From positions 2,747 through 66,746 of the forward strand of contig JAUYNJ010000001.1 in NCBI GenBank assembly GCA_030696105.1: a DNA stretch of 64,000 nt. The letters run 5' to 3'. Of the stretch, positions 1 through 64,000 are shown in pieces. The notes beneath the pieces are model-generated. The model had not been told where the DNA came from. It searched no databases and was given only the letters and a program-made list of their open reading frames with translations. This DNA is from a bacterium (GTDB lineage: Bacteria > Patescibacteriota > Patescibacteriia > Patescibacteriales > UBA12465). The translations under genes and the position numbers were made by a program. Position 1 is the stretch's first letter, and each line of letters starts with the position of its first letter.

Positions 1-2
1 AA

Positions 3-767
3 GATGAACTAGACGTGTCTTTTGATAATATAACAGCTATTGACCCCATGGATCCTTCTTCGTGGCCCAAAGGACCTATTTTTGCCAAAGAACATGAAAA
101 TGCCTCCAATATTCTGACATCTTCTCGCCCCTTCAATCTCTACGATATAAATTTACCCATTAGTCTCACCTACCTATCTGCAATACATATGACAGTAGGT
201 AAGGCTAAAGAAGAGAAAGGCAACCCTGAAAAGACAAGAGAGATTGCTCAGGTTCTTAAAGAGCTTTCAACGACCTTAATACCCTTTAAATACAAAGATA
301 AGGATGGAGAAAAATCGCTTTCAATGTCTCTGCCTGCCTATTGTCTGAATTGCCTAAAAGATGTTAGCTCTTATATAGCAAATGAGTTGGATTCAAAGGA
401 CTTCCTTGAAGGGACTAAGCCACAATCACCTATTAGCTTTGATAAGGAGGAGAGCGTTCTTAATATCAAAGGTGATTTAATAAAGATTACACTGAGGGCT
501 GAGCGCCCAATAGACCATTTTATCCTTGAGGCTATCTTTGATAATGAGGATCTTTCTGAGGAGATATATTTCAAAGATGTTGCAAAAAAAATAGATGAAT
601 TTGAAGACTATGATAGTGATAAGGATTGGCGCAAGTTTTACCGCGCATGCCAAAGATTGAATTTAAAGATAGAGGAGGCTACTTCCAAAAGAGTGGTTGG
701 CTTCATAGAATCTCATACGGGAAAAAGGGCTTGGTGTAAAATTAATCCTAAATATTTGAAATATTAG
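3..767 (+). CDS. Hypothetical protein of the element, 5'-truncated by the window edge
   Basis: The reading frame is open from the first bases of the window, and the listed GTG at 15 is probably internal. A hairpin plus T-run terminator follows at 826-858. No motif was recognised. Confidence 0.5.
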   Translation, partial: DELDVSFDNITAIDPMDPSSWPKGPIFAKEHENASNILTSSRPFNLYDINLPISLTYLSAIHMTVGKAKEEKGNPEKTREIAQVLKELSTTLIPFKYKDKDGEKSLSMSLPAYCLNCLKDVSSYIANELDSKDFLEGTKPQSPISFDKEESVLNIKGDLIKITLRAERPIDHFILEAIFDNEDLSEEIYFKDVAKKIDEFEDYDSDKDWRKFYRACQRLNLKIEEATSKRVVGFIESHTGKRAWCKINPKYLKY

Positions 768-825
768 CAATATCGTTACAATTTAATAATCTTTACCCGT
801 AAATCAGGGTAATGCCAGTTACGTA

Positions 826-858
826 AACTACCAATAGAAAGCAATTGGTAGTTTTTTT
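826..858 (+). terminator. Rho-independent terminator
   Basis: The stem aaactaccaat/attggtagttt has a 7-8 nt loop and is followed by a T7 run. Confidence 0.6.
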
Positions 859-1041
859 ATGGCGCATTATAGCTCACAACTTATTACTGATTTTCAAGTC
901 TATTTTACGGAACTCTATGGGCGAGAGATAAGCCAAGAAGAGGCTGAATCTTTTCTCGTATCTTTATTGAATCTATATAATTCCCTTTATTCAAGCAAGC
1001 AGTTCTTTTCCTGTCCGCTCATTTCCGCCTTCAGGCGGTGA
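859..1041 (+). CDS. Small hypothetical protein (60 aa)
   Basis: An ATG ORF begins directly after the terminator T-run. Its stop codon lies inside the GC-rich hairpin at 1015-1045. Coding status is uncertain. Confidence 0.3.
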   Translation: MAHYSSQLITDFQVYFTELYGREISQEEAESFLVSLLNLYNSLYSSKQFFSCPLISAFRR

Positions 1042-1045
1042 GCGG
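1015..1045. promoter_or_regulatory. GC-rich bulged hairpin upstream of rep; candidate Rep nick site or double-strand origin
   Basis: The outer stem is ccgctca/tgagcgg and the inner stem is ccgcc/ggcgg with loop ttca. No T-run follows, so it is not a typical terminator. It lies 49 nt upstream of the Rep ATG. Confidence 0.3.
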
Positions 1046-1093
1046 AGAGGAAAAGGTCATCCTTGTTAAAGAGAACACTTAATTAGAAATTTT

Positions 1094-2047
1094 ATGGATA
1101 ATCTCCCCGATGAGATCCGTTACGCCCCTTCTTGTAAGTATTTTTCGAATTTAAAAGTCGTTAAATCTGGTACATTAATTGAAATATATCAATTTGGTCG
1201 AGACTTAAGTATGGGTAAAACCAATACGCGCGAAAAGACTGATGAGGAAATAGAGGTTGCTAAAAAGTTTCCTAAAATTAAAGCCAGTCCTGATGAAATC
1301 CTTAAAGCATCTGCCAGGAGATCTAAAAGAATGATTAAACGGCTTATACGGTCAAATAGTTTTCAGTGGTTAAATCTAAAACACAAACCATACTTGCCAA
1401 TTACTCTAACCCTTACTTTTGCCGAGAATATATCTGATATTAAAAAGGCAAACTATGAATTTACTAAATTTATAAGGCGTTTAAATTATGAAACAAATGA
1501 TATTGAAAAGAAGGACTTAAAACAGAGTAATCTTAAATATCTTGCAGTTTATGAGTTACAGAAAAGAGGTGCTATCCATTATCATATGATATTTTTTAAT
1601 CTTCCTTATATCCAAGATGTTTACAACCGCCTAAGGGATATTTGGGGACAAGGAAGGATAATGGTCGGCGGAAAACAAAAGAACTTTGAAAAAATCAAAG
1701 ATCAAAAGAAGTTAAATAAAATTATTGAATATTTTACAAAGTATATACAGAAATCTGTCCTTGAGAACAGTTTTCCAAGAAAAAAGAAATATATAACTAG
1801 TAAAAATTTGCATAAACCTCTGCAGAATTCATTTAGCGAAGTAGTCTCACTGATTCAGAGTCGCATGCCTAGTGATAGTCTTGTTTATAAGTGGGACGGA
1901 GAAAGCGAATATAACAAAGCTGACATTAATGAAACCCTTGGAAAGACTACAAACTTTATGCGTTGGCTAAATTACTATCAGCATGATTTAACCGATTACC
2001 CCGAAATAGATGAGTATATAACAAAAGTGCTTTTAGGCACTCAATAG
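1094..2047 (+). CDS. Rolling-circle replication initiator (HUH endonuclease, plasmid/phage Rep-like)
   Basis: The translation contains GAIHYHMIFF, an HUH-type metal-binding motif. Downstream it contains IEYFTKYIQKS, which resembles the catalytic-Tyr motif (xKYxxK) of pC194/Rep_1-type and phage Rep proteins. Confidence 0.6.
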   Translation: MDNLPDEIRYAPSCKYFSNLKVVKSGTLIEIYQFGRDLSMGKTNTREKTDEEIEVAKKFPKIKASPDEILKASARRSKRMIKRLIRSNSFQWLNLKHKPYLPITLTLTFAENISDIKKANYEFTKFIRRLNYETNDIEKKDLKQSNLKYLAVYELQKRGAIHYHMIFFNLPYIQDVYNRLRDIWGQGRIMVGGKQKNFEKIKDQKKLNKIIEYFTKYIQKSVLENSFPRKKKYITSKNLHKPLQNSFSEVVSLIQSRMPSDSLVYKWDGESEYNKADINETLGKTTNFMRWLNYYQHDLTDYPEIDEYITKVLLGTQ

Positions 2048-2089
2048 GACAATATTGATTTTTAGACTGTTCTTTGATAGATTGATAGT

Positions 2090-2212
2090 ATTGACCTCAA
2101 CTTGAACTATTTTGCCCAAAAGCCTTTTTTATAGGTTTATATTTGCCGTTTGAAATGAGCAGTTCTGCTTAACGACAAATTAGCTTTTGGCTAGTTTTAA
2201 GTTGAGGTCAAT
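2090..2212. repeat. 14-bp perfect inverted repeat (attgacctcaactt / aagttgaggtcaat) enclosing ~95 nt, preceded by TTGATAG-type iterons
   Basis: Read directly: 2090-2103 is the reverse complement of 2199-2212. An inner imperfect pairing is gcccaaaagc / gcttttggc. The direct repeats tttgatag-attgatag-tattgac lie at 2073-2095. Confidence 0.7.
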
Positions 2213-2226
2213 CAGGACTGCTCTTT

Positions 2227-2637
2227 TTATTTATCTATTTTCTTTTTTTGCTCCTCTTCAAATGCTTTTTGTTCCAAGTTTAATTTATTATGAACATATT
2301 CAAAGTAGTTAATAAAGCCACCAACAAAATCTTCATGTTGAAATAAGTCTTTATCTTCTTTTAAAAATTTTTCATAAGGTTTTATCCAGTATCCGTTTTC
2401 AAAAGAATCTTTAATATAGTTGTAAATGTAGTCATGGCCATATTCCTCTATATTTTTCTTGGCCGAACCATCTTTTGATTCATTAACCCAAACAATTTGT
2501 CCAGGTACTTTTCTACAAAAACTGATTAACCCATCAATAAAAAAAGTTAATACATTGATTTTCTTTTTTGTTTTCTTTAGATCAATATAAAAATATATAT
2601 TTACAATAATTAAAACGATAATGAGACCTTCTAGCAT
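2227..2637 (-). CDS. Hypothetical membrane-anchored protein (136 aa) of the element
   Basis: It has an N-terminal hydrophobic helix (GLIIVLIIVNIYFYI) followed by a Lys-rich stretch. It is transcribed divergently from the recombinase gene. Confidence 0.5.
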   Translation of the reverse strand: MLEGLIIVLIIVNIYFYIDLKKTKKKINVLTFFIDGLISFCRKVPGQIVWVNESKDGSAKKNIEEYGHDYIYNYIKDSFENGYWIKPYEKFLKEDKDLFQHEDFVGGFINYFEYVHNKLNLEQKAFEEEQKKKIDK

Positions 2638-2654
2638 AATGGCATTTTATTAGT

Positions 2655-2686
2655 AATTATATCTAAATTATATCTAAATTATACCA
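2655..2686. repeat. Tandem 11-bp repeat (aattatatcta x2 plus a partial third copy) in a divergent promoter region
   Basis: The copies were read directly at 2655-2665, 2666-2676 and 2677-2686 (aattatacca). Confidence 0.8.
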
Positions 2687-2700
2687 TATAACTCAAAAAT

Positions 2701-4230
2701 ATGAATAAAAATGACAAAACAATATATGCCCTCTACTGTCGAAAATCGACAGAGGATAGTAGCCGTCAAATTCTTTCTCTCGATTCACAGGAGACGGAAA
2801 TGTTAAAGTTGGCTGAATCTTTGGGGCTTAACATTGTCCATACATTTAGAGAAAGCAAGTCAGCTAAGAAGCCCGATAACCGTCCGGAATTCTCTGAGCT
2901 CGTTAATATGATAAAGCGGGGAGAGATTACCGGCATTCTCTGTTGGAAGATAGATCGGCTGTCCCGTAACCCAATAGATTCGGCTACTATCCAATGGCTC
3001 CTACAACAAAATGAATTAACAATTATCCAAACCATGGAAAGGCAATATCTTCCTGGCGATAATGCTCTGCTATTTAATGTAGAAAGCGGAATGGCAAACC
3101 AATATATTTTGGACTTGAGTAAAAATGTAAAACGAGGTATCAGGGCTAAATTGGAAAAGGGCGGATGGCCAAATTTAGCGCCTATTGGATACTTTAATAA
3201 AGACAGTTCTCTGGTTGTTGATAGAGAAAGAGCCCCATACATTAAAAAAGCATTTGATTTGTACGCGTCAGGTAAATACGGCGTAAAAGAGATTTCGGAT
3301 ATTTTATTTCAAGAGGGCTTTAGAAGTCGCGCGGGCAATAAATATCACAAAAGTAAAATTCATAAAATCTTAAAAGAATCTTTCTACTGCGGATTAATGG
3401 TAAAAGATGGTAATAGCTATTTAGGAAATCATGAGCCAATTATCTCTAAAGAGTTGTTTGATAATGCGCAAGAGATCTTTACAGAGAAAGCCCACGTTAA
3501 ACACCAGACTATTCCTTTTGCCTTTAGAGGAATTTTAAAGTGTGCTAAGTGTGGATGCCAGCTAACTGCTACGAAAAAGAAGGGTCGCCTAGTATATTAC
3601 TACTGCACTAACGGCAAAGGTGGTTGTGATGAGCATAAAGCCTATATCAAAGAAGAAGCTCTTTCCAAGGAGCTCGTTCGGGTGTTTGATAGTTTGGTGT
3701 TTGACGATAAAATCGTCGATCTCGTCTACCGAGCAAAGCTCGAAGAGGGCAAGGCGTCCTCTTCCTACCTACAGGAATGCGCCCTCAGCCTGCAGAGCAG
3801 GCTACAGGGAATCGATGAACGCAAAAAAGCCCTTCTAGACGCTTACCTCGATAAAATCGTTTCAGCAGACGATTATAGAGCCAAAAATGAAGCCCTTGCT
3901 AACGATTCTGTTATCGTTAATAAGGATTTGCAGGCACTAAAGGATAAGAAATCAGATCAGGAGCTTGTTACTTTGGAACGGGTAAAAAATTTCTTTTTAG
4001 AGCCTAAACAAAGGAGAAAAGAGTTTTTGAAGCTTTCTGCTGATAAACAAAGAAGTGTGCTAATTTCTCTACTTTGGAACGCTGAAATCGAGAATAAAAA
4101 AATCGCCAATATTTCATTCAAACAGCCTTTTGACGTGCTATCAAAAATTGAAAATAAAGACGATTTTAACTCAGTGCGGAGAGGCGGGGATTCGAACCCC
4201 GGATACGCTGTTACACGTATAACAGGTTAG
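2701..4230 (+). CDS. Large serine recombinase / integrase
   Basis: The N-terminal resolvase-type catalytic motif is IYALYCRKSTEDSSRQ. A recombinase domain follows, then the zinc ribbon CAKCGCQLTA...YYYCTNGKGGC and a coiled-coil C-terminus. The last 54 nt overlap tRNA-Ser. Confidence 0.85.
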   Translation: MNKNDKTIYALYCRKSTEDSSRQILSLDSQETEMLKLAESLGLNIVHTFRESKSAKKPDNRPEFSELVNMIKRGEITGILCWKIDRLSRNPIDSATIQWLLQQNELTIIQTMERQYLPGDNALLFNVESGMANQYILDLSKNVKRGIRAKLEKGGWPNLAPIGYFNKDSSLVVDRERAPYIKKAFDLYASGKYGVKEISDILFQEGFRSRAGNKYHKSKIHKILKESFYCGLMVKDGNSYLGNHEPIISKELFDNAQEIFTEKAHVKHQTIPFAFRGILKCAKCGCQLTATKKKGRLVYYYCTNGKGGCDEHKAYIKEEALSKELVRVFDSLVFDDKIVDLVYRAKLEEGKASSSYLQECALSLQSRLQGIDERKKALLDAYLDKIVSADDYRAKNEALANDSVIVNKDLQALKDKKSDQELVTLERVKNFFLEPKQRRKEFLKLSADKQRSVLISLLWNAEIENKKIANISFKQPFDVLSKIENKDDFNSVRRGGDSNPGYAVTRITG

Positions 4231-4265
4231 CAACCTGCCGCTTTCAGCCGCTCAGCCACCTCTCC
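4177..4265 (-). tRNA. tRNA-Ser (anticodon GCT), class II with a long variable arm; CCA is not encoded
   Basis: Folded by hand. The acceptor stem is GGAGAGG/CCTCTCC, the anticodon stem is CAGGT/ACCTG with loop TTGCTAA, and the T-arm is CCGGGGTTCGAATCCCCG. Confidence 0.85.
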
Positions 4266-4290
4266 AAAATATATTAAATTGTAATAACCA

Positions 4291-4342
4291 TTAGCAACCT
4301 GCCTCCGCCAGCCGGCGGATTCAGCCGCTCAGCCACCTCTCC
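4291..4342 (-). pseudogene. Degenerate duplicate of the tRNA-Ser 5' half (acceptor, D-arm and anticodon loop) with a 16-nt palindromic insert
   Basis: The first 23 nt (GGAGAGGTGGCTGAGCGGCTGAA) and a further 13 nt (GGCAGGTTGCTAA) are identical to the intact gene. AGC is replaced by TCCGCCGGCTGGCGGA. There is no T-arm or 3' acceptor strand. Confidence 0.75.
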
Positions 4343-4470
4343 AATAGTATTAAGCTGTACTTCTCAACAAAAGACACTAAATAGGATTCAGTGCCTCCCA
4401 TATTGTTCTAATATTTTAGAATTTATGTTACAATCACTATATAAAATCTCATCACCATTGTCAAACAAAT

Positions 4471-4995
4471 ATGCCTCAAACCAACAATAACGTGAATTTC
4501 ATTGAATGGCAAGTGCCAGAGTATAAAAAGCCAGAAAGAAGCCGTAACTGGTACATCGCCGCTGCCGTTTTTGTCTTTATCTGCCTGTTCTTCTCCTTCT
4601 TTACGATTGTGGGATGGAACATTGTTTTCCTCGGCGCAAACTCGAATTTCCTCTTTGCCCTCATTATCTTCATCGCTATGGCGATTATGGTGGTAAATGA
4701 TGGCCGAGAGCCAAAAATGGTAACTATCAAGCTCGGACCGGAGGGGATTAATATTGGGCGCCGTTTTCATGACTACGACGAAATCAAGCAATTCTGTGTT
4801 TTATATAAACCCCGTCAGAGTGTTAAAAATCTATATCTCGAATTCTCTAATAAAATGATGCCGCGCCTATCTATTCCCCTGCGCCGTCAGGACCCGCTCA
4901 CTGTTCGCAACTTCCTAGTCCGATACTTAAATGAAGATTTAGACCGGGTTTCCCCGCCTTTATCGGAAGAGTTGACGAAATTACTAAGGCTATAG
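4471..4995 (+). CDS. Hypothetical two-helix membrane protein (174 aa)
   Basis: It has an ATG start and two long hydrophobic segments followed by a soluble C-domain. The overlapping antisense ORFs are shorter. Confidence 0.6.
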   Translation: MPQTNNNVNFIEWQVPEYKKPERSRNWYIAAAVFVFICLFFSFFTIVGWNIVFLGANSNFLFALIIFIAMAIMVVNDGREPKMVTIKLGPEGINIGRRFHDYDEIKQFCVLYKPRQSVKNLYLEFSNKMMPRLSIPLRRQDPLTVRNFLVRYLNEDLDRVSPPLSEELTKLLRL

Positions 4996-5027
4996 TATAA
5001 TTCGCCTATCGTATAATGTCGATTATA

Positions 5028-5099
5028 GCCCTTATAGTTTAATGGATAGAACGCAAGATTGCGGATCTTGTAATCCAGGTTCGATTCCTGGTGGGGGCA
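5028..5099 (+). tRNA. tRNA-Arg (anticodon GCG); CCA is not encoded
   Basis: Hand-folded cloverleaf. The acceptor stem is GCCCTTA/TGGGGGC (two G-U pairs), the anticodon stem is CAAGA/TCTTG with loop TTGCGGA, and the T-arm is CCAGGTTCGATTCCTGG. Confidence 0.75.
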
Positions 5100-5117
5100 C
5101 ATAAATTGATCAATAAA

Positions 5118-5146
5118 TAGGCGCTTGTTTGGCGCTTATTTTTTTT
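5118..5146 (+). terminator. Rho-independent terminator after tRNA-Arg
   Basis: The stem taggcgc/gcgctta has a 7-nt loop and is followed by a T8 run. Confidence 0.55.
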
Positions 5147-5153
5147 AAAAACC

Positions 5154-7220
5154 ATGCTACTCAGCGTCCCTTTGTCCGCCCTTAACCGGGTTGGCAAGAC
5201 CACAACTCAATCACTTAAAAAACTTGGACTAGAAACAGTGTCTGATTTGCTTTTATATTTCCCTTTCCGCTACGACGATTTCAGTAAAGTCACCGCTATT
5301 GAAGATGTCGATGCCGGACAAAATGTAAGTATCGCGGGAACGATTGAAATGATTCAGAATAAGCGAAGCGCTCGTCAGCGTCGGCAATTAACCGAAGCTT
5401 TAGTAAGCGACGATACTGGGTTAATAAAAGTGGTCTGGTTTAATCAGCCATTCATTGCTCAGAATTTAAAAGCGGGAGACAAAGTATCCCTTGCCGGCAA
5501 AACTGCCGAAAGCTATGGGCAACTCTCACTCATCTCGCCACAGTATGAAAAGATTGGATCTGCCGGCTTAATACATACGCAGGGCTTAGTGCCCGTCTAT
5601 CACTTAAGTTCAGACCTCTCTCAAAAACAGTTGCGCTTTTTAATCAGTCAGGCTTTGCCGGCTACTGAAAAAATGACGGAGTGGTTGCCGGAAAATTTAC
5701 TCAAAGAATTAAAACTCCTCCCACTCCCGGTTGCCATTAAGCAGGCTCACTTCCCTGAAAATATTGAAGAAGCTCAGGAAGCCCGAAAGCGCCTTGGCTT
5801 CAGTGAATTATTTTTACGTCAGTTGCGCTCACAATCAATTAAACTAGAATTGAAGAATAAACCAGCACCGAAAATTGATTTCCAGGAAATGATGACGCGT
5901 CAGTTTGTGCAGGCTCTACCCTTTAACCTAACGGCCGGGCAAAAACAAGCAGCCTGGGAAATACTGCAGGATATTAACCGTGAAGCGCCAATGTCACGCC
6001 TACTCGAAGGTGATGTTGGCTCAGGCAAAACAGTGGTTGCCGCTATAGCCTTATTCAACGTCGCTATTAATAAATACCAGGGAGCACTAATGGCACCGAC
6101 CGAAATTCTTGCCACGCAGCACTATGGGAGCTTACTTAAATTACTCGGTCCTTTTAATGTAAAAATTGGCTTGCTCACTGGTAGCCAGGCTGAAGCTAAT
6201 TTTGATTTACCAAAAACAAAAAAAGACAGACGTGAAAAGATAATTTCTCAAGCGGAAATTATTGTTGGCACCCAAGCGCTTATTCAAGATTACAGCATTG
6301 AAAGATTGGCATTGGTTATTGTTGATGAACAACATCGCTTTGGTGTGAGACAAAGACAAAAATTGCAGCAAAGCGGCGGCGGACTGTGGCCACACTTTCT
6401 GTCGATGACAGCCACACCAATTCCCCGCTCTCTCGCTCTCGCCATCTACGGCGACCTTGATTTGTCCTTAATCAAAGAATTACCCAAAAACAGAAAACCC
6501 ATCATCACTCACGTTCTGCCGGAAGAAAAGCGTGAAGAAGCCTATGAAACTATTCGTCGCCAAATAAATACCGGTCGACAAGCTTTTGTGATTTGTCCGC
6601 TCGTTGAAGAGTCGGATAAACTCGGTGCACGTTCGGCGACGACTGAATATAAGCGTCTTAAAAATGAAATATATCCTGAGTTAGAAATTGGCCTTATCCA
6701 TGGAAGATTGAAAAGCGCTGAGAAAGAAAAAGTAATGAAGGATTTCGCTGATGGGGTCACTAAAATTTTGGTCGCCACCGCCGTCGTGGAGGTCGGCGTT
6801 GACGTGCCCAATGCCAGTATTATGTTAATTGAGGGAGCCGAGCGTTTTGGTCTTGCTCAGCTTCATCAATTCCGTGGACGCGTCGGTCGCTCTGAACATC
6901 AATCCTACTGTCTCTTGCTCACCAGTAAAGATCAGCAAAATCCCAATACCGCCGAACGCCTTCAAGCTTTGAGTAAATATAATGACGGCCTCTCTTTATC
7001 AAAAATGGACTTAAAATTGCGCGGGGCTGGTGATTTGTATGGACGCATCCAAAGCGGCTTTCCTGAGTTACGCATTGCCTCTTTGTTTGATTATGAGATG
7101 ATTAAGGCGGCCCAAAAAGCGGCGGAGAAGTTAATAAAAGAAGACCCGGATTTGGATAATCATCCTGAAATTAAGGCTCGCCTCAGCGATAATCCGGAAA
7201 ATGAAGCCCATTTGGAATAG
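5154..7220 (+). CDS. recG: ATP-dependent DNA helicase RecG
   Basis: It has an N-terminal wedge/OB region. The helicase motifs are GDVGSGKT, DEQHRFG, TATPIPR and QLHQFRGRVGR. Confidence 0.95.
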   Translation: MLLSVPLSALNRVGKTTTQSLKKLGLETVSDLLLYFPFRYDDFSKVTAIEDVDAGQNVSIAGTIEMIQNKRSARQRRQLTEALVSDDTGLIKVVWFNQPFIAQNLKAGDKVSLAGKTAESYGQLSLISPQYEKIGSAGLIHTQGLVPVYHLSSDLSQKQLRFLISQALPATEKMTEWLPENLLKELKLLPLPVAIKQAHFPENIEEAQEARKRLGFSELFLRQLRSQSIKLELKNKPAPKIDFQEMMTRQFVQALPFNLTAGQKQAAWEILQDINREAPMSRLLEGDVGSGKTVVAAIALFNVAINKYQGALMAPTEILATQHYGSLLKLLGPFNVKIGLLTGSQAEANFDLPKTKKDRREKIISQAEIIVGTQALIQDYSIERLALVIVDEQHRFGVRQRQKLQQSGGGLWPHFLSMTATPIPRSLALAIYGDLDLSLIKELPKNRKPIITHVLPEEKREEAYETIRRQINTGRQAFVICPLVEESDKLGARSATTEYKRLKNEIYPELEIGLIHGRLKSAEKEKVMKDFADGVTKILVATAVVEVGVDVPNASIMLIEGAERFGLAQLHQFRGRVGRSEHQSYCLLLTSKDQQNPNTAERLQALSKYNDGLSLSKMDLKLRGAGDLYGRIQSGFPELRIASLFDYEMIKAAQKAAEKLIKEDPDLDNHPEIKARLSDNPENEAHLE

Positions 7221-7227
7221 TCAGCTC

Positions 7228-7256
7228 TTGACAAAGTAACCTAAAATCTATAAGAT
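7228..7256 (+). promoter_or_regulatory. Sigma70-type promoter (TTGACA-N17-TAAGAT)
   Basis: The -35 TTGACA lies at 7228-7233, the spacer is 17 nt and the -10 TAAGAT lies at 7251-7256. Confidence 0.6.
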
Positions 7257-7303
7257 AGCGTTATTGTAACTTAACATTTTGTTTCACCAAAAAATCACAA
7301 GAC

Positions 7304-7750
7304 ATGGTTTTTCAAGCTAAACACCAGGGCCAGTTGATTGTTTTCACTAAAGAAAACATCTTCACAGAGAGAAGTCAAATTATCGTAAAAAAAGCCCGCA
7401 TCTGCCTGGGCGATGACAATACTGTATTTAAGGGTTATTTCAATAATATCGAAGTCTGCTTCAGCCGAGGAAATGTCTTTCTCGAAGCTGGCAAAGCGGT
7501 AGTAAGACACGCGAAATCTTGCGACGAAAACTCCAATAGAGCTTTTCCGACTACGATTCTTCTTTCGGAATTAACAATGGAGGTAAATGATCTATTAACC
7601 ATTCAGCAACTTCTGACAAAAAATAAGCCTGTTCCCGGAAAGATACTATTAAGCAAACTGCAGATGAGCCCCAAGGAAAGGGATATGATTATCCAGCTTC
7701 AGCTCAAAAGAAAAACTAAACGACCAAAACCGGTCGAACTATCTGTCTAA
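7304..7750 (+). CDS. Hypothetical protein (148 aa); coding status uncertain
   Basis: The ORF is bracketed by a plus-strand promoter (7228-7256) and terminator (7759-7786). There is no obvious SD. An antisense ORF at 7295-7510 competes with it. Confidence 0.35.
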   Translation: MVFQAKHQGQLIVFTKENIFTERSQIIVKKARICLGDDNTVFKGYFNNIEVCFSRGNVFLEAGKAVVRHAKSCDENSNRAFPTTILLSELTMEVNDLLTIQQLLTKNKPVPGKILLSKLQMSPKERDMIIQLQLKRKTKRPKPVELSV

Positions 7751-7758
7751 AACATCCA

Positions 7759-7786
7759 AAAAGCCCATTCTCAAATGGGCTTTTTT
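7759..7786 (+). terminator. Rho-independent terminator
   Basis: The stem aagcccat/atgggctt has loop tctca and is followed by a T6 run. Confidence 0.7.
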
Positions 7787-7791
7787 ATAAT

Positions 7792-7830
7792 AAAAAAACC
7801 CTCCTACAAAACGTATTTTGCGAGGAGGGC
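7792..7830 (-). terminator. Rho-independent terminator for the 7845-8117 gene
   Basis: On the minus strand the stem is ccctcct...aggaggg, with an inner caaaa/ttttg pairing, followed by a T7 run. Confidence 0.7.
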
Positions 7831-7844
7831 ACTTAAGCAGCAAA

Positions 7845-8117
7845 TTATGCAAATATTTTTTCGATTCTATCGAGTAACTTGTTAGGAATAGATTTTTTGT
7901 AGTTGCCAATTAAGGTGGCGAGGACGGTCAATATGACCAGTATTGAAATGTTCAGTGGACTATTGTGATTCATAATGAATCTAACAAGGTCGCCAGGATC
8001 TCCTCCTTCACCAAAAATGTAAAGCATCATAGCAAACGCTGAAAGAAATATGGTTATTCCTGAAATTAATCCTAGAACGAAAATAATCGAGAAAATAATC
8101 GATAAAATGTTTTTCAT
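7845..8117 (-). CDS. Small integral membrane protein (90 aa)
   Basis: It has three hydrophobic helices. Its own consensus promoter lies at 8206-8234 and its terminator at 7792-7830. Confidence 0.6.
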   Translation of the reverse strand: MKNILSIIFSIIFVLGLISGITIFLSAFAMMLYIFGEGGDPGDLVRFIMNHNSPLNISILVILTVLATLIGNYKKSIPNKLLDRIEKIFA

Positions 8118-8205
8118 GTTTTAAGGTTTTTGGGTTTGCAGCGTCTGAGCACTAAAAGTGGTCAAACCTTGTAAACTCAAAAACCTATTTTAAAAGAACA
8201 ATACT

Positions 8206-8234
8206 ATTGTAGCATATTTAAACATACTTGTCAA
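8206..8234 (-). promoter_or_regulatory. Near-consensus sigma70 promoter (TTGACA-N17-TACAAT)
   Basis: On the minus strand the -35 TTGACA lies at 8234-8229, the spacer is 17 nt and the -10 TACAAT lies at 8211-8206. Confidence 0.7.
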
Positions 8235-8250
8235 TACCCCAGAACAGTTC

Positions 8251-9594
8251 CTATATTATTTCCACTAAACCAGCCAAATTCTTGATTTTAAGGAGCTTTA
8301 ACTTGCCCCCCTTGTATTCGGTCCCACTAGGCACAGCGGCACTCATAAAGCCCAATTTTTCGGCCTCACGGAGACGTTGCTCGAGACGAAAGACCGGCCT
8401 CAGTTCAGCGCCAAGACCGACCTCACCAATAAAAACCATACCCGCCGGCAAGGGCTTATTTAAATATGAAGAAATGATGGCGGCGCAGACAGCTAAATCA
8501 AGCGCTGGGTCGTTTATCTTCAAGCCACCGACTGCATTTAAAATAATATCGCGGGTCACTAAATTAATCTTACTGCGCTTAGCAATAACGGCACTTAACA
8601 CCTGCAAACGATTTAAATCTAAACCACTCGCCTTGCGTTGCGGATATCCAAAAACAGTTTTTGTGACAAGCGCCTGAATATTTACTAAAAACGGTCGGGT
8701 GCCTTCAAGCACGCAACCGATAACGGAGCCGGAAATGGCATCAGCTCCTGAACCTAAAAATACCGAACTCGGATCTTTCGCTTCAATAAACCCCGTGCCC
8801 GTCATCTCTAAAACTCCAAGCTCATTAACCGACCCGAATCGATTTTTACTCGCACGCAATAAACAATAATTACTGCCCGACTCATTTTCTAAAGATAAGA
8901 CCGTGTCGACAATATGTTCAAGTGATTTCGGTCCGGCCACTTGTCCGTCTTTTGTAATATGTCCGATTAATAAAACAGTAATTCCCTGCTCCTTCGCCAA
9001 TTCTAAAAATTTAACTGCCACCGCTCTTATCTGACTAAGACTCCCCGCTCCAGAGGGGATGAGAGAGGAATAGACGGTTTGAATTGAATCGACAACCATT
9101 AAGGCTGGCTTCTCTTTTAAGGCCGCTCCTGATATTTTTTCAACACTGGTTTCACCGATAAAGCGCAATCGATTAAGATTACAGCCTAGTCGGGTTAAGC
9201 GGGATTTAACTTGGGCGGCCGACTCTTCGCCACTGACATATAAGACTTCGCCTGCCTGACTCAGCTTGTCAGCGAGCTGCGCCGCCAAGGTACTTTTACC
9301 AATGCCTGGCTCGCCGCTTAGTAACAATAGAGACCCTGGCAGTAAACCGCCGCCTAAAACGCGATCAATTTCTTCCCAGCCACTTTTGATTCGAATTTCG
9401 GGTCCACTTTTTAAATCACGCAAATCAATAACAGTGGCGCCCCCAATTTTCTTGGCTTCTTCTTTCTTTTCTGATTGCGCATCAATCATCTCTTCCCCGA
9501 GTGTCCCCCAGGAGCCACATTCCAAACAACGCCCGCTCCATTTGGGGAACTGGGCGTCGCAATTTGTACAAGTGTATATCTTCTTTATCGCCAT
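8251..9594 (-). CDS. radA: DNA repair/recombination protein RadA (Sms)
   Basis: The N-terminal zinc ribbon is CTNCDAQFPKWSGRCLECGSW and the Walker A motif is GEPGIGKST. It also has a KNRFG motif and a Lon-like C-domain. Confidence 0.95.
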   Translation of the reverse strand: MAIKKIYTCTNCDAQFPKWSGRCLECGSWGTLGEEMIDAQSEKKEEAKKIGGATVIDLRDLKSGPEIRIKSGWEEIDRVLGGGLLPGSLLLLSGEPGIGKSTLAAQLADKLSQAGEVLYVSGEESAAQVKSRLTRLGCNLNRLRFIGETSVEKISGAALKEKPALMVVDSIQTVYSSLIPSGAGSLSQIRAVAVKFLELAKEQGITVLLIGHITKDGQVAGPKSLEHIVDTVLSLENESGSNYCLLRASKNRFGSVNELGVLEMTGTGFIEAKDPSSVFLGSGADAISGSVIGCVLEGTRPFLVNIQALVTKTVFGYPQRKASGLDLNRLQVLSAVIAKRSKINLVTRDIILNAVGGLKINDPALDLAVCAAIISSYLNKPLPAGMVFIGEVGLGAELRPVFRLEQRLREAEKLGFMSAAVPSGTEYKGGKLKLLKIKNLAGLVEII

Positions 9595-9597
9595 AGA

Positions 9598-10209
9598 TTA
9601 TTTTATCCAGTAAGCGCCATCAACCAGCCAGCGGTCCCCCTCTTTTACGAATACGAGACGCAGATCTTGATTAAATTCACTTTCGCTGCCATCAACCTTC
9701 GTCTCCCGGCGAAGCGTACCAACAACTATTTCAGCTGTCCCGGCGTTATCATTAAAACTCGTCACGCTAGTGTTTATCGTGAAGGTGCTGATGCCATAAT
9801 AATTACCGTCATAAGGATTATCAGCGCGCATCTTTTCTACATAAGTCTTTGCCCAGTCACGCATCGTTGCGGTCATGAAGATATTTAAATCTTCAAAGTT
9901 ACTGTAGTTTGACTGATTGGAAAAAGAGCCAAGACGCTCCGCCACAATACCGGCGAGCTTAGCGACGTCGGTCGCATTGGTTTCGTGAGGCGTTTCTGAA
10001 CTTAAGTCGTAGGTATTACGACGAGGCACATTGCCAGCGGTAAGATCGCTTTCTTCGGGCGCGGTCGGTAATTGCCCAGAAGGGACGTCTACTGGCGTCA
10101 CTGGTTCCGGCTGCTCAACCGGTCGCATGAATATGAAGTAAATAATGGCGGCGATGACGAGTAAGCCGGCAATTATTATCGCCAGGCCGGTTCTTTGTCG
10201 ATTATTCAT
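9598..10209 (-). CDS. Bitopic membrane protein (203 aa), possible VirB8-like component
   Basis: It has an N-terminal TM helix, a Pro-rich linker and a C-terminal beta-rich domain ending in ...RLVFVKEGDRWLVDGAYWIK, which looks NTF2-like. It sits between virB4 and radA with gaps of 6 and 3 nt. The VirB8 assignment is inference only. Confidence 0.4.
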   Translation of the reverse strand: MNNRQRTGLAIIIAGLLVIAAIIYFIFMRPVEQPEPVTPVDVPSGQLPTAPEESDLTAGNVPRRNTYDLSSETPHETNATDVAKLAGIVAERLGSFSNQSNYSNFEDLNIFMTATMRDWAKTYVEKMRADNPYDGNYYGISTFTINTSVTSFNDNAGTAEIVVGTLRRETKVDGSESEFNQDLRLVFVKEGDRWLVDGAYWIK

Positions 10210-10215
10210 ATATTT

Positions 10216-12111
10216 TTATGATTGTTCTTGAGTTAAACTTTCATTAAATTCACGCTTAGCCTCTTCAATCTCGAGTAACTGTCTTGGGTCTGAGGTAATC
10301 AACTGATCTTCAGCGTAAGAAGCAACGACTTTCATGGCCACGTGCTTATTGCCGGCAAAGAAAATACCCTCACCAACACCACATTCGAGTAGTAGATATT
10401 TCTCACCTTCAGTTAGCAAGAATGTTTTTTGCACGAGATCAATCGCGGCTGGTGATTGTTTGAGCAGTATCTGTAAGGAGGAGTTCGTCACGATTGCCTG
10501 ACCATACGGAGAGGTTAAAAAGTCATTTACGTCCTGGGTAATCGTTGTTACTCCTAAATAATATTTACGGCAACGTTTCACCAGGGCAAAAATGAATTTA
10601 GCACTGTCTTCATTTTGCATCATCCACCAAGCTTCATCAATTACGAGAATGCGCTGTCTCATTTCACTGCGAACGGTATTCCAAATGTAGTTAACAATGG
10701 TATAAATCGCGAGGGGACGTAACTCGTCTTCCAAGTCACGGACAGAGAAGCAAACAAGCTGATTATTCATCTCCACGTTGGTTGGACTATTGAGTAGGCC
10801 AGCGAAGGTGCCTTCAGTAAACTTCTTTAAACGTAGAGCAAGGTCGGAACCGCCTTCCATGCCATCGAGCACCTGCTCAAAGTCGGACATAATAGGCGCA
10901 TCAATCATCGATAAATCAGAGTCAGGGGTAATATCCTTCTTCGCGTAAGTTTCTAACAAGGCGCGATCAACAATTGAGTCTTCGTCGTAATTAAGTTTAC
11001 CGAGCATTAAGCGCACCAAGCCTTTTAAGGTAATAACGGCGCTACGAATAATATCTTTTGGCTTAGTTTCACCGCCAACGGCACGTGGCAAGTCAAAGGG
11101 GTTCAGCTTATTTTCTGAGGCGAGCGAGATGTTAATATAGGTGCCGCCTACTGCTTCGGCTAAGTGTTTATATTCGTATTCAGGATCAATCACAATAACT
11201 TCTGAGCCAAGCATTAAGGAGCGCAAAATTTCTAACTTAATCGCATAAGACTTACCGGCACCAGAGGTTGCAAACACAACTGAGTTCGCATTTTGCAAAG
11301 AGAAACGGTCAAAAAGAATTAAACTATTATTGTGACGGTTAATACCATATAAAACACCACGGTCACTCGTCAGTTCACTGGAGATGAAGGGGAAAGACGA
11401 GGCGATGGGCGAGGAATTCATGTTGAAGGTAATGTAAAGCTCATCATTCCCAAGAGGGAGTGTAGAATTAAAGCCCTGCTCTGCCTGGAAATAAACACGG
11501 CGAGAGTAAACAAGGCGTGAGCCAAATATATCTTCCACCTGATCAGACATACGATCAAGCTCTTCCATATTATCGGCATATAAAGTCACATACAGTGAGA
11601 ACTGGAAGAATTTTTCTGTTCCCTGAGTCAAGGCGTCACGTAAATATTCGATATCGCGCAACGCGGTTTCGCGAAGCGGATCACGCGCGGCTCCCTTTTC
11701 GGCATCCGAGATAATCTGCGCCTCCAGGGTACCAACTTTATTTTTTAATTGCTTTAAAATCACCGCACTCTTAACCGGATAAAAGAACATGGAAACATCA
11801 AAGGTCAGATTAAGATTGATAATTGGGGCAAACCAGCCGACACTGATATATCTTGGATAATTGATGACAAAAATTGTACGAGCGAACTTGCCGCCGAGCA
11901 TGATGCAATTTGGCTTCACTTGCAAACTGGCCGGTGAAATAATATCGCGTACCGTTAAAACGCCTCGTCTAAAGGCCTTTTCTTCTTCAATAATTTCACG
12001 CGTCATTTCCGGGTCATTCTCAATAACAGCGCCCTTTGAGCGTGGCGTTAAAGAGATCGGCGTATTTAACGTCATTTTCTGTTTGTCGTCGTTCTTATTG
12101 AAATTTATCAT
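10216..12111 (-). CDS. virB4: VirB4/TrbE/TraC-family T4SS ATPase
   Basis: The Walker A motif is ATSGAGKSY and the Walker B motif is ILVIDEAWWMM. The 631 aa length and the N-terminal domain pattern are typical of the VirB4 family. Confidence 0.85.
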   Translation of the reverse strand: MINFNKNDDKQKMTLNTPISLTPRSKGAVIENDPEMTREIIEEEKAFRRGVLTVRDIISPASLQVKPNCIMLGGKFARTIFVINYPRYISVGWFAPIINLNLTFDVSMFFYPVKSAVILKQLKNKVGTLEAQIISDAEKGAARDPLRETALRDIEYLRDALTQGTEKFFQFSLYVTLYADNMEELDRMSDQVEDIFGSRLVYSRRVYFQAEQGFNSTLPLGNDELYITFNMNSSPIASSFPFISSELTSDRGVLYGINRHNNSLILFDRFSLQNANSVVFATSGAGKSYAIKLEILRSLMLGSEVIVIDPEYEYKHLAEAVGGTYINISLASENKLNPFDLPRAVGGETKPKDIIRSAVITLKGLVRLMLGKLNYDEDSIVDRALLETYAKKDITPDSDLSMIDAPIMSDFEQVLDGMEGGSDLALRLKKFTEGTFAGLLNSPTNVEMNNQLVCFSVRDLEDELRPLAIYTIVNYIWNTVRSEMRQRILVIDEAWWMMQNEDSAKFIFALVKRCRKYYLGVTTITQDVNDFLTSPYGQAIVTNSSLQILLKQSPAAIDLVQKTFLLTEGEKYLLLECGVGEGIFFAGNKHVAMKVVASYAEDQLITSDPRQLLEIEEAKREFNESLTQEQS

Positions 12112-12122
12112 AGACGCTTATT

Positions 12123-12809
12123 TTAATTGCCTTCCACGCGCATTTTTTCAAGATCAGCTAAAGCCTGGTTCTTCGAAGTTTCGGGATTATATGTTTTGTA
12201 ATAAAGCTCGATTAAACTCTGAGTATCGAGTCTCGCAATACTAACTCCCATCGACTCTAGTCCGCCAATAACACTTTCAAGGCGTCGATTAAGCATTTCT
12301 TTGTAGCGGTTAAAGCTCTTCTCTTTCAAAGTAATCGAAGTTGCTGGACGCACGGCTTCCCCAAGAAGCTTAAAGAAACCTTTGCGCTTGTCGGACAAGG
12401 GATTATATGGAACAACCACATAAAAGCGTTTATTCATGATCTTGCCGATAGAGGTAAGCTCTTTGATATAATTGATGTATTCGGAGGTTTGCATTTTCAG
12501 CAGCTTATTGAGCTGCTGTTTTTCTTTTTCTTTTAAATACACGAGATAATTTTCGATGTCCAGTTCACGTGACTGAATAACAATCTCCAGCATGAAGTTG
12601 AGATTGTTTAAAAACATCACGTAAGAGTTAATAACGGCGTTTTGTTCATCCTCACTCTTCAGGGCAAAGTTAATACTTGAAACCAGCAGGACCGCGCGCA
12701 AGGTGCCATCCTTCATGATGACAACATCATCTTTAATCTCAGCAATATCAAGATATTGCTGCGTAGAGACGTTGACCTTATTGCGCACTAGTTTATTTAT
12801 TTCAGCCAT
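12123..12809 (-). CDS. Hypothetical cytoplasmic protein (228 aa) in the T4SS-like operon
   Basis: The N-terminal pattern YLDIAEIKDDVVIMKDGTLRAVLLVSSINFALKSEDEQ resembles the non-ATPase N-terminal region of Gram-positive VirB4/TrsE proteins. No NTPase motifs are present. Confidence 0.6.
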   Translation of the reverse strand: MAEINKLVRNKVNVSTQQYLDIAEIKDDVVIMKDGTLRAVLLVSSINFALKSEDEQNAVINSYVMFLNNLNFMLEIVIQSRELDIENYLVYLKEKEKQQLNKLLKMQTSEYINYIKELTSIGKIMNKRFYVVVPYNPLSDKRKGFFKLLGEAVRPATSITLKEKSFNRYKEMLNRRLESVIGGLESMGVSIARLDTQSLIELYYKTYNPETSKNQALADLEKMRVEGN

Positions 12810-12814
12810 ATTTA

Positions 12815-13246
12815 TTAATTATCTTCCCCGTCGCCGCGATAGCGCCCCTTAGTGTCGACTACTAAGGCTAAATCAGCTAAATGTGATGAGCGGTATATCT
12901 CTTTCGGCTTAATACTGACTTCGGGCTTGGTAAGTGGCGCCTGCGGCATACTAACAGAATCGCCTTGCCGATGATTCCAGACACGAAGATTCGGGCGGCG
13001 GAATGTTTGCACCAAATTAAGAATGAAATAATGAAAGGGGCGTCCGTTAATTTTAATAAAAGCAAAGACAAAAGCAATAAGTGCAAAAACAATCGCGAGT
13101 GTCAGAAAAAGAGCGAAGTCAAAAATTTTATAGCTAATGCCAATCAAAGTTGCTGCCCCCAGAAAAATCAGAAACTGGCGAGTTGTAATCGGACCGATTA
13201 TCTTGCTTTCAACGTCGATAAATTGAGGAACGGTAAACTGCTGCAT
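12815..13246 (-). CDS. PrgI-family (VirB3-like) small membrane protein
   Basis: The N-terminus MQQFTVPQFIDVESKIIGPITTRQFLIF followed by two TM helices matches the PrgI-family signature as I recall it. The gene lies in the same operon as virB4, one gene upstream of it. Confidence 0.7.
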   Translation of the reverse strand: MQQFTVPQFIDVESKIIGPITTRQFLIFLGAATLIGISYKIFDFALFLTLAIVFALIAFVFAFIKINGRPFHYFILNLVQTFRRPNLRVWNHRQGDSVSMPQAPLTKPEVSIKPKEIYRSSHLADLALVVDTKGRYRGDGEDN

Positions 13247-13251
13247 ATATT

Positions 13252-14739
13252 TTAAAACATCAAGGAGTTATTCATCGCGACAATTGCTTCTATCTCTTCC
13301 ATTGTGAGCACTTCTTTCTGCTCCGCTTCCCGACTAGCTACCGCTTCCCTTAAGGGGATGCCTTTAACCACGGCTTCATGTGTAATGCGGACATAGAGTC
13401 GATTAACCGGACTCTGACGCCAAGCTTTAACACCTTCAACCATACGGTCATAACCATCTTTTTCGAGTAGGCGGATTTTCGTAACGACTTTACTTGTTAT
13501 CTCTTTTGGACTCGCGCCTAAACGTCGGAAATTAACCAAGTCAAGATAACGCAATTCTTCAATCGGTCCCATGACCTTGGGCTTCAACTTCACATCATCC
13601 ATCTTCGGTCGATGTTCGCTCGAGGCGGCTGGTCTCACCCTTACATTGTTATGCATGCTGGCAGCCCGAACTTCTTCCTCTAAATTTCTAGCTACATAAC
13701 TAGCCGCTTCTGGGGCCGGACCAGATGTGCCCTTAAACAACTTTGACCACATACCCGCTTTGACAGCGGCTGGAGGTCGGTTAATACGAATAGGGGCGGG
13801 CGCCGAAACGACGGGCTCTTTCTCTGTTGTTGTTGGTACTATTTGAGGAGGAGCGACGGGAGGCGTAAGGTCTGCTTGCGTCGCTACTGGAGCTGAAACT
13901 ATTGGAGTAGCTGTAGCGGGAGTTGCTGGGATAGTCGGAGTAACAGGCGCGCTGGGAGCAGTGCGTACGGCTGGGCGCATCAACTGCTTTGCTTCATCTG
14001 GCGCGGCAATAGCAAATTCAGGATCAGGGGCCTCAATTTCATGTGAGACGTCTAATTTAGTTAGTGTCGGTTTAAACTTATCAGCTAAAGCAGCCGGTGG
14101 TTTTATTTCACCCTTAGCTAAAGCGGCTTTAAAATCGTAAGTATTACTAGCTTCACTCTTATTAATCAAATCATTAATCGCCGCTTGAGCGGACACAGAA
14201 GCAGCAATCGGCGCCGCCATCTTCGGTTGATCAAGCGCGCGCAAGAGTCGATCAGCGGCAGCTGGGTCTAAGGATAGGCCGCCAACTTCGACGGGACGCT
14301 CGAGAGCGGAACGGGCGTCAATTTTGGTACGCACGCCCTTGCGATAAGTTAGCAAGATTTGCCGGCAACGTGAGATTAAATCCTGACTAGGCAAAACGAT
14401 GCCATTCTCTTTCATCAAAACCTCGAGTTCTTTATCCTCTGAACTCAGCATTGAAACCGGTCTAATGCCAAGATAAGTTGAGACTGCGAACAAGAGGCGT
14501 TCCTGCAGTTCACTACTCAAAGAGCGCGCCTTATCCGAACTTAGACCGAACTCGGAAATGAAATGTGAGGTTAAATCCTTCACCAGCACTTGCTTAATCA
14601 TTACCTGCATGACAAGCATCGCTAGACTAACGCCATATTTACTTTCCAGAGACGACAAAATCTCCATAGCGGCTGGCGAGGAGACTTTTTCCCTTAGCTC
14701 TTTGGGAAGCTTATTAAATTGTTGCAAGTAATCGAACAT
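13252..14739 (-). CDS. Hypothetical protein with a Pro/Ala-rich centre; its N-domain is paralogous to the 14915-15856 product
   Basis: The ATG at 14739 (MFDYLQQFNKLP...) is preferred over the TTG at 14751. The central low-complexity stretch is APVTPTIPATPATATPIVSAPVATQ. Confidence 0.6.
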   Translation of the reverse strand: MFDYLQQFNKLPKELREKVSSPAAMEILSSLESKYGVSLAMLVMQVMIKQVLVKDLTSHFISEFGLSSDKARSLSSELQERLLFAVSTYLGIRPVSMLSSEDKELEVLMKENGIVLPSQDLISRCRQILLTYRKGVRTKIDARSALERPVEVGGLSLDPAAADRLLRALDQPKMAAPIAASVSAQAAINDLINKSEASNTYDFKAALAKGEIKPPAALADKFKPTLTKLDVSHEIEAPDPEFAIAAPDEAKQLMRPAVRTAPSAPVTPTIPATPATATPIVSAPVATQADLTPPVAPPQIVPTTTEKEPVVSAPAPIRINRPPAAVKAGMWSKLFKGTSGPAPEAASYVARNLEEEVRAASMHNNVRVRPAASSEHRPKMDDVKLKPKVMGPIEELRYLDLVNFRRLGASPKEITSKVVTKIRLLEKDGYDRMVEGVKAWRQSPVNRLYVRITHEAVVKGIPLREAVASREAEQKEVLTMEEIEAIVAMNNSLMF

Positions 14740-14857
14740 GAAACAGGACAAAAAAATCCAAAAATTATTGCCAGGAAATATACTGCGGGCATTATCTTCA
14801 TTTTAGCATATTTGCTGTAGAAAGGAAAAGCCAAAATCACGATAATTTTTACCTGAA

Positions 14858-14890
14858 AAAAATATAAAACCGCCTTACAAGTGAGGCGGC
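14858..14890 (-). terminator. Rho-independent terminator separating the two T4SS-like operons
   Basis: On the minus strand the stem gccgcct/aggcggt has loop cacttgta and is followed by ttttatattttttt. Confidence 0.6.
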
Positions 14891-14914
14891 TATATTTCAG
14901 ATTTTTTACCAAGA

Positions 14915-15856
14915 TTAACGAGCAGAAACGCTAAAGCGCAGACGGTCAAGCTCTTGTCTAATCACCTTATACTCGAGGCTGCCGACCGGATAATCCTTGA
15001 GGGCAGCTTGGAGCTTAGAGGCTTCAGAATTTTGTATAACTACTTCATCACGTTCTAGTGGCAGAGGTTTTTTTGAGGTATCACTTTCCTCAACATCAGC
15101 TTGGCGGCCCAGAGGTTCAACCTCTATATCTACAGGGATTATGCTCCAAAACCTGACGGGCGTTTTATCGGTAATTTCATCAAAGTAGCTAATGTTGCGA
15201 TAGACTTTAAAAATACGCGAAAGCAATATTTTCTCAGCCGCTGACAACGATTTAGCGTTTTTAGAATTACTAATATAATTTGCCAGCACAAGATCATCAA
15301 AATAACCACTGCCGTTAAGAGCAACAAAGTCTCTTATCCAGTTCGCGACTGTCGCTTGGTGAGCGCCCTTTTCATCTATTATCTTAGAATTACTTACAAT
15401 CGTTGGGTTGCTCATAATGGCCGCCTCTAGTTCGGTCAGAAATGCAGGCTCATTCTTCAATAAATAGAAAACGTTGAGATTAAAAGACTCCGCTAAATCT
15501 TTATCGGAAATAAGTTTAAGCAAATCGTTTTTTAATGTTTCCTTCAGGCTAAGTGCATCAATTTCTTGACCAGGAGTAAACGTGGCAACTAAACGCGAAA
15601 AAACGTTTCTGGTTAATTCACGGCTCACTTCGAGTGCATCTTCTTCGCTCAAGTTTTCTTCTTTACGTAAATAGTCCGCAACTTGAGTCGCTTTAAGCTC
15701 ACCGATGCCGACTAAAATGAGCGGGAGACTCGTATTGACCCCGTATTCTAATTCAATTTCTTTGACAACAACAAGAGCTTCGGGACCACCCAAGATTTCC
15801 TTTAGACCTTGAGGTAGCTTACTAAACTTTTGTAGACATTGAGCAATATAATCCAT
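14915..15856 (-). CDS. Hypothetical protein (313 aa); N-domain paralogous to the 13252-14739 product
   Basis: The two proteins share the pattern F-x-KLP-x-x-L-x-E...P-x-A...YGV...LS-x-x-x-A...EL over roughly the first 90 aa. Confidence 0.6.
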   Translation of the reverse strand: MDYIAQCLQKFSKLPQGLKEILGGPEALVVVKEIELEYGVNTSLPLILVGIGELKATQVADYLRKEENLSEEDALEVSRELTRNVFSRLVATFTPGQEIDALSLKETLKNDLLKLISDKDLAESFNLNVFYLLKNEPAFLTELEAAIMSNPTIVSNSKIIDEKGAHQATVANWIRDFVALNGSGYFDDLVLANYISNSKNAKSLSAAEKILLSRIFKVYRNISYFDEITDKTPVRFWSIIPVDIEVEPLGRQADVEESDTSKKPLPLERDEVVIQNSEASKLQAALKDYPVGSLEYKVIRQELDRLRFSVSAR

Positions 15857-15866
15857 ATTGGTGATG

Positions 15867-18560
15867 TTATGAAGTCTTTTTATCCTCTGAAACAGAGGCG
15901 TTTAAATCCTTGGATAAATTATGAGCAACAACTTCAAGAGAAACAGGAGAAGGTTCCTTATCCCCACCAAGCATTTCCGCCGCCTTTCCCGCTTTCCCGC
16001 TTTTTAGAATCGATTTCCGTAGTAGGGTAAACCAATAAGCAAAATTTTGCGATGATGGCCCGGAATTACCAGCGTTACCAACACTCGATCGTTTGGGCAC
16101 AGCGAACTTATTCCCTAAATCATCCATTTTCTTAGTTAAGGCTTCAACTGAAACATCAAACCGAGATGAATCCAGCTCTACAAAGGAGCTGTCTCCTTTA
16201 ATTTCATCCGGTCTAACCTCTTTTTTGGGTTTATCTGCAAGAATATCATCAACAGCTTTCTTGTCCTTACGAGTATCATACTGCTTAGTTTGCATTATTT
16301 GTTCCGTTGCATAGTTTACATCATCTTCATCATGATAGCCCAAAGCATGAACCTGTTCGTGAACCACCGTATCTTTAACATCACTCAGCTTATAGTCAGC
16401 CGCGCTGGAATTAATAAGCTGCATGTTCTGCAATTCCTCTGGCTTTTCAAAACGACTCTTCGCAGTTTGCAGATTTTCTAAACGTTTCTGGTCGCCACCA
16501 CTCAAATTCGGCTGTGCCTTTAATTTAGATATTTCTTGACCCAAAATATTAACCATCTGACCGGCAATTTTTTGCATCATCGCGGGATTATTGGTATTCA
16601 AGCCCTGAGTGCCACTCCAATCAGCGGAGCCCTCAGCCTTTTCGATCTCCTTGATATTGAGTTTTTCAAAATCAACTGCCACCATATCAGATTTACCGCG
16701 AGCAAAATCATTGACCGCTAAATTGCCATTTCCTCTTGGTGCGTCTTTTTTATTAGCTTCAACTGGGGTGGTAGTATTATCCTCAATTTTTTTCTTTCGA
16801 GATTTTTTGTAATCATTCTTGTATTTACCTGTACTTTCCAGACGAGCAATTTCATCTGCTGGAAGTGGTAAACGAGATCGCCTCATATAGCTTCCAAATT
16901 CATCTTCGCCTGTAAGTGGTTCCCCTGCACGGTCAGTCCCAGGTATCGGCGAATTACCACTTAGGCTTCGTCCCCTATTATAAGCACCGCGCTCATCGGA
17001 GTTTTTTTCAATAAAAGTTTTTGCGCGACCATCTAGCACAGCGCCAGATTGACCAATCCGATGCCACTCTGGGTCTGATAATTTTTGCAAGGCTTCGCGC
17101 GACATGCCGGCTAGTTGTTCTTGAACCGCTTTCGGTGTACTTAGTGCACTGGGCATCATGTCCTGAGCCTTTGATTTAGCGGCCATTTTATCCGCACTAA
17201 AGCCACCGCTGCCTTTCGCATAGCGGGCGATTACGCGGGTATCTTTGATATCACCGATTTTCTTTTCAGCCTTATCAGAAACTACTTTCTGCGCTCGATT
17301 TAGCCCAACCAGCGAACTGGTTGCCAGCCCACGCACCCCTGTTATAGCGGCAATTTTACCAGCGACACCCGAAGATGCTGCGATAGTGCCTAAGCCTTGT
17401 TTCAAATTTGTTTTTTTTGCGATAGCTAAGCCTAGTGATCTAGAACGTCCTAAAGCAAAGCCCCCAACAGCGCCCGCCCCCATCGCGCCCAACTTGCTCA
17501 AATTACCCATGCCTTTACCGGCAATTGAACCAGCCGCACCGCCAATTTCTTGCGCAATTTTTAAACCACCAATTAACATACCGATGCCAATCACAAATTT
17601 AACCAAGGCGCCTGGCGTTGAGGCCTTCGTTTCAGCAACAGCCGCATTAGACTCACCTTTTTGACCACCAACAGCGCTGGTTTCAGCGCTTATATCGGAA
17701 TTATTAGCATCAGTAACAATATTTAGGTCGGTTCCAGTTTGCAGAGCCGCAAACGCTAACCAGATAAAGAAAGCGAGGACTGGGCCGACAATCAAGTTTT
17801 GGGTAAAATCTTTCCACCACTTAGAGGCATACTGAGCGCCGCCCGGGAAGGCCGAGAGCAGATAAGCGAGCGGTGAAAGTACCACATAAATCCAAATCAT
17901 CACAATGCGCATGGCAAGAATCATCATCATGGTCGTAAGCACCACGAGCGCGATAACCATGTAGATAAGGCCGAGTACATAGGCGCCAATAATGGTCCAA
18001 AAACCACTTCCTTCGGCGTTCTTTTCCATGGTGACTATATCGGTAATACCAAGCATGTCGATAAAATTACCGCCAGCCACATCTTTAAAAGCGTTAACAA
18101 AGGTAAGCATCACAATCTGGGCGACGTCAATCATTAAGCCGCAAATGGTTTTAGAAAAATTAATTAAAATGGCCATCAAAATTAATTTTGGTAGCCACTT
18201 TTTATAGCTATAGTTCTCAATGTGTAAAATCGTGGAGAAGGCAATGACGAGTAAAATAACGACAAAGAACATGTTCGCGATGTCGCGGACAATTACCCAG
18301 CCCTCAAGCACTGCCTGGGCACCAATAAAAGTTTGATAGCTAGCAATGAGGATGAGGCCCTTAATAACCAGGATGAGTATTAACCCTAAAGCACTAATGA
18401 AAACACCAATAATACTGCCAATAACATGCCCTGCCGTGTCACCAAAACCTGCTAGCACTGGTTGTGCAAAGATGAAACTGACGCCTACAATAAATAGTAG
18501 CCAAAGGGAATGTCGGTTGCGTTTAAAAAAATTGAGAGTTTTAATACTCATATCATTCAA
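15867..18560 (-). CDS. VirB6/TrbL-like polytopic membrane protein with a long C-terminal extension (897 aa)
   Basis: The first ~330 aa contain many TM helices. A Gly/Ala-rich segment follows, then a hydrophilic ~450 aa tail containing HEQVHALGYHD. The VirB6 call rests on topology and context. Confidence 0.55.
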   Translation of the reverse strand: MNDMSIKTLNFFKRNRHSLWLLFIVGVSFIFAQPVLAGFGDTAGHVIGSIIGVFISALGLILILVIKGLILIASYQTFIGAQAVLEGWVIVRDIANMFFVVILLVIAFSTILHIENYSYKKWLPKLILMAILINFSKTICGLMIDVAQIVMLTFVNAFKDVAGGNFIDMLGITDIVTMEKNAEGSGFWTIIGAYVLGLIYMVIALVVLTTMMMILAMRIVMIWIYVVLSPLAYLLSAFPGGAQYASKWWKDFTQNLIVGPVLAFFIWLAFAALQTGTDLNIVTDANNSDISAETSAVGGQKGESNAAVAETKASTPGALVKFVIGIGMLIGGLKIAQEIGGAAGSIAGKGMGNLSKLGAMGAGAVGGFALGRSRSLGLAIAKKTNLKQGLGTIAASSGVAGKIAAITGVRGLATSSLVGLNRAQKVVSDKAEKKIGDIKDTRVIARYAKGSGGFSADKMAAKSKAQDMMPSALSTPKAVQEQLAGMSREALQKLSDPEWHRIGQSGAVLDGRAKTFIEKNSDERGAYNRGRSLSGNSPIPGTDRAGEPLTGEDEFGSYMRRSRLPLPADEIARLESTGKYKNDYKKSRKKKIEDNTTTPVEANKKDAPRGNGNLAVNDFARGKSDMVAVDFEKLNIKEIEKAEGSADWSGTQGLNTNNPAMMQKIAGQMVNILGQEISKLKAQPNLSGGDQKRLENLQTAKSRFEKPEELQNMQLINSSAADYKLSDVKDTVVHEQVHALGYHDEDDVNYATEQIMQTKQYDTRKDKKAVDDILADKPKKEVRPDEIKGDSSFVELDSSRFDVSVEALTKKMDDLGNKFAVPKRSSVGNAGNSGPSSQNFAYWFTLLRKSILKSGKAGKAAEMLGGDKEPSPVSLEVVAHNLSKDLNASVSEDKKTS

Positions 18561-18580
18561 AAATTTATTTTACTGTCTCG

Positions 18581-19180
18581 TCAGCTCGAAAAAATTGATT
18601 CTAAAAATTGAAGACCGCTCCTTAAAGGGTTTGCAGCTACTTCAACAACCAGCGAGGGAATAATAAATGACGTTAATACGGCTACAAATAATATCAAACT
18701 GATAAGAAGTACTCCCATTGTTTCCACTGTCTTCACTTTTGCCCCGTATTTATCGCGCATCGCCTTTGTAATGCCGGGCCGATCAAACCATTCCGAACCT
18801 AAGGGGGCAAACTTGTCATCACCAAAAACATTTTTTAAAAATAAATGGGCATAGACATAAAAGAAGGATGCTCCAAAAGTAAAGGGGATATTACGATATG
18901 CGCTTATCAGAAATTTACTCGGCCCACTGCTCATGCTCTTTTTAAAAGACTGCCATCGCCCTCCCTGCTTTTCTTTTTCGGCCTGTTCTTTTCTATTTTT
19001 TACCTTGGCCCCGTACCTGGCGGCGAAATAATTCTCAGGCGGATAATTATCACCACCTTCCGCTCTTTTCTGCTCTCTCAAACTACCAGAGCGTTCCGCA
19101 CTTTCGTCGGCTTGATCATCCGGCTGCTCGTTTTGAGGTGTTGTTGCAGACGCTCGCATTAGCTGGTCATTGATAGACAT
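18581..19180 (-). CDS. Hypothetical membrane protein (199 aa), first gene of the upstream T4SS-like operon
   Basis: It has a charged, probably disordered N-terminus and C-terminal hydrophobic helices. It lies 20 nt upstream of the VirB6-like gene. Confidence 0.55.
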   Translation of the reverse strand: MSINDQLMRASATTPQNEQPDDQADESAERSGSLREQKRAEGGDNYPPENYFAARYGAKVKNRKEQAEKEKQGGRWQSFKKSMSSGPSKFLISAYRNIPFTFGASFFYVYAHLFLKNVFGDDKFAPLGSEWFDRPGITKAMRDKYGAKVKTVETMGVLLISLILFVAVLTSFIIPSLVVEVAANPLRSGLQFLESIFSS

Positions 19181-19341
19181 AAGTGAGATCAGAAATAAAA
19201 TCCTTACTACAATTCATTCTCTTATATTTTACTATAAATAAGCGGAAAAGAAAAGAAATTTGCCGGGCCTCCCTTAATATCAATATGCTTTACTTTTAGG
19301 CCTTAATAAGGTAATTTTATTATATAAACTTGAATATTTCT

Positions 19342-21003
19342 ATGAATACTGATAAGCACAATTTAATTAAGCGCCTCTTCCCTACGACTTTGCTCACTCC
19401 TGATGAATTAGAGCAAAAGTATCCAGAAAGAACTTTGCCTTTAAACGCGATGGTAACGAGAGTTGCCCCGAGCCCGACTGGTTTTGTCCATTTTGGTAGC
19501 ATTTACGCCTCCCTGATTTCCGAACGCCTCGCTCACCAAAGCGATGGCCTTTTTATCCTGCGCATTGAAGATACTGATAAGAAAAGAGAGGTCGCAGGCA
19601 CAGCCGATTTATTTGCCGAAACTTTAAAACGTTATGGTATCATCGCCGACGAAGGACTAATTGAGCCTGGCAAAGAAGTCGGTAACTACGGCCCCTATAA
19701 ACAGAGCGAAAGAGCCTCAATCTATCATTCCTACATTAAACATTTACTCGAAAAAGGCGATGCTTACCCCTGTTTTGCAACCCCGGAGGATTTGGAGGCC
19801 TTACGCGCCCGACAAGAAGCAATGGGCGAACGCAGCGGCTACTATGGTCACTTTGCGCTCTGGCGTGAGAAAAGTATTGAGGAGGCTATGGCGGCGCTTG
19901 ATGCTGGCTTACAGCCAGTCATCCGCTTAAAGTCACCCGGCAACTTCCAAACTAAGATCATGGTTGATGATATTTTGATTGGAAAACGGGAAATGCCTGA
20001 AAATGACCAAGATATTGTGATTATGAAGACTGATGGTCTGCCAACCTATCATTTCGCACATGCCGTCGACGATCATTTAATGCGCACGACGCACGTTATT
20101 CGTGGTAATGAGTGGTTTCCTTCTCTGCCTTTACATTTACAACTTTTCGCCGTTCTCGGCTGGACGGCTCCTGCCTACGCGCACCTTGCGCCGATTCAAA
20201 AAATGGAAGACGGCAAGAAGAGAAAGTTAAGTAAACGCAAAGACCCAGAAGCAAATATCGAATATTATCGTCAGGCTGGATATTTAGAGGAAGCAATCAT
20301 TGAATACTTATTAAACCTTGCTAACTCCAACTTTGAAGACTGGCGTCGCGCTAACCCAGCCGCAGATTACCGTGATTTTCCACTATCACTTAAAAAGCTC
20401 GCAAATTCCAACGGGCCGCTATTTGATCTCGCCAAACTAAACGACATCAGCAAAGACATTATTTCCCGCCTGGACGCGAAAACAGTTACTGAACGTGCAT
20501 TAGCTTGGGCGAAAGAGCACGACGTCAAGTTATTTGAGCTAATGAATAAAGACCGCGCCTACACCGAAGCGATTTTTAACATTGAGCGTTCGGGTGTGCC
20601 AAAACCTCGCAAAGATATTGGTCGCTTCGAAGAAGTACGCAACGAAATAAGTTATTTTTTTGAGGAGACTTTTGTGTTATCAGATGAAGATTTGAAGACG
20701 GCCATTGCCGATTTAAATGGAGCTGAGCCAAAAGCTTTGGTCTCTGATTTCATGGCTGTTTATGATGAAAAAGATTCACCAGAAGTTTGGTTTGAAAAGT
20801 TTAAAGAAGTTGCGGCACGTCATGGCTTTGCGAAAAGCCCGAGTGATTATAAGACCAACCCGGATAAATTCCGTGGACAAGCTGGCACCGCCGCTAAATT
20901 CCTCCGCGTCCTGCTCACCGGACGCACCCAAACCCCAAACCTCTGTTATGTGATGCAAGTGATGGGCAAAGAAAGGGTGATGAAGAGGATAGAGAGAATA
21001 TAA
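19342..21003 (+). CDS. gltX: Glutamate--tRNA ligase
   Basis: Class I motifs are present: the HIGH-like PSPTGFVHFG and the KMSKS-like KLSKRK. The ATG at 19342 is preferred over the TTG at 19330. Confidence 0.9.
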   Translation: MNTDKHNLIKRLFPTTLLTPDELEQKYPERTLPLNAMVTRVAPSPTGFVHFGSIYASLISERLAHQSDGLFILRIEDTDKKREVAGTADLFAETLKRYGIIADEGLIEPGKEVGNYGPYKQSERASIYHSYIKHLLEKGDAYPCFATPEDLEALRARQEAMGERSGYYGHFALWREKSIEEAMAALDAGLQPVIRLKSPGNFQTKIMVDDILIGKREMPENDQDIVIMKTDGLPTYHFAHAVDDHLMRTTHVIRGNEWFPSLPLHLQLFAVLGWTAPAYAHLAPIQKMEDGKKRKLSKRKDPEANIEYYRQAGYLEEAIIEYLLNLANSNFEDWRRANPAADYRDFPLSLKKLANSNGPLFDLAKLNDISKDIISRLDAKTVTERALAWAKEHDVKLFELMNKDRAYTEAIFNIERSGVPKPRKDIGRFEEVRNEISYFFEETFVLSDEDLKTAIADLNGAEPKALVSDFMAVYDEKDSPEVWFEKFKEVAARHGFAKSPSDYKTNPDKFRGQAGTAAKFLRVLLTGRTQTPNLCYVMQVMGKERVMKRIERI

Positions 21004-21016
21004 TAGATTATACCAA

Positions 21017-21047
21017 AAGAGCTATCTGATGAAGATAGCTCTTTTTT
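21017..21047 (+). terminator. Rho-independent terminator after gltX
   Basis: The stem aagagctatc/gatagctctt is followed by a T6 run. Confidence 0.7.
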
Positions 21048-21072
21048 ATAAAGCGAAGGATATGAAAAAGTA

Positions 21073-21124
21073 AAAAGCCTGTTATTTCTCTTATTTTTTA
21101 TAAGAGTGATTATAACAGGCTTTT
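21073..21124 (-). terminator. Long hairpin terminator downstream of the lipoprotein gene (could act bidirectionally)
   Basis: The stem is aaaagcctgttat/ataacaggctttt, with an inner ctcttat/ataagag pairing. T-runs are present on both strands. Confidence 0.6.
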
Positions 21125-21173
21125 AGATTTGAGGTTCCATACAAGGAGGTTTTTTGCGTAAAAATTAGGAGAA

Positions 21174-21635
21174 TTAAGGTTTTCCGATGACCATGTATTG
21201 ATGATCGGGAGGAAATTCAACGTAAATGTTGTTTTTTTCCTTTAGCTGTGAGATTTTCACATAAATTTCCACATCCCATGAATGGCTATGATCCATACCA
21301 GAATAGCCTTCCAGCGTTTTTCTTGCCCTCACATAAAGGTACATAGTTTGGCCGAGATACATACTATAAGATTGGCCCTCAAAGACTGATTTTGTAGTTG
21401 GATACGAATACACCAGATCGGCTACAAGAGATAAGTCGTTTTGCCTTAATAGGGACACTCTGTTTACATACAATCCTCCCTCATGATCAAAATCATCATG
21501 AATCGGTCCAAAGTTTACTGTGATTTCAACCTGCTTTTCGACAGGGGGGATGATTGGCTTAGGATCATCTTCATCTTTTTGGCAGGACATAAGTCCTAGG
21601 CCTAAAAGGCATACGAGCATTAACAGCGTTTTCAT
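21174..21635 (-). CDS. Lipoprotein (153 aa), function unknown
   Basis: The signal peptide carries the lipobox LGLMSC. A GGAGG SD lies 7 nt upstream of the ATG, and a perfect promoter lies at 21692-21720. Confidence 0.7.
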   Translation of the reverse strand: MKTLLMLVCLLGLGLMSCQKDEDDPKPIIPPVEKQVEITVNFGPIHDDFDHEGGLYVNRVSLLRQNDLSLVADLVYSYPTTKSVFEGQSYSMYLGQTMYLYVRARKTLEGYSGMDHSHSWDVEIYVKISQLKEKNNIYVEFPPDHQYMVIGKP

Positions 21636-21691
21636 TTTCTTTCCTCCTTATTTTTATTGTTAAAAAAACAGAATTTACTTTCAATAATTGT

Positions 21692-21720
21692 ATTATATAA
21701 CATTTTTACACAAATGTCAA
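21692..21720 (-). promoter_or_regulatory. Perfect consensus sigma70 promoter (TTGACA-N17-TATAAT)
   Basis: On the minus strand the -35 TTGACA lies at 21720-21715, the spacer is 17 nt and the -10 TATAAT lies at 21697-21692. Confidence 0.8.
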
Positions 21721-21724
21721 GGGT

Positions 21725-24700
21725 TTACTTTACCTCACTGCTTCCACCCGTGCTAGACGAAGTGCCGGTTGGGCAATTGCCGCCACTGCCACAAGAACTA
21801 CTATTTTGTGTGCAGCAATATGAGCCCCAGTTATCAGAAGCCTTTATTCTAATATCCATCAATTGATTCGAGCCTTTGTAGAAGTGATAAACGCGGTGCG
21901 GCTCACTGGCATTAGGGCGATTATTCTGATTAACAATGCTTTGCACCGAACCGTCTCCCCAGTCGATAATAAGCTCCTTCATCGGTTGCTGTTCGGGGTC
22001 AATTTTAGTATTGAAGGTCAACGTGTAAATACCAGGGTTAGGAATGCTCTGGCCACCAGATGGTATGGTGTTACCATTCAACCTGATGTTTTCAATCTTT
22101 GGCCAATTCGCGCACCAATATGCACTGTAGTTACTATCATTGCCAGTTAAGTGACTTGCATCTGAACAGGATGTATTTGTATTAACAGTCGTAATATTAT
22201 TCAAGTAATCAAGCCTATAATGTGACGGATTGGCAGTGAGGATAGAGTAGCTTCTTGTGCTCGTGCTATAGCTGTATTGAGCATAGTTTTTTAAGAACAC
22301 ATTCTTTAGAATATTCCCGGCATCATAATTAATATTGTTTACAATCTGCGACGCATTCCACAGTGGCATACAAGTTCCATTCGTGCCACAGGACTGTCTT
22401 GAGACCAGACTCTTATTCGCACTACTCGTTGGGTCGAGCACGCAGATGATATTTGGATCTAAACTGCAGAAGCCGAGATTGGAACAGCCGACACCACTAC
22501 AGCCATAAGGACGTCCACCGAAAACAGTTTGATCAATTTTTTTAGAATATTGATTGCGGAATTTAATCGGCTCACTCGCGGTAATGTTAAAGTTATCCGG
22601 GAAGGTGGCTGCGCCAAAAGGAATAAGGTCACGATTGCGACCAAACAGGGAGAAGCTGTAACTATTTGTTGCTGGAATAGCGCCAGGAGTTCCGCAGATA
22701 GATTCACCAGTGGTTACCTCATACTTCATACAATCGCCAACGTTCTGACAAGAAGGATGATAGCAAGTATCACCTAGAACTTCATCACACTCACAGCCAT
22801 TGCCGCAAGAACACCACTCTGCGCAATTACCTCCAATAGTCTCCTTATAACAAGATTCGCCGTAATAGGTTGTCGCATCACGGAAGAAGAGTGGCGTGGT
22901 CAGGGGATATGCGCTATTCTTACTTGTTCGTGCAGCCCAGGCCTTATTATTCCCCATCGAATCAACGACTTGCACAAACTTGCTACAGGTTGGGTAGAAT
23001 ACTTCATCTGGATTTGAGGAAGATAAAAGCTTCAGCTGTGATTCATCGGCCGGTGGATTATTGAAGTCGTATACGCGAACTGCTGGATCTGCAGTCTTTA
23101 ATTGATCAAGGTTGCCACCTTTATTCTTTGAAATTCCATTATAAGGGTACCAGCCGCTATATCCAGAGACGTCAAAAGTGAAGCCATAATTACTACTCGC
23201 AAAAATATCAACCGGGCCAGATGCAATTAGCCTGCCCACTTTATTAGGAATACAAAAGACATCAAATTTATCCCAACCGACAGCAAATAAAACAAAATAA
23301 TCAAAATTATTTTTTTTATCAGGCTCGCAGTATCGACGAATTGATAGCCGGTCAACATAATCGCCGACATGCTTTTCGCCAAAAGCTACATAGTTTTGCG
23401 CACAATAATTATCTTTCTTAGCTTCATTTTCATAATAACAAAGGAAATAATCACTATTATCATCGAAGTCTTTAGAGTACACTCTTTGAGCCGCCCGCTT
23501 CTCCACTAGCGTAAAGTTACCATCCGCCTCAACACAATAGTTTAAGGGGAAGGCTCCTTGATAACCGAGATTAGAGCGAGCAGATTTAGCGCCCGCACTG
23601 ATTTCGTCAATCGGATACCACATCAGACAAACATTCTTATTCGCTGGATCGTGCTGCAAACAATAGCCATAGAGGCCATCGCGGATAACCTGACTATTCT
23701 TACTAATACAGAAAGCAGCGTCTTGGGTTGGATATAGACGACACTCTTTAGCAATATACTGACTCGCTGAACTTGAACTACCGGGACTAACTTTTAGTAC
23801 AGGCTCAATATTTATATCATCAAAATACACATATCGTTCCTCGAGTGTATTTGAATTGACGCCGACATAAATAATGATAGAGTCGACAGTTGTTAGAGAA
23901 GTTTTGGGTATTTTCACTACTTTTCTTTCCCAACCATTAGGAGCGCTAATTGCCTGAGAAATTACATCAGTCTTAGTAGCGGCATTTACGATACGTACAA
24001 AGGCTGATAAACCCGAGTCCTTAGTGTTCACGAGGAAGTTGAGATAATAATCTTGCTTTCTAACAATATTTATCGGTGAGTTTTCCGAGTGTGGCGAAAT
24101 TAACTGACCCGACATTACCTTTAAGTAAGCTTTGCCCTCTGCTGGATAATCGGTCGGCGCATTATTCGGTGAATTAACAATACTGTCAGCCACGATGCCA
24201 TTATCAAATTTACACTCACCATCAGTGACCGTTTTACAAGTTAGATTTGGACTGCCCTCCTCAAAATTAAAGTGGGCATCGGTATTTAAGCCAACCTCAA
24301 CCATACTACTTAAATCAAGTTGATTTAAGAGCGAGTAACCAGTCGCCTTTGCGACGTCACTCGTTTCCTGATTAAGCTCAGCGTTAAGTCCCTTAACGAA
24401 GTTTGTACATTCATTATTATCACCTAGACGATTACACTCGCCGATGGAGAAGCAGGTGCGTTCATTAGTTTCGGGGTCAACAATGTAGGTCTGACAATCA
24501 AGCCAAGTCGCACATACGCGATCAGGGCGAACTTTAATTAATTTGTTAGCCGAGCAATTACCGGTCGTGCAAGCAGCCGGTGATTGACCGTTGAAACTTG
24601 CAGCCGCGTTCCACCAACCACTAAGAGGCAAATAGCCACTGGCGCCATTCACCGAGCGTTCGTTAAATAAGATACAGCCGTTATCTGCATTCACAATACC

Positions 24701-27700
24701 ATTACAGCTAGACTGATCGACTTGTTGTTTTAGTTGATAGCTGGTAATTGCCTCGCGCACAACAACTTCATAACTACCAGTGCTGCGACTGATAGTAGCG
24801 GCGTTGTTGCCCCGAGAGTAGAAGGTGAGGCGAGTAGTCGGTGAGGCGGCGGGAATAATCAAGGTGTTAACAGCTGTAGTTGTTAATTCATTATTGCCCT
24901 GCAAGAGCGCTACGCCCGCATCAAAAGTCAAGCGAACATCGCCCGTGCTCAGACTTGTCTCACTTGTGGTCAGTGAGAAGATATGTAAAGTGTTGGGGTC
25001 GATGGTAAAGCGCTGCTCACGTTTGCCGGTAGCATTATTTGTCTGCCAACCGTTATAAGGAGTCAGGCTCGGATTAAAAATTAAATTCGGCGAATGAGTA
25101 CTTACCGGATCAATGTATTCAGTGCAGCCTGAAGATTTCGCTTCACACAAACCAGCGGCTTCGCTTGGCACTGGAACCTGCTGTCCGCCGCCACCGTAAC
25201 CGATAGTTTCTAGGTAGGAAACGCTACAGTCGTAATCGTTATTATCAACTAAGCACGGTCTGTTGCCGGCACAATCGGCAGCGGAAGAACAAACCGACCC
25301 GCTTCTTTCTAAAGCCGTACCAATGCTGCCGTTATTATTAATGTCGCAGCGCATCACTGGTACTTTATACCAGTTCTTACCTGGACGAGAAGGATCCGTG
25401 CTAGCGCGATAGACACAAGCGTTATTGCCGGGATTCTTAAAGTAACTCATTCCGCCTTCGTCTGTGCGCCAGGCTTCACAGCCGGCATCACCCTCCTCAC
25501 AAAGAATTTGATTATAAGTATCAGGGTCATTACGTTTAAAGACGTCGCTCCAGACAGTATTTGTGCCCGATGAAGAGGACTCACCTAAGCGTGAACAGCC
25601 GGCATCGGCGCCATTACAACGTTTACTTTCATCAAAGATAGCGTAAATAAATTTATCTTTTGGCACACTAATACATTCGGTTTCATTGGAGTCACAAACA
25701 CCGTTCTCATTTGTGTCTTTCCAGACCTCGGCATTGAAGTTATCGGAATTAGCCGTATCAACCATTAGTTCACAACCAACGGCTGAGTCCTGACAAAGAC
25801 GATTAAACTGTCGTAAATAATGAGTTTTTCTAGCTCGATCAAGATACTGACTACAGCCAAGATTATAGTCCTCGCCCTGATAGTTATTCAGCATATCGTA
25901 ATAACAGATATCAGGAATCTTGCTGCTACCCTTAATGAGATAGTAGCGGCTATTAATAGCCGTAAGAACGATATTATCAATGTAGAAATCAGCATTAGAC
26001 ACAATTACCAATGACTCATTGGCCGTGACAGCATGATTTAACTCCGCCAAATTTACTTCATAGGTGCGCCATTCATTATTACCGCTCACCGTGATAGCCC
26101 CAGTAGTATTATTTTCACTGGCGTTGAAGTAAACGATTTCATCGTTTGCATTTAAGAAAGCAAAGCTGACATTGGTCGCAGTAGCAGCGCTCGCGGTGAA
26201 TTTAAGAGAATACGCACTTCCCTGCGTGAGCTTGGAGCCCAGTACTTTTTGAATATAGGAAGCCGGGGCAGCGTTAGCACTGTTACCAAGGATTTTATCT
26301 AAGAACGAGACCTGTCCTGTTGGCTCACAACTTGTCTGATGTTGAACGCCACCGGAATTAGCGCCGCGATCATAGAATAATGACTTACCATTGTTAGTGC
26401 TTGCAGATTGAGAAAGTAAAGCGGCGTCACCGCAACGTCCTTCCCAGCCATCGAGACCATTTTCGAAATTAAAAGCAGATACTAACTTAGTATTGTTTCC
26501 CAAGCTGCCATTATACTCACGGCAACCGTTTTGCGCGGCTGTACATTTCTTACCTTCGTTTGGTATCGCTGAATAAATACAAGATTGATACTCAGTGCTC
26601 CAAGTGCCGCCATTCTGACAAGAATAACAAACTGAACCAGCAGCATTCCAAGAACGACTTGGGCCAGTACACTGCGCCTGAGTTAAGGTCGTGTCGATGT
26701 TTTTTTCAGTCTGACGATAGGTGTGACAATCCTCTGAGCAGGTTATCGTCGAAGCGGATAAATGATATGAAATCGCACCAGCCTTATTGTAATACTGGCG
26801 ACAATCGGCATTGAAGCCGGGATCGGTAACAGGTAGGTTGAAAATTGCCTCATTACATGAAGCGGAGTCATCGACGGTAACGGCCGGATTGTTGCTAGCG
26901 TCCTTTTTCAATACTAAAGCTTTGAGTTGATAACCATTCTCGTCATTACCAACCCAAGTGTAAAAGTCGGCGCAATCGGCTCCCGGCTTAATACACTGTT
27001 TTAATTGAGTGTAATATTCTCTCGTTTCTCCACCGCTCGCAGCTGCGTCGAGATTAGTGAACTCAGTGCAACCAGCGGCTGCAGCACCACACTTCTGACT
27101 ATTAGCCGGAATAATTTTATCAGCGTAGGGCGAGAAAAAATAACTGCTACGGGCTACATAAACATTGTAACCATTACAGCTCGCATCACAATAATCAGCC
27201 GACACCGCTTGGGCGGCAACTGAGAAACCAGACGCAGTTTGTGTGTACCGTTCACACCCAGCCTCATCACGGTTACACAAACGTGCGAAATCAGCGCAAG
27301 CGACCGGTGCATCGGCGCGTAGGCGATAGTCGGGACTTGTTGGATTAGTACTAACATAACAAACAGGAGCGAGATAAGGCGGAATTAGTTTTTCATAAGC
27401 ACGATATGAACCATACAATGAAAAGCCTGAGTCCCATGGATTCATTTCTAATTTAATATTTCTCACCGCAAAGCGGGCCTGATTCGTGTTACCGTAATTG
27501 GTGATTCCTAAAGTCATTTCGGAGAGCGGCTTGTCTTTCAAGCTGCGAGTTACTGATAAGTGTCTCCAAACTCCCTTGTCTTTTGTTTCAGCGGCGACTA
27601 GGTAATCACCTCCCAGCACAAGGTGTACTTTTTCACCTTCAATTAAATAAACATCCGCACTGAAAGTATAAGTTTCACCCGATAATAAGTTAAGGCCGGT

Positions 27701-30031
27701 TGGAATTAATGAAACTGCATTATTTGAGTAAAGACCGATGGTTGTAGAAGCATTGCCACTGTTACCAATAGACTCAATTAATAAGACCTTACCTGAGGAA
27801 GTGGTATCAAGTGTCTGCGCATCAATAATAGAAGCGGCCTTATTGCGCGTTGACCAAATTGGCCAATAGCCATTAACCAAACTATCAACCATGGTGTCGC
27901 CAATGTTGTCCCTCACAAAACCGGCGCCCATGATGAGATTTGCACCCCAGCCTGGCTTGGCTCTGAGTAATTCGGTACAACCTTCGTCACGAGGAGAACA
28001 GCCAGACATCTTATTATTGAAATAAGAGGTTACCGCCGGTATTCCTGACCAGCTGACTTGCCCCGTTGAAGTGGCGTAAGTTCCAAATACAGAGTAAAGC
28101 TTACAACCAACGGAGTCAGCACTGCAACCAGCAAAATCTAAAGTATTTTCTAAATATGAAACACTTTGCCCGCTTGTCGAATTTACAAATGAAGTACAAG
28201 TATTATTAATCGGCGAACATGATTTTGAGTCAAATGACCAAGTCTGGCGTTCAGATTGACAGTAGCCATAGGCTTCACAACTACCATCTTCTTTTTCCTT
28301 GATACAGGTTTGTTCATCAGCACAATAATCACCAGCGCGGGTAATGAGCACGGTCTCATCATTAACGCCGCTAGTAAAATTATTACCTGGAACAACGCTA
28401 ATATCTAAAATTTGACCGCTGTAGCCTTGCTTCGCACAATAATTCAGAGGAGCTTTGAGTACCCAGTTTGGATCAACCAAGCCTCGACACCAGGTCTGAC
28501 TTTGAATATTAAAAGTTGAGGAGTATTCATTGTATTGATCAACATCGCTAAAACAGGACATCAAGTCACCGAGCGTCGCTGTCTTGCCGGAGGCGGCCGC
28601 TACTTCCCAGCCGACTGATATTAAACGATACTTCCTCATGATTTGTAGATTACGGAGGTTATATGCTCCTTCACGATATTCGGAGGTGACGAGCCAATCT
28701 TTACGCAAATACCCTTCACGTATCGCTTCTGCAACTGTTTTCTTTTCAGTAATACCTTCCATCAACTGATCATCAATAACGCACTCGGTCGGTCCAGGGT
28801 TATTTCGATCACGACAGATAGTAAGGGCTGATAAAATATTATAATCGGCGCGCACGCTGAAATTTGGTTCAATTATTTGTGCCAAGCTCTCTTTAACTGA
28901 CTTCTCGCCGTAGACAACGTTAGGGTCAGTAGACCGGTTATTACTACCCGCACTTGTGTTATCAGTTGCTGTTTTGCCAAGGTTGCTCATCGCTTTCTTA
29001 AACGCAGTAAGAGCGAGCTGATTTAAAAAGACATTAGCGGCATCAATTAAGGCGTCACCCGAAAAGGTCGCCATGTTTGAGATATATCCTTGTTGAGCTA
29101 ACTCAGATTGAAGTTTGCTATCACCAGGGATGCTCTTTAAGTTACCGGCAATATTACGAACATCAAGCCAGCCTCCGTTCGCTGTAAGTTGAGTTTTAGA
29201 AGTGTCTTTATCAATAACAACTTTTTCCTGCATACCGGCGCGCAAAGACATGTAAATACCAAGGTCGTTTGAAACAGGGTTAAAGATACCTTTAAACTCA
29301 TCAAGAAAATCAATACGCCTAATCGACGATTCCCAATTATCAACTAGCTTCGTGGCCGAACAATTTGGTGCTTGCGGACGTTTATAGTCAACCAGACCAA
29401 GAGTAATTTTAAGTTTTGCTTCTAAGGATGATGGCTGGCAAACAGAGATATTTGAGCTAGCAGTTTTAGTTGCAGTCTTTGTTGTTGACGTGTCTGAAAA
29501 AATATTACTAACACAGCTTGTTTGCTCCCTAAAACAATTGGTATTACATTGATGGTCGGGATTACCCACGCAAGCCTGACCGCACAACTTAAAGGCAGTA
29601 TTACAGCTTTCTTCCGCGGCTTCTTTGCTCCGCGTTTCCGCAGCTGAATTCGCCCAATTCTTCACGGCCCCTTCAATAAACTCACCGGCCGCTTCATCTC
29701 CTATCTGGGCCAAATAATCTCCCCAGCCTTGAGTTACGAATAAGGGTTTCTGTCCTTCATTACCAGAGCCAATCCAGGTCGCCGTATCAAAGGCAATTTT
29801 ATTTAAAGCCGAGCGTGTTGCTTTTTGAAATGCAGCCGCACCTCCTTTTTCATAGGCTTTTTTCACAAAAGCCCATATTGGCGTCAGGATATTGTTTACT
29901 GCCTGATTAAAATCGGTAAAAGCATGAGCTTCTTTAGGTGCTGAGAGGGTTGAAAACACCAATATGCACAAAAAAGCCACGGCTATCCCCAAACGGCGCC
30001 GATTTATAACGGAATTGAATCTCTTATTCAT
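21725..30031 (-). CDS. Giant secreted Cys-rich surface protein (~2,768 aa from the ATG at 30031; the ORF is open to 30133)
   Basis: The signal peptide is RRRLGIAVAFLCILVFSTLSAPKEAHA. It has dozens of cysteines and a recurring GC-x-E/R-aromatic motif, and segments such as FENGLDGWEG look like CBM-type domains. The segment IDWGDGS...HRVYHFY near the C-terminus looks PKD-like. Confidence 0.85.
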   Translation of the reverse strand: MNKRFNSVINRRRLGIAVAFLCILVFSTLSAPKEAHAFTDFNQAVNNILTPIWAFVKKAYEKGGAAAFQKATRSALNKIAFDTATWIGSGNEGQKPLFVTQGWGDYLAQIGDEAAGEFIEGAVKNWANSAAETRSKEAAEESCNTAFKLCGQACVGNPDHQCNTNCFREQTSCVSNIFSDTSTTKTATKTASSNISVCQPSSLEAKLKITLGLVDYKRPQAPNCSATKLVDNWESSIRRIDFLDEFKGIFNPVSNDLGIYMSLRAGMQEKVVIDKDTSKTQLTANGGWLDVRNIAGNLKSIPGDSKLQSELAQQGYISNMATFSGDALIDAANVFLNQLALTAFKKAMSNLGKTATDNTSAGSNNRSTDPNVVYGEKSVKESLAQIIEPNFSVRADYNILSALTICRDRNNPGPTECVIDDQLMEGITEKKTVAEAIREGYLRKDWLVTSEYREGAYNLRNLQIMRKYRLISVGWEVAAASGKTATLGDLMSCFSDVDQYNEYSSTFNIQSQTWCRGLVDPNWVLKAPLNYCAKQGYSGQILDISVVPGNNFTSGVNDETVLITRAGDYCADEQTCIKEKEDGSCEAYGYCQSERQTWSFDSKSCSPINNTCTSFVNSTSGQSVSYLENTLDFAGCSADSVGCKLYSVFGTYATSTGQVSWSGIPAVTSYFNNKMSGCSPRDEGCTELLRAKPGWGANLIMGAGFVRDNIGDTMVDSLVNGYWPIWSTRNKAASIIDAQTLDTTSSGKVLLIESIGNSGNASTTIGLYSNNAVSLIPTGLNLLSGETYTFSADVYLIEGEKVHLVLGGDYLVAAETKDKGVWRHLSVTRSLKDKPLSEMTLGITNYGNTNQARFAVRNIKLEMNPWDSGFSLYGSYRAYEKLIPPYLAPVCYVSTNPTSPDYRLRADAPVACADFARLCNRDEAGCERYTQTASGFSVAAQAVSADYCDASCNGYNVYVARSSYFFSPYADKIIPANSQKCGAAAAGCTEFTNLDAAASGGETREYYTQLKQCIKPGADCADFYTWVGNDENGYQLKALVLKKDASNNPAVTVDDSASCNEAIFNLPVTDPGFNADCRQYYNKAGAISYHLSASTITCSEDCHTYRQTEKNIDTTLTQAQCTGPSRSWNAAGSVCYSCQNGGTWSTEYQSCIYSAIPNEGKKCTAAQNGCREYNGSLGNNTKLVSAFNFENGLDGWEGRCGDAALLSQSASTNNGKSLFYDRGANSGGVQHQTSCEPTGQVSFLDKILGNSANAAPASYIQKVLGSKLTQGSAYSLKFTASAATATNVSFAFLNANDEIVYFNASENNTTGAITVSGNNEWRTYEVNLAELNHAVTANESLVIVSNADFYIDNIVLTAINSRYYLIKGSSKIPDICYYDMLNNYQGEDYNLGCSQYLDRARKTHYLRQFNRLCQDSAVGCELMVDTANSDNFNAEVWKDTNENGVCDSNETECISVPKDKFIYAIFDESKRCNGADAGCSRLGESSSSGTNTVWSDVFKRNDPDTYNQILCEEGDAGCEAWRTDEGGMSYFKNPGNNACVYRASTDPSRPGKNWYKVPVMRCDINNNGSIGTALERSGSVCSSAADCAGNRPCLVDNNDYDCSVSYLETIGYGGGGQQVPVPSEAAGLCEAKSSGCTEYIDPVSTHSPNLIFNPSLTPYNGWQTNNATGKREQRFTIDPNTLHIFSLTTSETSLSTGDVRLTFDAGVALLQGNNELTTTAVNTLIIPAASPTTRLTFYSRGNNAATISRSTGSYEVVVREAITSYQLKQQVDQSSCNGIVNADNGCILFNERSVNGASGYLPLSGWWNAAASFNGQSPAACTTGNCSANKLIKVRPDRVCATWLDCQTYIVDPETNERTCFSIGECNRLGDNNECTNFVKGLNAELNQETSDVAKATGYSLLNQLDLSSMVEVGLNTDAHFNFEEGSPNLTCKTVTDGECKFDNGIVADSIVNSPNNAPTDYPAEGKAYLKVMSGQLISPHSENSPINIVRKQDYYLNFLVNTKDSGLSAFVRIVNAATKTDVISQAISAPNGWERKVVKIPKTSLTTVDSIIIYVGVNSNTLEERYVYFDDINIEPVLKVSPGSSSSASQYIAKECRLYPTQDAAFCISKNSQVIRDGLYGYCLQHDPANKNVCLMWYPIDEISAGAKSARSNLGYQGAFPLNYCVEADGNFTLVEKRAAQRVYSKDFDDNSDYFLCYYENEAKKDNYCAQNYVAFGEKHVGDYVDRLSIRRYCEPDKKNNFDYFVLFAVGWDKFDVFCIPNKVGRLIASGPVDIFASSNYGFTFDVSGYSGWYPYNGISKNKGGNLDQLKTADPAVRVYDFNNPPADESQLKLLSSSNPDEVFYPTCSKFVQVVDSMGNNKAWAARTSKNSAYPLTTPLFFRDATTYYGESCYKETIGGNCAEWCSCGNGCECDEVLGDTCYHPSCQNVGDCMKYEVTTGESICGTPGAIPATNSYSFSLFGRNRDLIPFGAATFPDNFNITASEPIKFRNQYSKKIDQTVFGGRPYGCSGVGCSNLGFCSLDPNIICVLDPTSSANKSLVSRQSCGTNGTCMPLWNASQIVNNINYDAGNILKNVFLKNYAQYSYSTSTRSYSILTANPSHYRLDYLNNITTVNTNTSCSDASHLTGNDSNYSAYWCANWPKIENIRLNGNTIPSGGQSIPNPGIYTLTFNTKIDPEQQPMKELIIDWGDGSVQSIVNQNNRPNASEPHRVYHFYKGSNQLMDIRIKASDNWGSYCCTQNSSSCGSGGNCPTGTSSSTGGSSEVK

Positions 30032-30071
30032 AATTTTTTTCTGATATTTTTTCCGCAAACAAAAAATAAAA

Positions 30072-30695
30072 CTATTCTTCTCCGCCCTGTTCAACAAGCA
30101 TTGCTTGATACGAGGCAATGAGCTCTTCATCACTTAATGAATTTAATATTTCAGCACTAACACCACTATCAAGTAATAGTGAGCGCAGTAAACTAGCGTC
30201 AGCCTGTCCAGACATCATGAGTTGCAAAGTGTCTTCATCAGCGCTATCGGTATTAATTTGAATTGGCTCAGGAATTAAATCGTTGACCGTGCTTGTCGCT
30301 TGCGCAATAACACCTAGATCACAAGCAGTGCCGGCAGCACAATTTGGATCAGCACCTCTTTCAATTTCCTCGCGATCGCTAATACCATCACTATCAGAAT
30401 CGGCTAAATATGGTGAGGTGCCGTAGAGATTAATCTCTTCATAATCAGTCAGGCCATCACCGTCTGTATCAACATCACTTAAAGCGATTTGAAAATCTTC
30501 TAGACTTGAGGTCGGCGCTTCAACAACCTGAAAAGGACGAGTAATTTTATCATTGAACTGCCAAACCCAAAAAATAAAAACGCCCAGACTGAGAGCGGAC
30601 AGGAGCAAAAAAGCAGTCCGTTGCGGTCTGGGTAAACTCTGTAAAAATGAGGCATGAGACTCATCTTTTAATGGTTCTTGAAAATCGTTAGGCAT
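30072..30695 (-). CDS. Membrane-anchored protein with thrombospondin type-3-like calcium-binding repeats (207 aa)
   Basis: It has a TM helix (AFLLLSALSLGVFIFWVW). The repeats are DVDTDGDGLTDYEE and DSDSDGISDREE. Confidence 0.65.
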   Translation of the reverse strand: MPNDFQEPLKDESHASFLQSLPRPQRTAFLLLSALSLGVFIFWVWQFNDKITRPFQVVEAPTSSLEDFQIALSDVDTDGDGLTDYEEINLYGTSPYLADSDSDGISDREEIERGADPNCAAGTACDLGVIAQATSTVNDLIPEPIQINTDSADEDTLQLMMSGQADASLLRSLLLDSGVSAEILNSLSDEELIASYQAMLVEQGGEE

Positions 30696-30746
30696 ATTGC
30701 AGTCTGTCCTTTTTTATTTCGCGAAGAATAATCGAGATTACTCAAA

Positions 30747-31601
30747 TTATAACACGAAATCAGACAGTGCCGCAACTAAACGGCGCCACTCTTCCACACT
30801 CAAGGCCTCCGCTCTTGTCATTGGCGAAATATCGGCCTGCTTAAATGCTTTGTCAACACTCTCAGCACTAATTTTTAAGCCACCAATCAAATTATTTTTC
30901 AACATTTTGCGCTTCGCCGCGAAACCAATGCGAGCAATGCGGAAAAAACGCTTATCCTCTTCAATTGAGGCGTCAGTTGGGGTCGCACGCTCGTAATCAA
31001 AACGCAAAATCGCACTATCAACCGCTGGCGCAGGCCAAAAATCAGTCGGGGGGACTGTTCGAATTATTTCGGGCTTGCCGTAATAGTGAATTGATAAAGA
31101 TAATAAAGACATGTCAGGCTCAGCCGTGACAATTCTTTCAGCGACTTCTTTTTGAAGCATCAAAACAAGAGATCTCGGCGGACGCGCTGAGGATAGAAAG
31201 GTGCGTAAAAAAATGGAAGTAATATTATAAGGCAAGTTTGCAACCACCCGATAATCCTCGTCGGCCGCCAAATAATCTGAAGGGTTAAAACGAAGAATAT
31301 CCTGATTAACAATTTCAATGTTTTGAACATCCTGCGAATCAATGGCGATAGTTAAGATTCCTGCCAGCTTGTCATCGAGCTCAACGGCAATCACCCGCTT
31401 CGCTGCCCGCGCTAACTCGGCTGTTAAGAAACCTAAACCCGGCCCAACCTCAACCACTGTTTCTTCTGGTTTTAAGTCGGAAGCCCGAATTATTGCTTGA
31501 TAAATACCGTCGTTAATTAAAAAATTCTGACCTTTGCTACGCGCAGGCTTAATATCATATATACGGCATAATTCCTTTGTACGAGCAGCAATGTTATCCA
31601 T
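30747..31601 (-). CDS. rsmA: 16S rRNA (adenine1518/1519-N6)-dimethyltransferase RsmA/KsgA
   Basis: The motifs are SKGQNFL, VVEVGPGLGFLT and VANLPYNI. Confidence 0.9.
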   Translation of the reverse strand: MDNIAARTKELCRIYDIKPARSKGQNFLINDGIYQAIIRASDLKPEETVVEVGPGLGFLTAELARAAKRVIAVELDDKLAGILTIAIDSQDVQNIEIVNQDILRFNPSDYLAADEDYRVVANLPYNITSIFLRTFLSSARPPRSLVLMLQKEVAERIVTAEPDMSLLSLSIHYYGKPEIIRTVPPTDFWPAPAVDSAILRFDYERATPTDASIEEDKRFFRIARIGFAAKRKMLKNNLIGGLKISAESVDKAFKQADISPMTRAEALSVEEWRRLVAALSDFVL

Positions 31602-31613
31602 AATTTTTTCAGT

Positions 31614-33998
31614 TTAAACGACAAAATTTACTAATCTCTTTGCGACAAATATCTTTTTTCTTATCTCTTTTCCCTCTAGCCATTTTACTATCGCAGGTTC
31701 GGCGGCGGCCGCTTTTACAACCTCGTCTTCGGTGGCCTCCGCTGGCATTTCCAGCTGTCCGCGCAGCTTGCCATTTATTTGTATCATGTAAGAAATGACT
31801 TCGTCTTTAATCAAGACCTTATCGAATTGTGGCCAAGTAGACTTGAAAATACTCTCCTTATACCCCAACTTCTCCCAGAGTTCCTCGGACAGATGCGGCG
31901 CAAAAGGCGCAACGAGTTGCAAGATTTTAGCCATGTCCTCACGCGTGAGCGCCCAGGCATTATTCGCGTTATAGTAATCGGTTAACTCGTTCACGAGAAT
32001 CATTAAGGCCGATACGGCGGTGTTAAAATGGAAAGCCTCAATATCATCACCGACTTTTTTGATGGTCTTATGTAGCAATGACAAAATTTTCTTATCAAGT
32101 TTCACTTCTGCTGATTCGGTACAAAGTTTTTCAACTTTTTCTAAAAATTTCCGCGTCCCGGAAATGCCATTCGTATTCCAAGCAGCTGCCTGATCAAATG
32201 GACCCATAAACATTTCGTAAACGCGCAAAGCATCGGCGCCGAAGCGCTCCGCCATGGCGTCAGGATTGATAACATTACCCCAGCGCTTGCTCATTTTACG
32301 TCCATCCTCACCCATAATTAAGCCCACGTGCTGCAATTTAGTGAAGGGCTCTTCATGACTAACAACACCAATGTCAAATAAAAACTTATGCCAGAAACGA
32401 GCATAGATTAAATGTCTCGTGGCGTGCTCGGCGCCGCCGACATAAAGATCAACCGGCGACCAGCGCGCTTCATTTTCTTTATCGACTAATTCTTTATCAT
32501 TTTTAGGATCAAGGTAGCGTAAATAATACCAACAAGAACCGCCCCACTGTGGCATCGTGTTAGTTTCACGCTTCGCCTCGCCACCGCAGGTCGGACAAGT
32601 TGTTTGCACCCAGTCAGTTATCGCAGCTAGTGGTGACTCACCGGTGCCGGTGGGCTCATAACTCTTCACCTCGGGCAATACAACTGGCAGCTGTTCCTCT
32701 GGAACTCCCACCACGCCGCACTTTTCGCAATGTATGAGTGGTATTGGCTCACCCCAGTAACGCTGACGAGAATAAACCCAATCATTAATCTTATAATTCA
32801 CCCGCCTGCTTCCCAGTTTTTCCTTCTCTAGCCAAGCAGTCATTTGCATGCGCGCTTGCTCAGAACTGAGGTTTGAAAACTTTGCCGAATCATGCAAAAT
32901 ACCGTCTTCGCTAACAACAGTTTTAATCGGCAATTCGTATTTAAGCGCAAACTCATAGTCACGTTCATCGTGTGCTGGAACAGCCATAACCGCGCCGGTG
33001 CCATATCCATTTAAAACATAATCGGCCGCGTAAACGGGAACTTCTTCGCCGTTGAAAGGGTTGATAGCATATACACCCTCAAATAAAACACCGCTTTTAT
33101 CTTTATTTAAATCGGTGCGCTGCAAGTCGGTTTTATTTTTTGTTTCTTCAATATAAGCTTCGACCGCCTTCCAGTTTTTCATTTGTGGACGCAAAGCAGG
33201 TACGAGTTCATTTTCGGGAGCAAGCACAACGTAGGAGCAGCCAAAAATCGTGTCGACCCGCGTCGTAAACACGGTGATGGCCCGCTCGCTATCTTTAACT
33301 TTAAAAATAATGTCAGCACCCTCGCTGCGCCCTATCCAGTTGCGCTGCATATCCTTCACTGCCGGATCCCATTCCGGCAATTTTTCCAAATCATTTAAAA
33401 GACGCTCGGCGTAATCGGTGATTTTCAATACCCACTGTCGCATTGGTTTTTGTTCAACCGCCGTGCCACAACGCTCACACTGACCATCTTCAACATCTTC
33501 ATTAGCTAAACCGGTCTTGCAGGACGGACACCAATTAATTGGTGCGTGCGATTCATAAGCTAAGCCCTTCTGCCACATTTGCAAAAAAATCCATTGCGTC
33601 CAGCGGTAGTATTCAGGGTCGGTTGTATTTACTTCGCGCTCCCAGTCATAACAGAAACCGAGCATATTTAACTGCCGTTTGTAATTGATAACATTTTTTT
33701 CCATCGCTACACGGGGATGAATTTTATTTTTTATCGCGTAGTTCTCTGCCGGTAGACCGAAAGCATCCCAGCCCATAGGGTGAAGCACATCATAACCTTT
33801 CATTAAACGAAGACGAGCAATAATGTCGGTGGCGATATAACCCTTCGGGTGCCCCACATGCAAACCCGTACCAGAAGGATATGGAAACATGTCTAGGATG
33901 TAATATTTCGGTTTTGACTTGTTCTCCTGGGTGCGATAAAGGCCGCTTTCCTCCCAAAGCTGCTGCCATTTTTGTTCGACACTGCGGTGATCGTACAT
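31614..33998 (-). CDS. leuS: Leucine--tRNA ligase
   Basis: The HIGH region is MFPYPSGTGLHVGHPKGY, the CP1 editing motif is TTRVDTIFG and the KMSKS motif is KMSKRWGN. Confidence 0.95.
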   Translation of the reverse strand: MYDHRSVEQKWQQLWEESGLYRTQENKSKPKYYILDMFPYPSGTGLHVGHPKGYIATDIIARLRLMKGYDVLHPMGWDAFGLPAENYAIKNKIHPRVAMEKNVINYKRQLNMLGFCYDWEREVNTTDPEYYRWTQWIFLQMWQKGLAYESHAPINWCPSCKTGLANEDVEDGQCERCGTAVEQKPMRQWVLKITDYAERLLNDLEKLPEWDPAVKDMQRNWIGRSEGADIIFKVKDSERAITVFTTRVDTIFGCSYVVLAPENELVPALRPQMKNWKAVEAYIEETKNKTDLQRTDLNKDKSGVLFEGVYAINPFNGEEVPVYAADYVLNGYGTGAVMAVPAHDERDYEFALKYELPIKTVVSEDGILHDSAKFSNLSSEQARMQMTAWLEKEKLGSRRVNYKINDWVYSRQRYWGEPIPLIHCEKCGVVGVPEEQLPVVLPEVKSYEPTGTGESPLAAITDWVQTTCPTCGGEAKRETNTMPQWGGSCWYYLRYLDPKNDKELVDKENEARWSPVDLYVGGAEHATRHLIYARFWHKFLFDIGVVSHEEPFTKLQHVGLIMGEDGRKMSKRWGNVINPDAMAERFGADALRVYEMFMGPFDQAAAWNTNGISGTRKFLEKVEKLCTESAEVKLDKKILSLLHKTIKKVGDDIEAFHFNTAVSALMILVNELTDYYNANNAWALTREDMAKILQLVAPFAPHLSEELWEKLGYKESIFKSTWPQFDKVLIKDEVISYMIQINGKLRGQLEMPAEATEDEVVKAAAAEPAIVKWLEGKEIRKKIFVAKRLVNFVV

Positions 33999-33999
33999 A

Positions 34000-34764
34000 T
34001 TATTTAAGCTCTATCCCGATGGGGGCGTGATCGGATCCTAAAACCTGATCGAGAATAAAGGCTTGTTTTATCTTTTTTCTAATTTTAGCGGAAATAACAA
34101 AATAGTCAATGCGCCAACCGACATTACGGAAGCGAGCGCCACCCCGAAAACTCCACCATGAGTACTGTACTTTTTCAGGGAAAAATGAGCGAAAAGTATC
34201 TATGAACCCACTGGCTAATAATTTGCTAAACCAAGCCCTTTCTTCGGCGGTAAAGCCGGCTGAGCCGACATTAGCTTTAGGACGCGCGAGGTCGATTTCT
34301 TCGTGCGCAACATTGAAATCGCCAGTGATTATAACGGGCTTGGACTTCTCTAATTTTTTTGCGTACTTTAGTAAAAACTCGTCGAATTCTAATTTATAGG
34401 GCAAACGGCTGAGAGTATCGTTAGAATTAGGGAAATATACGTTGATTAGATAAAAGCTTGGATGTTCGAGGGTTTGAACCCTTCCCTCATCATCGTAAAT
34501 GTCAGCGCCAACACCATTAGAAACAGCGATTTTATCAAGGCCGGCTTTAACTAAAACAGCCGTTCCACTATACCCTGGCCTCTTAGCACCGTGCCAGAAA
34601 GTTTGATACCCGGAAAAGCTAAAATTCGCCTTTTCTCGGGCATTGTCATCAATTTTTATTTCTTGTAAACAGATGATGTCGGGTTGCTCGGCCTCTAAAA
34701 AAGAGGTAAAGCCTTTATTGATGGCTGCCCGAACACCGTTTACGTTCCAGGATATAATTTTCAT
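34000..34764 (-). CDS. xth: Exodeoxyribonuclease III (AP endonuclease)
   Basis: The N-terminus is MKIISWNVNG, with ...QEIK..., GDFNVAHEEIDL and a C-terminal SDHAPI. Confidence 0.9.
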   Translation of the reverse strand: MKIISWNVNGVRAAINKGFTSFLEAEQPDIICLQEIKIDDNAREKANFSFSGYQTFWHGAKRPGYSGTAVLVKAGLDKIAVSNGVGADIYDDEGRVQTLEHPSFYLINVYFPNSNDTLSRLPYKLEFDEFLLKYAKKLEKSKPVIITGDFNVAHEEIDLARPKANVGSAGFTAEERAWFSKLLASGFIDTFRSFFPEKVQYSWWSFRGGARFRNVGWRIDYFVISAKIRKKIKQAFILDQVLGSDHAPIGIELK

Positions 34765-34786
34765 CGTCTTAGTCTTGTGTTATAAT
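34758..34786 (+). promoter_or_regulatory. Candidate sigma70 promoter (TTTTCA-N17-TATAAT) for the dsbA-like/por block
   Basis: The -10 TATAAT lies at 34781-34786. A weak -35 lies at 34758-34763, inside the first codons of the divergent xth gene. Confidence 0.45.
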
Positions 34787-34847
34787 TAAATCATTATTAA
34801 TACTGTCTTCAGTATAGATAAAATTACTCTTTTTTTCAATCAAATTT

Positions 34848-35600
34848 ATGAGCCTAGATGAACGCATTGAATATTTAGAAATGAAAAATCGACATCAGAA
34901 AAAACTCCGACCTTGGTATAAAAAAACCTGGGGGGTTTTGGTGATAATTGTCGGAATATTAGCAATTTGCTTCATTATCGCCGGCTCCATATACGTGGCT
35001 CAGCAAGTACAAGCCATCAGGTCACAGGAAAGTGCTGATTTAGAAGCTAAGGAAATCGCCAAGATTACAGCAGCTATTGACGGACGTGGCGAAAGCTACA
35101 GCCTTGGGCCAATTGACGCAAAAGTGCAAATTGTTATCTTCTCCGACTTCGCCTGCCCTTACTGCCAACAAGCCGCACCAGTGGTGCGCCGTTTGGCTGA
35201 TAAATACAAGCAGGATGTGCGCTTCACCTTCCGAAATTATTTCTTCCACAACAATTCAATCGGTCTTGCCTTGGCTGCAAATTGCGCTGGAGAACAAGGA
35301 CGCTTCTGGGAAATGCATGACATCATTTTCGAAAGACAGGACTCATATAGCTCACTTAACGATGATAGCGTTAAAGAACCAATGAAAGCCTTAGCAGCGG
35401 AACTTAAGTTTGATACCAATCAATTCAAAGCCTGTCTTGATGATAAGAAATATCTTTACCGTTTAAATGACGACTTTACCGATGCTGAAATTTTAGGATT
35501 ACAAGGTACACCATCTTGGTTTATTAATCGCTACAAAATAACTGGATTTTATCCAGAAGAAAATTTCATTAACGTTATCGAAGGACTCATCGCAAAATAA
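34848..35600 (+). CDS. Membrane-anchored DsbA-family thiol:disulfide oxidoreductase
   Basis: It has an N-terminal TM helix and a thioredoxin-fold active site FSDFACPYCQQ. The C-terminal GTPSWFIN is typical of DsbA-like proteins. Confidence 0.8.
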   Translation: MSLDERIEYLEMKNRHQKKLRPWYKKTWGVLVIIVGILAICFIIAGSIYVAQQVQAIRSQESADLEAKEIAKITAAIDGRGESYSLGPIDAKVQIVIFSDFACPYCQQAAPVVRRLADKYKQDVRFTFRNYFFHNNSIGLALAANCAGEQGRFWEMHDIIFERQDSYSSLNDDSVKEPMKALAAELKFDTNQFKACLDDKKYLYRLNDDFTDAEILGLQGTPSWFINRYKITGFYPEENFINVIEGLIAK

Positions 35601-35614
35601 TTAAAGGTGACCCT

Positions 35615-36181
35615 ATGCTGCAAGTAAGAATTCACGGTCGAGGCGGGCAAGGAGTAGTCACCGCCGCTGAATTAATTGCCTACGCCGCCTTTAAAGACGG
35701 TTATTTTGCACAGGCGTTCCCCTTCTTTGGGGTGGAACGTAGTGGCGCGCCAATAACAGCTTTCGCTCGCATTGATAAAAAATCAATCATTACCCGAGAG
35801 CAAATATATCAACCCGACTATTTAATCGTGCTTGATCACACTCTTATTGTTGACGAAGTTTGCTTACAAGGAATTACCAAGAACACGAAACTTATCGTTA
35901 ACAGTAAAGAGTCGCCTGAAGTGATTAGTAAAAGCATCAGCAGAAAAGTTAGTTCAAAAAATATTCTCGCCCTTCCGGCAAGCGACATTGCCATAAAGTA
36001 TCTGGAGCGTAATCTAGTAAATACTGTTATCCTTGGTGCTTTCGCTCGCCTAAGCGGAGAGATAAGTCTGAGCTCACTGAAAAAAGCCATCAGCGAAAAA
36101 TTTGCCGACAAAGGATCGGCGCAAGTCAATAAAAATATCACTGCCGTCATGGCGGCCTTTAAATATGAAGAAATCAGCTAA
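35615..36181 (+). CDS. porG: Pyruvate/2-oxoacid:ferredoxin oxidoreductase, gamma subunit
   Basis: The N-terminus is RIHGRGGQGVVTAAELIA...AFPFFGVERSGAP. Confidence 0.9.
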   Translation: MLQVRIHGRGGQGVVTAAELIAYAAFKDGYFAQAFPFFGVERSGAPITAFARIDKKSIITREQIYQPDYLIVLDHTLIVDEVCLQGITKNTKLIVNSKESPEVISKSISRKVSSKNILALPASDIAIKYLERNLVNTVILGAFARLSGEISLSSLKKAISEKFADKGSAQVNKNITAVMAAFKYEEIS

Positions 36182-36440
36182 TCCTCACCGCCCCCTCGCC
36201 CGTCCTGGTTCTGTAAGCGAAAATAGAACCGGCTTTTGGCGTACCCAGAAACCTATATTTGACGAGAAATTATGTACTAGCTGCTCTCGCTGCGCCAAAC
36301 TTTGTCCTGATGCCTGTATTATTATGCGACTTAATAAAGAGGGTAAATTAAAAGCGCAACCTGATTACGACTACTGCAAGGGCTGCGGACTTTGTGCCGC
36401 GGAGTGCCCTTTTTCAGCCATCGCCATGAAACCGGAATAA
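36165..36440 (+). CDS. porD: 2-oxoacid:ferredoxin oxidoreductase, delta (ferredoxin) subunit
   Basis: It has two 4Fe-4S motifs, CTSCSRCAKLCP and CKGCGLCAAECP. The ATG at 36165 is preferred over the longer ORF that starts at 36102. Confidence 0.85.
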   Translation: MKKSANPHRPLARPGSVSENRTGFWRTQKPIFDEKLCTSCSRCAKLCPDACIIMRLNKEGKLKAQPDYDYCKGCGLCAAECPFSAIAMKPE

Positions 36441-36443
36441 TAT

Positions 36444-37580
36444 ATGAAGATTAGTTTTTTAGAGGGATCACGCGCAATCGCGCAAACAGTTGCCAACATC
36501 AAACCTGAGGTTGTTTCTGCTTACCCAATTACTCCCCAAACACACATTGTTGAAGATCTTGCCCGCTTCAAAGCTGAGGGCAAAGCTGATTATGAATACT
36601 TACTCGCCGAAAGCGAAGCAGCCGCAGCATCAATTGTGTTAGGAGCCAGTGCGGCTGGCGCCCGTGTTTATACGGCGACGAGTTCACAGGGATTATTACT
36701 CATGCTTGAAGTTTTGTATAACGCCTCCGGTCTGCGCTTACCCCTTGTCATGACCGTCGCCAATCGCGCAGTTGGTGCTCCGATTAATATCTGGAACGAC
36801 CATAGCGACGCCATGGCGATGCGTGATGCCGGCTGGGTAATGTTGTTTGCCGAAAATCATCAGGAGGCAGTTGATCTGCATGTAATTGCTTACCGACTGG
36901 CTGAAAGCACGAATTTGCCAGTTGCCGTTAATGTCGACGGCTTCATTTTAACGCACTCACACGAAAACGTTATTGTTCCTGATAATAAAACGATTAAAAA
37001 GTTTTTACCTGACTACAGACCTGCTGCTGGCACTTTCTTAGACCCGCAAAATCCTAGCACCATCGGCGGCTTCTTTACACCTGAACATTTCTGGTTAGAG
37101 CGCCAGCGTCTTGATACAGATTTAAAAAAGTCTCTACCCTTAATTAGCAACTTATATAAGCAATGGAAAAAAATATTGCGAACCCCTACGCCCTCAAAAA
37201 TTAATTTTGATAACGGCTTAGTAGAATATTGCGGACCTTCTCACCCAGAAACACTGATTATCGCGATGGGCTCGATGGCAGGCACAATTAAAGAAACAAT
37301 TAGAGACAATAAAAATGTTGGCTTGCTTAAAATCAGAAGTTTCCGCCCCTTCCCTGATCTTAGAAAGTTTACGTCTACCTGTAAACGTATCGCTGTGATT
37401 GAAAAAGCGATGTCGAGTGGCGCAAGCGGTCCTTTGTTCGCAGAGGTCGGCTCTTCACTGTCTAATTACAAAGGGGTTATTAGCGACAATATAGTTGGCC
37501 TCGGCGGTCGTGATGTTAGTTTACAAACAATTAAGCATATTATTAAATCATCCGGCAAAGCGGGGGTTAAATTTTGGTAA
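36444..37580 (+). CDS. porA: 2-oxoacid:ferredoxin oxidoreductase, alpha subunit
   Basis: The YPITPQT motif, the 378 aa length and the operon context support the call. Confidence 0.9.
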   Translation: MKISFLEGSRAIAQTVANIKPEVVSAYPITPQTHIVEDLARFKAEGKADYEYLLAESEAAAASIVLGASAAGARVYTATSSQGLLLMLEVLYNASGLRLPLVMTVANRAVGAPINIWNDHSDAMAMRDAGWVMLFAENHQEAVDLHVIAYRLAESTNLPVAVNVDGFILTHSHENVIVPDNKTIKKFLPDYRPAAGTFLDPQNPSTIGGFFTPEHFWLERQRLDTDLKKSLPLISNLYKQWKKILRTPTPSKINFDNGLVEYCGPSHPETLIIAMGSMAGTIKETIRDNKNVGLLKIRSFRPFPDLRKFTSTCKRIAVIEKAMSSGASGPLFAEVGSSLSNYKGVISDNIVGLGGRDVSLQTIKHIIKSSGKAGVKFW

Positions 37581-37585
37581 ACGCT

Positions 37586-38611
37586 ATGAAGCTAAAACAA
37601 ATCATTTCCTACGTAAGTTTACTGGCCTGGCCCCTCACATTTTTTTTACCTAAACTTGCGCACGCCGATATCAAAGACCCGCTTGTTTTCGAGCCCCAAG
37701 TCGGTTTGCCGGGACTTCTCAGCGCAACGACGACCATGTCTCGCAGTGATACTAGCTACATCGGTCAGCTCGCTAAGGGATTTTATGATTACGGCTTAGC
37801 CATTGGTGGCATACTCGCCGCTATTATGCTCATGGCTGGTGGTGTTATCTGGCTCACCTCGGCGGGTAGCAGTGATGCTGTCTCTAAAGCCAAAGGTTTA
37901 ATTTCCGGCAGCATCGCTGGCCTGGTCTTATTATTCGGTGCCTGGTTTATGTTGAATACAATTAACCCGGCCCTAATTAATCTAGAGGTTCAAGAGATAA
38001 GCGCTATTAGACGAATCTCAAATATTTGCTGTGAATACCGAGAATCTGGCTCCAGCAAAGCCCTAAATACTCTTTCTAATGACTGTGAGAAAAAAAACGG
38101 AACAGCCTACACTAGTGATGCTAACGGCACTTATATTGCTGGGGCGACTAAATGTATGTATACAAAAATAAGCTGCAGTATACAAAAAGATTGTGAAGGC
38201 AATGCCAAGAAATGCTTTGACTCCGATGTCCAGCAAACAGAAAGACAAAAGTGTGGCAGTAATTTTGTCGACCTATACGATTTCAAAGAAGGTCGTTGTG
38301 GTAATCATCCAGAATGTAAGAATTTGATTGCCAGCTGTACCGGGACTGTAAATGGAGATAAATGCAAAACAATAGATGGCGGAGACTGGTATTTCCTCTG
38401 GATTAATGGTGTTAAAGTGCCAGGCTATTGCTACAACACCATGTGTTATATTGGCACAGCGAAAGAAGGGGAATCATGTGGCACAAAGCCGGGCGCGGGT
38501 TGCTACAGCCTAACTTGCAGCAACCTAGGCCAAGCTGGACAGACATATTACAGAGATAACAGTAGTGGTCGTGATTGCGGCACAAATTTGTACTGCTGTT
38601 ATAAAGAATAA
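37586..38611 (+). CDS. Secreted protein with a T4SS-pilin-like (TrbC/VirB2-type) hydrophobic hairpin and a C-terminal domain of 20 cysteines
   Basis: The signal peptide is MKLKQIISYVSLLAWPLTFFLPKLAHA. The hairpin is GLAIGGILAAIMLMAGGVIWLTSAGSSDAVSKAKGLISGSIAGLVLLFGAWFMLNTINP. It is followed by ~195 aa containing 20 Cys. Confidence 0.7.
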   Translation: MKLKQIISYVSLLAWPLTFFLPKLAHADIKDPLVFEPQVGLPGLLSATTTMSRSDTSYIGQLAKGFYDYGLAIGGILAAIMLMAGGVIWLTSAGSSDAVSKAKGLISGSIAGLVLLFGAWFMLNTINPALINLEVQEISAIRRISNICCEYRESGSSKALNTLSNDCEKKNGTAYTSDANGTYIAGATKCMYTKISCSIQKDCEGNAKKCFDSDVQQTERQKCGSNFVDLYDFKEGRCGNHPECKNLIASCTGTVNGDKCKTIDGGDWYFLWINGVKVPGYCYNTMCYIGTAKEGESCGTKPGAGCYSLTCSNLGQAGQTYYRDNSSGRDCGTNLYCCYKE

Positions 38612-39463
38612 ATGAATACTTCACATAACAACCTGACTCCCGGTCACAATGCTTGCGCTGGTTGCGGGCAACTTAGCGCGGCACAATCTGTAATGCGTGC
38701 GCTTGATAACGACACGATCCTGGTAAGCGCTACTGGTTGTTTAGAGGTGACCACCACTGCTCACCCGCAAAGCGCCTGGCGACTACCCTGGATGCACTCA
38801 TTATTTGAAAACTCAGCCGCGGTCGGCAGTGGTATTAAGGCAGCTTTAAAAAATAAAAAGAAAAATACGAAGGTAGTTATCCAGGCCGGTGACGGTGCGA
38901 CATATGACATCGGCATCGGCTTTCTAAGCGGTCTTTTTGAACGAGGTGATGATGTTGTTTATATCTGCTACGACACCGAAGCGTATTCCAATACCGGTAT
39001 TCAGGCGTCAGGCTCAACTCCGGCCGGCGCGAAAACAACGACAACGCCAGGCGGTGCTAATGAAATAAAAAAAGACATGCTCGCTATCGCTCTTGCGCAT
39101 GGCGTGAAGTATGTCGCGCAGAGCACGGCCGCCTTCCCTGATGACATTACCGCAAAAGTTAAGAAAGCCTTGCAGGTTGAAGGACCGGCTTATATCCAAA
39201 TTCTTTCTCCCTGTATCCCCGGATGGAAAATACAAACTAACGAAGCGATTAAAGCTGCACGTTTAGCAGTTGCTACCGCCTCGTACCCCTTGCTTGAATA
39301 TACTAATGGTCGTTTAAACAACTCGAGCATTAAAGACTCATTTCGCGCTCAAAAAGTTGAGGATTACCTACAACTGCAAGGTCGCTTTAGTCACTTATCT
39401 CGCAAACAAATCGCAAATATTCAAAGTCAGGCTGACAAAAATATAAAAATTTACAAGCTATGA
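38612..39463 (+). CDS. porB: 2-oxoacid:ferredoxin oxidoreductase, beta (TPP-binding) subunit
   Basis: It has the CAGCG cysteine motif and the TPP motif GDGATYDIGIG. Its ATG directly follows the stop of the preceding gene. Confidence 0.9.
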   Translation: MNTSHNNLTPGHNACAGCGQLSAAQSVMRALDNDTILVSATGCLEVTTTAHPQSAWRLPWMHSLFENSAAVGSGIKAALKNKKKNTKVVIQAGDGATYDIGIGFLSGLFERGDDVVYICYDTEAYSNTGIQASGSTPAGAKTTTTPGGANEIKKDMLAIALAHGVKYVAQSTAAFPDDITAKVKKALQVEGPAYIQILSPCIPGWKIQTNEAIKAARLAVATASYPLLEYTNGRLNNSSIKDSFRAQKVEDYLQLQGRFSHLSRKQIANIQSQADKNIKIYKL

Positions 39464-40785
39464 AAAAAAACTTTTTCACTTCCTTTGCGTTAGCGATAAT
39501 TATCGCGTCTTCTTTGTTTCCCTGGCACGCAACGCAAGCTGCTGAGACTAAAATGAAAAACTGTTCTTGGGAAGCGCTGGCAACTGGTCAAACCTTTACG
39601 CAAATCTGTTTTGCAAAAGGAAAAAGTTCGGTCTATCCCGCTAATTGTGCCGATCTAAGCAAGCCCGTGCCCTACTCCCCTGACGCTGATTTGCCTTGTT
39701 GTTGTAATATTGTTCAAGAGTATTCCTGCACTTGGAAAAAAAGAGTATACGTACCTAGCAACCACGGAGCAGGACAATATGTCGGTGGATGCGGCTCCAC
39801 AGAAACTCCTGGGCCTGATTGCGATTTAAGTAAAAAACCAGCCTCCGGCACCAACACGGAAGTATTCTGCTGTTGTCAGAAGACTAACACTGTAAGTTAT
39901 AGTAAGGCAAACTTTACCTTACCACAACTTCAAATCCCAATTGACACAATCAGTCTCTCTGATGCTAAATGTACTGGCGAAGATCATACTGGTAACTGCG
40001 AAATACCTTGGATTGCAGAATATATAAACGGTATATATAAATATGGCTTAGGCATTGGCGGTATTCTGGCTGCTATTATGCTTATGGCTGGCGGTGTACT
40101 CTGGCTATTATCAGCAGGCGACGCGTCATCAATAACCAAAGCTAAGGATTTGATTATTGGCAGCATAACAGGCTTAATGATTTTGGTCGGAACCTATTTC
40201 TTATTAGTAACAATTAATCCAGAACTTACGACTTTAAAAAGTGTTTCGATTAAGATGATTGAGCGTAAAATTTTAGAAAGTGACGTCGAAGGACAGGGCG
40301 CCGTCTCACTAGATTTAGAAGGTATTAGTCGTGTACTTGGAGTAGAGTGCGGCTCTGTCGGTGTGAAAGATCTAGTTGATAAATCTAAAGGCAAAGTAAC
40401 CTACAATAATCCTAATCGAGGAAAAACTGGCCCAGGAAATACTGTGTACAATGACTGCTCTGGTTATGCCAACTTCGTTCTTAAGTGTGCTTTAAATAAG
40501 GCCGCAGCCTCTCAGACTGCTGATTTTTTCTCCGATCAAGTAGCATGGGACGGAAAAGCGAACTCACTTCAAGCAGGCGATCTTATCGGATGGGCCCCCA
40601 AGAATTCATCAAAGAATGAGGGCCACGTTTTCATTTACCTTGGAGACAATTTATTCGGTGACTGTCATGGTGGCGACAGCGGACGTCAGACGGGAAACTG
40701 CATTTCAAACAATTTATCCATAGAAGATATAAAAGCATCAGCAGGAAGACACTCAGGCGGAAAATTATTCTTTAAGAGGTACTAA
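39460..40785 (+). CDS. Secreted tripartite protein: Cys-rich N-domain, T4SS-pilin-like hairpin and C-terminal NlpC/P60-type hydrolase
   Basis: It has a signal peptide, then 14 Cys including two CCC triplets. The hairpin is GLGIGGILAAIMLMAGGVLWLLSAGDASSITKAKDLIIGSITGLMILVGTYFLLVTINP. The C-terminus carries NDCSGYANF, GDLIGW and GHVFIYLG...CHGG. Confidence 0.7.
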   Translation: MKKNFFTSFALAIIIASSLFPWHATQAAETKMKNCSWEALATGQTFTQICFAKGKSSVYPANCADLSKPVPYSPDADLPCCCNIVQEYSCTWKKRVYVPSNHGAGQYVGGCGSTETPGPDCDLSKKPASGTNTEVFCCCQKTNTVSYSKANFTLPQLQIPIDTISLSDAKCTGEDHTGNCEIPWIAEYINGIYKYGLGIGGILAAIMLMAGGVLWLLSAGDASSITKAKDLIIGSITGLMILVGTYFLLVTINPELTTLKSVSIKMIERKILESDVEGQGAVSLDLEGISRVLGVECGSVGVKDLVDKSKGKVTYNNPNRGKTGPGNTVYNDCSGYANFVLKCALNKAAASQTADFFSDQVAWDGKANSLQAGDLIGWAPKNSSKNEGHVFIYLGDNLFGDCHGGDSGRQTGNCISNNLSIEDIKASAGRHSGGKLFFKRY

Positions 40786-40810
40786 ATTTTAATCAACTAT
40801 TAATTACTCA

Positions 40811-40836
40811 AAAACCGGCTCACGCCGGTTTTTTTA
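40811..40836 (+). terminator. Rho-independent terminator closing the dsbA-like/por block (also usable by the convergent rnhA)
   Basis: The stem aaaaccggc/gccggtttt has loop tcac and is followed by a T-run. An A-run on the other side makes it bidirectional. Confidence 0.75.
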
Positions 40837-40845
40837 TCTTCAAAT

Positions 40846-41247
40846 TTATACGCCCCTATCCATCGCTTCATTTGCCAGACGGTCAGCTTCTTTATTCATT
40901 TCTCGCGGCACATGAATAAAGCGATAGTTTTTAATCTTTGTCAGCAGATTGCACACATTTAGAAATAGTGGCGCCAGTTCTTTATTCTTCACCTTATACT
41001 CACGATTAATTTGTTTTACGGCCAACTCACTGTCGAGAAAACAATCGACATTATCCGCGCCTAAAGCAACCGCCTTCTCTAAACCCGCAATCAGGGCTTT
41101 ATACTCAGCCTGATTGTTAGTTGCCTCGCCGAGGTATTGAGAAATTTCAGCGACAACTTTGCCCTCTTCGTTATGAATAATAGCACCGATGCCGGCTGGA
41201 CCGGGGTTCCCGCGGGCCCCACCATCAGAATGAATAATTAACTTCAT
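40846..41247 (-). CDS. rnhA: Ribonuclease HI
   Basis: The N-terminus is SDGGARGNPGPAGIGA, followed by NNQAEYKALIAGL and a C-terminal NKEADRLAN. Confidence 0.85.
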   Translation of the reverse strand: MKLIIHSDGGARGNPGPAGIGAIIHNEEGKVVAEISQYLGEATNNQAEYKALIAGLEKAVALGADNVDCFLDSELAVKQINREYKVKNKELAPLFLNVCNLLTKIKNYRFIHVPREMNKEADRLANEAMDRGV

Positions 41248-43070
41248 ATGTTTTCTGCCGGTCGCCAGTCAATAATCTTGAGTTGCACTTCGCGGCGCCC
41301 GTTAAAGGCATTTATATCTAAGTAATAAGCTAAGTCAATCACATCGCCAATTTTTATACCAGCATAGGCCGGTGCGCAGCTAAACGCTATCCCCCAATAT
41401 GAGGGAGCGGACATATCTTCTAGTGATGACAAGCGCAATTTAACATGCTGCTTCTCTGAGCCCATTAAGACCACATCATCCACTCGCAAACCGTATGAGG
41501 CAAAACGTGGTTGTTGATTATTTTGCCCGAATGGTGAAAGCTCATTAATTGCCTCATTTAAAGGCAGGCTAATTTGATTGAAAGGTAAGCTCGCATCAAG
41601 TTTTAATTTTGGCACTAAAACTTCAGCATCAATGCGCTCGGCGGCAATCGCTAGTAATTTTTCTTTAAATAAATTTAAGCGCTCTTCACTTTCGACAGAG
41701 AAACCGCAGGCCATTGGGTGTCCGCCGTATTTATCCAGATAATCAGAACACTCTTCAACAGCCGCGATGAGATTAAAGCCTTCAATTGAACGGCCAGAGC
41801 CCTTAAAGCTAGACTTAGCGGGAGTAGCTGAACCGTCCTCTGCATCGGGCGCACCCTCTTCACTTGTGCGGGTTATTACTAAAGTCGGTCGATGGTATTT
41901 TTCACAAATTCGTCCGGAAACAAGACCAACCACGCCTTCGTTCCAAGATTGATCTTCCCTGCAAAGGCCGATAATGAGTGGCGGTAAATTATCTTTATCA
42001 ATTTGTGCTTCAACTTGTTTAATTATTTCTTCAGTAATTAACTGCCGACTTTGATTGCGTTTATTCAACTCCTCAGCTAAACTTTGTGCCTCCTCTTCAT
42101 TGCTTGCACTAATTAAGGCAAAGGCACTGTTCGCGTGACCAATACGACTCGCGGCGTTTAAGCGCGGTCCGAGCTGCCAGCCGACATTCCAAGCTTCGAG
42201 CGGTTTGTCTATTGCAATCTTCGCTGTTTTAAATAAGGCCCTCAAGCCCGCGCGGCGATTTTGATTTAAAACTGTCATGCCGCGCTTCACTAACCAGCGA
42301 TTCTCACCCATCAAACTAACCATATCCGCAATAGTGCCAACAGCTACTAAATCAAGTGAACGCTCAGCAATCAGTTTCTTCATTGCCGGCTTAAGTTTTG
42401 ATTCCTGTAAAATTGCGCAAACCAGCTTGAAAGAAACGCCGACACCGGCGAGAAATGGCCAGGGGTATTTATCCTCACTATCTGCGGGATCAATCACGAG
42501 ACAGCTCGGCATATCTTCTCTTTTTTCAGGCAGGACGTGATGGTCGGTAATAATAATGTCGAGACCGAGTTCTTTACCATACTCGACTTCCGCTTTGTTA
42601 CGAATGCCATTATCAACTGTAATCACAAGGCTTACTCCCTGCTCTTTAATTTGATTTAAAGCTGGCTTATTTAAACCATACCCTTCGGTAACGCGATCAG
42701 GCAGGTATACTTCAACATCTGCTCTTAAGGTGTGCAGGGCTTCGGCTAAAACCGCTGAAGCAGTGACACCGTCAGCGTCATAATCACCATAGACAACTAT
42801 TTTATGACCAGCTTTAATATGACTAATGATTAAAGCAACGGCTGCCTTCATATCACGAAACAAAAAGGGGTCGTAAAACAACAAGGAGCCGTCTCCCGCT
42901 AAATCCTGCGCGAGCAACGGATCAATTGAATCATTTAAAAAAGCCCGCGCCGCTTGTTCGCTGCGCAAACCTCTATTCCATAGGACACCAGCAACCACTG
43001 GATTCACATCAGCCAAAGAAGCGCGGTACTCCGCACTCGGGCCCTCGGCGATTTGCCATTTCTTTTTCAT
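41244..43070 (-). CDS. recJ: Single-stranded-DNA-specific exonuclease RecJ
   Basis: The DHH motifs are VYGDYDADGVTA and IITDHH. A DHHA1 region and a C-terminal OB-like domain are also present. Confidence 0.9.
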   Translation of the reverse strand: MKKKWQIAEGPSAEYRASLADVNPVVAGVLWNRGLRSEQAARAFLNDSIDPLLAQDLAGDGSLLFYDPFLFRDMKAAVALIISHIKAGHKIVVYGDYDADGVTASAVLAEALHTLRADVEVYLPDRVTEGYGLNKPALNQIKEQGVSLVITVDNGIRNKAEVEYGKELGLDIIITDHHVLPEKREDMPSCLVIDPADSEDKYPWPFLAGVGVSFKLVCAILQESKLKPAMKKLIAERSLDLVAVGTIADMVSLMGENRWLVKRGMTVLNQNRRAGLRALFKTAKIAIDKPLEAWNVGWQLGPRLNAASRIGHANSAFALISASNEEEAQSLAEELNKRNQSRQLITEEIIKQVEAQIDKDNLPPLIIGLCREDQSWNEGVVGLVSGRICEKYHRPTLVITRTSEEGAPDAEDGSATPAKSSFKGSGRSIEGFNLIAAVEECSDYLDKYGGHPMACGFSVESEERLNLFKEKLLAIAAERIDAEVLVPKLKLDASLPFNQISLPLNEAINELSPFGQNNQQPRFASYGLRVDDVVLMGSEKQHVKLRLSSLEDMSAPSYWGIAFSCAPAYAGIKIGDVIDLAYYLDINAFNGRREVQLKIIDWRPAENI

Positions 43071-43079
43071 AAAACGGGA

Positions 43080-43178
43080 TTAAAACATCACAGAACCGAA
43101 GGTCCAAGCAAGCATTGAAATCATGATAATAATCGACATCACTGTCCAGGCGATTTTTACAATTTTTTTGCGTTTCAT
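43080..43178 (-). CDS. Candidate 32-aa membrane micropeptide (MKRKKIVKIAWTVMSIIIMISMLAWTFGSVMF)
   Basis: This ATG ORF is below the ORF-track cutoff. It starts 4 nt after the lepA stop and fills most of the lepA-recJ gap. It has a basic N-terminus and one hydrophobic helix. No clear SD was seen. Confidence 0.3.
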   Translation of the reverse strand: MKRKKIVKIAWTVMSIIIMISMLAWTFGSVMF

Positions 43179-43182
43179 AGTT

Positions 43183-44997
43183 TTATCTTTTGAGTATTTT
43201 AACAAAGGTGTCAGAGGGAATATCAACGCTACCTTTACCAGTAGCCATCATCTTCTTCTTTCCCTTCTTTTGTTTTTCAAGCAATTTGCGTTTGCGACTA
43301 ACATCACCACCGTATAGCTTCGCGGTTACATCTTTACGCATGGCCGCAATGCGTTCAGCCGCCACAACTTTTCCTCCCACGGCTGCCTGTAGTTTCAAGA
43401 CGAACATCTGACGAGGCAAAGTATTTTTTAAAATTTCAACGATTTCTTTTCCCTGTCTGAAGGCCTCGTCGCGATAAACAATCGTAGCTAAAGATTCAAC
43501 GGGTTCTTCCGCTACTAAAATATCAAGCTTAACCACATCGGCTGGTCGATAATCAAGATAATCGTAGTTAATAGATGCATAGCCAGCACTAACACTCTTC
43601 AACTTATCATAAAAATCGGTGAGAATAGCGGCTAAGGGCATGACATAATGTAAAATCGCTCTTGCCTCTTCGCTGCCCGCCGAAATATACTCCGTGTTAT
43701 TATATACACCACGCTTATCCTGCGCCAAGCTCATGATATTTCCAATATATTCCTGAGGAGTAATAATGTCGAGCGTCACCCAAGGCTCTTCCACTGACTC
43801 AATTTCACTTGGATCAGGTAGGCGCTGTGGTGTGCGCACAATTTCATCGGTATTATTCTTTTTGTAAACTCGATAAGCAACACTGGGCACTGTTACAATT
43901 AAGTCTAACCCGTATTCACGACGTAGACGTTCTTGAAATATTTCAAGATGTAGCAAACCTAAAAAACCACAACGAAAACCAACCCCAAGCGCATCTGATC
44001 TTTCAGGCTCAAAGGATAAAGCGGCGTCATTTAACTTCAACTTTTCCATCGCGTCTCTCAAATCTTGTAAGTCATTGCCTTCACGTGGAAAAACACCGGC
44101 AAAAACCATAGGCTTCACCTCTTTGTACCCTTCTAAGGCTGAGGCTTTTTCGCGGTCGGGTCCAGAAACAAGCGTGTCGCCCACACGACATTCACCTACT
44201 TGTTTAAAACCAGTCACCACGTAACCAATACTGCCTGACTTAAGCGAGCCAGTGGAAAGATAAGCTGGCTTAAAAACACCGATATCTAATACTTCACTCT
44301 TAGCCTTGGTGGCGAGTAAATGAATATGGTCGCCTTTCTTAATTTCACCATCAAAGACACGAATAAAGGCGACGACGCCTTTATATTCGTCATATTTGGA
44401 ATCAAAAATTAAGGCACGAGCAGTCGGAGCAGTGGAAAGTGTAGGCGGCACGCCTTCGGCAATCACACGTTCAAGAATATCGGCCACGCCTTCCCCGGTT
44501 TTTCCAGAAGCAGATAAGATTTCCTCTTCTTTACAACCGAGCAGGCGCATAATTTCCGCCTTGGTTTTAGGAACGTTCGCCGCGGGCAAATCAATTTTAT
44601 TGACAACAGGAATAATGGTTAAATCTTGCTCAAGCGCTAGGTATAAGTTAGCGAGAGTCTGTGCCTGAATCCCTTGGGTTGAGTCCACGAGCAATACGGC
44701 GGTTTCGACCGCCGCCAATGATCGTGACACTTCGTAAGAAAAATCAACGTGGCCAGGAGTGTCAATTAAATTCAACTGATAACCTTTATAGTCCATCGTT
44801 ACCGGCTGTAGCTTTATCGTAATACCGCGTTCACGTTCGATGTCCATGCCGTCTAATATCTGATCTTTCATCTTACGTTTCTCAACGGTCTGCGTAATTT
44901 CAAGCATGCGGTCAGCCAGCGTTGATTTACCGTGATCGATATGAGCCAGAATGGCGAAGTTGCGTATTTTGTTAGTTTCGTCGTTCATGGTATGCAA
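43183..44997 (-). CDS. lepA: Translation elongation factor 4 (LepA)
   Basis: The G-domain motifs are AHIDHGKST, DTPGH and NKID. The LepA-specific C-terminus ends in ...GKKKM...IPSDTF. Confidence 0.95.
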   Translation of the reverse strand: MHTMNDETNKIRNFAILAHIDHGKSTLADRMLEITQTVEKRKMKDQILDGMDIERERGITIKLQPVTMDYKGYQLNLIDTPGHVDFSYEVSRSLAAVETAVLLVDSTQGIQAQTLANLYLALEQDLTIIPVVNKIDLPAANVPKTKAEIMRLLGCKEEEILSASGKTGEGVADILERVIAEGVPPTLSTAPTARALIFDSKYDEYKGVVAFIRVFDGEIKKGDHIHLLATKAKSEVLDIGVFKPAYLSTGSLKSGSIGYVVTGFKQVGECRVGDTLVSGPDREKASALEGYKEVKPMVFAGVFPREGNDLQDLRDAMEKLKLNDAALSFEPERSDALGVGFRCGFLGLLHLEIFQERLRREYGLDLIVTVPSVAYRVYKKNNTDEIVRTPQRLPDPSEIESVEEPWVTLDIITPQEYIGNIMSLAQDKRGVYNNTEYISAGSEEARAILHYVMPLAAILTDFYDKLKSVSAGYASINYDYLDYRPADVVKLDILVAEEPVESLATIVYRDEAFRQGKEIVEILKNTLPRQMFVLKLQAAVGGKVVAAERIAAMRKDVTAKLYGGDVSRKRKLLEKQKKGKKKMMATGKGSVDIPSDTFVKILKR

Positions 44998-45101
44998 ATT
45001 TACAATAATATTAAATAAATGGAAGCTGATTTATGGCCCTTCAACTTTCCTGCTAAGTGAAACTACAATAACATTAATCTGACTCCTAATCAAGACCTGT
45101 T

Positions 45102-46736
45102 TTAAAGTCCGCGAGCCTCGCTCTGGTCGCCTAATTTCGCTTTCTTTAGCGGTAATTTGCGCCTAAATGCCGCTATGGCTGCCATCAATTCTTCGCTGCG
45201 CAATACATAGCAGAGCAAGATATAGGTGCCGAGACCGCCGAAACCGGCAACGACAAGCTGCCAAATAACACCAATATAAGTAGTCATATCAATAAACGGC
45301 CAAATCGCAATTTTTAATAACTGCACCATCGCCCCTGCCCCAATAGCAGCGGCTGCGAATTTTGTTACAGAGATAAATATCTTATCAAGATCTAAGGAGC
45401 CAACTTTATAATATAACCACAACCAAAGACACATGAAATTGAAGATGCTTGCAATTGAGAAGGCGAGAGCCAGGCCGGCAACACCAAAGTAGTCGCGCAA
45501 CACATAAGCTAGAAAAATATTTAAAGCGACCGAGGCCATGCTCAGCAAAAACGGTGTCCAAGAATCACGACGGGCATAAAAAACGCGCACGAGCAAGGGG
45601 ATGGTTGCCTGTGCGAAAAGACTGAGCGCGAAGAAACCCAAAGTATTCATGGTAAGAATTGTGTCATTCCAATCAAAATTACCGCTACCATAAATAACAC
45701 GAATCAACTGCGCGCGTAATGTTATCAACAATACAGAGGTTGGAATAATAAAGAAGAGTATCTGTCGAATGGTTGAGGAAAAACGATTTTTTAATTCCTC
45801 AATACGATAAGCATTCTCCGAAAGAAATGGAAAAGCCGCGACTGCAAATGATATACCGAAGACGCCTAGGGGAAATGACTGTAAGTTATTCGCGAAATTA
45901 AAAATAGTTAACGAGCCAGGCTCAAGGGTTGAGGCTAAAATTGTCATCGCCAGTAAATTAACTTGAGAGATGGCGAGTGTAAGCGTACGCGGCCCCATCA
46001 TTCTTGCAATTTGACGAAGTCCTGAATCAGCGAAGTCTAAAACAAGACGATAATTGAAGCCAAGTTGAATTACAGCTGGGACTTGAACAGCAAAATGTAA
46101 AAAAGCGCCAAGCACAACACCCCAGGCAAGACCCGTGAGACCCAGCACTGGCTCAAGAAATAGAGCGCCCGCAATAATACCAAGATTGTAAAAAATCGGA
46201 GACAAAGAATAAATAAAGAAACGTTTATAGCTCTGTAGGATACCCCCTAAGACACCAGACATGCCTAAGAATAATGGCGAAAGAAACATTATCCGAGTTA
46301 AAGCCGCAACCTGTATTTGCGCTTCGGGGCTTAGTCCCGGGGCAACAAAACGTGTTAGTGGCTCAGCGAAGATAATACCAACTACAGAAAGAATGAGCAA
46401 AAGAATCATTAAAGCATTAAAGACATTGCTCGCCAAACGAATAAGTTTTTCCTTATCTTCCGGCCCATTCTCTGCTTTTTTTATCATCTCAGAAAAAACA
46501 GGAATAAATCCAGCCGAGAGTGCGCCTAAAACAAGTAAGTTAAATATAAAATCCGGCACACGGAAAGCAGCAAAATAAATATCAAGACTTTCACCAGCAC
46601 CAAAGCGTCCGGCAAGAATGTGATCACGAACAACCCCGAGGAGACGCGAAGCGATAGAAAATGTTGCCACCAAAAAAGCAGCGCCAGTAATGTTGTGCAT
46701 GGGACGGTTAACTAGTCCACGAAAAGATAAATTCAT
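45102..46736 (-). CDS. murJ: Lipid II flippase MurJ (MviN)
   Basis: It is polytopic. The N-terminal signature is SRLLGVVRDHILAGRFGAG...DIYFAAFRVPDFIFNLL. Confidence 0.85.
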   Translation of the reverse strand: MNLSFRGLVNRPMHNITGAAFLVATFSIASRLLGVVRDHILAGRFGAGESLDIYFAAFRVPDFIFNLLVLGALSAGFIPVFSEMIKKAENGPEDKEKLIRLASNVFNALMILLLILSVVGIIFAEPLTRFVAPGLSPEAQIQVAALTRIMFLSPLFLGMSGVLGGILQSYKRFFIYSLSPIFYNLGIIAGALFLEPVLGLTGLAWGVVLGAFLHFAVQVPAVIQLGFNYRLVLDFADSGLRQIARMMGPRTLTLAISQVNLLAMTILASTLEPGSLTIFNFANNLQSFPLGVFGISFAVAAFPFLSENAYRIEELKNRFSSTIRQILFFIIPTSVLLITLRAQLIRVIYGSGNFDWNDTILTMNTLGFFALSLFAQATIPLLVRVFYARRDSWTPFLLSMASVALNIFLAYVLRDYFGVAGLALAFSIASIFNFMCLWLWLYYKVGSLDLDKIFISVTKFAAAAIGAGAMVQLLKIAIWPFIDMTTYIGVIWQLVVAGFGGLGTYILLCYVLRSEELMAAIAAFRRKLPLKKAKLGDQSEARGL

Positions 46737-46738
46737 AA

Positions 46739-48301
46739 TTATTCTTGTTTTAGTTCTTCAAGCATTTGCGCCGCCCCAGTATGGCGTGGATTAAGGCGCA
46801 AAGTTTCCCGCCAAAGCATGGCTGCTTCTTCATATCGTCTCTTCTGATAGTATACACGACCTAGGTTAAAAAGGGCGACATCATATCCCGGATTCACTTC
46901 TAACTCTTTCTTTAACTCAATTTCTGCCCGCCACCAATCTTCGCGGTCAATATAGATAGCTGCTAAATTATTATGAGCCATCACTTCTTCTGGGTTTAAT
47001 CGTAGCGCTTCGCGATAACGGTGCTCAGCGGCGACTAAATTACCCTCTAGATAATACATCGCACCCAGATTGCGTTGCACTAAAGGCGAACGCGGTGAAG
47101 TTTTCACCGCATGTTCCCAGAAAGTAAGACGATCGCGGAAATTGCCACCATGCTGCCAGGCAAGCAACATAAAAATAATAACACCTAGTCCTAACAGACG
47201 TCGGCGCCACTCAAGACTAAGCCGGCTCCAGTAGCCCTCAGTCTCGCCAAGGACAAGCAGTAGGCCAAACATTGGCACATATAGTCGGTGTTCCATGAAG
47301 TTGCGATACAAGTCAGAATCAGGACGAGACGAGCCTAACACGAGTAATGGCCAGAACCAGAGCAAGCCATAAAGAAATCGCTCATAACGCCAGGGGCGCG
47401 ATACAATAAGTAAAGCACCAAGCATTAACACGGCTGCGATTCCATAAAGCCAGGTCGTATCAGCCGGAATCGGGTAGACTGAAAGATTAAAAGGCAAAAT
47501 ACTCTTACCCAGATATATCACCGGTGAAAGTAAGTTAGAAACAAAGGAGTCAAACACAGAACCGCCACCACTACCTATTACTATAGTTCGCAGCAAGTAC
47601 CAAATAATACCGCTGACAGCCGCTCCCGCAGTTGCTAAGCCCAGTTTAAACCAACTAAAAAACGGACGCTCATAGAGCCATATCCAACCTAAAGCTAAAA
47701 ATGGTAAAAAGGCTGCCGTCTCTTTTGTCAGCAAGGCTAACAGGAAAAATAGCCAGGTGAAACCGAGGTCTCGCCCTTTTTCTGACCGAAACCAGCGTGA
47801 TAGAAATATAATAGTTGAAAAAATGAAGATGGCCGCCAGCGTATCGTTACGTCCGGGAATCCAGACAACTGCCTGCGTTAAGGCGGGGTGAATTGCGAAG
47901 AAAAAAGATAACCAAAATGCGACCGTCCTACGAATACGTGCGCGTCGCAGCAAGACATATAGTAACCAGACCGCAATGATGTGATAAATAAGATTACTAA
48001 GATGAAAAACCGTCAAACTACCACCGCCCAGATGCCAGTCAAGCACAAAGGACCAAGTTAAAAGTGGTCGATAATAAAATTGGGCATTTCCAAAAAAGAC
48101 ATCGTTAAAAAATATCTCGGACGGATCAGCTTTTTGTAAAATCTCAGCTGATTCCATGATTAAGCGCTGATCATCAAGATAAGTATAATCGAAAAATACA
48201 CTCTGTCCGTAAATAAGCAGAGGCGCAAGCGCTAATATAAGATACGCGTGCCAGTTGCGCCAGCGATATCGTGCTTGTAATTTTTGCAAGAAAATATTCA
48301 T
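46739..48301 (-). CDS. TMTC/PMT-like GT-C membrane glycosyltransferase with C-terminal TPR repeats
   Basis: The N-terminal ~400 aa contain many TM helices, with an acidic first-loop motif (YTYLDDQRLI). The C-terminal TPR units are YYLEGNLVAAEHRYREALRLNP and similar. The ATG at 48301 is preferred over the TTG at 48331. Confidence 0.65.
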   Translation of the reverse strand: MNIFLQKLQARYRWRNWHAYLILALAPLLIYGQSVFFDYTYLDDQRLIMESAEILQKADPSEIFFNDVFFGNAQFYYRPLLTWSFVLDWHLGGGSLTVFHLSNLIYHIIAVWLLYVLLRRARIRRTVAFWLSFFFAIHPALTQAVVWIPGRNDTLAAIFIFSTIIFLSRWFRSEKGRDLGFTWLFFLLALLTKETAAFLPFLALGWIWLYERPFFSWFKLGLATAGAAVSGIIWYLLRTIVIGSGGGSVFDSFVSNLLSPVIYLGKSILPFNLSVYPIPADTTWLYGIAAVLMLGALLIVSRPWRYERFLYGLLWFWPLLVLGSSRPDSDLYRNFMEHRLYVPMFGLLLVLGETEGYWSRLSLEWRRRLLGLGVIIFMLLAWQHGGNFRDRLTFWEHAVKTSPRSPLVQRNLGAMYYLEGNLVAAEHRYREALRLNPEEVMAHNNLAAIYIDREDWWRAEIELKKELEVNPGYDVALFNLGRVYYQKRRYEEAAMLWRETLRLNPRHTGAAQMLEELKQE

Positions 48302-48302
48302 A

Positions 48303-49016
48303 CTAGGGACGATAACCGAAGAAATAGGCAAAGGCTAAACCCAAAGTCGACAAACCATAACGTAAACTTCGTCGCCAATTAATTGATGAAGCCTCCGGAA
48401 AATATCTGACCGGTACCGGAATTTCGCCAATTCGCCATTTACGAGCACAAATCTGTAATAAGGCTTGAGAGTCAAAGACAAAATCATCGCTCATTTTTTC
48501 CAAACTTAAACTTTTCAGCACGGCGCGTGAGTAAGCGCGCATGCCAGTGTGCCATTCGGATAAGTTTTGACCAGTGGCAAGATTCTCCACCAGCGTTAAA
48601 AAGCGATTAGAATAGTATTTATATCGCGGCATACCACCAGCTAAAGCCTCCCGACGCGTTCTAATACGCGACCCCAGCATGACGTCAAAATATCCGTCCG
48701 CAATAAAGGACGCAAAATATGATACTAAGCGCGGATCATACTGATAATCAGGATGCACCATTACAACTATATCAGCACCATGTTCAAGTGCTAGGCGATA
48801 ACAAGTTTTTTGATTGCCACCATAACCTTTATTTTTGTCATGCTTAAAAACCGTCAGACCGAGCTTTTCCGCCAACACCACGGTATCGTCACTACTATTG
48901 TCGTCTACTAAAATTACCTCGTCGGTTATGGCGGGTAAATCTAGCACCGTTCTTTCAAGGGTGCTCGCCGCGTTATACGCAGGTAGCACTACAATAATTT
49001 TCTTACCGGCGTACAT
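48303..49016 (-). CDS. Family 2 glycosyltransferase (polyprenol-phosphate sugar synthase-like)
   Basis: The motifs are [24 protein letters not shown], the acidic motif HPDYQYDP and GSR. Confidence 0.8.
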
Positions 49017-49209
49017 AAATTAATAATAGAGCTAAAGATATAAGCCAGCCTGCCACTAAGATGGCGGCGTTTACAAACAAACTAAAGAGACCTGGAAAAA
49101 TGAATTCAACAATAGCGCCAAGGATTAAGAGGGTGGAGAAAAAATTAAAAGCTTCTCGTATTAAACTTGAGATTTGTCCGCGAGAAATTGTGTTAATATT
49201 TTGCTTCAT
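49003..49209 (-). CDS. Small two-helix membrane protein (68 aa)
   Basis: It has two hydrophobic helices. It overlaps the GT2 gene start by 14 nt, and the stop of the upstream gene lies 1 nt before its ATG. Confidence 0.5.
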
Positions 49210-49210
49210 A

Positions 49211-50698
49211 CTAGAAATTGGGCATTAATTCTCGAAGTTTATCTTTTAAATTTTTTCCTGAAAATTTAATGCTGATTTCTTTAATTTCAATTAAACCGCC
49301 GGCGCCACTATCTAGACGCATGCCAGGAGCAGATAAAATTAAATTGTAATTACTTTTTTCACGATACAAATCTCCAGACGCAAACACGACACTTGATTGC
49401 AACCAGCCGTCTTCTAAAATTTGCGCTGGTTGATAGTCAGCAAAGACGTAATCCAATTGTCCAGAAAGAGGCGCAAAGCGGTCTAAACGGGGATAATCAG
49501 GATTTATGAGCTGCTCTATTTGAGCGGCAAATACGCCATTATTTTCCAGTAACACGCCGCCACTCGCTAGCTCTATAGCCGAGATGCCGGGAGTTGTACT
49601 TTTTATCTCATGTTGTTTATATATTTCATTTAACCGCAGACGCGCAGTGCCAAACTTTATATCTTGTAAAACAGCCGGATCAATTGCTTTTGCTTGTAAA
49701 TATGACGCATCTGAGTAAAGGCGAAGAGGCTCAGCATCATCTGGCCATATTTTGTTAATAGCTGAGAGATAAGCAGAATTAACGCTTAGCTTGCTTAGCG
49801 ACAAGTCATCATTAGCCCTGAATTCAAGTCGATATAAGCCAGGGGATATGTCACTACGAGAAATACGGAAGGACTGTGGCGCACTATCTTCCCCGCTCAT
49901 TTCTATTTCTTCACGCTTATCTTCAATTTTAACCGAAGCAACCAGGCGCATCCCAGCAAAAATTAGAAACTCTGCATCGTCTACTTCGATATTATTATTA
50001 CGATCCAGCAGCTGGCCGCTTATTTCTAAGTTGTTGCCACTTAGGTAGAAATAAAATTGATGAGCCCCGCGGAGACTATATGGAAGTTCGGTATTAGCTT
50101 CTGTTTGAGTCAGTAAAGATAAGTTAAGTGATGGCGGAAAATCTTGCAGGTCGACGTTATAGGTGCCGATGCAATTTACTTTCTCACAAATAGCTTTGCC
50201 GGTCTGCCAGGCATTTAAAAAATCCGATATCGATTTAAAGCGGTCTTCTTTTTGAAATAATAATTGTGTGTCCTCTGTAATGACATTCCAGTCACTTAAG
50301 CCCTGCTCTAGCCAAAGATTATAGACCGGCCGCAAGCGATATCGCCAAAGCTTGGCGTCAGCTAAAAAACCAGTCTCAAAAATTGGCGTTGAAGAACTTA
50401 AGTGCGTTCGATAAGTGATTGTGACTTCCGCCGTGCTAAACGCCCGCGGCGTGAATACCGAAAAATATACTGGGTCAGCAAGCAACAACAAGGGGCCACC
50501 TGGTCCACGCGCGACTCTCTCGCCTGGACTTGCTTGCCCCAAACAAGAACGGTTAAAAATATTTTCACCGCGCTCCAAAAAATCCTGTTGACAGGTCCAG
50601 CTGCCAGCCGGCGAAACTATCTGAAATCCAAAAAAGACGATAATTAAAGCAATTAAAGTGAACCAGACTAGTCTTATTCTTTGTTGAAAGTTAGCCAT
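49211..50698 (-). CDS. Hypothetical exported/membrane-anchored protein (495 aa)
   Basis: It has an N-terminal TM helix (VWFTLIALIIVFFGFQIV) and is the first gene of the glycosylation block. No motif was recognised. Confidence 0.6.
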   Translation of the reverse strand: MANFQQRIRLVWFTLIALIIVFFGFQIVSPAGSWTCQQDFLERGENIFNRSCLGQASPGERVARGPGGPLLLLADPVYFSVFTPRAFSTAEVTITYRTHLSSSTPIFETGFLADAKLWRYRLRPVYNLWLEQGLSDWNVITEDTQLLFQKEDRFKSISDFLNAWQTGKAICEKVNCIGTYNVDLQDFPPSLNLSLLTQTEANTELPYSLRGAHQFYFYLSGNNLEISGQLLDRNNNIEVDDAEFLIFAGMRLVASVKIEDKREEIEMSGEDSAPQSFRISRSDISPGLYRLEFRANDDLSLSKLSVNSAYLSAINKIWPDDAEPLRLYSDASYLQAKAIDPAVLQDIKFGTARLRLNEIYKQHEIKSTTPGISAIELASGGVLLENNGVFAAQIEQLINPDYPRLDRFAPLSGQLDYVFADYQPAQILEDGWLQSSVVFASGDLYREKSNYNLILSAPGMRLDSGAGGLIEIKEISIKFSGKNLKDKLRELMPNF

Positions 50699-50784
50699 AA
50701 TTTCTTAATACAGCCCTTCTTCAAGTAATAATCTGTATATTACTAATTATACAAGATTTGAGCAAAAATAACAGCATATTTTCA

Positions 50785-50814
50785 TAAAAAAATCTCCCCG
50801 TTGCCGGAGAGATT
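50785..50814 (-). terminator. Rho-independent terminator after rpoC
   Basis: On the minus strand the stem is aatctctccgg/ccggggagatt with one mismatch, followed by a T7 run. Confidence 0.7.
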
Positions 50815-50832
50815 TTTTAATATAATCTGATC

Positions 50833-53800
50833 TTATTTTTTCTTTTCTACTTGCGCCTGAATTGGTTCGTAGACATCACGTACTTTTTTACCCTTGTAGC
50901 CGGTTCCGGCCGGGATTAAGCAACCGATGATAACGTTTTCCTTTAAGCCTTCAAGGAAATCAATCTTACCATTAACAGCAGCTTCGATTAAGACACGTGG
51001 CGTCTCCTGGAAGGAAGCAGCCGATAAGAAACTGTCAGTCGTAAGTGAAGCTTTGGTGATACCCATTAATAAGCGGTCGCCCTTAGCTGGTACTTTTACT
51101 GACAAGTTTGCATGTTCAAACACTTCAGCTTCAACCGTTTCACCGGGAAGCATCGCAGTGTCACCCGGATCCTTAATTAAGAACCTGGAGAACATTTGAC
51201 GAGCGATGACTTCAATATGTTTATCATTCAACGGCTGACCCTGAGAGGAATATACGTACTGAATTTCGCGGATAATATATTTCTGGGTCTCAAGTTCGCC
51301 CTTAAGTTTATACAACTCACGTAAATCAAGACTTCCTTCGGTCAGCTGCGTGCCTTTTTCAACAGCATCTCCGTCTTTTACCATTAACATTGTGCCCTTC
51401 AAGATTGAATATTCTTTAACCTTATCAACCTCTTTGGCGACGCTAACGTACTTATCGTTAATGGCGATGACTCCACCACTCTTAGCTTTAACGGTTTCAG
51501 CGGCAACCTTAAATAACTCAGCGCCCTTCGCAACCTTGTCACCCTCTTTTACTAACACTTCAACAATCAATTTTTTCTTATCTTTGGCCGTCATGCCGCT
51601 AGCCAACTTCATTTCATTAATCTTTTCTGAGAAATAATATTTTTCTGCTTCCTTGCCGCGATAGATAATGCTTAATATCTTAGCTTGCGGATTAGGAACA
51701 ACGATGTCTTTGCCATTTTGATCTTTAATCGTCTTCTGTGCGAAGTCAATTTTGACGCTACCCGAAACATCCGAAATCATCGCTTTCTTTTTCGGGCTAC
51801 GTGCTTCAAAGATTTCTTCCACACGAGGTAAACCTTGAGTAATATCATCCTGGCCAGCCACACCACCACTATGGAAAGTTCTCATCGTCAACTGTGTACC
51901 AGGCTCACCGATAGACTGAGCCGCGATAATACCAACCGCTGAACCGAGTTTTACATCGCGATTATAGGCAAGGTCCCAACCATAACACTTAGCGCAGACA
52001 CCTTTGTGGAGGTGACAGCTCAAAGCGGAACGTAATTTAAGCACGCCCACATTTTTTACTTTCAAGTCCTTCGCTACTTCTTCAGTAATTAAAATACCTG
52101 CCTTATACATTACCTTACCTTTTTCATCATCAACATTAACAGCAAGATAACGACCTATAATCTTCTTAAAATAATCTTCACCAGTTTTATCAGTGTCAAT
52201 GCGGTTATAAGTAACGCCCTTCTTGTCACCACAATCGTCTTCAGTCACGATGACATCCTGAGCCACGTCGATTAAACGACGGGTTAAGTAACCAGCGTTA
52301 GCTGTTCTTAAGGCGGTATCAGATAAACCTTTACGTACACCGTGAGTCGAGATGAAGTATTCAAGCACACCAAAGCCTTCCTTAAAGTTACCCTTGACCG
52401 GTAACTCGATAATGGCGCCAGACGGTGAGGTCACAAGACCCTTCATACCTAGAATCTGGACCGGCTGCGCCCATGAACCACGAGCGCCGGAATCAATCAT
52501 AGAGTAAACTGGAAGAATATCCGCTAAACCAGCCTTACAAACATCAGCCACCTTATCTTTTGTATTCGTCCACTCTTCAATCACCTTGGCCAGACGTTCA
52601 CTTTCGGTTAGCAGGCCTTCTTCGTATTGTTCTTGAATAACATCAACTTTCTTATTCGCCTCTTCAATTAAACGATCCTTCTCCGGTAAAGTCGGCAAGT
52701 CGCCAAAGCCCCAAGAGAGACCAGACTTAGTAATAAAGGCGAAGCTCTTATTCTTTAAATTATCTATAAATTTGACAGTTTCTTCTTCGGTATAATGACG
52801 GAGAGAATCACGAATCAAATCTTTCAATTTGCCTTTACCGACAACTTCATTAATATAACGAAGTTTTTCAGGAAGAATTTGATTGAAAATCATGCGACCA
52901 ATGGTGGTGCGGACACGTTCGCCATTTAACTTAATAACGACTGGCTCATGTAACTTTGCATAACCATTGTCATATGCAAGCAAAGCGTCATTATCATCAT
53001 AAAAATGCTGCAATTTATCGTTTGCAATATCTTTCATCTTCGGATCTTCCAGGGTAATATAATATGTACCCCAAACGATATCCTGACCAGGAGCGACGAT
53101 TGGATCGCCAGTCGCCGGTTTTAAGAGGTTGTGAGAGGAAAGCATTAAAGTCGCAGCTTCGTGCTTCGCTTCTTTGGTTAAGGGGACGTGTACAGCCATC
53201 TGGTCACCATCGAAGTCGGCGTTAAAAGCGGTACAAACAAGTGGGTGAATTTGAATCGCCTTACCTTCAATTAAGATTGGCTTGAAAGCCTGAATACCGA
53301 GACGATGTAAAGTCGGAGCACGATTCAATAAGACGTAGGCCTCTTTAACTGTTTCTTCTAAAATATCCCAAACTTCATCGTGACCAGCCTCAATATAACG
53401 AGAAGCGCTGCGAACGTTATGTACGATTTCACGCTTAATCAGTTGAGAGATGATAAATGGCTTGAATAATTCGAGTGCCATGATCTTCGGCAAACCACAC
53501 TGATCGAGATTTAGTTTTGGGTTAACCACGATAACGCTACGACCAGAGTAATCGACACGCTTACCGAGTAAGTTCTGACGGAAGCGACCCTGCTTACCTT
53601 TTAAGCCATCAGCTAAAGACTTGAGTTGTCTTTTCTGTCCAGTCGAGGCAGTTACCGTCTTGGTATGGCGAGCGGAGTTGTCAATTAAAGCATCAACCGC
53701 TTCCTGTAGCATGCGCTTCTCATTGCGGCAGATAACTTCTGGGGCATTCAAATCAATCAATTGCTTTAAGCGATTGTTGCGGTTAATAACGCGGCGATAT

Positions 53801-54870
53801 AAATCATTTAAATCAGAGGCGGCAAAACGCCCACCATCGAGGGCTACCATCGGACGTAAATCTGGCGGTACGACTGGTAAGGTGGTCAGAATCATCCATT
53901 CAGGACGCAAGTTATTATTACGGAAACTCTTGAGTAGCTTTAAACGCTTAATCAGCTTGTCGCGCTTGGAATCAACCGCGCCATCGAGCTTTTCTTCAAT
54001 TTTATCAATGCTCTTAGTTAAGTCGATGCGTTCGAGCAAGCGGCGAATAGCTTCGGCGCCGATGCCGGCTTCAAAAATATGACCAAATTTTAAACTTAAA
54101 TTCTGATACTGGTGTTCAGATAAAATAAGCAAAGGTTTAAGTTCTTTTAATTCCTTCGTGACCTGGGCAAAATCTTCTTCGAGACTTTCAATCTTTTCAT
54201 CGCGCTCGCGGGTCAGGTCTTTTAAGGTGACGTGCTCTTCGCTCTTCTCGGCCTTTTCCACCTTCTCACCTTTTTCAAGCTTGGCTGCTTTTTCTAAAGC
54301 CTTTTCTTCTTTTGACTTCGGCTTCACCTCTCCTTTTTCTTGAAGACGTTTAACTTGCTGAGCAAAGTCACTATCAATACTCTTGCGTTTTGACTTGTGC
54401 TCGCTTTTAATCTGCTCTAAAGTTGTCTCCTTTAAGCCCTCGTCAACATCAGTCACGATGAAGCTCGCAAAATATATAACTTTTTCTAATGATTGAATGC
54501 CAAGATTGAGTAATAAACCAATCTTTGAAGAGATGCCGCGTAAAAACCAAATGTGAGTACAAGGAATCTGCATGAAGATATGCCCCATGCGCTCACGTCT
54601 AACGACGCTGCGAGTCACTTCGACGCCGCACTTATCGCAGACAATGCCCTTGTAACGGATTTTTTTATACTTGCCGCAGGCACATTCCCAGTCCTTCGTC
54701 GGACCGAAAATCTTTTCACAGAATAAGCCGTCTTTTTCTGGCTTCTGTGTGCGATAGTTAATCGTTTCCGGTCTAATCACCTCACCGTGAGACCAAGAAA
54801 GGATCTCCTCCGGCGATGCGAGTTTGAGGCGGATAGCGTCGAAATCGCTAGTTTTGATTGGGTTCAACAT
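50833..54870 (-). CDS. rpoC: DNA-directed RNA polymerase subunit beta'
   Basis: The catalytic motif NADFDGDQM and the zinc motif CACGKYKK..CDKCGV are present. The length is 1345 aa, including a Lys/Glu-rich lineage insertion. Confidence 0.97.
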   Translation of the reverse strand: MLNPIKTSDFDAIRLKLASPEEILSWSHGEVIRPETINYRTQKPEKDGLFCEKIFGPTKDWECACGKYKKIRYKGIVCDKCGVEVTRSVVRRERMGHIFMQIPCTHIWFLRGISSKIGLLLNLGIQSLEKVIYFASFIVTDVDEGLKETTLEQIKSEHKSKRKSIDSDFAQQVKRLQEKGEVKPKSKEEKALEKAAKLEKGEKVEKAEKSEEHVTLKDLTRERDEKIESLEEDFAQVTKELKELKPLLILSEHQYQNLSLKFGHIFEAGIGAEAIRRLLERIDLTKSIDKIEEKLDGAVDSKRDKLIKRLKLLKSFRNNNLRPEWMILTTLPVVPPDLRPMVALDGGRFAASDLNDLYRRVINRNNRLKQLIDLNAPEVICRNEKRMLQEAVDALIDNSARHTKTVTASTGQKRQLKSLADGLKGKQGRFRQNLLGKRVDYSGRSVIVVNPKLNLDQCGLPKIMALELFKPFIISQLIKREIVHNVRSASRYIEAGHDEVWDILEETVKEAYVLLNRAPTLHRLGIQAFKPILIEGKAIQIHPLVCTAFNADFDGDQMAVHVPLTKEAKHEAATLMLSSHNLLKPATGDPIVAPGQDIVWGTYYITLEDPKMKDIANDKLQHFYDDNDALLAYDNGYAKLHEPVVIKLNGERVRTTIGRMIFNQILPEKLRYINEVVGKGKLKDLIRDSLRHYTEEETVKFIDNLKNKSFAFITKSGLSWGFGDLPTLPEKDRLIEEANKKVDVIQEQYEEGLLTESERLAKVIEEWTNTKDKVADVCKAGLADILPVYSMIDSGARGSWAQPVQILGMKGLVTSPSGAIIELPVKGNFKEGFGVLEYFISTHGVRKGLSDTALRTANAGYLTRRLIDVAQDVIVTEDDCGDKKGVTYNRIDTDKTGEDYFKKIIGRYLAVNVDDEKGKVMYKAGILITEEVAKDLKVKNVGVLKLRSALSCHLHKGVCAKCYGWDLAYNRDVKLGSAVGIIAAQSIGEPGTQLTMRTFHSGGVAGQDDITQGLPRVEEIFEARSPKKKAMISDVSGSVKIDFAQKTIKDQNGKDIVVPNPQAKILSIIYRGKEAEKYYFSEKINEMKLASGMTAKDKKKLIVEVLVKEGDKVAKGAELFKVAAETVKAKSGGVIAINDKYVSVAKEVDKVKEYSILKGTMLMVKDGDAVEKGTQLTEGSLDLRELYKLKGELETQKYIIREIQYVYSSQGQPLNDKHIEVIARQMFSRFLIKDPGDTAMLPGETVEAEVFEHANLSVKVPAKGDRLLMGITKASLTTDSFLSAASFQETPRVLIEAAVNGKIDFLEGLKENVIIGCLIPAGTGYKGKKVRDVYEPIQAQVEKKK

Positions 54871-54912
54871 ATATATTTTAAGGGTAAGTTGATAAAGCCT
54901 TTGCCAGGTTAA

Positions 54913-57900
54913 TTATGCGTTATCGCCCTGGGTCTCTATACGGTCATCTACGGCGATGATTTCTGGCTTGTCATGATCGAAACGCTCATCTTTGGGCACA
55001 TCGATAACTTCGAGGTCAAGATCAGTGACAACTTCTGAGGCTGGTAAACCGCCGCCGCCGGAGCCACCCAGCAACTCGACACTTAGGCCTAAGCCCTTAA
55101 GTTCGCGAATAAGAACGTTGAAGGATTCTGGTACATTTAATTTTTCAATTTCTTCACCCTTAATGATGGCTTCATAAGCCTTGCTGCGTCCAGGGACGTC
55201 ATCAGACTTAATCGTCAACATTTCTTGCAGAGTATGGGCGGCGCCGTAACCTTCAAGCGCCCATACTTCCATTTCACCGAAACGCTGACCACCAAACTGA
55301 GCTTTACCACCCAAAGGCTGCTGCGTAATCAGTGAGTAGGGTCCAATTGAGCGCTGGTGGATTTTATCTTCCACCATGTGGTTCAATTTCAAAACATATT
55401 TATAACCAACGGTAATCTTGTGATCAAAAGCTTCACCAGTGCGACCGTCAAACAAAGTGACCTTACCATCTTCTGGTAAACCAGCTCTCTTTAATTCGGA
55501 TTTAATTTGGTCTTCAGTGATACCATTTAAAGCGGGTGTTGCAACTCGGTAGCCAAGCTTCTGCGCGGCAAAACCAAGATGTGATTCCAGCAACTGACCG
55601 AGGTTCATACGGGAGATAATACCTAAAGGAGACAGGATGACATCAATCGGCGTACCGTCGGCCATATAAGGCATATCTTCAGCGGCAACGATACGGGAAA
55701 TAACACCCTTATTACCGTGGCGACCGGAAACCTTATCACCGACCTGCACCTTGCGCAGGTTGGCAACGGAAACCTGAATGGATTTCAAAACACCGGCGGC
55801 AAGCTTGTCGCCTTCTTCACGAGAGAAGATTTTTACATCAACAACTTTGCCGTGTTCCCCGTGCTCAAGATACAAAGAGGAATCACGCACATCTTTCGCT
55901 TTCTCGCCGAAAATCGCACGCAGTAATTTTTCTTCGGCCGAAAGAGTTGTTTCACCCTTTGGAGTAATCTTGCCGACAAGAATATCACCAGAAGAAACTT
56001 CAGCGCCGATATGAATAATACCGTCTTCATCCAGATTCTTTAATTTCTCTTCGCTGATATTAGGAATGTCGTTGGTAATAACTTCCGGTCCAAGCTTAGT
56101 ATCGCGAACATCAATTGTGTAATTTTCAATATGAATAGAAGAATAGACATCTTCCTTCACTAAACGTTCAGAGATAATAACAGCATCTTCATAGTTAAAA
56201 CCATCCCAGGTCATGAAGGCAACAAGCACGTTCTTACCTAAAGACAACTCTCCGTTATCAATCGAGGGGCCATCAGATAAAATTTGACCAGCCTTCACCT
56301 TCTCACCGACTGTTACTAGAGGGTGCTGATTAATACAGGTCGAAAAATTTGAACGTAAAAACTTATTCAAAACGTATTTTGTAACAATTCCTTTTTTATT
56401 CTCAACTTCGATAACGCTGGCGTCAGACTTAATGACAATGCCGTCTTCTTTAGAAATGACGACATGACCGCTATCACGAGCCGCACGGGCTTCAACACCA
56501 GTGCCCACGATTGGCGCTTCCGCTTTCACTAAAGGCACAGCCTGACGTTGCATGTTTGTTCCCATCAGTGAGCGCTGTCCGTCATTGTGTTCCATGAAAG
56601 GAATAAGCGAGGTAGCGATGGAAATAATCTGATTCGCGGCCACGCCGACGAAATCAATCTTTTCAACTTCCTCCATTCCGGGCTGACCAAACTTTCTCAC
56701 TTCAAAACGGCTAACGATAATACGATTATCGGCATCAACTGGAATAGTAGCATCGGCAGTAATATATTTTTCTTCTTCAAAAGCATCGATAAATACGATT
56801 TCATCGGTAATACGGCTACCAGTCTTATCATGTTTAACACGACGATATGGAGTTTCTAAGAAACCATAACTATTTAAACGAGCAAAGCTGGATAAGTGAC
56901 CAACAAGACCAATATTTGGACCTTCAGGAGTAGCAATCGGACAAATACGACCATAGTGAGTGGCGTGTACATCGCGGACATCGAAGCCAGCGCGTTCGCG
57001 GGTTAAACCACCCGGACCCATCGCTGATAAACGGCGCTTGTGTTCGAGTTCAGCGAGCGGATTGGTCTGGTCCATGAACTGTGACAACTGAGAAGACATG
57101 AAGAATTCCTTCACCACACCAATAACAGGACGAGAGTTCACTAATTTATTTGGGGTAAGAGTGGCGATATCAGTCGTGGACATGCGGTCCTTGATGATGC
57201 GCTCCATGCGGGCTAAACCAACACGGAAACGATTCTGAACGAGCCCACCAATCGCGCGAATACGGCGATTGCCGAGATGATCAATATCATCTTCAGCTTC
57301 TTTTGTAATATTTAAACGAATAACTTCTTTAACAATAAGAAGTAAATCTTCCTTTCTTAAAACGCGGTTCTCTTTTTTATTTGCTAAATCTAAACTAAAG
57401 CGGCGGTTGAGCTTATAGCGACCGACGCGACCGAAATCGTAACGGTCAAAACGGAAAAACATCGAGTGAATCAACTGACGAGCATTATCAACTGAAGCTA
57501 AGTCCCCAGGACGGATGCGACGATAGACTTCCTGCAAGCCTTCGGCTTCATTCTTAGCGGTATCTTTTTCAATAGTTGCCTCGATAAATGTCTGCTCCTC
57601 TTCATTCTTAACTAAATCAACATCAGCGAATAACTTCTTAATTTCTTCATCTGTTTCATAACCAAAAGCACGTAATAACGACGTTACCGCCACCTTACGC
57701 TTTCTATCAATACGCACCCAGATAACTTTATTTGAATCAGTTTCAATTTCTAACCAAGCACCGCGATTTGGAATAATCTTCGCGCCGTAGCATTTCTTCC
57801 CTTTAATAAATTCAGCGGTAAACATTACACCAGCGGAACGAATAAGCTGAGACACGATAACACGTTCAATACCGTTAATAATGAAGGTGCCCTTATCAGT

Positions 57901-58290
57901 CATGATTGGGAAATCACCGAGGTATACTTCTTGATTAGAAACGCTGTCAGTCTTCTTATTCACGAGGCGAGTCTTTACGCGGAGAGGTGCTTCGTAAGTA
58001 ATGTTCTTCTCACGACTCTCAACTTCAGAGAATTTCGGCTCATCTAGGTAATATTCTTCAAAATACAACTCTAAATCACGGCCAATGAAGTCCGTGACTG
58101 GGTTAATTTCGTCAAATAATTCAGCCAGGCCCTCTTCCAGGAACCAGCGGTACGAATCTTTTTGAATCTCAATAAGATCCGGTAAGGGCATCACCTCTTT
58201 AAAGTCGGTAAAGAACTTACGTTCGGCGATTTTTTTATCTACGGTGATCGCGTTTGGCATATGCTTTAAGGGCGGCAAACCATGCGCCAT
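54913..58290 (-). CDS. rpoB: DNA-directed RNA polymerase subunit beta
   Basis: Conserved blocks include RLSAMGPGGL, GRHGNKGV and QRFGEMEVWALE. The length is 1125 aa. Confidence 0.97.
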   Translation of the reverse strand: MAHGLPPLKHMPNAITVDKKIAERKFFTDFKEVMPLPDLIEIQKDSYRWFLEEGLAELFDEINPVTDFIGRDLELYFEEYYLDEPKFSEVESREKNITYEAPLRVKTRLVNKKTDSVSNQEVYLGDFPIMTDKGTFIINGIERVIVSQLIRSAGVMFTAEFIKGKKCYGAKIIPNRGAWLEIETDSNKVIWVRIDRKRKVAVTSLLRAFGYETDEEIKKLFADVDLVKNEEEQTFIEATIEKDTAKNEAEGLQEVYRRIRPGDLASVDNARQLIHSMFFRFDRYDFGRVGRYKLNRRFSLDLANKKENRVLRKEDLLLIVKEVIRLNITKEAEDDIDHLGNRRIRAIGGLVQNRFRVGLARMERIIKDRMSTTDIATLTPNKLVNSRPVIGVVKEFFMSSQLSQFMDQTNPLAELEHKRRLSAMGPGGLTRERAGFDVRDVHATHYGRICPIATPEGPNIGLVGHLSSFARLNSYGFLETPYRRVKHDKTGSRITDEIVFIDAFEEEKYITADATIPVDADNRIIVSRFEVRKFGQPGMEEVEKIDFVGVAANQIISIATSLIPFMEHNDGQRSLMGTNMQRQAVPLVKAEAPIVGTGVEARAARDSGHVVISKEDGIVIKSDASVIEVENKKGIVTKYVLNKFLRSNFSTCINQHPLVTVGEKVKAGQILSDGPSIDNGELSLGKNVLVAFMTWDGFNYEDAVIISERLVKEDVYSSIHIENYTIDVRDTKLGPEVITNDIPNISEEKLKNLDEDGIIHIGAEVSSGDILVGKITPKGETTLSAEEKLLRAIFGEKAKDVRDSSLYLEHGEHGKVVDVKIFSREEGDKLAAGVLKSIQVSVANLRKVQVGDKVSGRHGNKGVISRIVAAEDMPYMADGTPIDVILSPLGIISRMNLGQLLESHLGFAAQKLGYRVATPALNGITEDQIKSELKRAGLPEDGKVTLFDGRTGEAFDHKITVGYKYVLKLNHMVEDKIHQRSIGPYSLITQQPLGGKAQFGGQRFGEMEVWALEGYGAAHTLQEMLTIKSDDVPGRSKAYEAIIKGEEIEKLNVPESFNVLIRELKGLGLSVELLGGSGGGGLPASEVVTDLDLEVIDVPKDERFDHDKPEIIAVDDRIETQGDNA

Positions 58291-58358
58291 CTATTTAAAG
58301 TAGAATGGCGATTGTTTAACCTGAATTTTATTGACTTGATGAGACAAGCGCATTAACG

Positions 58359-58389
58359 AAAAAAAGCCTCAAACCGAAAATGGCTTGAG
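58359..58389 (-). terminator. Terminator-like hairpin between the murE-like gene and rpoB
   Basis: On the minus strand the stem is ctcaagcc/ggtttgag with one mismatch and loop attttc, followed by gc and a T7 run. Confidence 0.45.
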
Positions 58390-58572
58390 TTTTCATTACT
58401 ATCTTTTGTTGCGCTTTGAGTATATAATCACTTTAGAATAATGCTTATTTATAAAGTGAATTTGAGCGAAAAATACAAAAAAAACGGATGGTGTCGAAAT
58501 GAAAAATTCTGCACCTCTCTTGTCGTTTTTTCTAGATTTTTTACCTAATTGCTGATTGTAATTCTTATAGTA

Positions 58573-60009
58573 TTACATTCCAGAATATTTGTCAACAGGT
58601 TCTTTTGACAGCTCCTCCCTGGCTACCCAGCGGTCATCCCAGGGTATTTTTTTGTCATCAGCGACGCAGATATACTGCTCGGCCCCTTTGCCGGTAATTA
58701 ACACTAAATCGGAAGGTTCCGCGAGCTTAAAAGCCAGACGGAAGGCTTCACGACGGTCCAAAACCTTATATAAGTCAGTATTTAAGACTTTGCCGACATG
58801 ATCGGCCCCAATAGCGACCTGATCAATAATTAACTGTGGATCTTCGTCATAAGGATCCTCGTTAGTGACAATGACGATATCCGCCTGCTCACCAGCCATC
58901 TTCCCTAATATCGGGCGGCGCGACTGATCGCGACCCCCGCCAGTTGAGCCAAGAACATGGATTAAACGGTGATGCGGAATGCGGTCTAAATTCTGATATA
59001 GCGCCTCAAGCGCCTTTGGTTCAAAGGCGTAATCAATTAACACCGTAAACGACTGGCCAGCCTCAATTTTTTCCATCTTTCCAGCCAACACCTTAATACG
59101 ACTAAGCGCATCAATTGACTCACTTAAAGCAATATCCAGACAATGGGTTGCACTGAGAGCGCTTACGGCGTTAAAAACATTATATGAGCCCAGTATCGGC
59201 AGATGACACATTTCACCATTAAACTTAAAACGTGAGCCGCTGGCTTCTGAGAATAATGGCTCATAAACGAGATATTCCGGTTCTGGTTTTATTTCGTCGC
59301 CGTCTTGATAATATAAATCCCTAGTTTTTAAAGATGAGTTTAAGGTATAGACGACTTTACGCTCAGCGGCGAAGGACAGAAAATATGAAGCATATTCATC
59401 ATCACCGTTAACGATAATCGTTTTCTTAATACGGCGTAGCTCAGTTTTTTTCAAACCACTCGCGCCCATGACTACTCTATTATTCTCATCAAGATACTTA
59501 ACGCCACAAGTGCTCAGATGCGCAAATAACTTGCCTTTCGCTTTTTTATAATTTTCAAAATTACCGTGAGCTTCAATGTGCTCCGGATACAAGTTTGTAA
59601 AAACAAGCAAATCGTAATTAATAAAACGATGCCGGAATTGTTCAATTCCCTGTGAAGTCGTCTCCACGACCACGGCCCGACAACCATTCTTAATCATGCG
59701 ACGAAGTGAGCGCTGCAAAAAGAAACGACCGGGCATAGTCATTTTTTTATCATTCAACCACTCACGAGCGCCATCATCAAATTGCGCTGTCGAAGTATAT
59801 CCCGCCTTATAGCCACTGGCCGATAAGAGACGCGCTAAAAAATAGACACTAGTTGTTTTACCGGTCGTCCCCGTCACACCAATAACTATCAGTTGCCGAC
59901 TAGGGAAACCGTAACATAAAGCCGCCAGGGCACCCATCAGATAATGATAGATGGGCTGTAACCAGACGAACAATTTTTGCGGTATTAACTTTTTGAGTTT
60001 TGATAACAT
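58573..60009 (-). CDS. murE: Mur ligase family protein, MurE-like
   Basis: The ATP-binding P-loop is GVTGTTGKTT, and central and C-terminal Mur ligase domains are present. The ATG at 60009 is preferred because the ftsK terminator hairpin lies inside the longer ORF (to 60087). Confidence 0.7.
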   Translation of the reverse strand: MLSKLKKLIPQKLFVWLQPIYHYLMGALAALCYGFPSRQLIVIGVTGTTGKTTSVYFLARLLSASGYKAGYTSTAQFDDGAREWLNDKKMTMPGRFFLQRSLRRMIKNGCRAVVVETTSQGIEQFRHRFINYDLLVFTNLYPEHIEAHGNFENYKKAKGKLFAHLSTCGVKYLDENNRVVMGASGLKKTELRRIKKTIIVNGDDEYASYFLSFAAERKVVYTLNSSLKTRDLYYQDGDEIKPEPEYLVYEPLFSEASGSRFKFNGEMCHLPILGSYNVFNAVSALSATHCLDIALSESIDALSRIKVLAGKMEKIEAGQSFTVLIDYAFEPKALEALYQNLDRIPHHRLIHVLGSTGGGRDQSRRPILGKMAGEQADIVIVTNEDPYDEDPQLIIDQVAIGADHVGKVLNTDLYKVLDRREAFRLAFKLAEPSDLVLITGKGAEQYICVADDKKIPWDDRWVAREELSKEPVDKYSGM

Positions 60010-60049
60010 ATATCTATTATAACAAGAAAGATAAAAAGAAAAAACTGTA

Positions 60050-60077
60050 CAAAAAAGGCCTTTGTCAGGCCTTTTTA
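60050..60077 (-). terminator. Rho-independent terminator after ftsK
   Basis: On the minus strand the stem aaaggcc/ggccttt has loop tgaca and is followed by a T6 run. Confidence 0.65.
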
Positions 60078-60095
60078 TCTTGTTCATATTATCAA

Positions 60096-62744
60096 CTATC
60101 GACTGAAAAACATGCCTTCATCCTCTTCCTCGAAGGCTCTTGGTTTTGGCTTCGATTTTGGCGTCGCTTCTGCCTCTGTCGTGTCGGGAGTGGTAGTATT
60201 ATCTTCTTCATCAACAACTTCAAGCTCTTCTTCAGTTTCTTTAACTTCCGCCTCTTCATCCACGTCCTCCACATAATTATTTCCGGCCGTTTTACCTGAT
60301 CGGATATCATCAAGAATTTCTTCTTCATTTTTTACATCATCTTCTGAGCCATCATCGTCGAGCAAGAAATCAGGCGTATCCTCAACAGTAGTTTCCACTT
60401 CCTCGATTTCTTCCTCATCATTTGAGAAAGCGAGAGTGCCGTCATCGCCCTCATCTTCACCGAGATATGAACCAGGGGCTTGTGCTTCGCTACGTTTATG
60501 AACGGGCAAACCACTCATGCCCTGACTCTGCATATTTTCAAATTCTTCACGACTAATTAATATCTCGCGTGGCTTCGAGCCGTTTGACGGACTGATTACG
60601 CCGGCGTCTTCAAGCATATCTAATATTTTTGCAGCGCGACCATAGCCGATAGATAAACGTCTTTGTAGAAGTGAGGTTGAAGCCTTACCGGCTTTAATAA
60701 TAATTTCTTGCGCTTCACTCATTAATTCGTCTTCATCGCCGTGAGTCCCGTCCATGCCAACACCGGCATTACCACCAACCTTCTGTCTATCAGTGACGCC
60801 TTCAAGATAATCAGCCTCGCCGCTCTTTTCTTTAATGAAGCTGATGATGTCATTTATTTCTTGATCGCTGACATAGGCGCCCTGAATACGTTTTGGTTTT
60901 GAGAGCTCAGCAGTGGTGAGCAACATATCTCCCTGCCCTAATAATTTCTCAGCGCCGCTCATATCAAGAATCGTTTTGGAGTCAACCAAAGAAGTTACCG
61001 AGAAAGCGATACGCGCTGGCACATTAGCTTTAATTAAACCCGTAATAACATCAACGCTTGGGCGCTGCGTCGCGAGAATTAGGTGGATACCAACGGCACG
61101 CGACATCTGAGCAAGACGAATAATCGCCGCCTCCATTTCTTTACCTGAGGTCATCATGAAATCAGCGAGCTCATCAATAATAAAAATAATGTAGGGCAAC
61201 TTCTCTGCCGGCTTGTCGCTATTATAACTTTGAATATTTTTCTTGCCAGCCTTATTTAAAACATCATAACGACGGTCCATTTCATTCAAACACCACTTCA
61301 AAGCGTTGATTGTTTTTGAAACATCGGTAATGACCGGGGTAAGCAAGTGTGGAATGCCATTATAGGCTGGTAATTCAACGCGCTTTGGATCAACCATAAT
61401 AAAGCGCAAATCGTCAGGATTATTCTGATATAAAAGTGAAATAATAATGGTATTTAAACAAACTGACTTTCCAGAATTAGTCGCGCCAGCCACCAGTAAA
61501 TGCGGCATGCGGGTAATGTCATAAATCCAAGATGTGCCAGATACGTCCTTACCGAGCGCAATCATCATATTGTGCTTGCGACGTTTAAAGACATCGTCTT
61601 CTAATACTTCCCTTAAACCCACGATAGCTTTAGTTTTGTTTGGGACTTCCACGCCAACAAGCGATTGCCCAGGTATTGGCGCTTCGATACGTATAGGATG
61701 AGCGGCGAGAGCTAGGGATAAGTCATTATTTAAAGTAATGATGCGCGAGACTTTAACACCCTCCGCCGGTTTAAAAGTATATTGGGTCACGGTTGGCCCC
61801 ACTTTAGTCTCGGCCATATCAACCATAATGCCGAAATTTTCTAAGGTTCTTTTAATCTTTGCGGCCGCCGCCTGAGTGTCTCCGCCAATAGCTTGACCAG
61901 TCTTGCCGTTTAATAATTCCAAAGGCAAATCGATACGGAATCTTTTTTTCGGCCAGACAATTTTTTCTTGAATTCTCTCCGGTGCTGATTTTGCGAGCTT
62001 AGCCTGTACCTCAGCAATTTCGGCTTCAACCTCTTCATCTAATTCCTCCTCTTCATCGCCCTCTTCAATCATTTTGCTTTGCCATGCCTCTAAGGCCTCT
62101 GCTTTAGCACGTTCTATCAGTTCAGTTGCCTCACGACGAGCATCCTCTCTTTCCGGGCTAGTCGTAAAGACGCCACTAAAAGCTTGTCCGATCTTTTTTA
62201 TTATCGAAGCAAAAGGACTTTCAGCTCCGATAATTTTTGAGAGTGAAGTGTTGAAGACAATAACAAGAGCAACAAGAAATAAGCAAACGATAACTGTAAC
62301 CCCTCCCCAAAAACCGAAAGCATAAAAGAAGGCTTCACTTAAATATAAACCGACATAACCACCACCGATACCGTCAATTACATTTTGCTTCCAATCGGTG
62401 CGGTCAAAAAAGAAGTGAAATAATGATTGATAGGATATAAATAAGAGGCCAAGACCAAAATAATCAGTAAACTTAACATCCACAACCTTATTACGCACTA
62501 ACAAAATACCCCAGAACAATGAAATAATTGGCACTAACCATTTACCAAAACCAAAAATAAGGGTTAACCACTTCGAAAAGAAAATACCGGCTTGTCCCGA
62601 CATATTTAACAGACCAAACAAGGATATCAAACCGAAAGCGAAGACTAAAACAATGCCGATACTGCGCTTGGCGCGTTCATCAAGGCTAAAGTCCATGTCT
62701 ACAGCATCAAAAGGATTGCCATTTTTTTTCTTTTTTCTTCCCAT
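60096..62744 (-). CDS. ftsK: DNA translocase FtsK with an acidic C-terminal extension
   Basis: It has N-terminal TM helices. The Walker A motif is AGATNSGKSV and the Walker B motif is FIIDELAD. The gamma winged-helix is LLQRRLSIGYGRAAKILDMLEDAGVISP, followed by a ~170-180 aa Asp/Glu-rich tail. Confidence 0.9.
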   Translation of the reverse strand: MGRKKKKNGNPFDAVDMDFSLDERAKRSIGIVLVFAFGLISLFGLLNMSGQAGIFFSKWLTLIFGFGKWLVPIISLFWGILLVRNKVVDVKFTDYFGLGLLFISYQSLFHFFFDRTDWKQNVIDGIGGGYVGLYLSEAFFYAFGFWGGVTVIVCLFLVALVIVFNTSLSKIIGAESPFASIIKKIGQAFSGVFTTSPEREDARREATELIERAKAEALEAWQSKMIEEGDEEEELDEEVEAEIAEVQAKLAKSAPERIQEKIVWPKKRFRIDLPLELLNGKTGQAIGGDTQAAAAKIKRTLENFGIMVDMAETKVGPTVTQYTFKPAEGVKVSRIITLNNDLSLALAAHPIRIEAPIPGQSLVGVEVPNKTKAIVGLREVLEDDVFKRRKHNMMIALGKDVSGTSWIYDITRMPHLLVAGATNSGKSVCLNTIIISLLYQNNPDDLRFIMVDPKRVELPAYNGIPHLLTPVITDVSKTINALKWCLNEMDRRYDVLNKAGKKNIQSYNSDKPAEKLPYIIFIIDELADFMMTSGKEMEAAIIRLAQMSRAVGIHLILATQRPSVDVITGLIKANVPARIAFSVTSLVDSKTILDMSGAEKLLGQGDMLLTTAELSKPKRIQGAYVSDQEINDIISFIKEKSGEADYLEGVTDRQKVGGNAGVGMDGTHGDEDELMSEAQEIIIKAGKASTSLLQRRLSIGYGRAAKILDMLEDAGVISPSNGSKPREILISREEFENMQSQGMSGLPVHKRSEAQAPGSYLGEDEGDDGTLAFSNDEEEIEEVETTVEDTPDFLLDDDGSEDDVKNEEEILDDIRSGKTAGNNYVEDVDEEAEVKETEEELEVVDEEDNTTTPDTTEAEATPKSKPKPRAFEEEDEGMFFSR

Positions 62745-62789
62745 ACATCAAGCGCCTTTTTGGTGGCGACGTTAATTTGCACTTAATTC

Positions 62790-62819
62790 ATTATACCAAA
62801 TGAGCGGGTTTATGCGCAA
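62790..62819 (-). promoter_or_regulatory. Candidate extended -10 promoter (TGGTATAAT) for ftsK
   Basis: On the minus strand TGGTATAAT lies at 62798-62790. A weak -35 TTGCGC lies at 62819-62814, giving an 18-nt spacer. Confidence 0.4.
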
Positions 62820-62836
62820 AGTCTTTATATAAGCAT

Positions 62837-63868
62837 TTAAAGCTCGTCAGCAATCTCGTCTAAAAACAACTGCGTCCGACGCGCTACTTTTGCTTTAAAT
62901 ACAGTTAATTTATTTTGATAGTCCTTACTTTGTTTTACAAAATGCTTCGCTCTTTTGAGAAGAGCGCCTTTTTTCAACTCATCTAACTCAACAATTGACT
63001 CAGGAATTCCGAGAAATCTTGCGAAATTACGATTACGTAAATCATAAGCGACATTAATTTCAGGAGTTATCGCGCCAGCGGCCATTACACATGAGTGAAG
63101 CATCATGCCAATCACTAAATCTAGCTTTCCGTAGAGTGTTTTTTGTAGCCGCGGCTCTTCGTCTAATAATTTTAAGCCTTTAATCTTGAGTTCTGGATAA
63201 ATATTGTCTTCGCCGGGATGATGCTTTAAATAATAAACTGAGGCACCATAATTTTCTTGAAAATATTTTGCAGTCTCGCGATAAGAATTAAGAATATCTT
63301 CACGCCATTGCCCAAATCCAAGCCACCCAGAATAATTTAAATTCAAACCAAGTTTAAACCCAGGTGCTAATTTTATTTTTGTACTCGGCTCTTGCAGCAG
63401 TAAAGCGGGGTCACCAATAACTTTTATTTTTTTACTTGGAATTCCGTATTTAACCAAAAATCTTTTTGTGTAATTTTCACGTACACTCAAAAAGTTGGCT
63501 CGCTTTGCAAGGGCGATAACACTATCGCGTTCTTTTTTCGCTAACGGCCTTGCGCCAACCTCGCGAATGTAACCCAGACCAAAAGTTGCAAACGGTTTTT
63601 TGATTGCGCTTATCATCTCTAAAGAGAATGGCAAAAAATATCGATAAAACAAACCGCCGCCGCCCATAATTACTAAATCTGCACTATTTAAGGCCGCCGC
63701 TTTTTTTTGATCATAGGTTTTTAAAACTTCAACCGGATAATCAATAATATGCGCCTCTGGAAATTTCGCTAATAGTAATTCTTGGGCCGCTAATACAATA
63801 GCTAGATCGCCCTTATTCATCTTGTCCCATACATGGATATGGGCTATTGTTTTTACTTTCTTTTTCAT
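62837..63868 (-). CDS. Polysaccharide pyruvyl transferase family protein
   Basis: The N-terminal ...WDKMNKGDLAIVLA... and the DLVIMGGGGLF motif are typical of the PS_pyruv_trans/CsaB-like family. Confidence 0.55.
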   Translation of the reverse strand: MKKKVKTIAHIHVWDKMNKGDLAIVLAAQELLLAKFPEAHIIDYPVEVLKTYDQKKAAALNSADLVIMGGGGLFYRYFLPFSLEMISAIKKPFATFGLGYIREVGARPLAKKERDSVIALAKRANFLSVRENYTKRFLVKYGIPSKKIKVIGDPALLLQEPSTKIKLAPGFKLGLNLNYSGWLGFGQWREDILNSYRETAKYFQENYGASVYYLKHHPGEDNIYPELKIKGLKLLDEEPRLQKTLYGKLDLVIGMMLHSCVMAAGAITPEINVAYDLRNRNFARFLGIPESIVELDELKKGALLKRAKHFVKQSKDYQNKLTVFKAKVARRTQLFLDEIADEL

Positions 63869-63871
63869 AAG

Positions 63872-64000
63872 CTATATTTTTTTGTAGAGCGCTGCATATA
63901 ATGGTGCGGATGCATCCCAAGACCAATCCTTATGCAAGCCACTCGCCTGAATACGATCAAACTTCTTTTTATTTTTATAATACAAAACTAAGGCTTTTTT
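63872..64000 (-). CDS. C-terminal fragment of a GT1/GT5-type glycosyltransferase (truncated by the window edge)
   Basis: The frame is open from the window end and translates as ...KFDRIQASGLHKDWSWDASAPLYAALYKKI*. That tail resembles glycogen-synthase-like and GT1 C-termini. Confidence 0.45.
   Translation of the reverse strand, partial: KKALVLYYKNKKKFDRIQASGLHKDWSWDASAPLYAALYKKI

Follow-up and report, generated by a model that had tools for sequence, protein, structure and literature searches.

The giant gene of the window, that is, of the 64,000-nucleotide stretch of contig JAUYNJ010000001.1 analysed here (Table 1), encodes a real and intact secreted protein of 2,768 residues, and in some relatives this gene forms part of the virB4/virB3/virB6 cluster or directly adjoins it, in the same orientation. 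Its product, further called the giant protein, occurs throughout the uncultivated Falkowbacteria, and we regard it as a good candidate for the host-contact part of their T4SS. We suggest that it may represent the extracellular glycan-binding host-contact arm of a non-conjugative CPR T4SS, which would be oxidised by a DsbA-like protein and tethered by a partner with thrombospondin type-3 (TSP3) repeats; the chances of this reading we judge to be about even.

The first-pass annotation of this DNA described a giant secreted Cys-rich protein of ~2,770-2,800 aa. Its existence and integrity are clear, while the upper length, corresponding to the long form of the ORF (21725..30133 on the minus strand, 2,802 aa from a GTG in the ORF list), is less likely than 2,768 aa from the ATG. 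The deposited MAG protein of 2,768 aa is 100% identical to the product read from ATG 30031, and both this protein and the homologs have as their first residue the Met with which the signal peptide begins (MNK... or MK...), so this ATG is the likely start. The 62-nt overlap with the upstream 207-aa gene, reported previously, is arithmetically right for the GTG form, but this form is unsupported, and with the ATG start the two genes are 40 nt apart, counted from the stop codon of the partner gene. Decay of the giant gene, which had been named as a point to be checked in relatives, is not apparent: 60 of 65 internal loci have an intact ORF, and runs of N occur in four of the five shorter ones, so we reject pseudogenisation.

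Table 1. Positions in the window of the giant gene, its protein regions and the neighbouring genes
Feature	Position	Strand	Basis or description
Giant gene	21725..30031	-	2,768 aa from ATG at 30031; stop codon 21725-21727; secreted multidomain protein, predicted to be disulfide-rich
Signal peptide, aa 1-37	29921..30031	-	n-region, hydrophobic core, predicted cleavage between AHA and F (hydrophobicity scan)
N-terminal region, aa 38-405	28817..29920	-	Conservation profile; three parts
Cys-rich core, aa 570-1640	25112..28324	-	13 hairpin modules; interrupted by jelly-rolls 1 and 2; Cys 95-100% conserved
Jelly-roll beta-sandwich 1, about aa 701-890, CBM4-like	27362..27931	-	AF2 pLDDT 70-89; Pfam CBM_4_9 weak, E = 0.064
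Jelly-roll 2, about aa 1201-1375, from FENGLDGWEG	25907..26431	-	Pfam CBM_4_9 domain; AF2 pLDDT 77-86
Beta-sandwich 3, about aa 1646-1775	24707..25096	-	AF2 strands, pLDDT 67-87; no family match
Jelly-roll 4, about aa 1909-2095, begins near NFEEGSPN	23747..24307	-	AF2 pLDDT 74-92; Pfam CBM_4_9_1 weak, E = 0.13
Lineage-specific 10-Cys insertion, aa 2394-2446	22694..22852	-	In about 15-20% of homologs; per-Cys conservation 0.14-0.21; block gap fraction 0.79
Conserved C-terminal domain, aa 2651-2740	21812..22081	-	Invariant W-x-D ... P-H-x-x-Y-H-x-Y ... D-N-W columns; "PKD-like" unit of the first-pass annotation
Partner gene, 207 aa	30072..30695	-	N-in TM anchor (aa 27-45), two TSP3-type repeats, small C-x5-C loop, conserved C-terminal helical motif
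T4SS-like block	9598..19180	-	Pfam P-loop_TraG and PrgI; TM scan; TrbL_3 and TraC-like matches on orthologs in relatives
g199	18581-19180	-	T4SS-like block
VirB6-like, 7 TM	15867-18560	-	T4SS-like block
g313	14915-15856	-	T4SS-like block
g499	13252-14751	-	T4SS-like block
PrgI/VirB3	12815-13246	-	T4SS-like block
TraC/TrsD-like	12123-12809	-	T4SS-like block
VirB4	10216-12111	-	T4SS-like block
Bitopic 203-aa protein	9598-10209	-	T4SS-like block
DsbA-like oxidoreductase	34848..35600	+	Pfam Thioredoxin_4 and DSBA; membrane-anchored (TM segment); CPYC active site
Two Cys-rich VirB2-like pilin-domain proteins	37574..40785	+	Pfam T4SS_pilin; interleaved with POR genes
Pilin-domain protein 1, 20 Cys	37574-38611	+	T4SS_pilin
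Pilin-domain protein 2, 19 Cys	39460-40785	+	T4SS_pilin; weak sub-threshold NlpC/P60 match

The giant protein is predicted to be Sec-exported and, by itself, to be anchored neither in the membrane nor in the wall. An N-terminal hydrophobic segment occurs in 112 of 117 homologs and an A-x-A-like site in 111 of the 117, and none of them has a second TM-like segment, a C-terminal TM-like segment or a lipobox; LPXTG is absent from the last 60 aa of the giant protein, an LPXTG-like string being found in one homolog of the 117. The hydrophobicity scan and the homologs thus bear out the earlier description of a signal peptide with no further TM segments. The gene that immediately precedes the giant gene, in the same orientation, in 73 of 73 loci of relatives, with its stop codon at -8 to +41 nt from the giant start where gene starts were read, encodes the partner. 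It had been described as a TM anchor combined with thrombospondin type-3-like repeats, and we find in it a TM segment and two TSP3_bac repeats (PF18884; 35.6 bits vs. a cutoff of 25, E = 8e-9) of the D-x-D-x-D-G-x-x-D-x-x-E type, which are putatively calcium-binding and are present as a pair in 68 of 73 aligned orthologs.

The very high Cys content noticed in the first pass amounts to 107 residues (3.87% vs. 0.93% in the 38 other ORFs of the window), 106 of them in the mature protein. All ten GC-x-E/R-aromatic instances quoted there are present, and their recurrence, which was to be compared with composition, is far above chance in shuffled sequences: the motif GC.[ER][FYWLM] is observed 6 times vs. 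0.12 expected and GC..[FYWLM] 12 times vs. 1.4 expected (neither reached in 2,000 shuffles), and Cys pairs at i,i+7 number 16 vs. 3.2 ± 1.75 expected (maximum 11 in 5,000 shuffles). The per-module family consensus defines the module as a C-x5-G-C-x-E-[YF] hairpin, which is represented by 13 copies at aa 605-1640 in positions fixed across the family. A comparison of module number between strains had been proposed; the fixed positions rule out such variation, and this constancy suggests a constrained scaffold, not a repeat-expanding adhesin. Neither hhalign among 12 segments of the family alignment (nothing above 20% probability) nor BLAST self-matching revealed large internal repeats, so the repeats of the giant protein are the short hairpins only. 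Curated Cys-rich repeat families, including the Myxococcus-type, gave no matches (NCBIfam, 0 families at E ≤ 0.01; Pfam, none at E ≤ 1 on segments), and C-x5-G-C-x-E-[YF] appears to be an undescribed short disulfide hairpin module. About 50 disulfides may be expected in the giant protein. Across the family, 84 of the 107 Cys reach a conservation of at least 90%, and 83% of the homologs have an even number of Cys.

According to the AF2 models, at least three CBM4/9-like jelly-rolls and a fourth beta-sandwich are set in a more conserved Cys-rich scaffold. Conservation is 0.63-0.71 in the Cys-rich segments vs. 0.47-0.54 in the jelly-rolls, a pattern that fits an unchanging scaffold carrying binding domains that evolve. 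The CBM-like segments pointed out earlier (FENGLDGWEG and NFEEGSPN) are real. Pfam CBM_4_9 (PF02018) matches aa 1261-1327 of jelly-roll 2 above the gathering score (E = 5.5e-6; 27.2 bits vs. a cutoff of 25.9) as well as 18 of 18 homologs (best E = 3e-11), and the modelled sandwiches (local pLDDT 70-90) match CBM4/16/22/61 structures in Foldseek, with target-normalised TM of 0.59-0.65 and probability 1.00 against CBM4-2 (3jxs, 2y6j), CBM16 and CBM61. For jelly-roll 1, the matches to CBM4-2, CBM16 and CBM61 have a target-normalised TM of about 0.6; for jelly-roll 4, the PDB search with the family profile gave a weak match to a hyaluronate-lyase CBM (E = 0.039), while beta-sandwich 3 is the least conserved of the four (0.47). 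This likeness to CBM family 4/9, one domain above the cutoff and sandwiches superposing with TM of about 0.6, makes glycan binding putative; CBM-like folds occur also as structural modules without binding, and, unlike the usual CBM4/9 domains, the modules of the giant protein are not attached to a glycoside hydrolase.

Outside the beta-sandwiches, the AF2 segment models, built from 29-sequence alignments, are poor (mean pLDDT 52.5 and 58.5). The N-terminal region begins with a conserved, Cys-poor, helix-predicted part (aa 38-142; motif ALNKIAYDTA..GSGxxGQKPLF..IGDEAAG), followed by a variable 8-Cys knot (aa 143-224) and by a second conserved, Cys-free part up to aa 405; its helices are predicted with pLDDT below 50 over most of the region, and no homology of aa 38-405 to known proteins was found (Pfam, 0 matches at E ≤ 1). 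The PKD-like unit proposed near the C-terminus (IDWGDGS...HRVYHFY) did not hold up, since PKD is matched neither by aa 2560-2768 in Pfam at E ≤ 1, nor in the family-profile PDB search at E ≤ 1, nor by the 18 homologs (E ≤ 0.05). In Pfam, NCBIfam and PDB searches with sequence and profile, the giant protein yielded only CBM-like domains and no known T4SS component or adhesin.

The three or four CBM4/9-like jelly-rolls, the glycoside hydrolase CBMs among the top structural neighbours and the lack of an own anchor would also suit a secreted polysaccharide-binding scaffold for nutrient capture, in which the CBM-like domains scavenge environmental or host-derived glycans and no cell-cell attachment is involved. 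We consider this quite unlikely, because no catalytic domain was detected in the 2,768 residues or in the 18 homologs, the membrane-anchored partner is always present, which argues for cell association, and a gene of 8.3 kb, about 0.85% of the roughly 1-Mb genome, would be expensive for a protein that binds only passively.

When several domains are matched together in Foldseek, the model is closest to Cry1A protoxins, Vip3 and binary-toxin receptor-binding domains, which could indicate a toxin- or effector-like protein aimed at the host, binding and damaging target cells by a Cry-protoxin-like, reelin-like multi-jelly-roll architecture. This seems very improbable: the toxin alignments have a TM of about 0.1 and rmsd >30 Å and are driven by common jelly-rolls within a low-confidence model, no pore-forming or enzymatic domain was found in Pfam, and the protein appears to be Sec-exported, not carrying a T4SS signal. 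Given the low confidence of the models outside the beta-sandwiches, the Cry, reelin and Elapor matches represent analogies only. As in reelin, itself among the best multi-domain matches, a secreted protein of great size has CBM-like jelly-rolls alternating with small modules that are presumably held by disulfides, but the identity is 8-9%, the global TM is about 0.09, and the Cys modules of the giant protein are not EGF domains.

The genomic arrangement speaks for the preferred reading, that of a host-contact arm. The T4SS-like cluster noticed beside the giant and partner genes is present, in some genomes contiguous and co-oriented with them through VirB6, VirB3 and VirB4. Relatives down to E of about 1e-150 share the order partner-giant-g199-VirB6-g313-g499-VirB3-TraC-like-VirB4, and a VirB6-like gene lies downstream of the giant gene in 53 of the 56 loci with room. 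In the complete chromosome CP066698.1 (locus L035), the partner, giant, g199-like and VirB6-like genes and the next gene lie close together, at junctions of -1 to 7 nt, and in locus L040 all genes from the partner through VirB4 occupy one strand with gaps of at most 160 nt; in both loci the giant gene is 6-11 nt from T4SS genes on the same strand. In the window itself, it is 2.5 kb from the T4SS block, separated by an opposite-strand GluRS gene and a separately promoted lipoprotein gene, the promoter of which had been predicted in the first pass and is present.

The same neighbourhood may be explained by inherited gene order, the giant protein being a general envelope or surface-layer structural protein of Falkowbacteria (a rigid disulfide coat or spacer) with no tie to the T4SS. 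Gene order is widely kept in this lineage: housekeeping genes are as syntenic with the giant gene as the T4SS genes are (KsgA in 68 of 68 loci, DsbA in 56 of 59, LeuRS too), so adjacency alone is no proof of a functional link to the T4SS or DsbA; the giant/g199 junction takes unrelated inserts in relatives (GluRS, AspRS, RNHCP, lipoprotein), and a structural role would agree with uniform and moderate conservation, fixed length and an apparently single-copy gene. Against this stand the tight co-oriented junctions in L035 and L040 and the Cys-richness, which in the window is common only to the T4SS pilin-domain proteins; moreover, S-layer proteins are usually neither Cys-rich nor as large as the giant protein. 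On balance, we consider an envelope protein with no tie to the T4SS unlikely.

The DsbA-like protein reported at 34848 is present, with its CPYC site and TM anchor, and is a probable oxidant for exported Cys-rich proteins; its gene lies upstream of the pair and divergent from it in nearly all loci with room (56 of 59), and its product has also a weak TraF match. Among the other ORFs of the window, only the two T4SS_pilin-domain proteins, which are paralogous within the pilin domain, exceed 4% Cys.

We infer the disulfide pattern, the DsbA dependence, the tethering by the partner, the binding of glycans and host, and the T4SS role as follows. The mature giant protein of ~2,730 residues would be a Sec-exported extracellular scaffold, in which ~53 disulfides from 106 Cys, about 42 of them conserved across the family, are formed outside the cell by the neighbouring membrane-anchored DsbA-like enzyme using its CPYC site. 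The 13 hairpins and the other Cys clusters would build a rigid conserved framework displaying the four faster-evolving beta-sandwiches, at least three of the CBM4/9 jelly-roll type, and the co-translated 207-aa partner would tether this scaffold to the cell surface; calcium may add to the stability of the structure, as the first pass proposed. Together, the two proteins may form the host-contact or adhesion arm of a chromosomal relaxase-less T4SS-like machine of Falkowbacteria, binding host envelope glycans and holding the secretion apparatus and the Cys-rich VirB2-like pilins against the host.

Such an arrangement has analogues among known systems. In pCF10, the surface adhesin genes prgA/B/C are located just upstream of prgH (VirB6), prgI (VirB3) and prgJ (VirB4) in one operon, and the giant gene has the same relative position upstream of VirB6-, VirB3- and VirB4-like genes. 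Similarly to the PrgB/Asc10-type adhesins of MPF-FATA systems, the giant protein is large, Sec-exported by prediction and proposed to contact target cells at the surface; however, it has no sequence or profile similarity to them (Pfam, NCBIfam, PDB) and no LPXTG wall anchor, it is Cys-rich and about twice the size of PrgB, and its tether, if any, would be the separate TM partner. Another example is TraN of F-like plasmids, a T4SS-encoded Cys-rich mating-pair-stabilisation protein that binds the surface of the partner cell; its folding needs disulfide oxidoreductases whose genes are part of the system or close to it. The giant protein likewise would be a Cys-rich exported protein of a T4SS, proposed to bind a partner cell and having a DsbA-like protein nearby, although TraN, about 600 aa long, is located in the outer membrane of diderms, while Falkowbacteria are presumed to be monoderm, and no homology between the two was detected.

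Large extracellular Cys-rich proteins with signal peptides, >1,500 aa and several percent Cys were described in Peregrinibacteria/CPR, together with a disulfide-forming enzyme and a suggested attachment to other cells (PMC4736985, Anantharaman et al. 2016). The giant protein resembles them as a large CPR protein with a signal peptide, several percent Cys and a disulfide enzyme encoded nearby, and is set apart from them, as far as described, by its apparently single copy, fixed length and module number, location in a T4SS cluster and dedicated TSP3 partner. Epibiotic growth of Southlakia epibionticum requires the T4SS as well as several surface proteins that bind polysaccharides (PMC10633639). 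The T4SS of Patescibacteria resembles the monoderm MPF-FATA type, being phylogenetically closest to that class (PMC12102498), and mostly has no relaxase; a published survey found no PrgB-like adhesin for it. This system is widespread in Patescibacteria, has no conjugation parts and is essential in the sole species tested, and the giant protein with its dedicated anchor inside the T4SS cluster offers a concrete testable candidate for contact by ultra-small cells. A further-reaching possibility is that the giant protein and its TSP3 anchor represent the extracellular working end so far missing for the relaxase-less Patescibacteria T4SS: a glycan-binding arm made rigid by disulfides, comparable in function to VirB5, PrgB or TraN and unrelated to all of them, which brings the Cys-rich VirB2-like pilins or the channel into position on the envelope of the host and is lineage-defining and probably indispensable for host association across the candidate phylum Falkowbacteria. 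We put this forward tentatively, and in so broad a form it is rather doubtful.

We found no description of the giant-protein family in the literature. Against the host-contact reading, the identity of the giant protein to its relatives (median 43%, about as for DsbA) bears no sign of the hypervariability typical of host-range determinants. The family is represented in at least 223 species genomes and at least 1,386 clusters at 50% identity; 293 homologs are full-length and colinear, with lengths of 2,630-2,950 aa, and there seems to be a single copy of the gene. All informatively named members among the matches listed, which are the best 120-150 and all close family members, belong to Falkowbacteria. 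This uncharacterised protein family thus exceeds 1,000 clusters at the 50% level and could serve as a marker gene for Falkowbacteria.

The first-pass annotation described a giant secreted Cys-rich protein (hereafter the giant) encoded beside a calcium-repeat partner and interpreted the pair as an attachment or host-recognition surface structure. The observation proved real and for the most part correct; two details, a PKD unit and a gene overlap, are mistaken. The proposed interpretation is plausible and has partial support.

The giant is taken to start at the ATG at 30031 because its ATG form shows 100% identity over 100% of its length with a MAG protein deposited at exactly that length, 2,768 aa, because the homologs share the same MNK/MK n-region at their start, and because the extra 34 residues of the GTG form represent the 3' end of the partner gene plus an A/T-rich spacer. 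In translation, the Met encoded at 30031 opens a classical signal peptide, MNKRFNSVINRRRLGIAVAFLCILVFSTLSAPKEAHA followed by FTD. The supposed 62-nt overlap of the two genes exists only for the unsupported GTG start; with the ATG start, 40 nt separate the TAG of the partner from the giant. Housekeeping genes (GluRS, KsgA, LeuRS, Exo/endo/phosphatase and RNA polymerase) flank the pair. Judged by the names of homologs, the DNA comes from Candidatus Falkowbacteria, within the Patescibacteria/CPR.

Features of the giant locus and of other parts of the window
Feature	Position (strand)	Residues of giant	Remark
Giant ORF, long form	21725..30133 (minus)		2,802 aa from GTG (ORF list)
Partner ORF	30072..30695 (minus)		207 aa, just upstream of giant (ORF list)
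Signal peptide		1-37	
Cys-poor conserved region		38-142	helix-predicted, near-invariant motifs
Variable 8-Cys knot		143-224	
Second Cys-free region		225-405	
Cys-free inserts 1-4		~701-890, 1201-1375, 1646-1775, 1909-2095	~130-190 aa each, alternating with Cys-rich stretches
10-Cys insertion	22694-22852	2394-2446	inside variable region; ~15-20% of relatives
Conserved C-terminal domain		2651-2740	
Sigma-70 consensus	21692-21720 (minus)		TTGACA-17-TATAAT
Lipoprotein gene	21174-21635 (minus)		153 aa, lipobox LMSC
g313	14915-15856		313-aa protein of T4SS-like block
g499	13252-14751		499-aa protein of T4SS-like block
First pilin-domain protein	37574-38611		exported
Second pilin-domain protein	39460-40785		exported
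Low-G+C stretch	1-4265		
Replication initiator	1094-2047		Rep-type
Serine recombinase	2701-4230		large
tRNA-Ser	4176-4265		

The giant contains 107 Cys (3.87%) versus 0.93% in the 38 other ORFs of the window. All ten motif strings quoted in the first-pass annotation are present, and their recurrence is not due to chance: GC.[ER][FYWLM] was observed 6 times (0.12 expected) and GC..[FYWLM] 12 times (1.4 expected), counts never reached in 2,000 composition-preserving shuffles. Underlying these strings are Cys pairs at i,i+7: 16 were counted where 3.2 +/- 1.75 would be expected, and none of 5,000 shuffles gave more than 11. Pooling over 117 homologs gave the hairpin consensus C-[SND]-[AS]-x-[AED]-x-G-C-x-E-[YF], with 13 copies at aa 605-1640. 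No curated Cys-repeat family matched the giant, and no longer internal repeat was revealed by profile-profile or BLAST self-comparison. The number of modules, which had been thought worth comparing between strains, is fixed in relatives. At least 90% conservation was recorded for 84 of the 107 Cys in the 117-sequence alignment; 83% of homologs have an even number of Cys, and the giant of the window has 106 Cys without its signal peptide.

Domain boundaries were drawn from the conservation profile of the family alignment. The global AlphaFold2 models, obtained from 29-sequence alignments, are poor (mean pLDDT 52.5 and 58.5); the four inserts were modelled as beta-sandwiches with pLDDT of ~70-92. 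CBM-like segments, proposed earlier from sequence motifs, were recovered by both profile and structure searches: insert 2 passes the gathering score of Pfam CBM_4_9, a family matching all 18 homologs scanned, insert 1 matches CBM4-2, CBM16, CBM22 and CBM61 modules in Foldseek (target-normalised TM ~0.6), and Foldseek matches of the second model are dominated by CBM-type jelly-rolls. CBM-type matches of inserts 1 and 4 are weak, and insert 3 has no family match. These CBM-like domains raise the alternative that the giant is a glycan-scavenging binder, which we consider improbable. Multi-domain Foldseek matches of the giant model to reelin repeats, Cry1A protoxins and Elapor1 (global TM ~0.09) are read here as an architectural analogy only, namely jelly-rolls spaced by small disulfide modules. 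The C-terminal unit formerly called PKD-like conserves W-x-D / P-H-x-x-Y-H-x-Y / D-N-W residues and gave no PKD match by Pfam, in the 18-homolog scan or in a PDB search with the family profile.

Conservation is consistently higher in the Cys-rich segments (0.63-0.71) than in the sandwiches (0.47-0.54), a contrast that fits a fixed framework presenting faster-evolving domains. The 10-Cys insertion, whose sequence begins CYKETIGGNCAEWCSCGNGCECDEVLGDTCYHPSCQNVGDC..., is sporadic, and one homolog (P0113) lacks the 8-Cys knot; thus whole Cys modules can be gained or lost at a few places in the scaffold.

A word-indexed search retrieved 293 relatives; among the 120 listed, nearly all have 2,630-2,955 aa and are colinear over 77-99% of the query, with 38-79% identity to the giant. 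A pattern scan of GTDB species representatives located the gene in 223 genomes, in which all informatively named carriers are Falkowbacteria. The exhaustive HMM search with the N-terminal profile (aa 38-700) yielded 1,386 clusters (50% identity) at E <= 1e-3 and 1,075 at E <= 1e-30; the best 150 of the 1,386 have E <= 1e-142 throughout, and the full-length ones among them reach ~2,400-3,040 aa. Decay by frameshift, named earlier as a ground for rejecting the interpretation, was not found in relatives: the ORF is intact in 60 of the 65 loci not cut by a contig end, and runs of N occur in four of the five shorter ORFs. No published description of this family was found in the literature. Sequence and profile searches detected no homology of this uncharacterised family to any known adhesin or T4SS component. 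Conceptually it fits known kinds, the T4SS-associated adhesins and the CPR Cys-rich surface proteins. Many of the MAGs with this Falkowbacteria-type gene bear the public name “uncultured Gammaproteobacteria bacterium”, and one bears “Bacillota bacterium”, labels which probably reflect default or wrong taxonomy.

TM-like segments beyond the signal peptide are absent from all 117 homologs, as are lipoboxes; an LPXTG-like string occurs in only one of them. The TM anchor and TSP3-like repeats ascribed to the partner were both detected, as an N-in TM segment and two TSP3_bac repeats (E = 8e-9), together with a C-x5-C loop and a conserved C-terminal helical motif. A partner homolog lies directly upstream of the giant on the same strand in 73/73 loci with room, and its stop is -8 to +41 nt from the giant start in the loci whose gene starts were read. 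This adjacency and tight spacing indicate an obligate gene pair, and we infer that the partner tethers the giant.

The T4SS-like block downstream of the pair opens with a 199-aa protein (g199), followed by a protein of 897 aa that carries seven TM segments in its N-terminal part and is called VirB6-like because its ortholog matches TrbL_3, by the paralogous 313- and 499-aa proteins (g313 and g499), and then by PrgI (VirB3), a TraC/TrsD-like 228-aa protein, VirB4 (P-loop_TraG), a bitopic 203-aa protein, RadA and RecG. The link between the pair and this block is tighter than the first-pass annotation could know. Among loci with room, the VirB6-like gene comes after the giant in 53/56, and g199 does so in 50/59; two family members that rank low among the listed matches keep this order too. 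Depending on the locus, GluRS, AspRS, RNHCP, a lipoprotein or nothing lies between the giant and g199.

Housekeeping neighbours are equally syntenic, KsgA being present in 68/68 loci, as would be expected if the giant were a general envelope protein that lies beside the T4SS genes only through inherited synteny. We regard this explanation as rather unlikely, since in some genomes the giant is packed with T4SS genes in an operon-like manner: on the complete chromosome CP066698.1 (L035) the partner, giant, g199-like, VirB6-like and next genes have junctions of -1 to 7 nt, and in another locus (L040) all genes from the partner through VirB4 are on one strand with gaps <= 160 nt. Because gene-order conservation is generally high in this lineage, the T4SS link leans on this packing, on Cys-richness and on a parallel with pCF10. 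Cys-richness is common to the giant and two proteins with VirB2-like T4SS_pilin domains, which have 19-20 Cys each (5.8% and 4.3%) and are the sole other Cys-rich ORFs in the window. The T4SS_pilin match of the second is just under the Pfam cutoff, and one of the two also has a weak NlpC/P60 match, sub-threshold in Pfam; their genes are interleaved with pyruvate:ferredoxin oxidoreductase (POR) subunit genes, likewise in three relatives (L001-L003). In pCF10, prgA/B/C precede prgH/I/J, and the position of the giant relative to the T4SS genes is parallel. Upstream, in divergent orientation, 56/59 loci encode a DsbA-like protein that has a TM anchor and a CPYC site.

As the best-supported reading, held with belief and doubt in about equal measure, we propose that the giant is exported by Sec and then oxidised by the DsbA-like protein, that its disulfides would rigidify it into an extracellular scaffold displaying the CBM-like domains, that the TSP3 partner would hold this scaffold at the cell surface, and that the giant would serve the T4SS-like apparatus of Falkowbacteria as its arm for host contact. 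Homologs of the giant share a median 43% identity with the window protein; the corresponding medians are 67% for LeuRS, 83% for VirB4, 41% for DsbA and 28-30% for g313 and g199. Such rates would suit a constrained extracellular structural protein; they do not discriminate between models, including one in which the giant is a toxin-like effector, which seems to us very improbable. g313 and g499, among the fastest-evolving genes of the T4SS cluster, are paralogous over an N-terminal domain of ~75 aa (31% identity, E about 3e-7), and no family match was obtained for either.

Patescibacteria T4SS are related to monoderm MPF-FATA systems, with relaxases mostly absent and VirB2-like pilins frequent, and in class ABY1 they sit with recG, radA and comF (Quinonero-Coronel et al. 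2025, PMC12102498). That survey detected no PrgB-like adhesins and does not mention the giant gene; reviews call the role of these T4SS unknown. In a Saccharibacterium, several polysaccharide-binding surface proteins were found to be essential for epibiotic growth, as were the T4SS and its pilins (Wang et al. 2023, PMC10633639). Large Cys-rich extracellular proteins with a suggested role in attachment were described in Peregrinibacteria (Anantharaman et al. 2016, PMC4736985); they differ in being multi-copy and strain-variable.

In one relative (L084), small genes with 23S_rRNA_IVP matches (7721-8092 and 23031-23393 of that locus) flank the giant and T4SS cluster, and one of them also weakly matches bAvd; the family includes accessory proteins of diversity-generating retroelements, and no reverse transcriptase gene was found in this 28-kb locus. 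The strongly promoted lipoprotein gene reported beside the pair is confirmed by a perfect sigma-70 consensus (12/12) immediately after the giant stop codon, which would drive that gene. BLAST found the gene in only 3/83 related loci, and so it is apparently a recent insert between the giant and the T4SS block. The beginning of the window has a low G+C content (35% versus ~43% for the window), carries a replication initiator with REP_ORF2-G2P and RepSA matches and a serine recombinase, and abuts tRNA-Ser; it has the look of a small mobile element that has integrated there.
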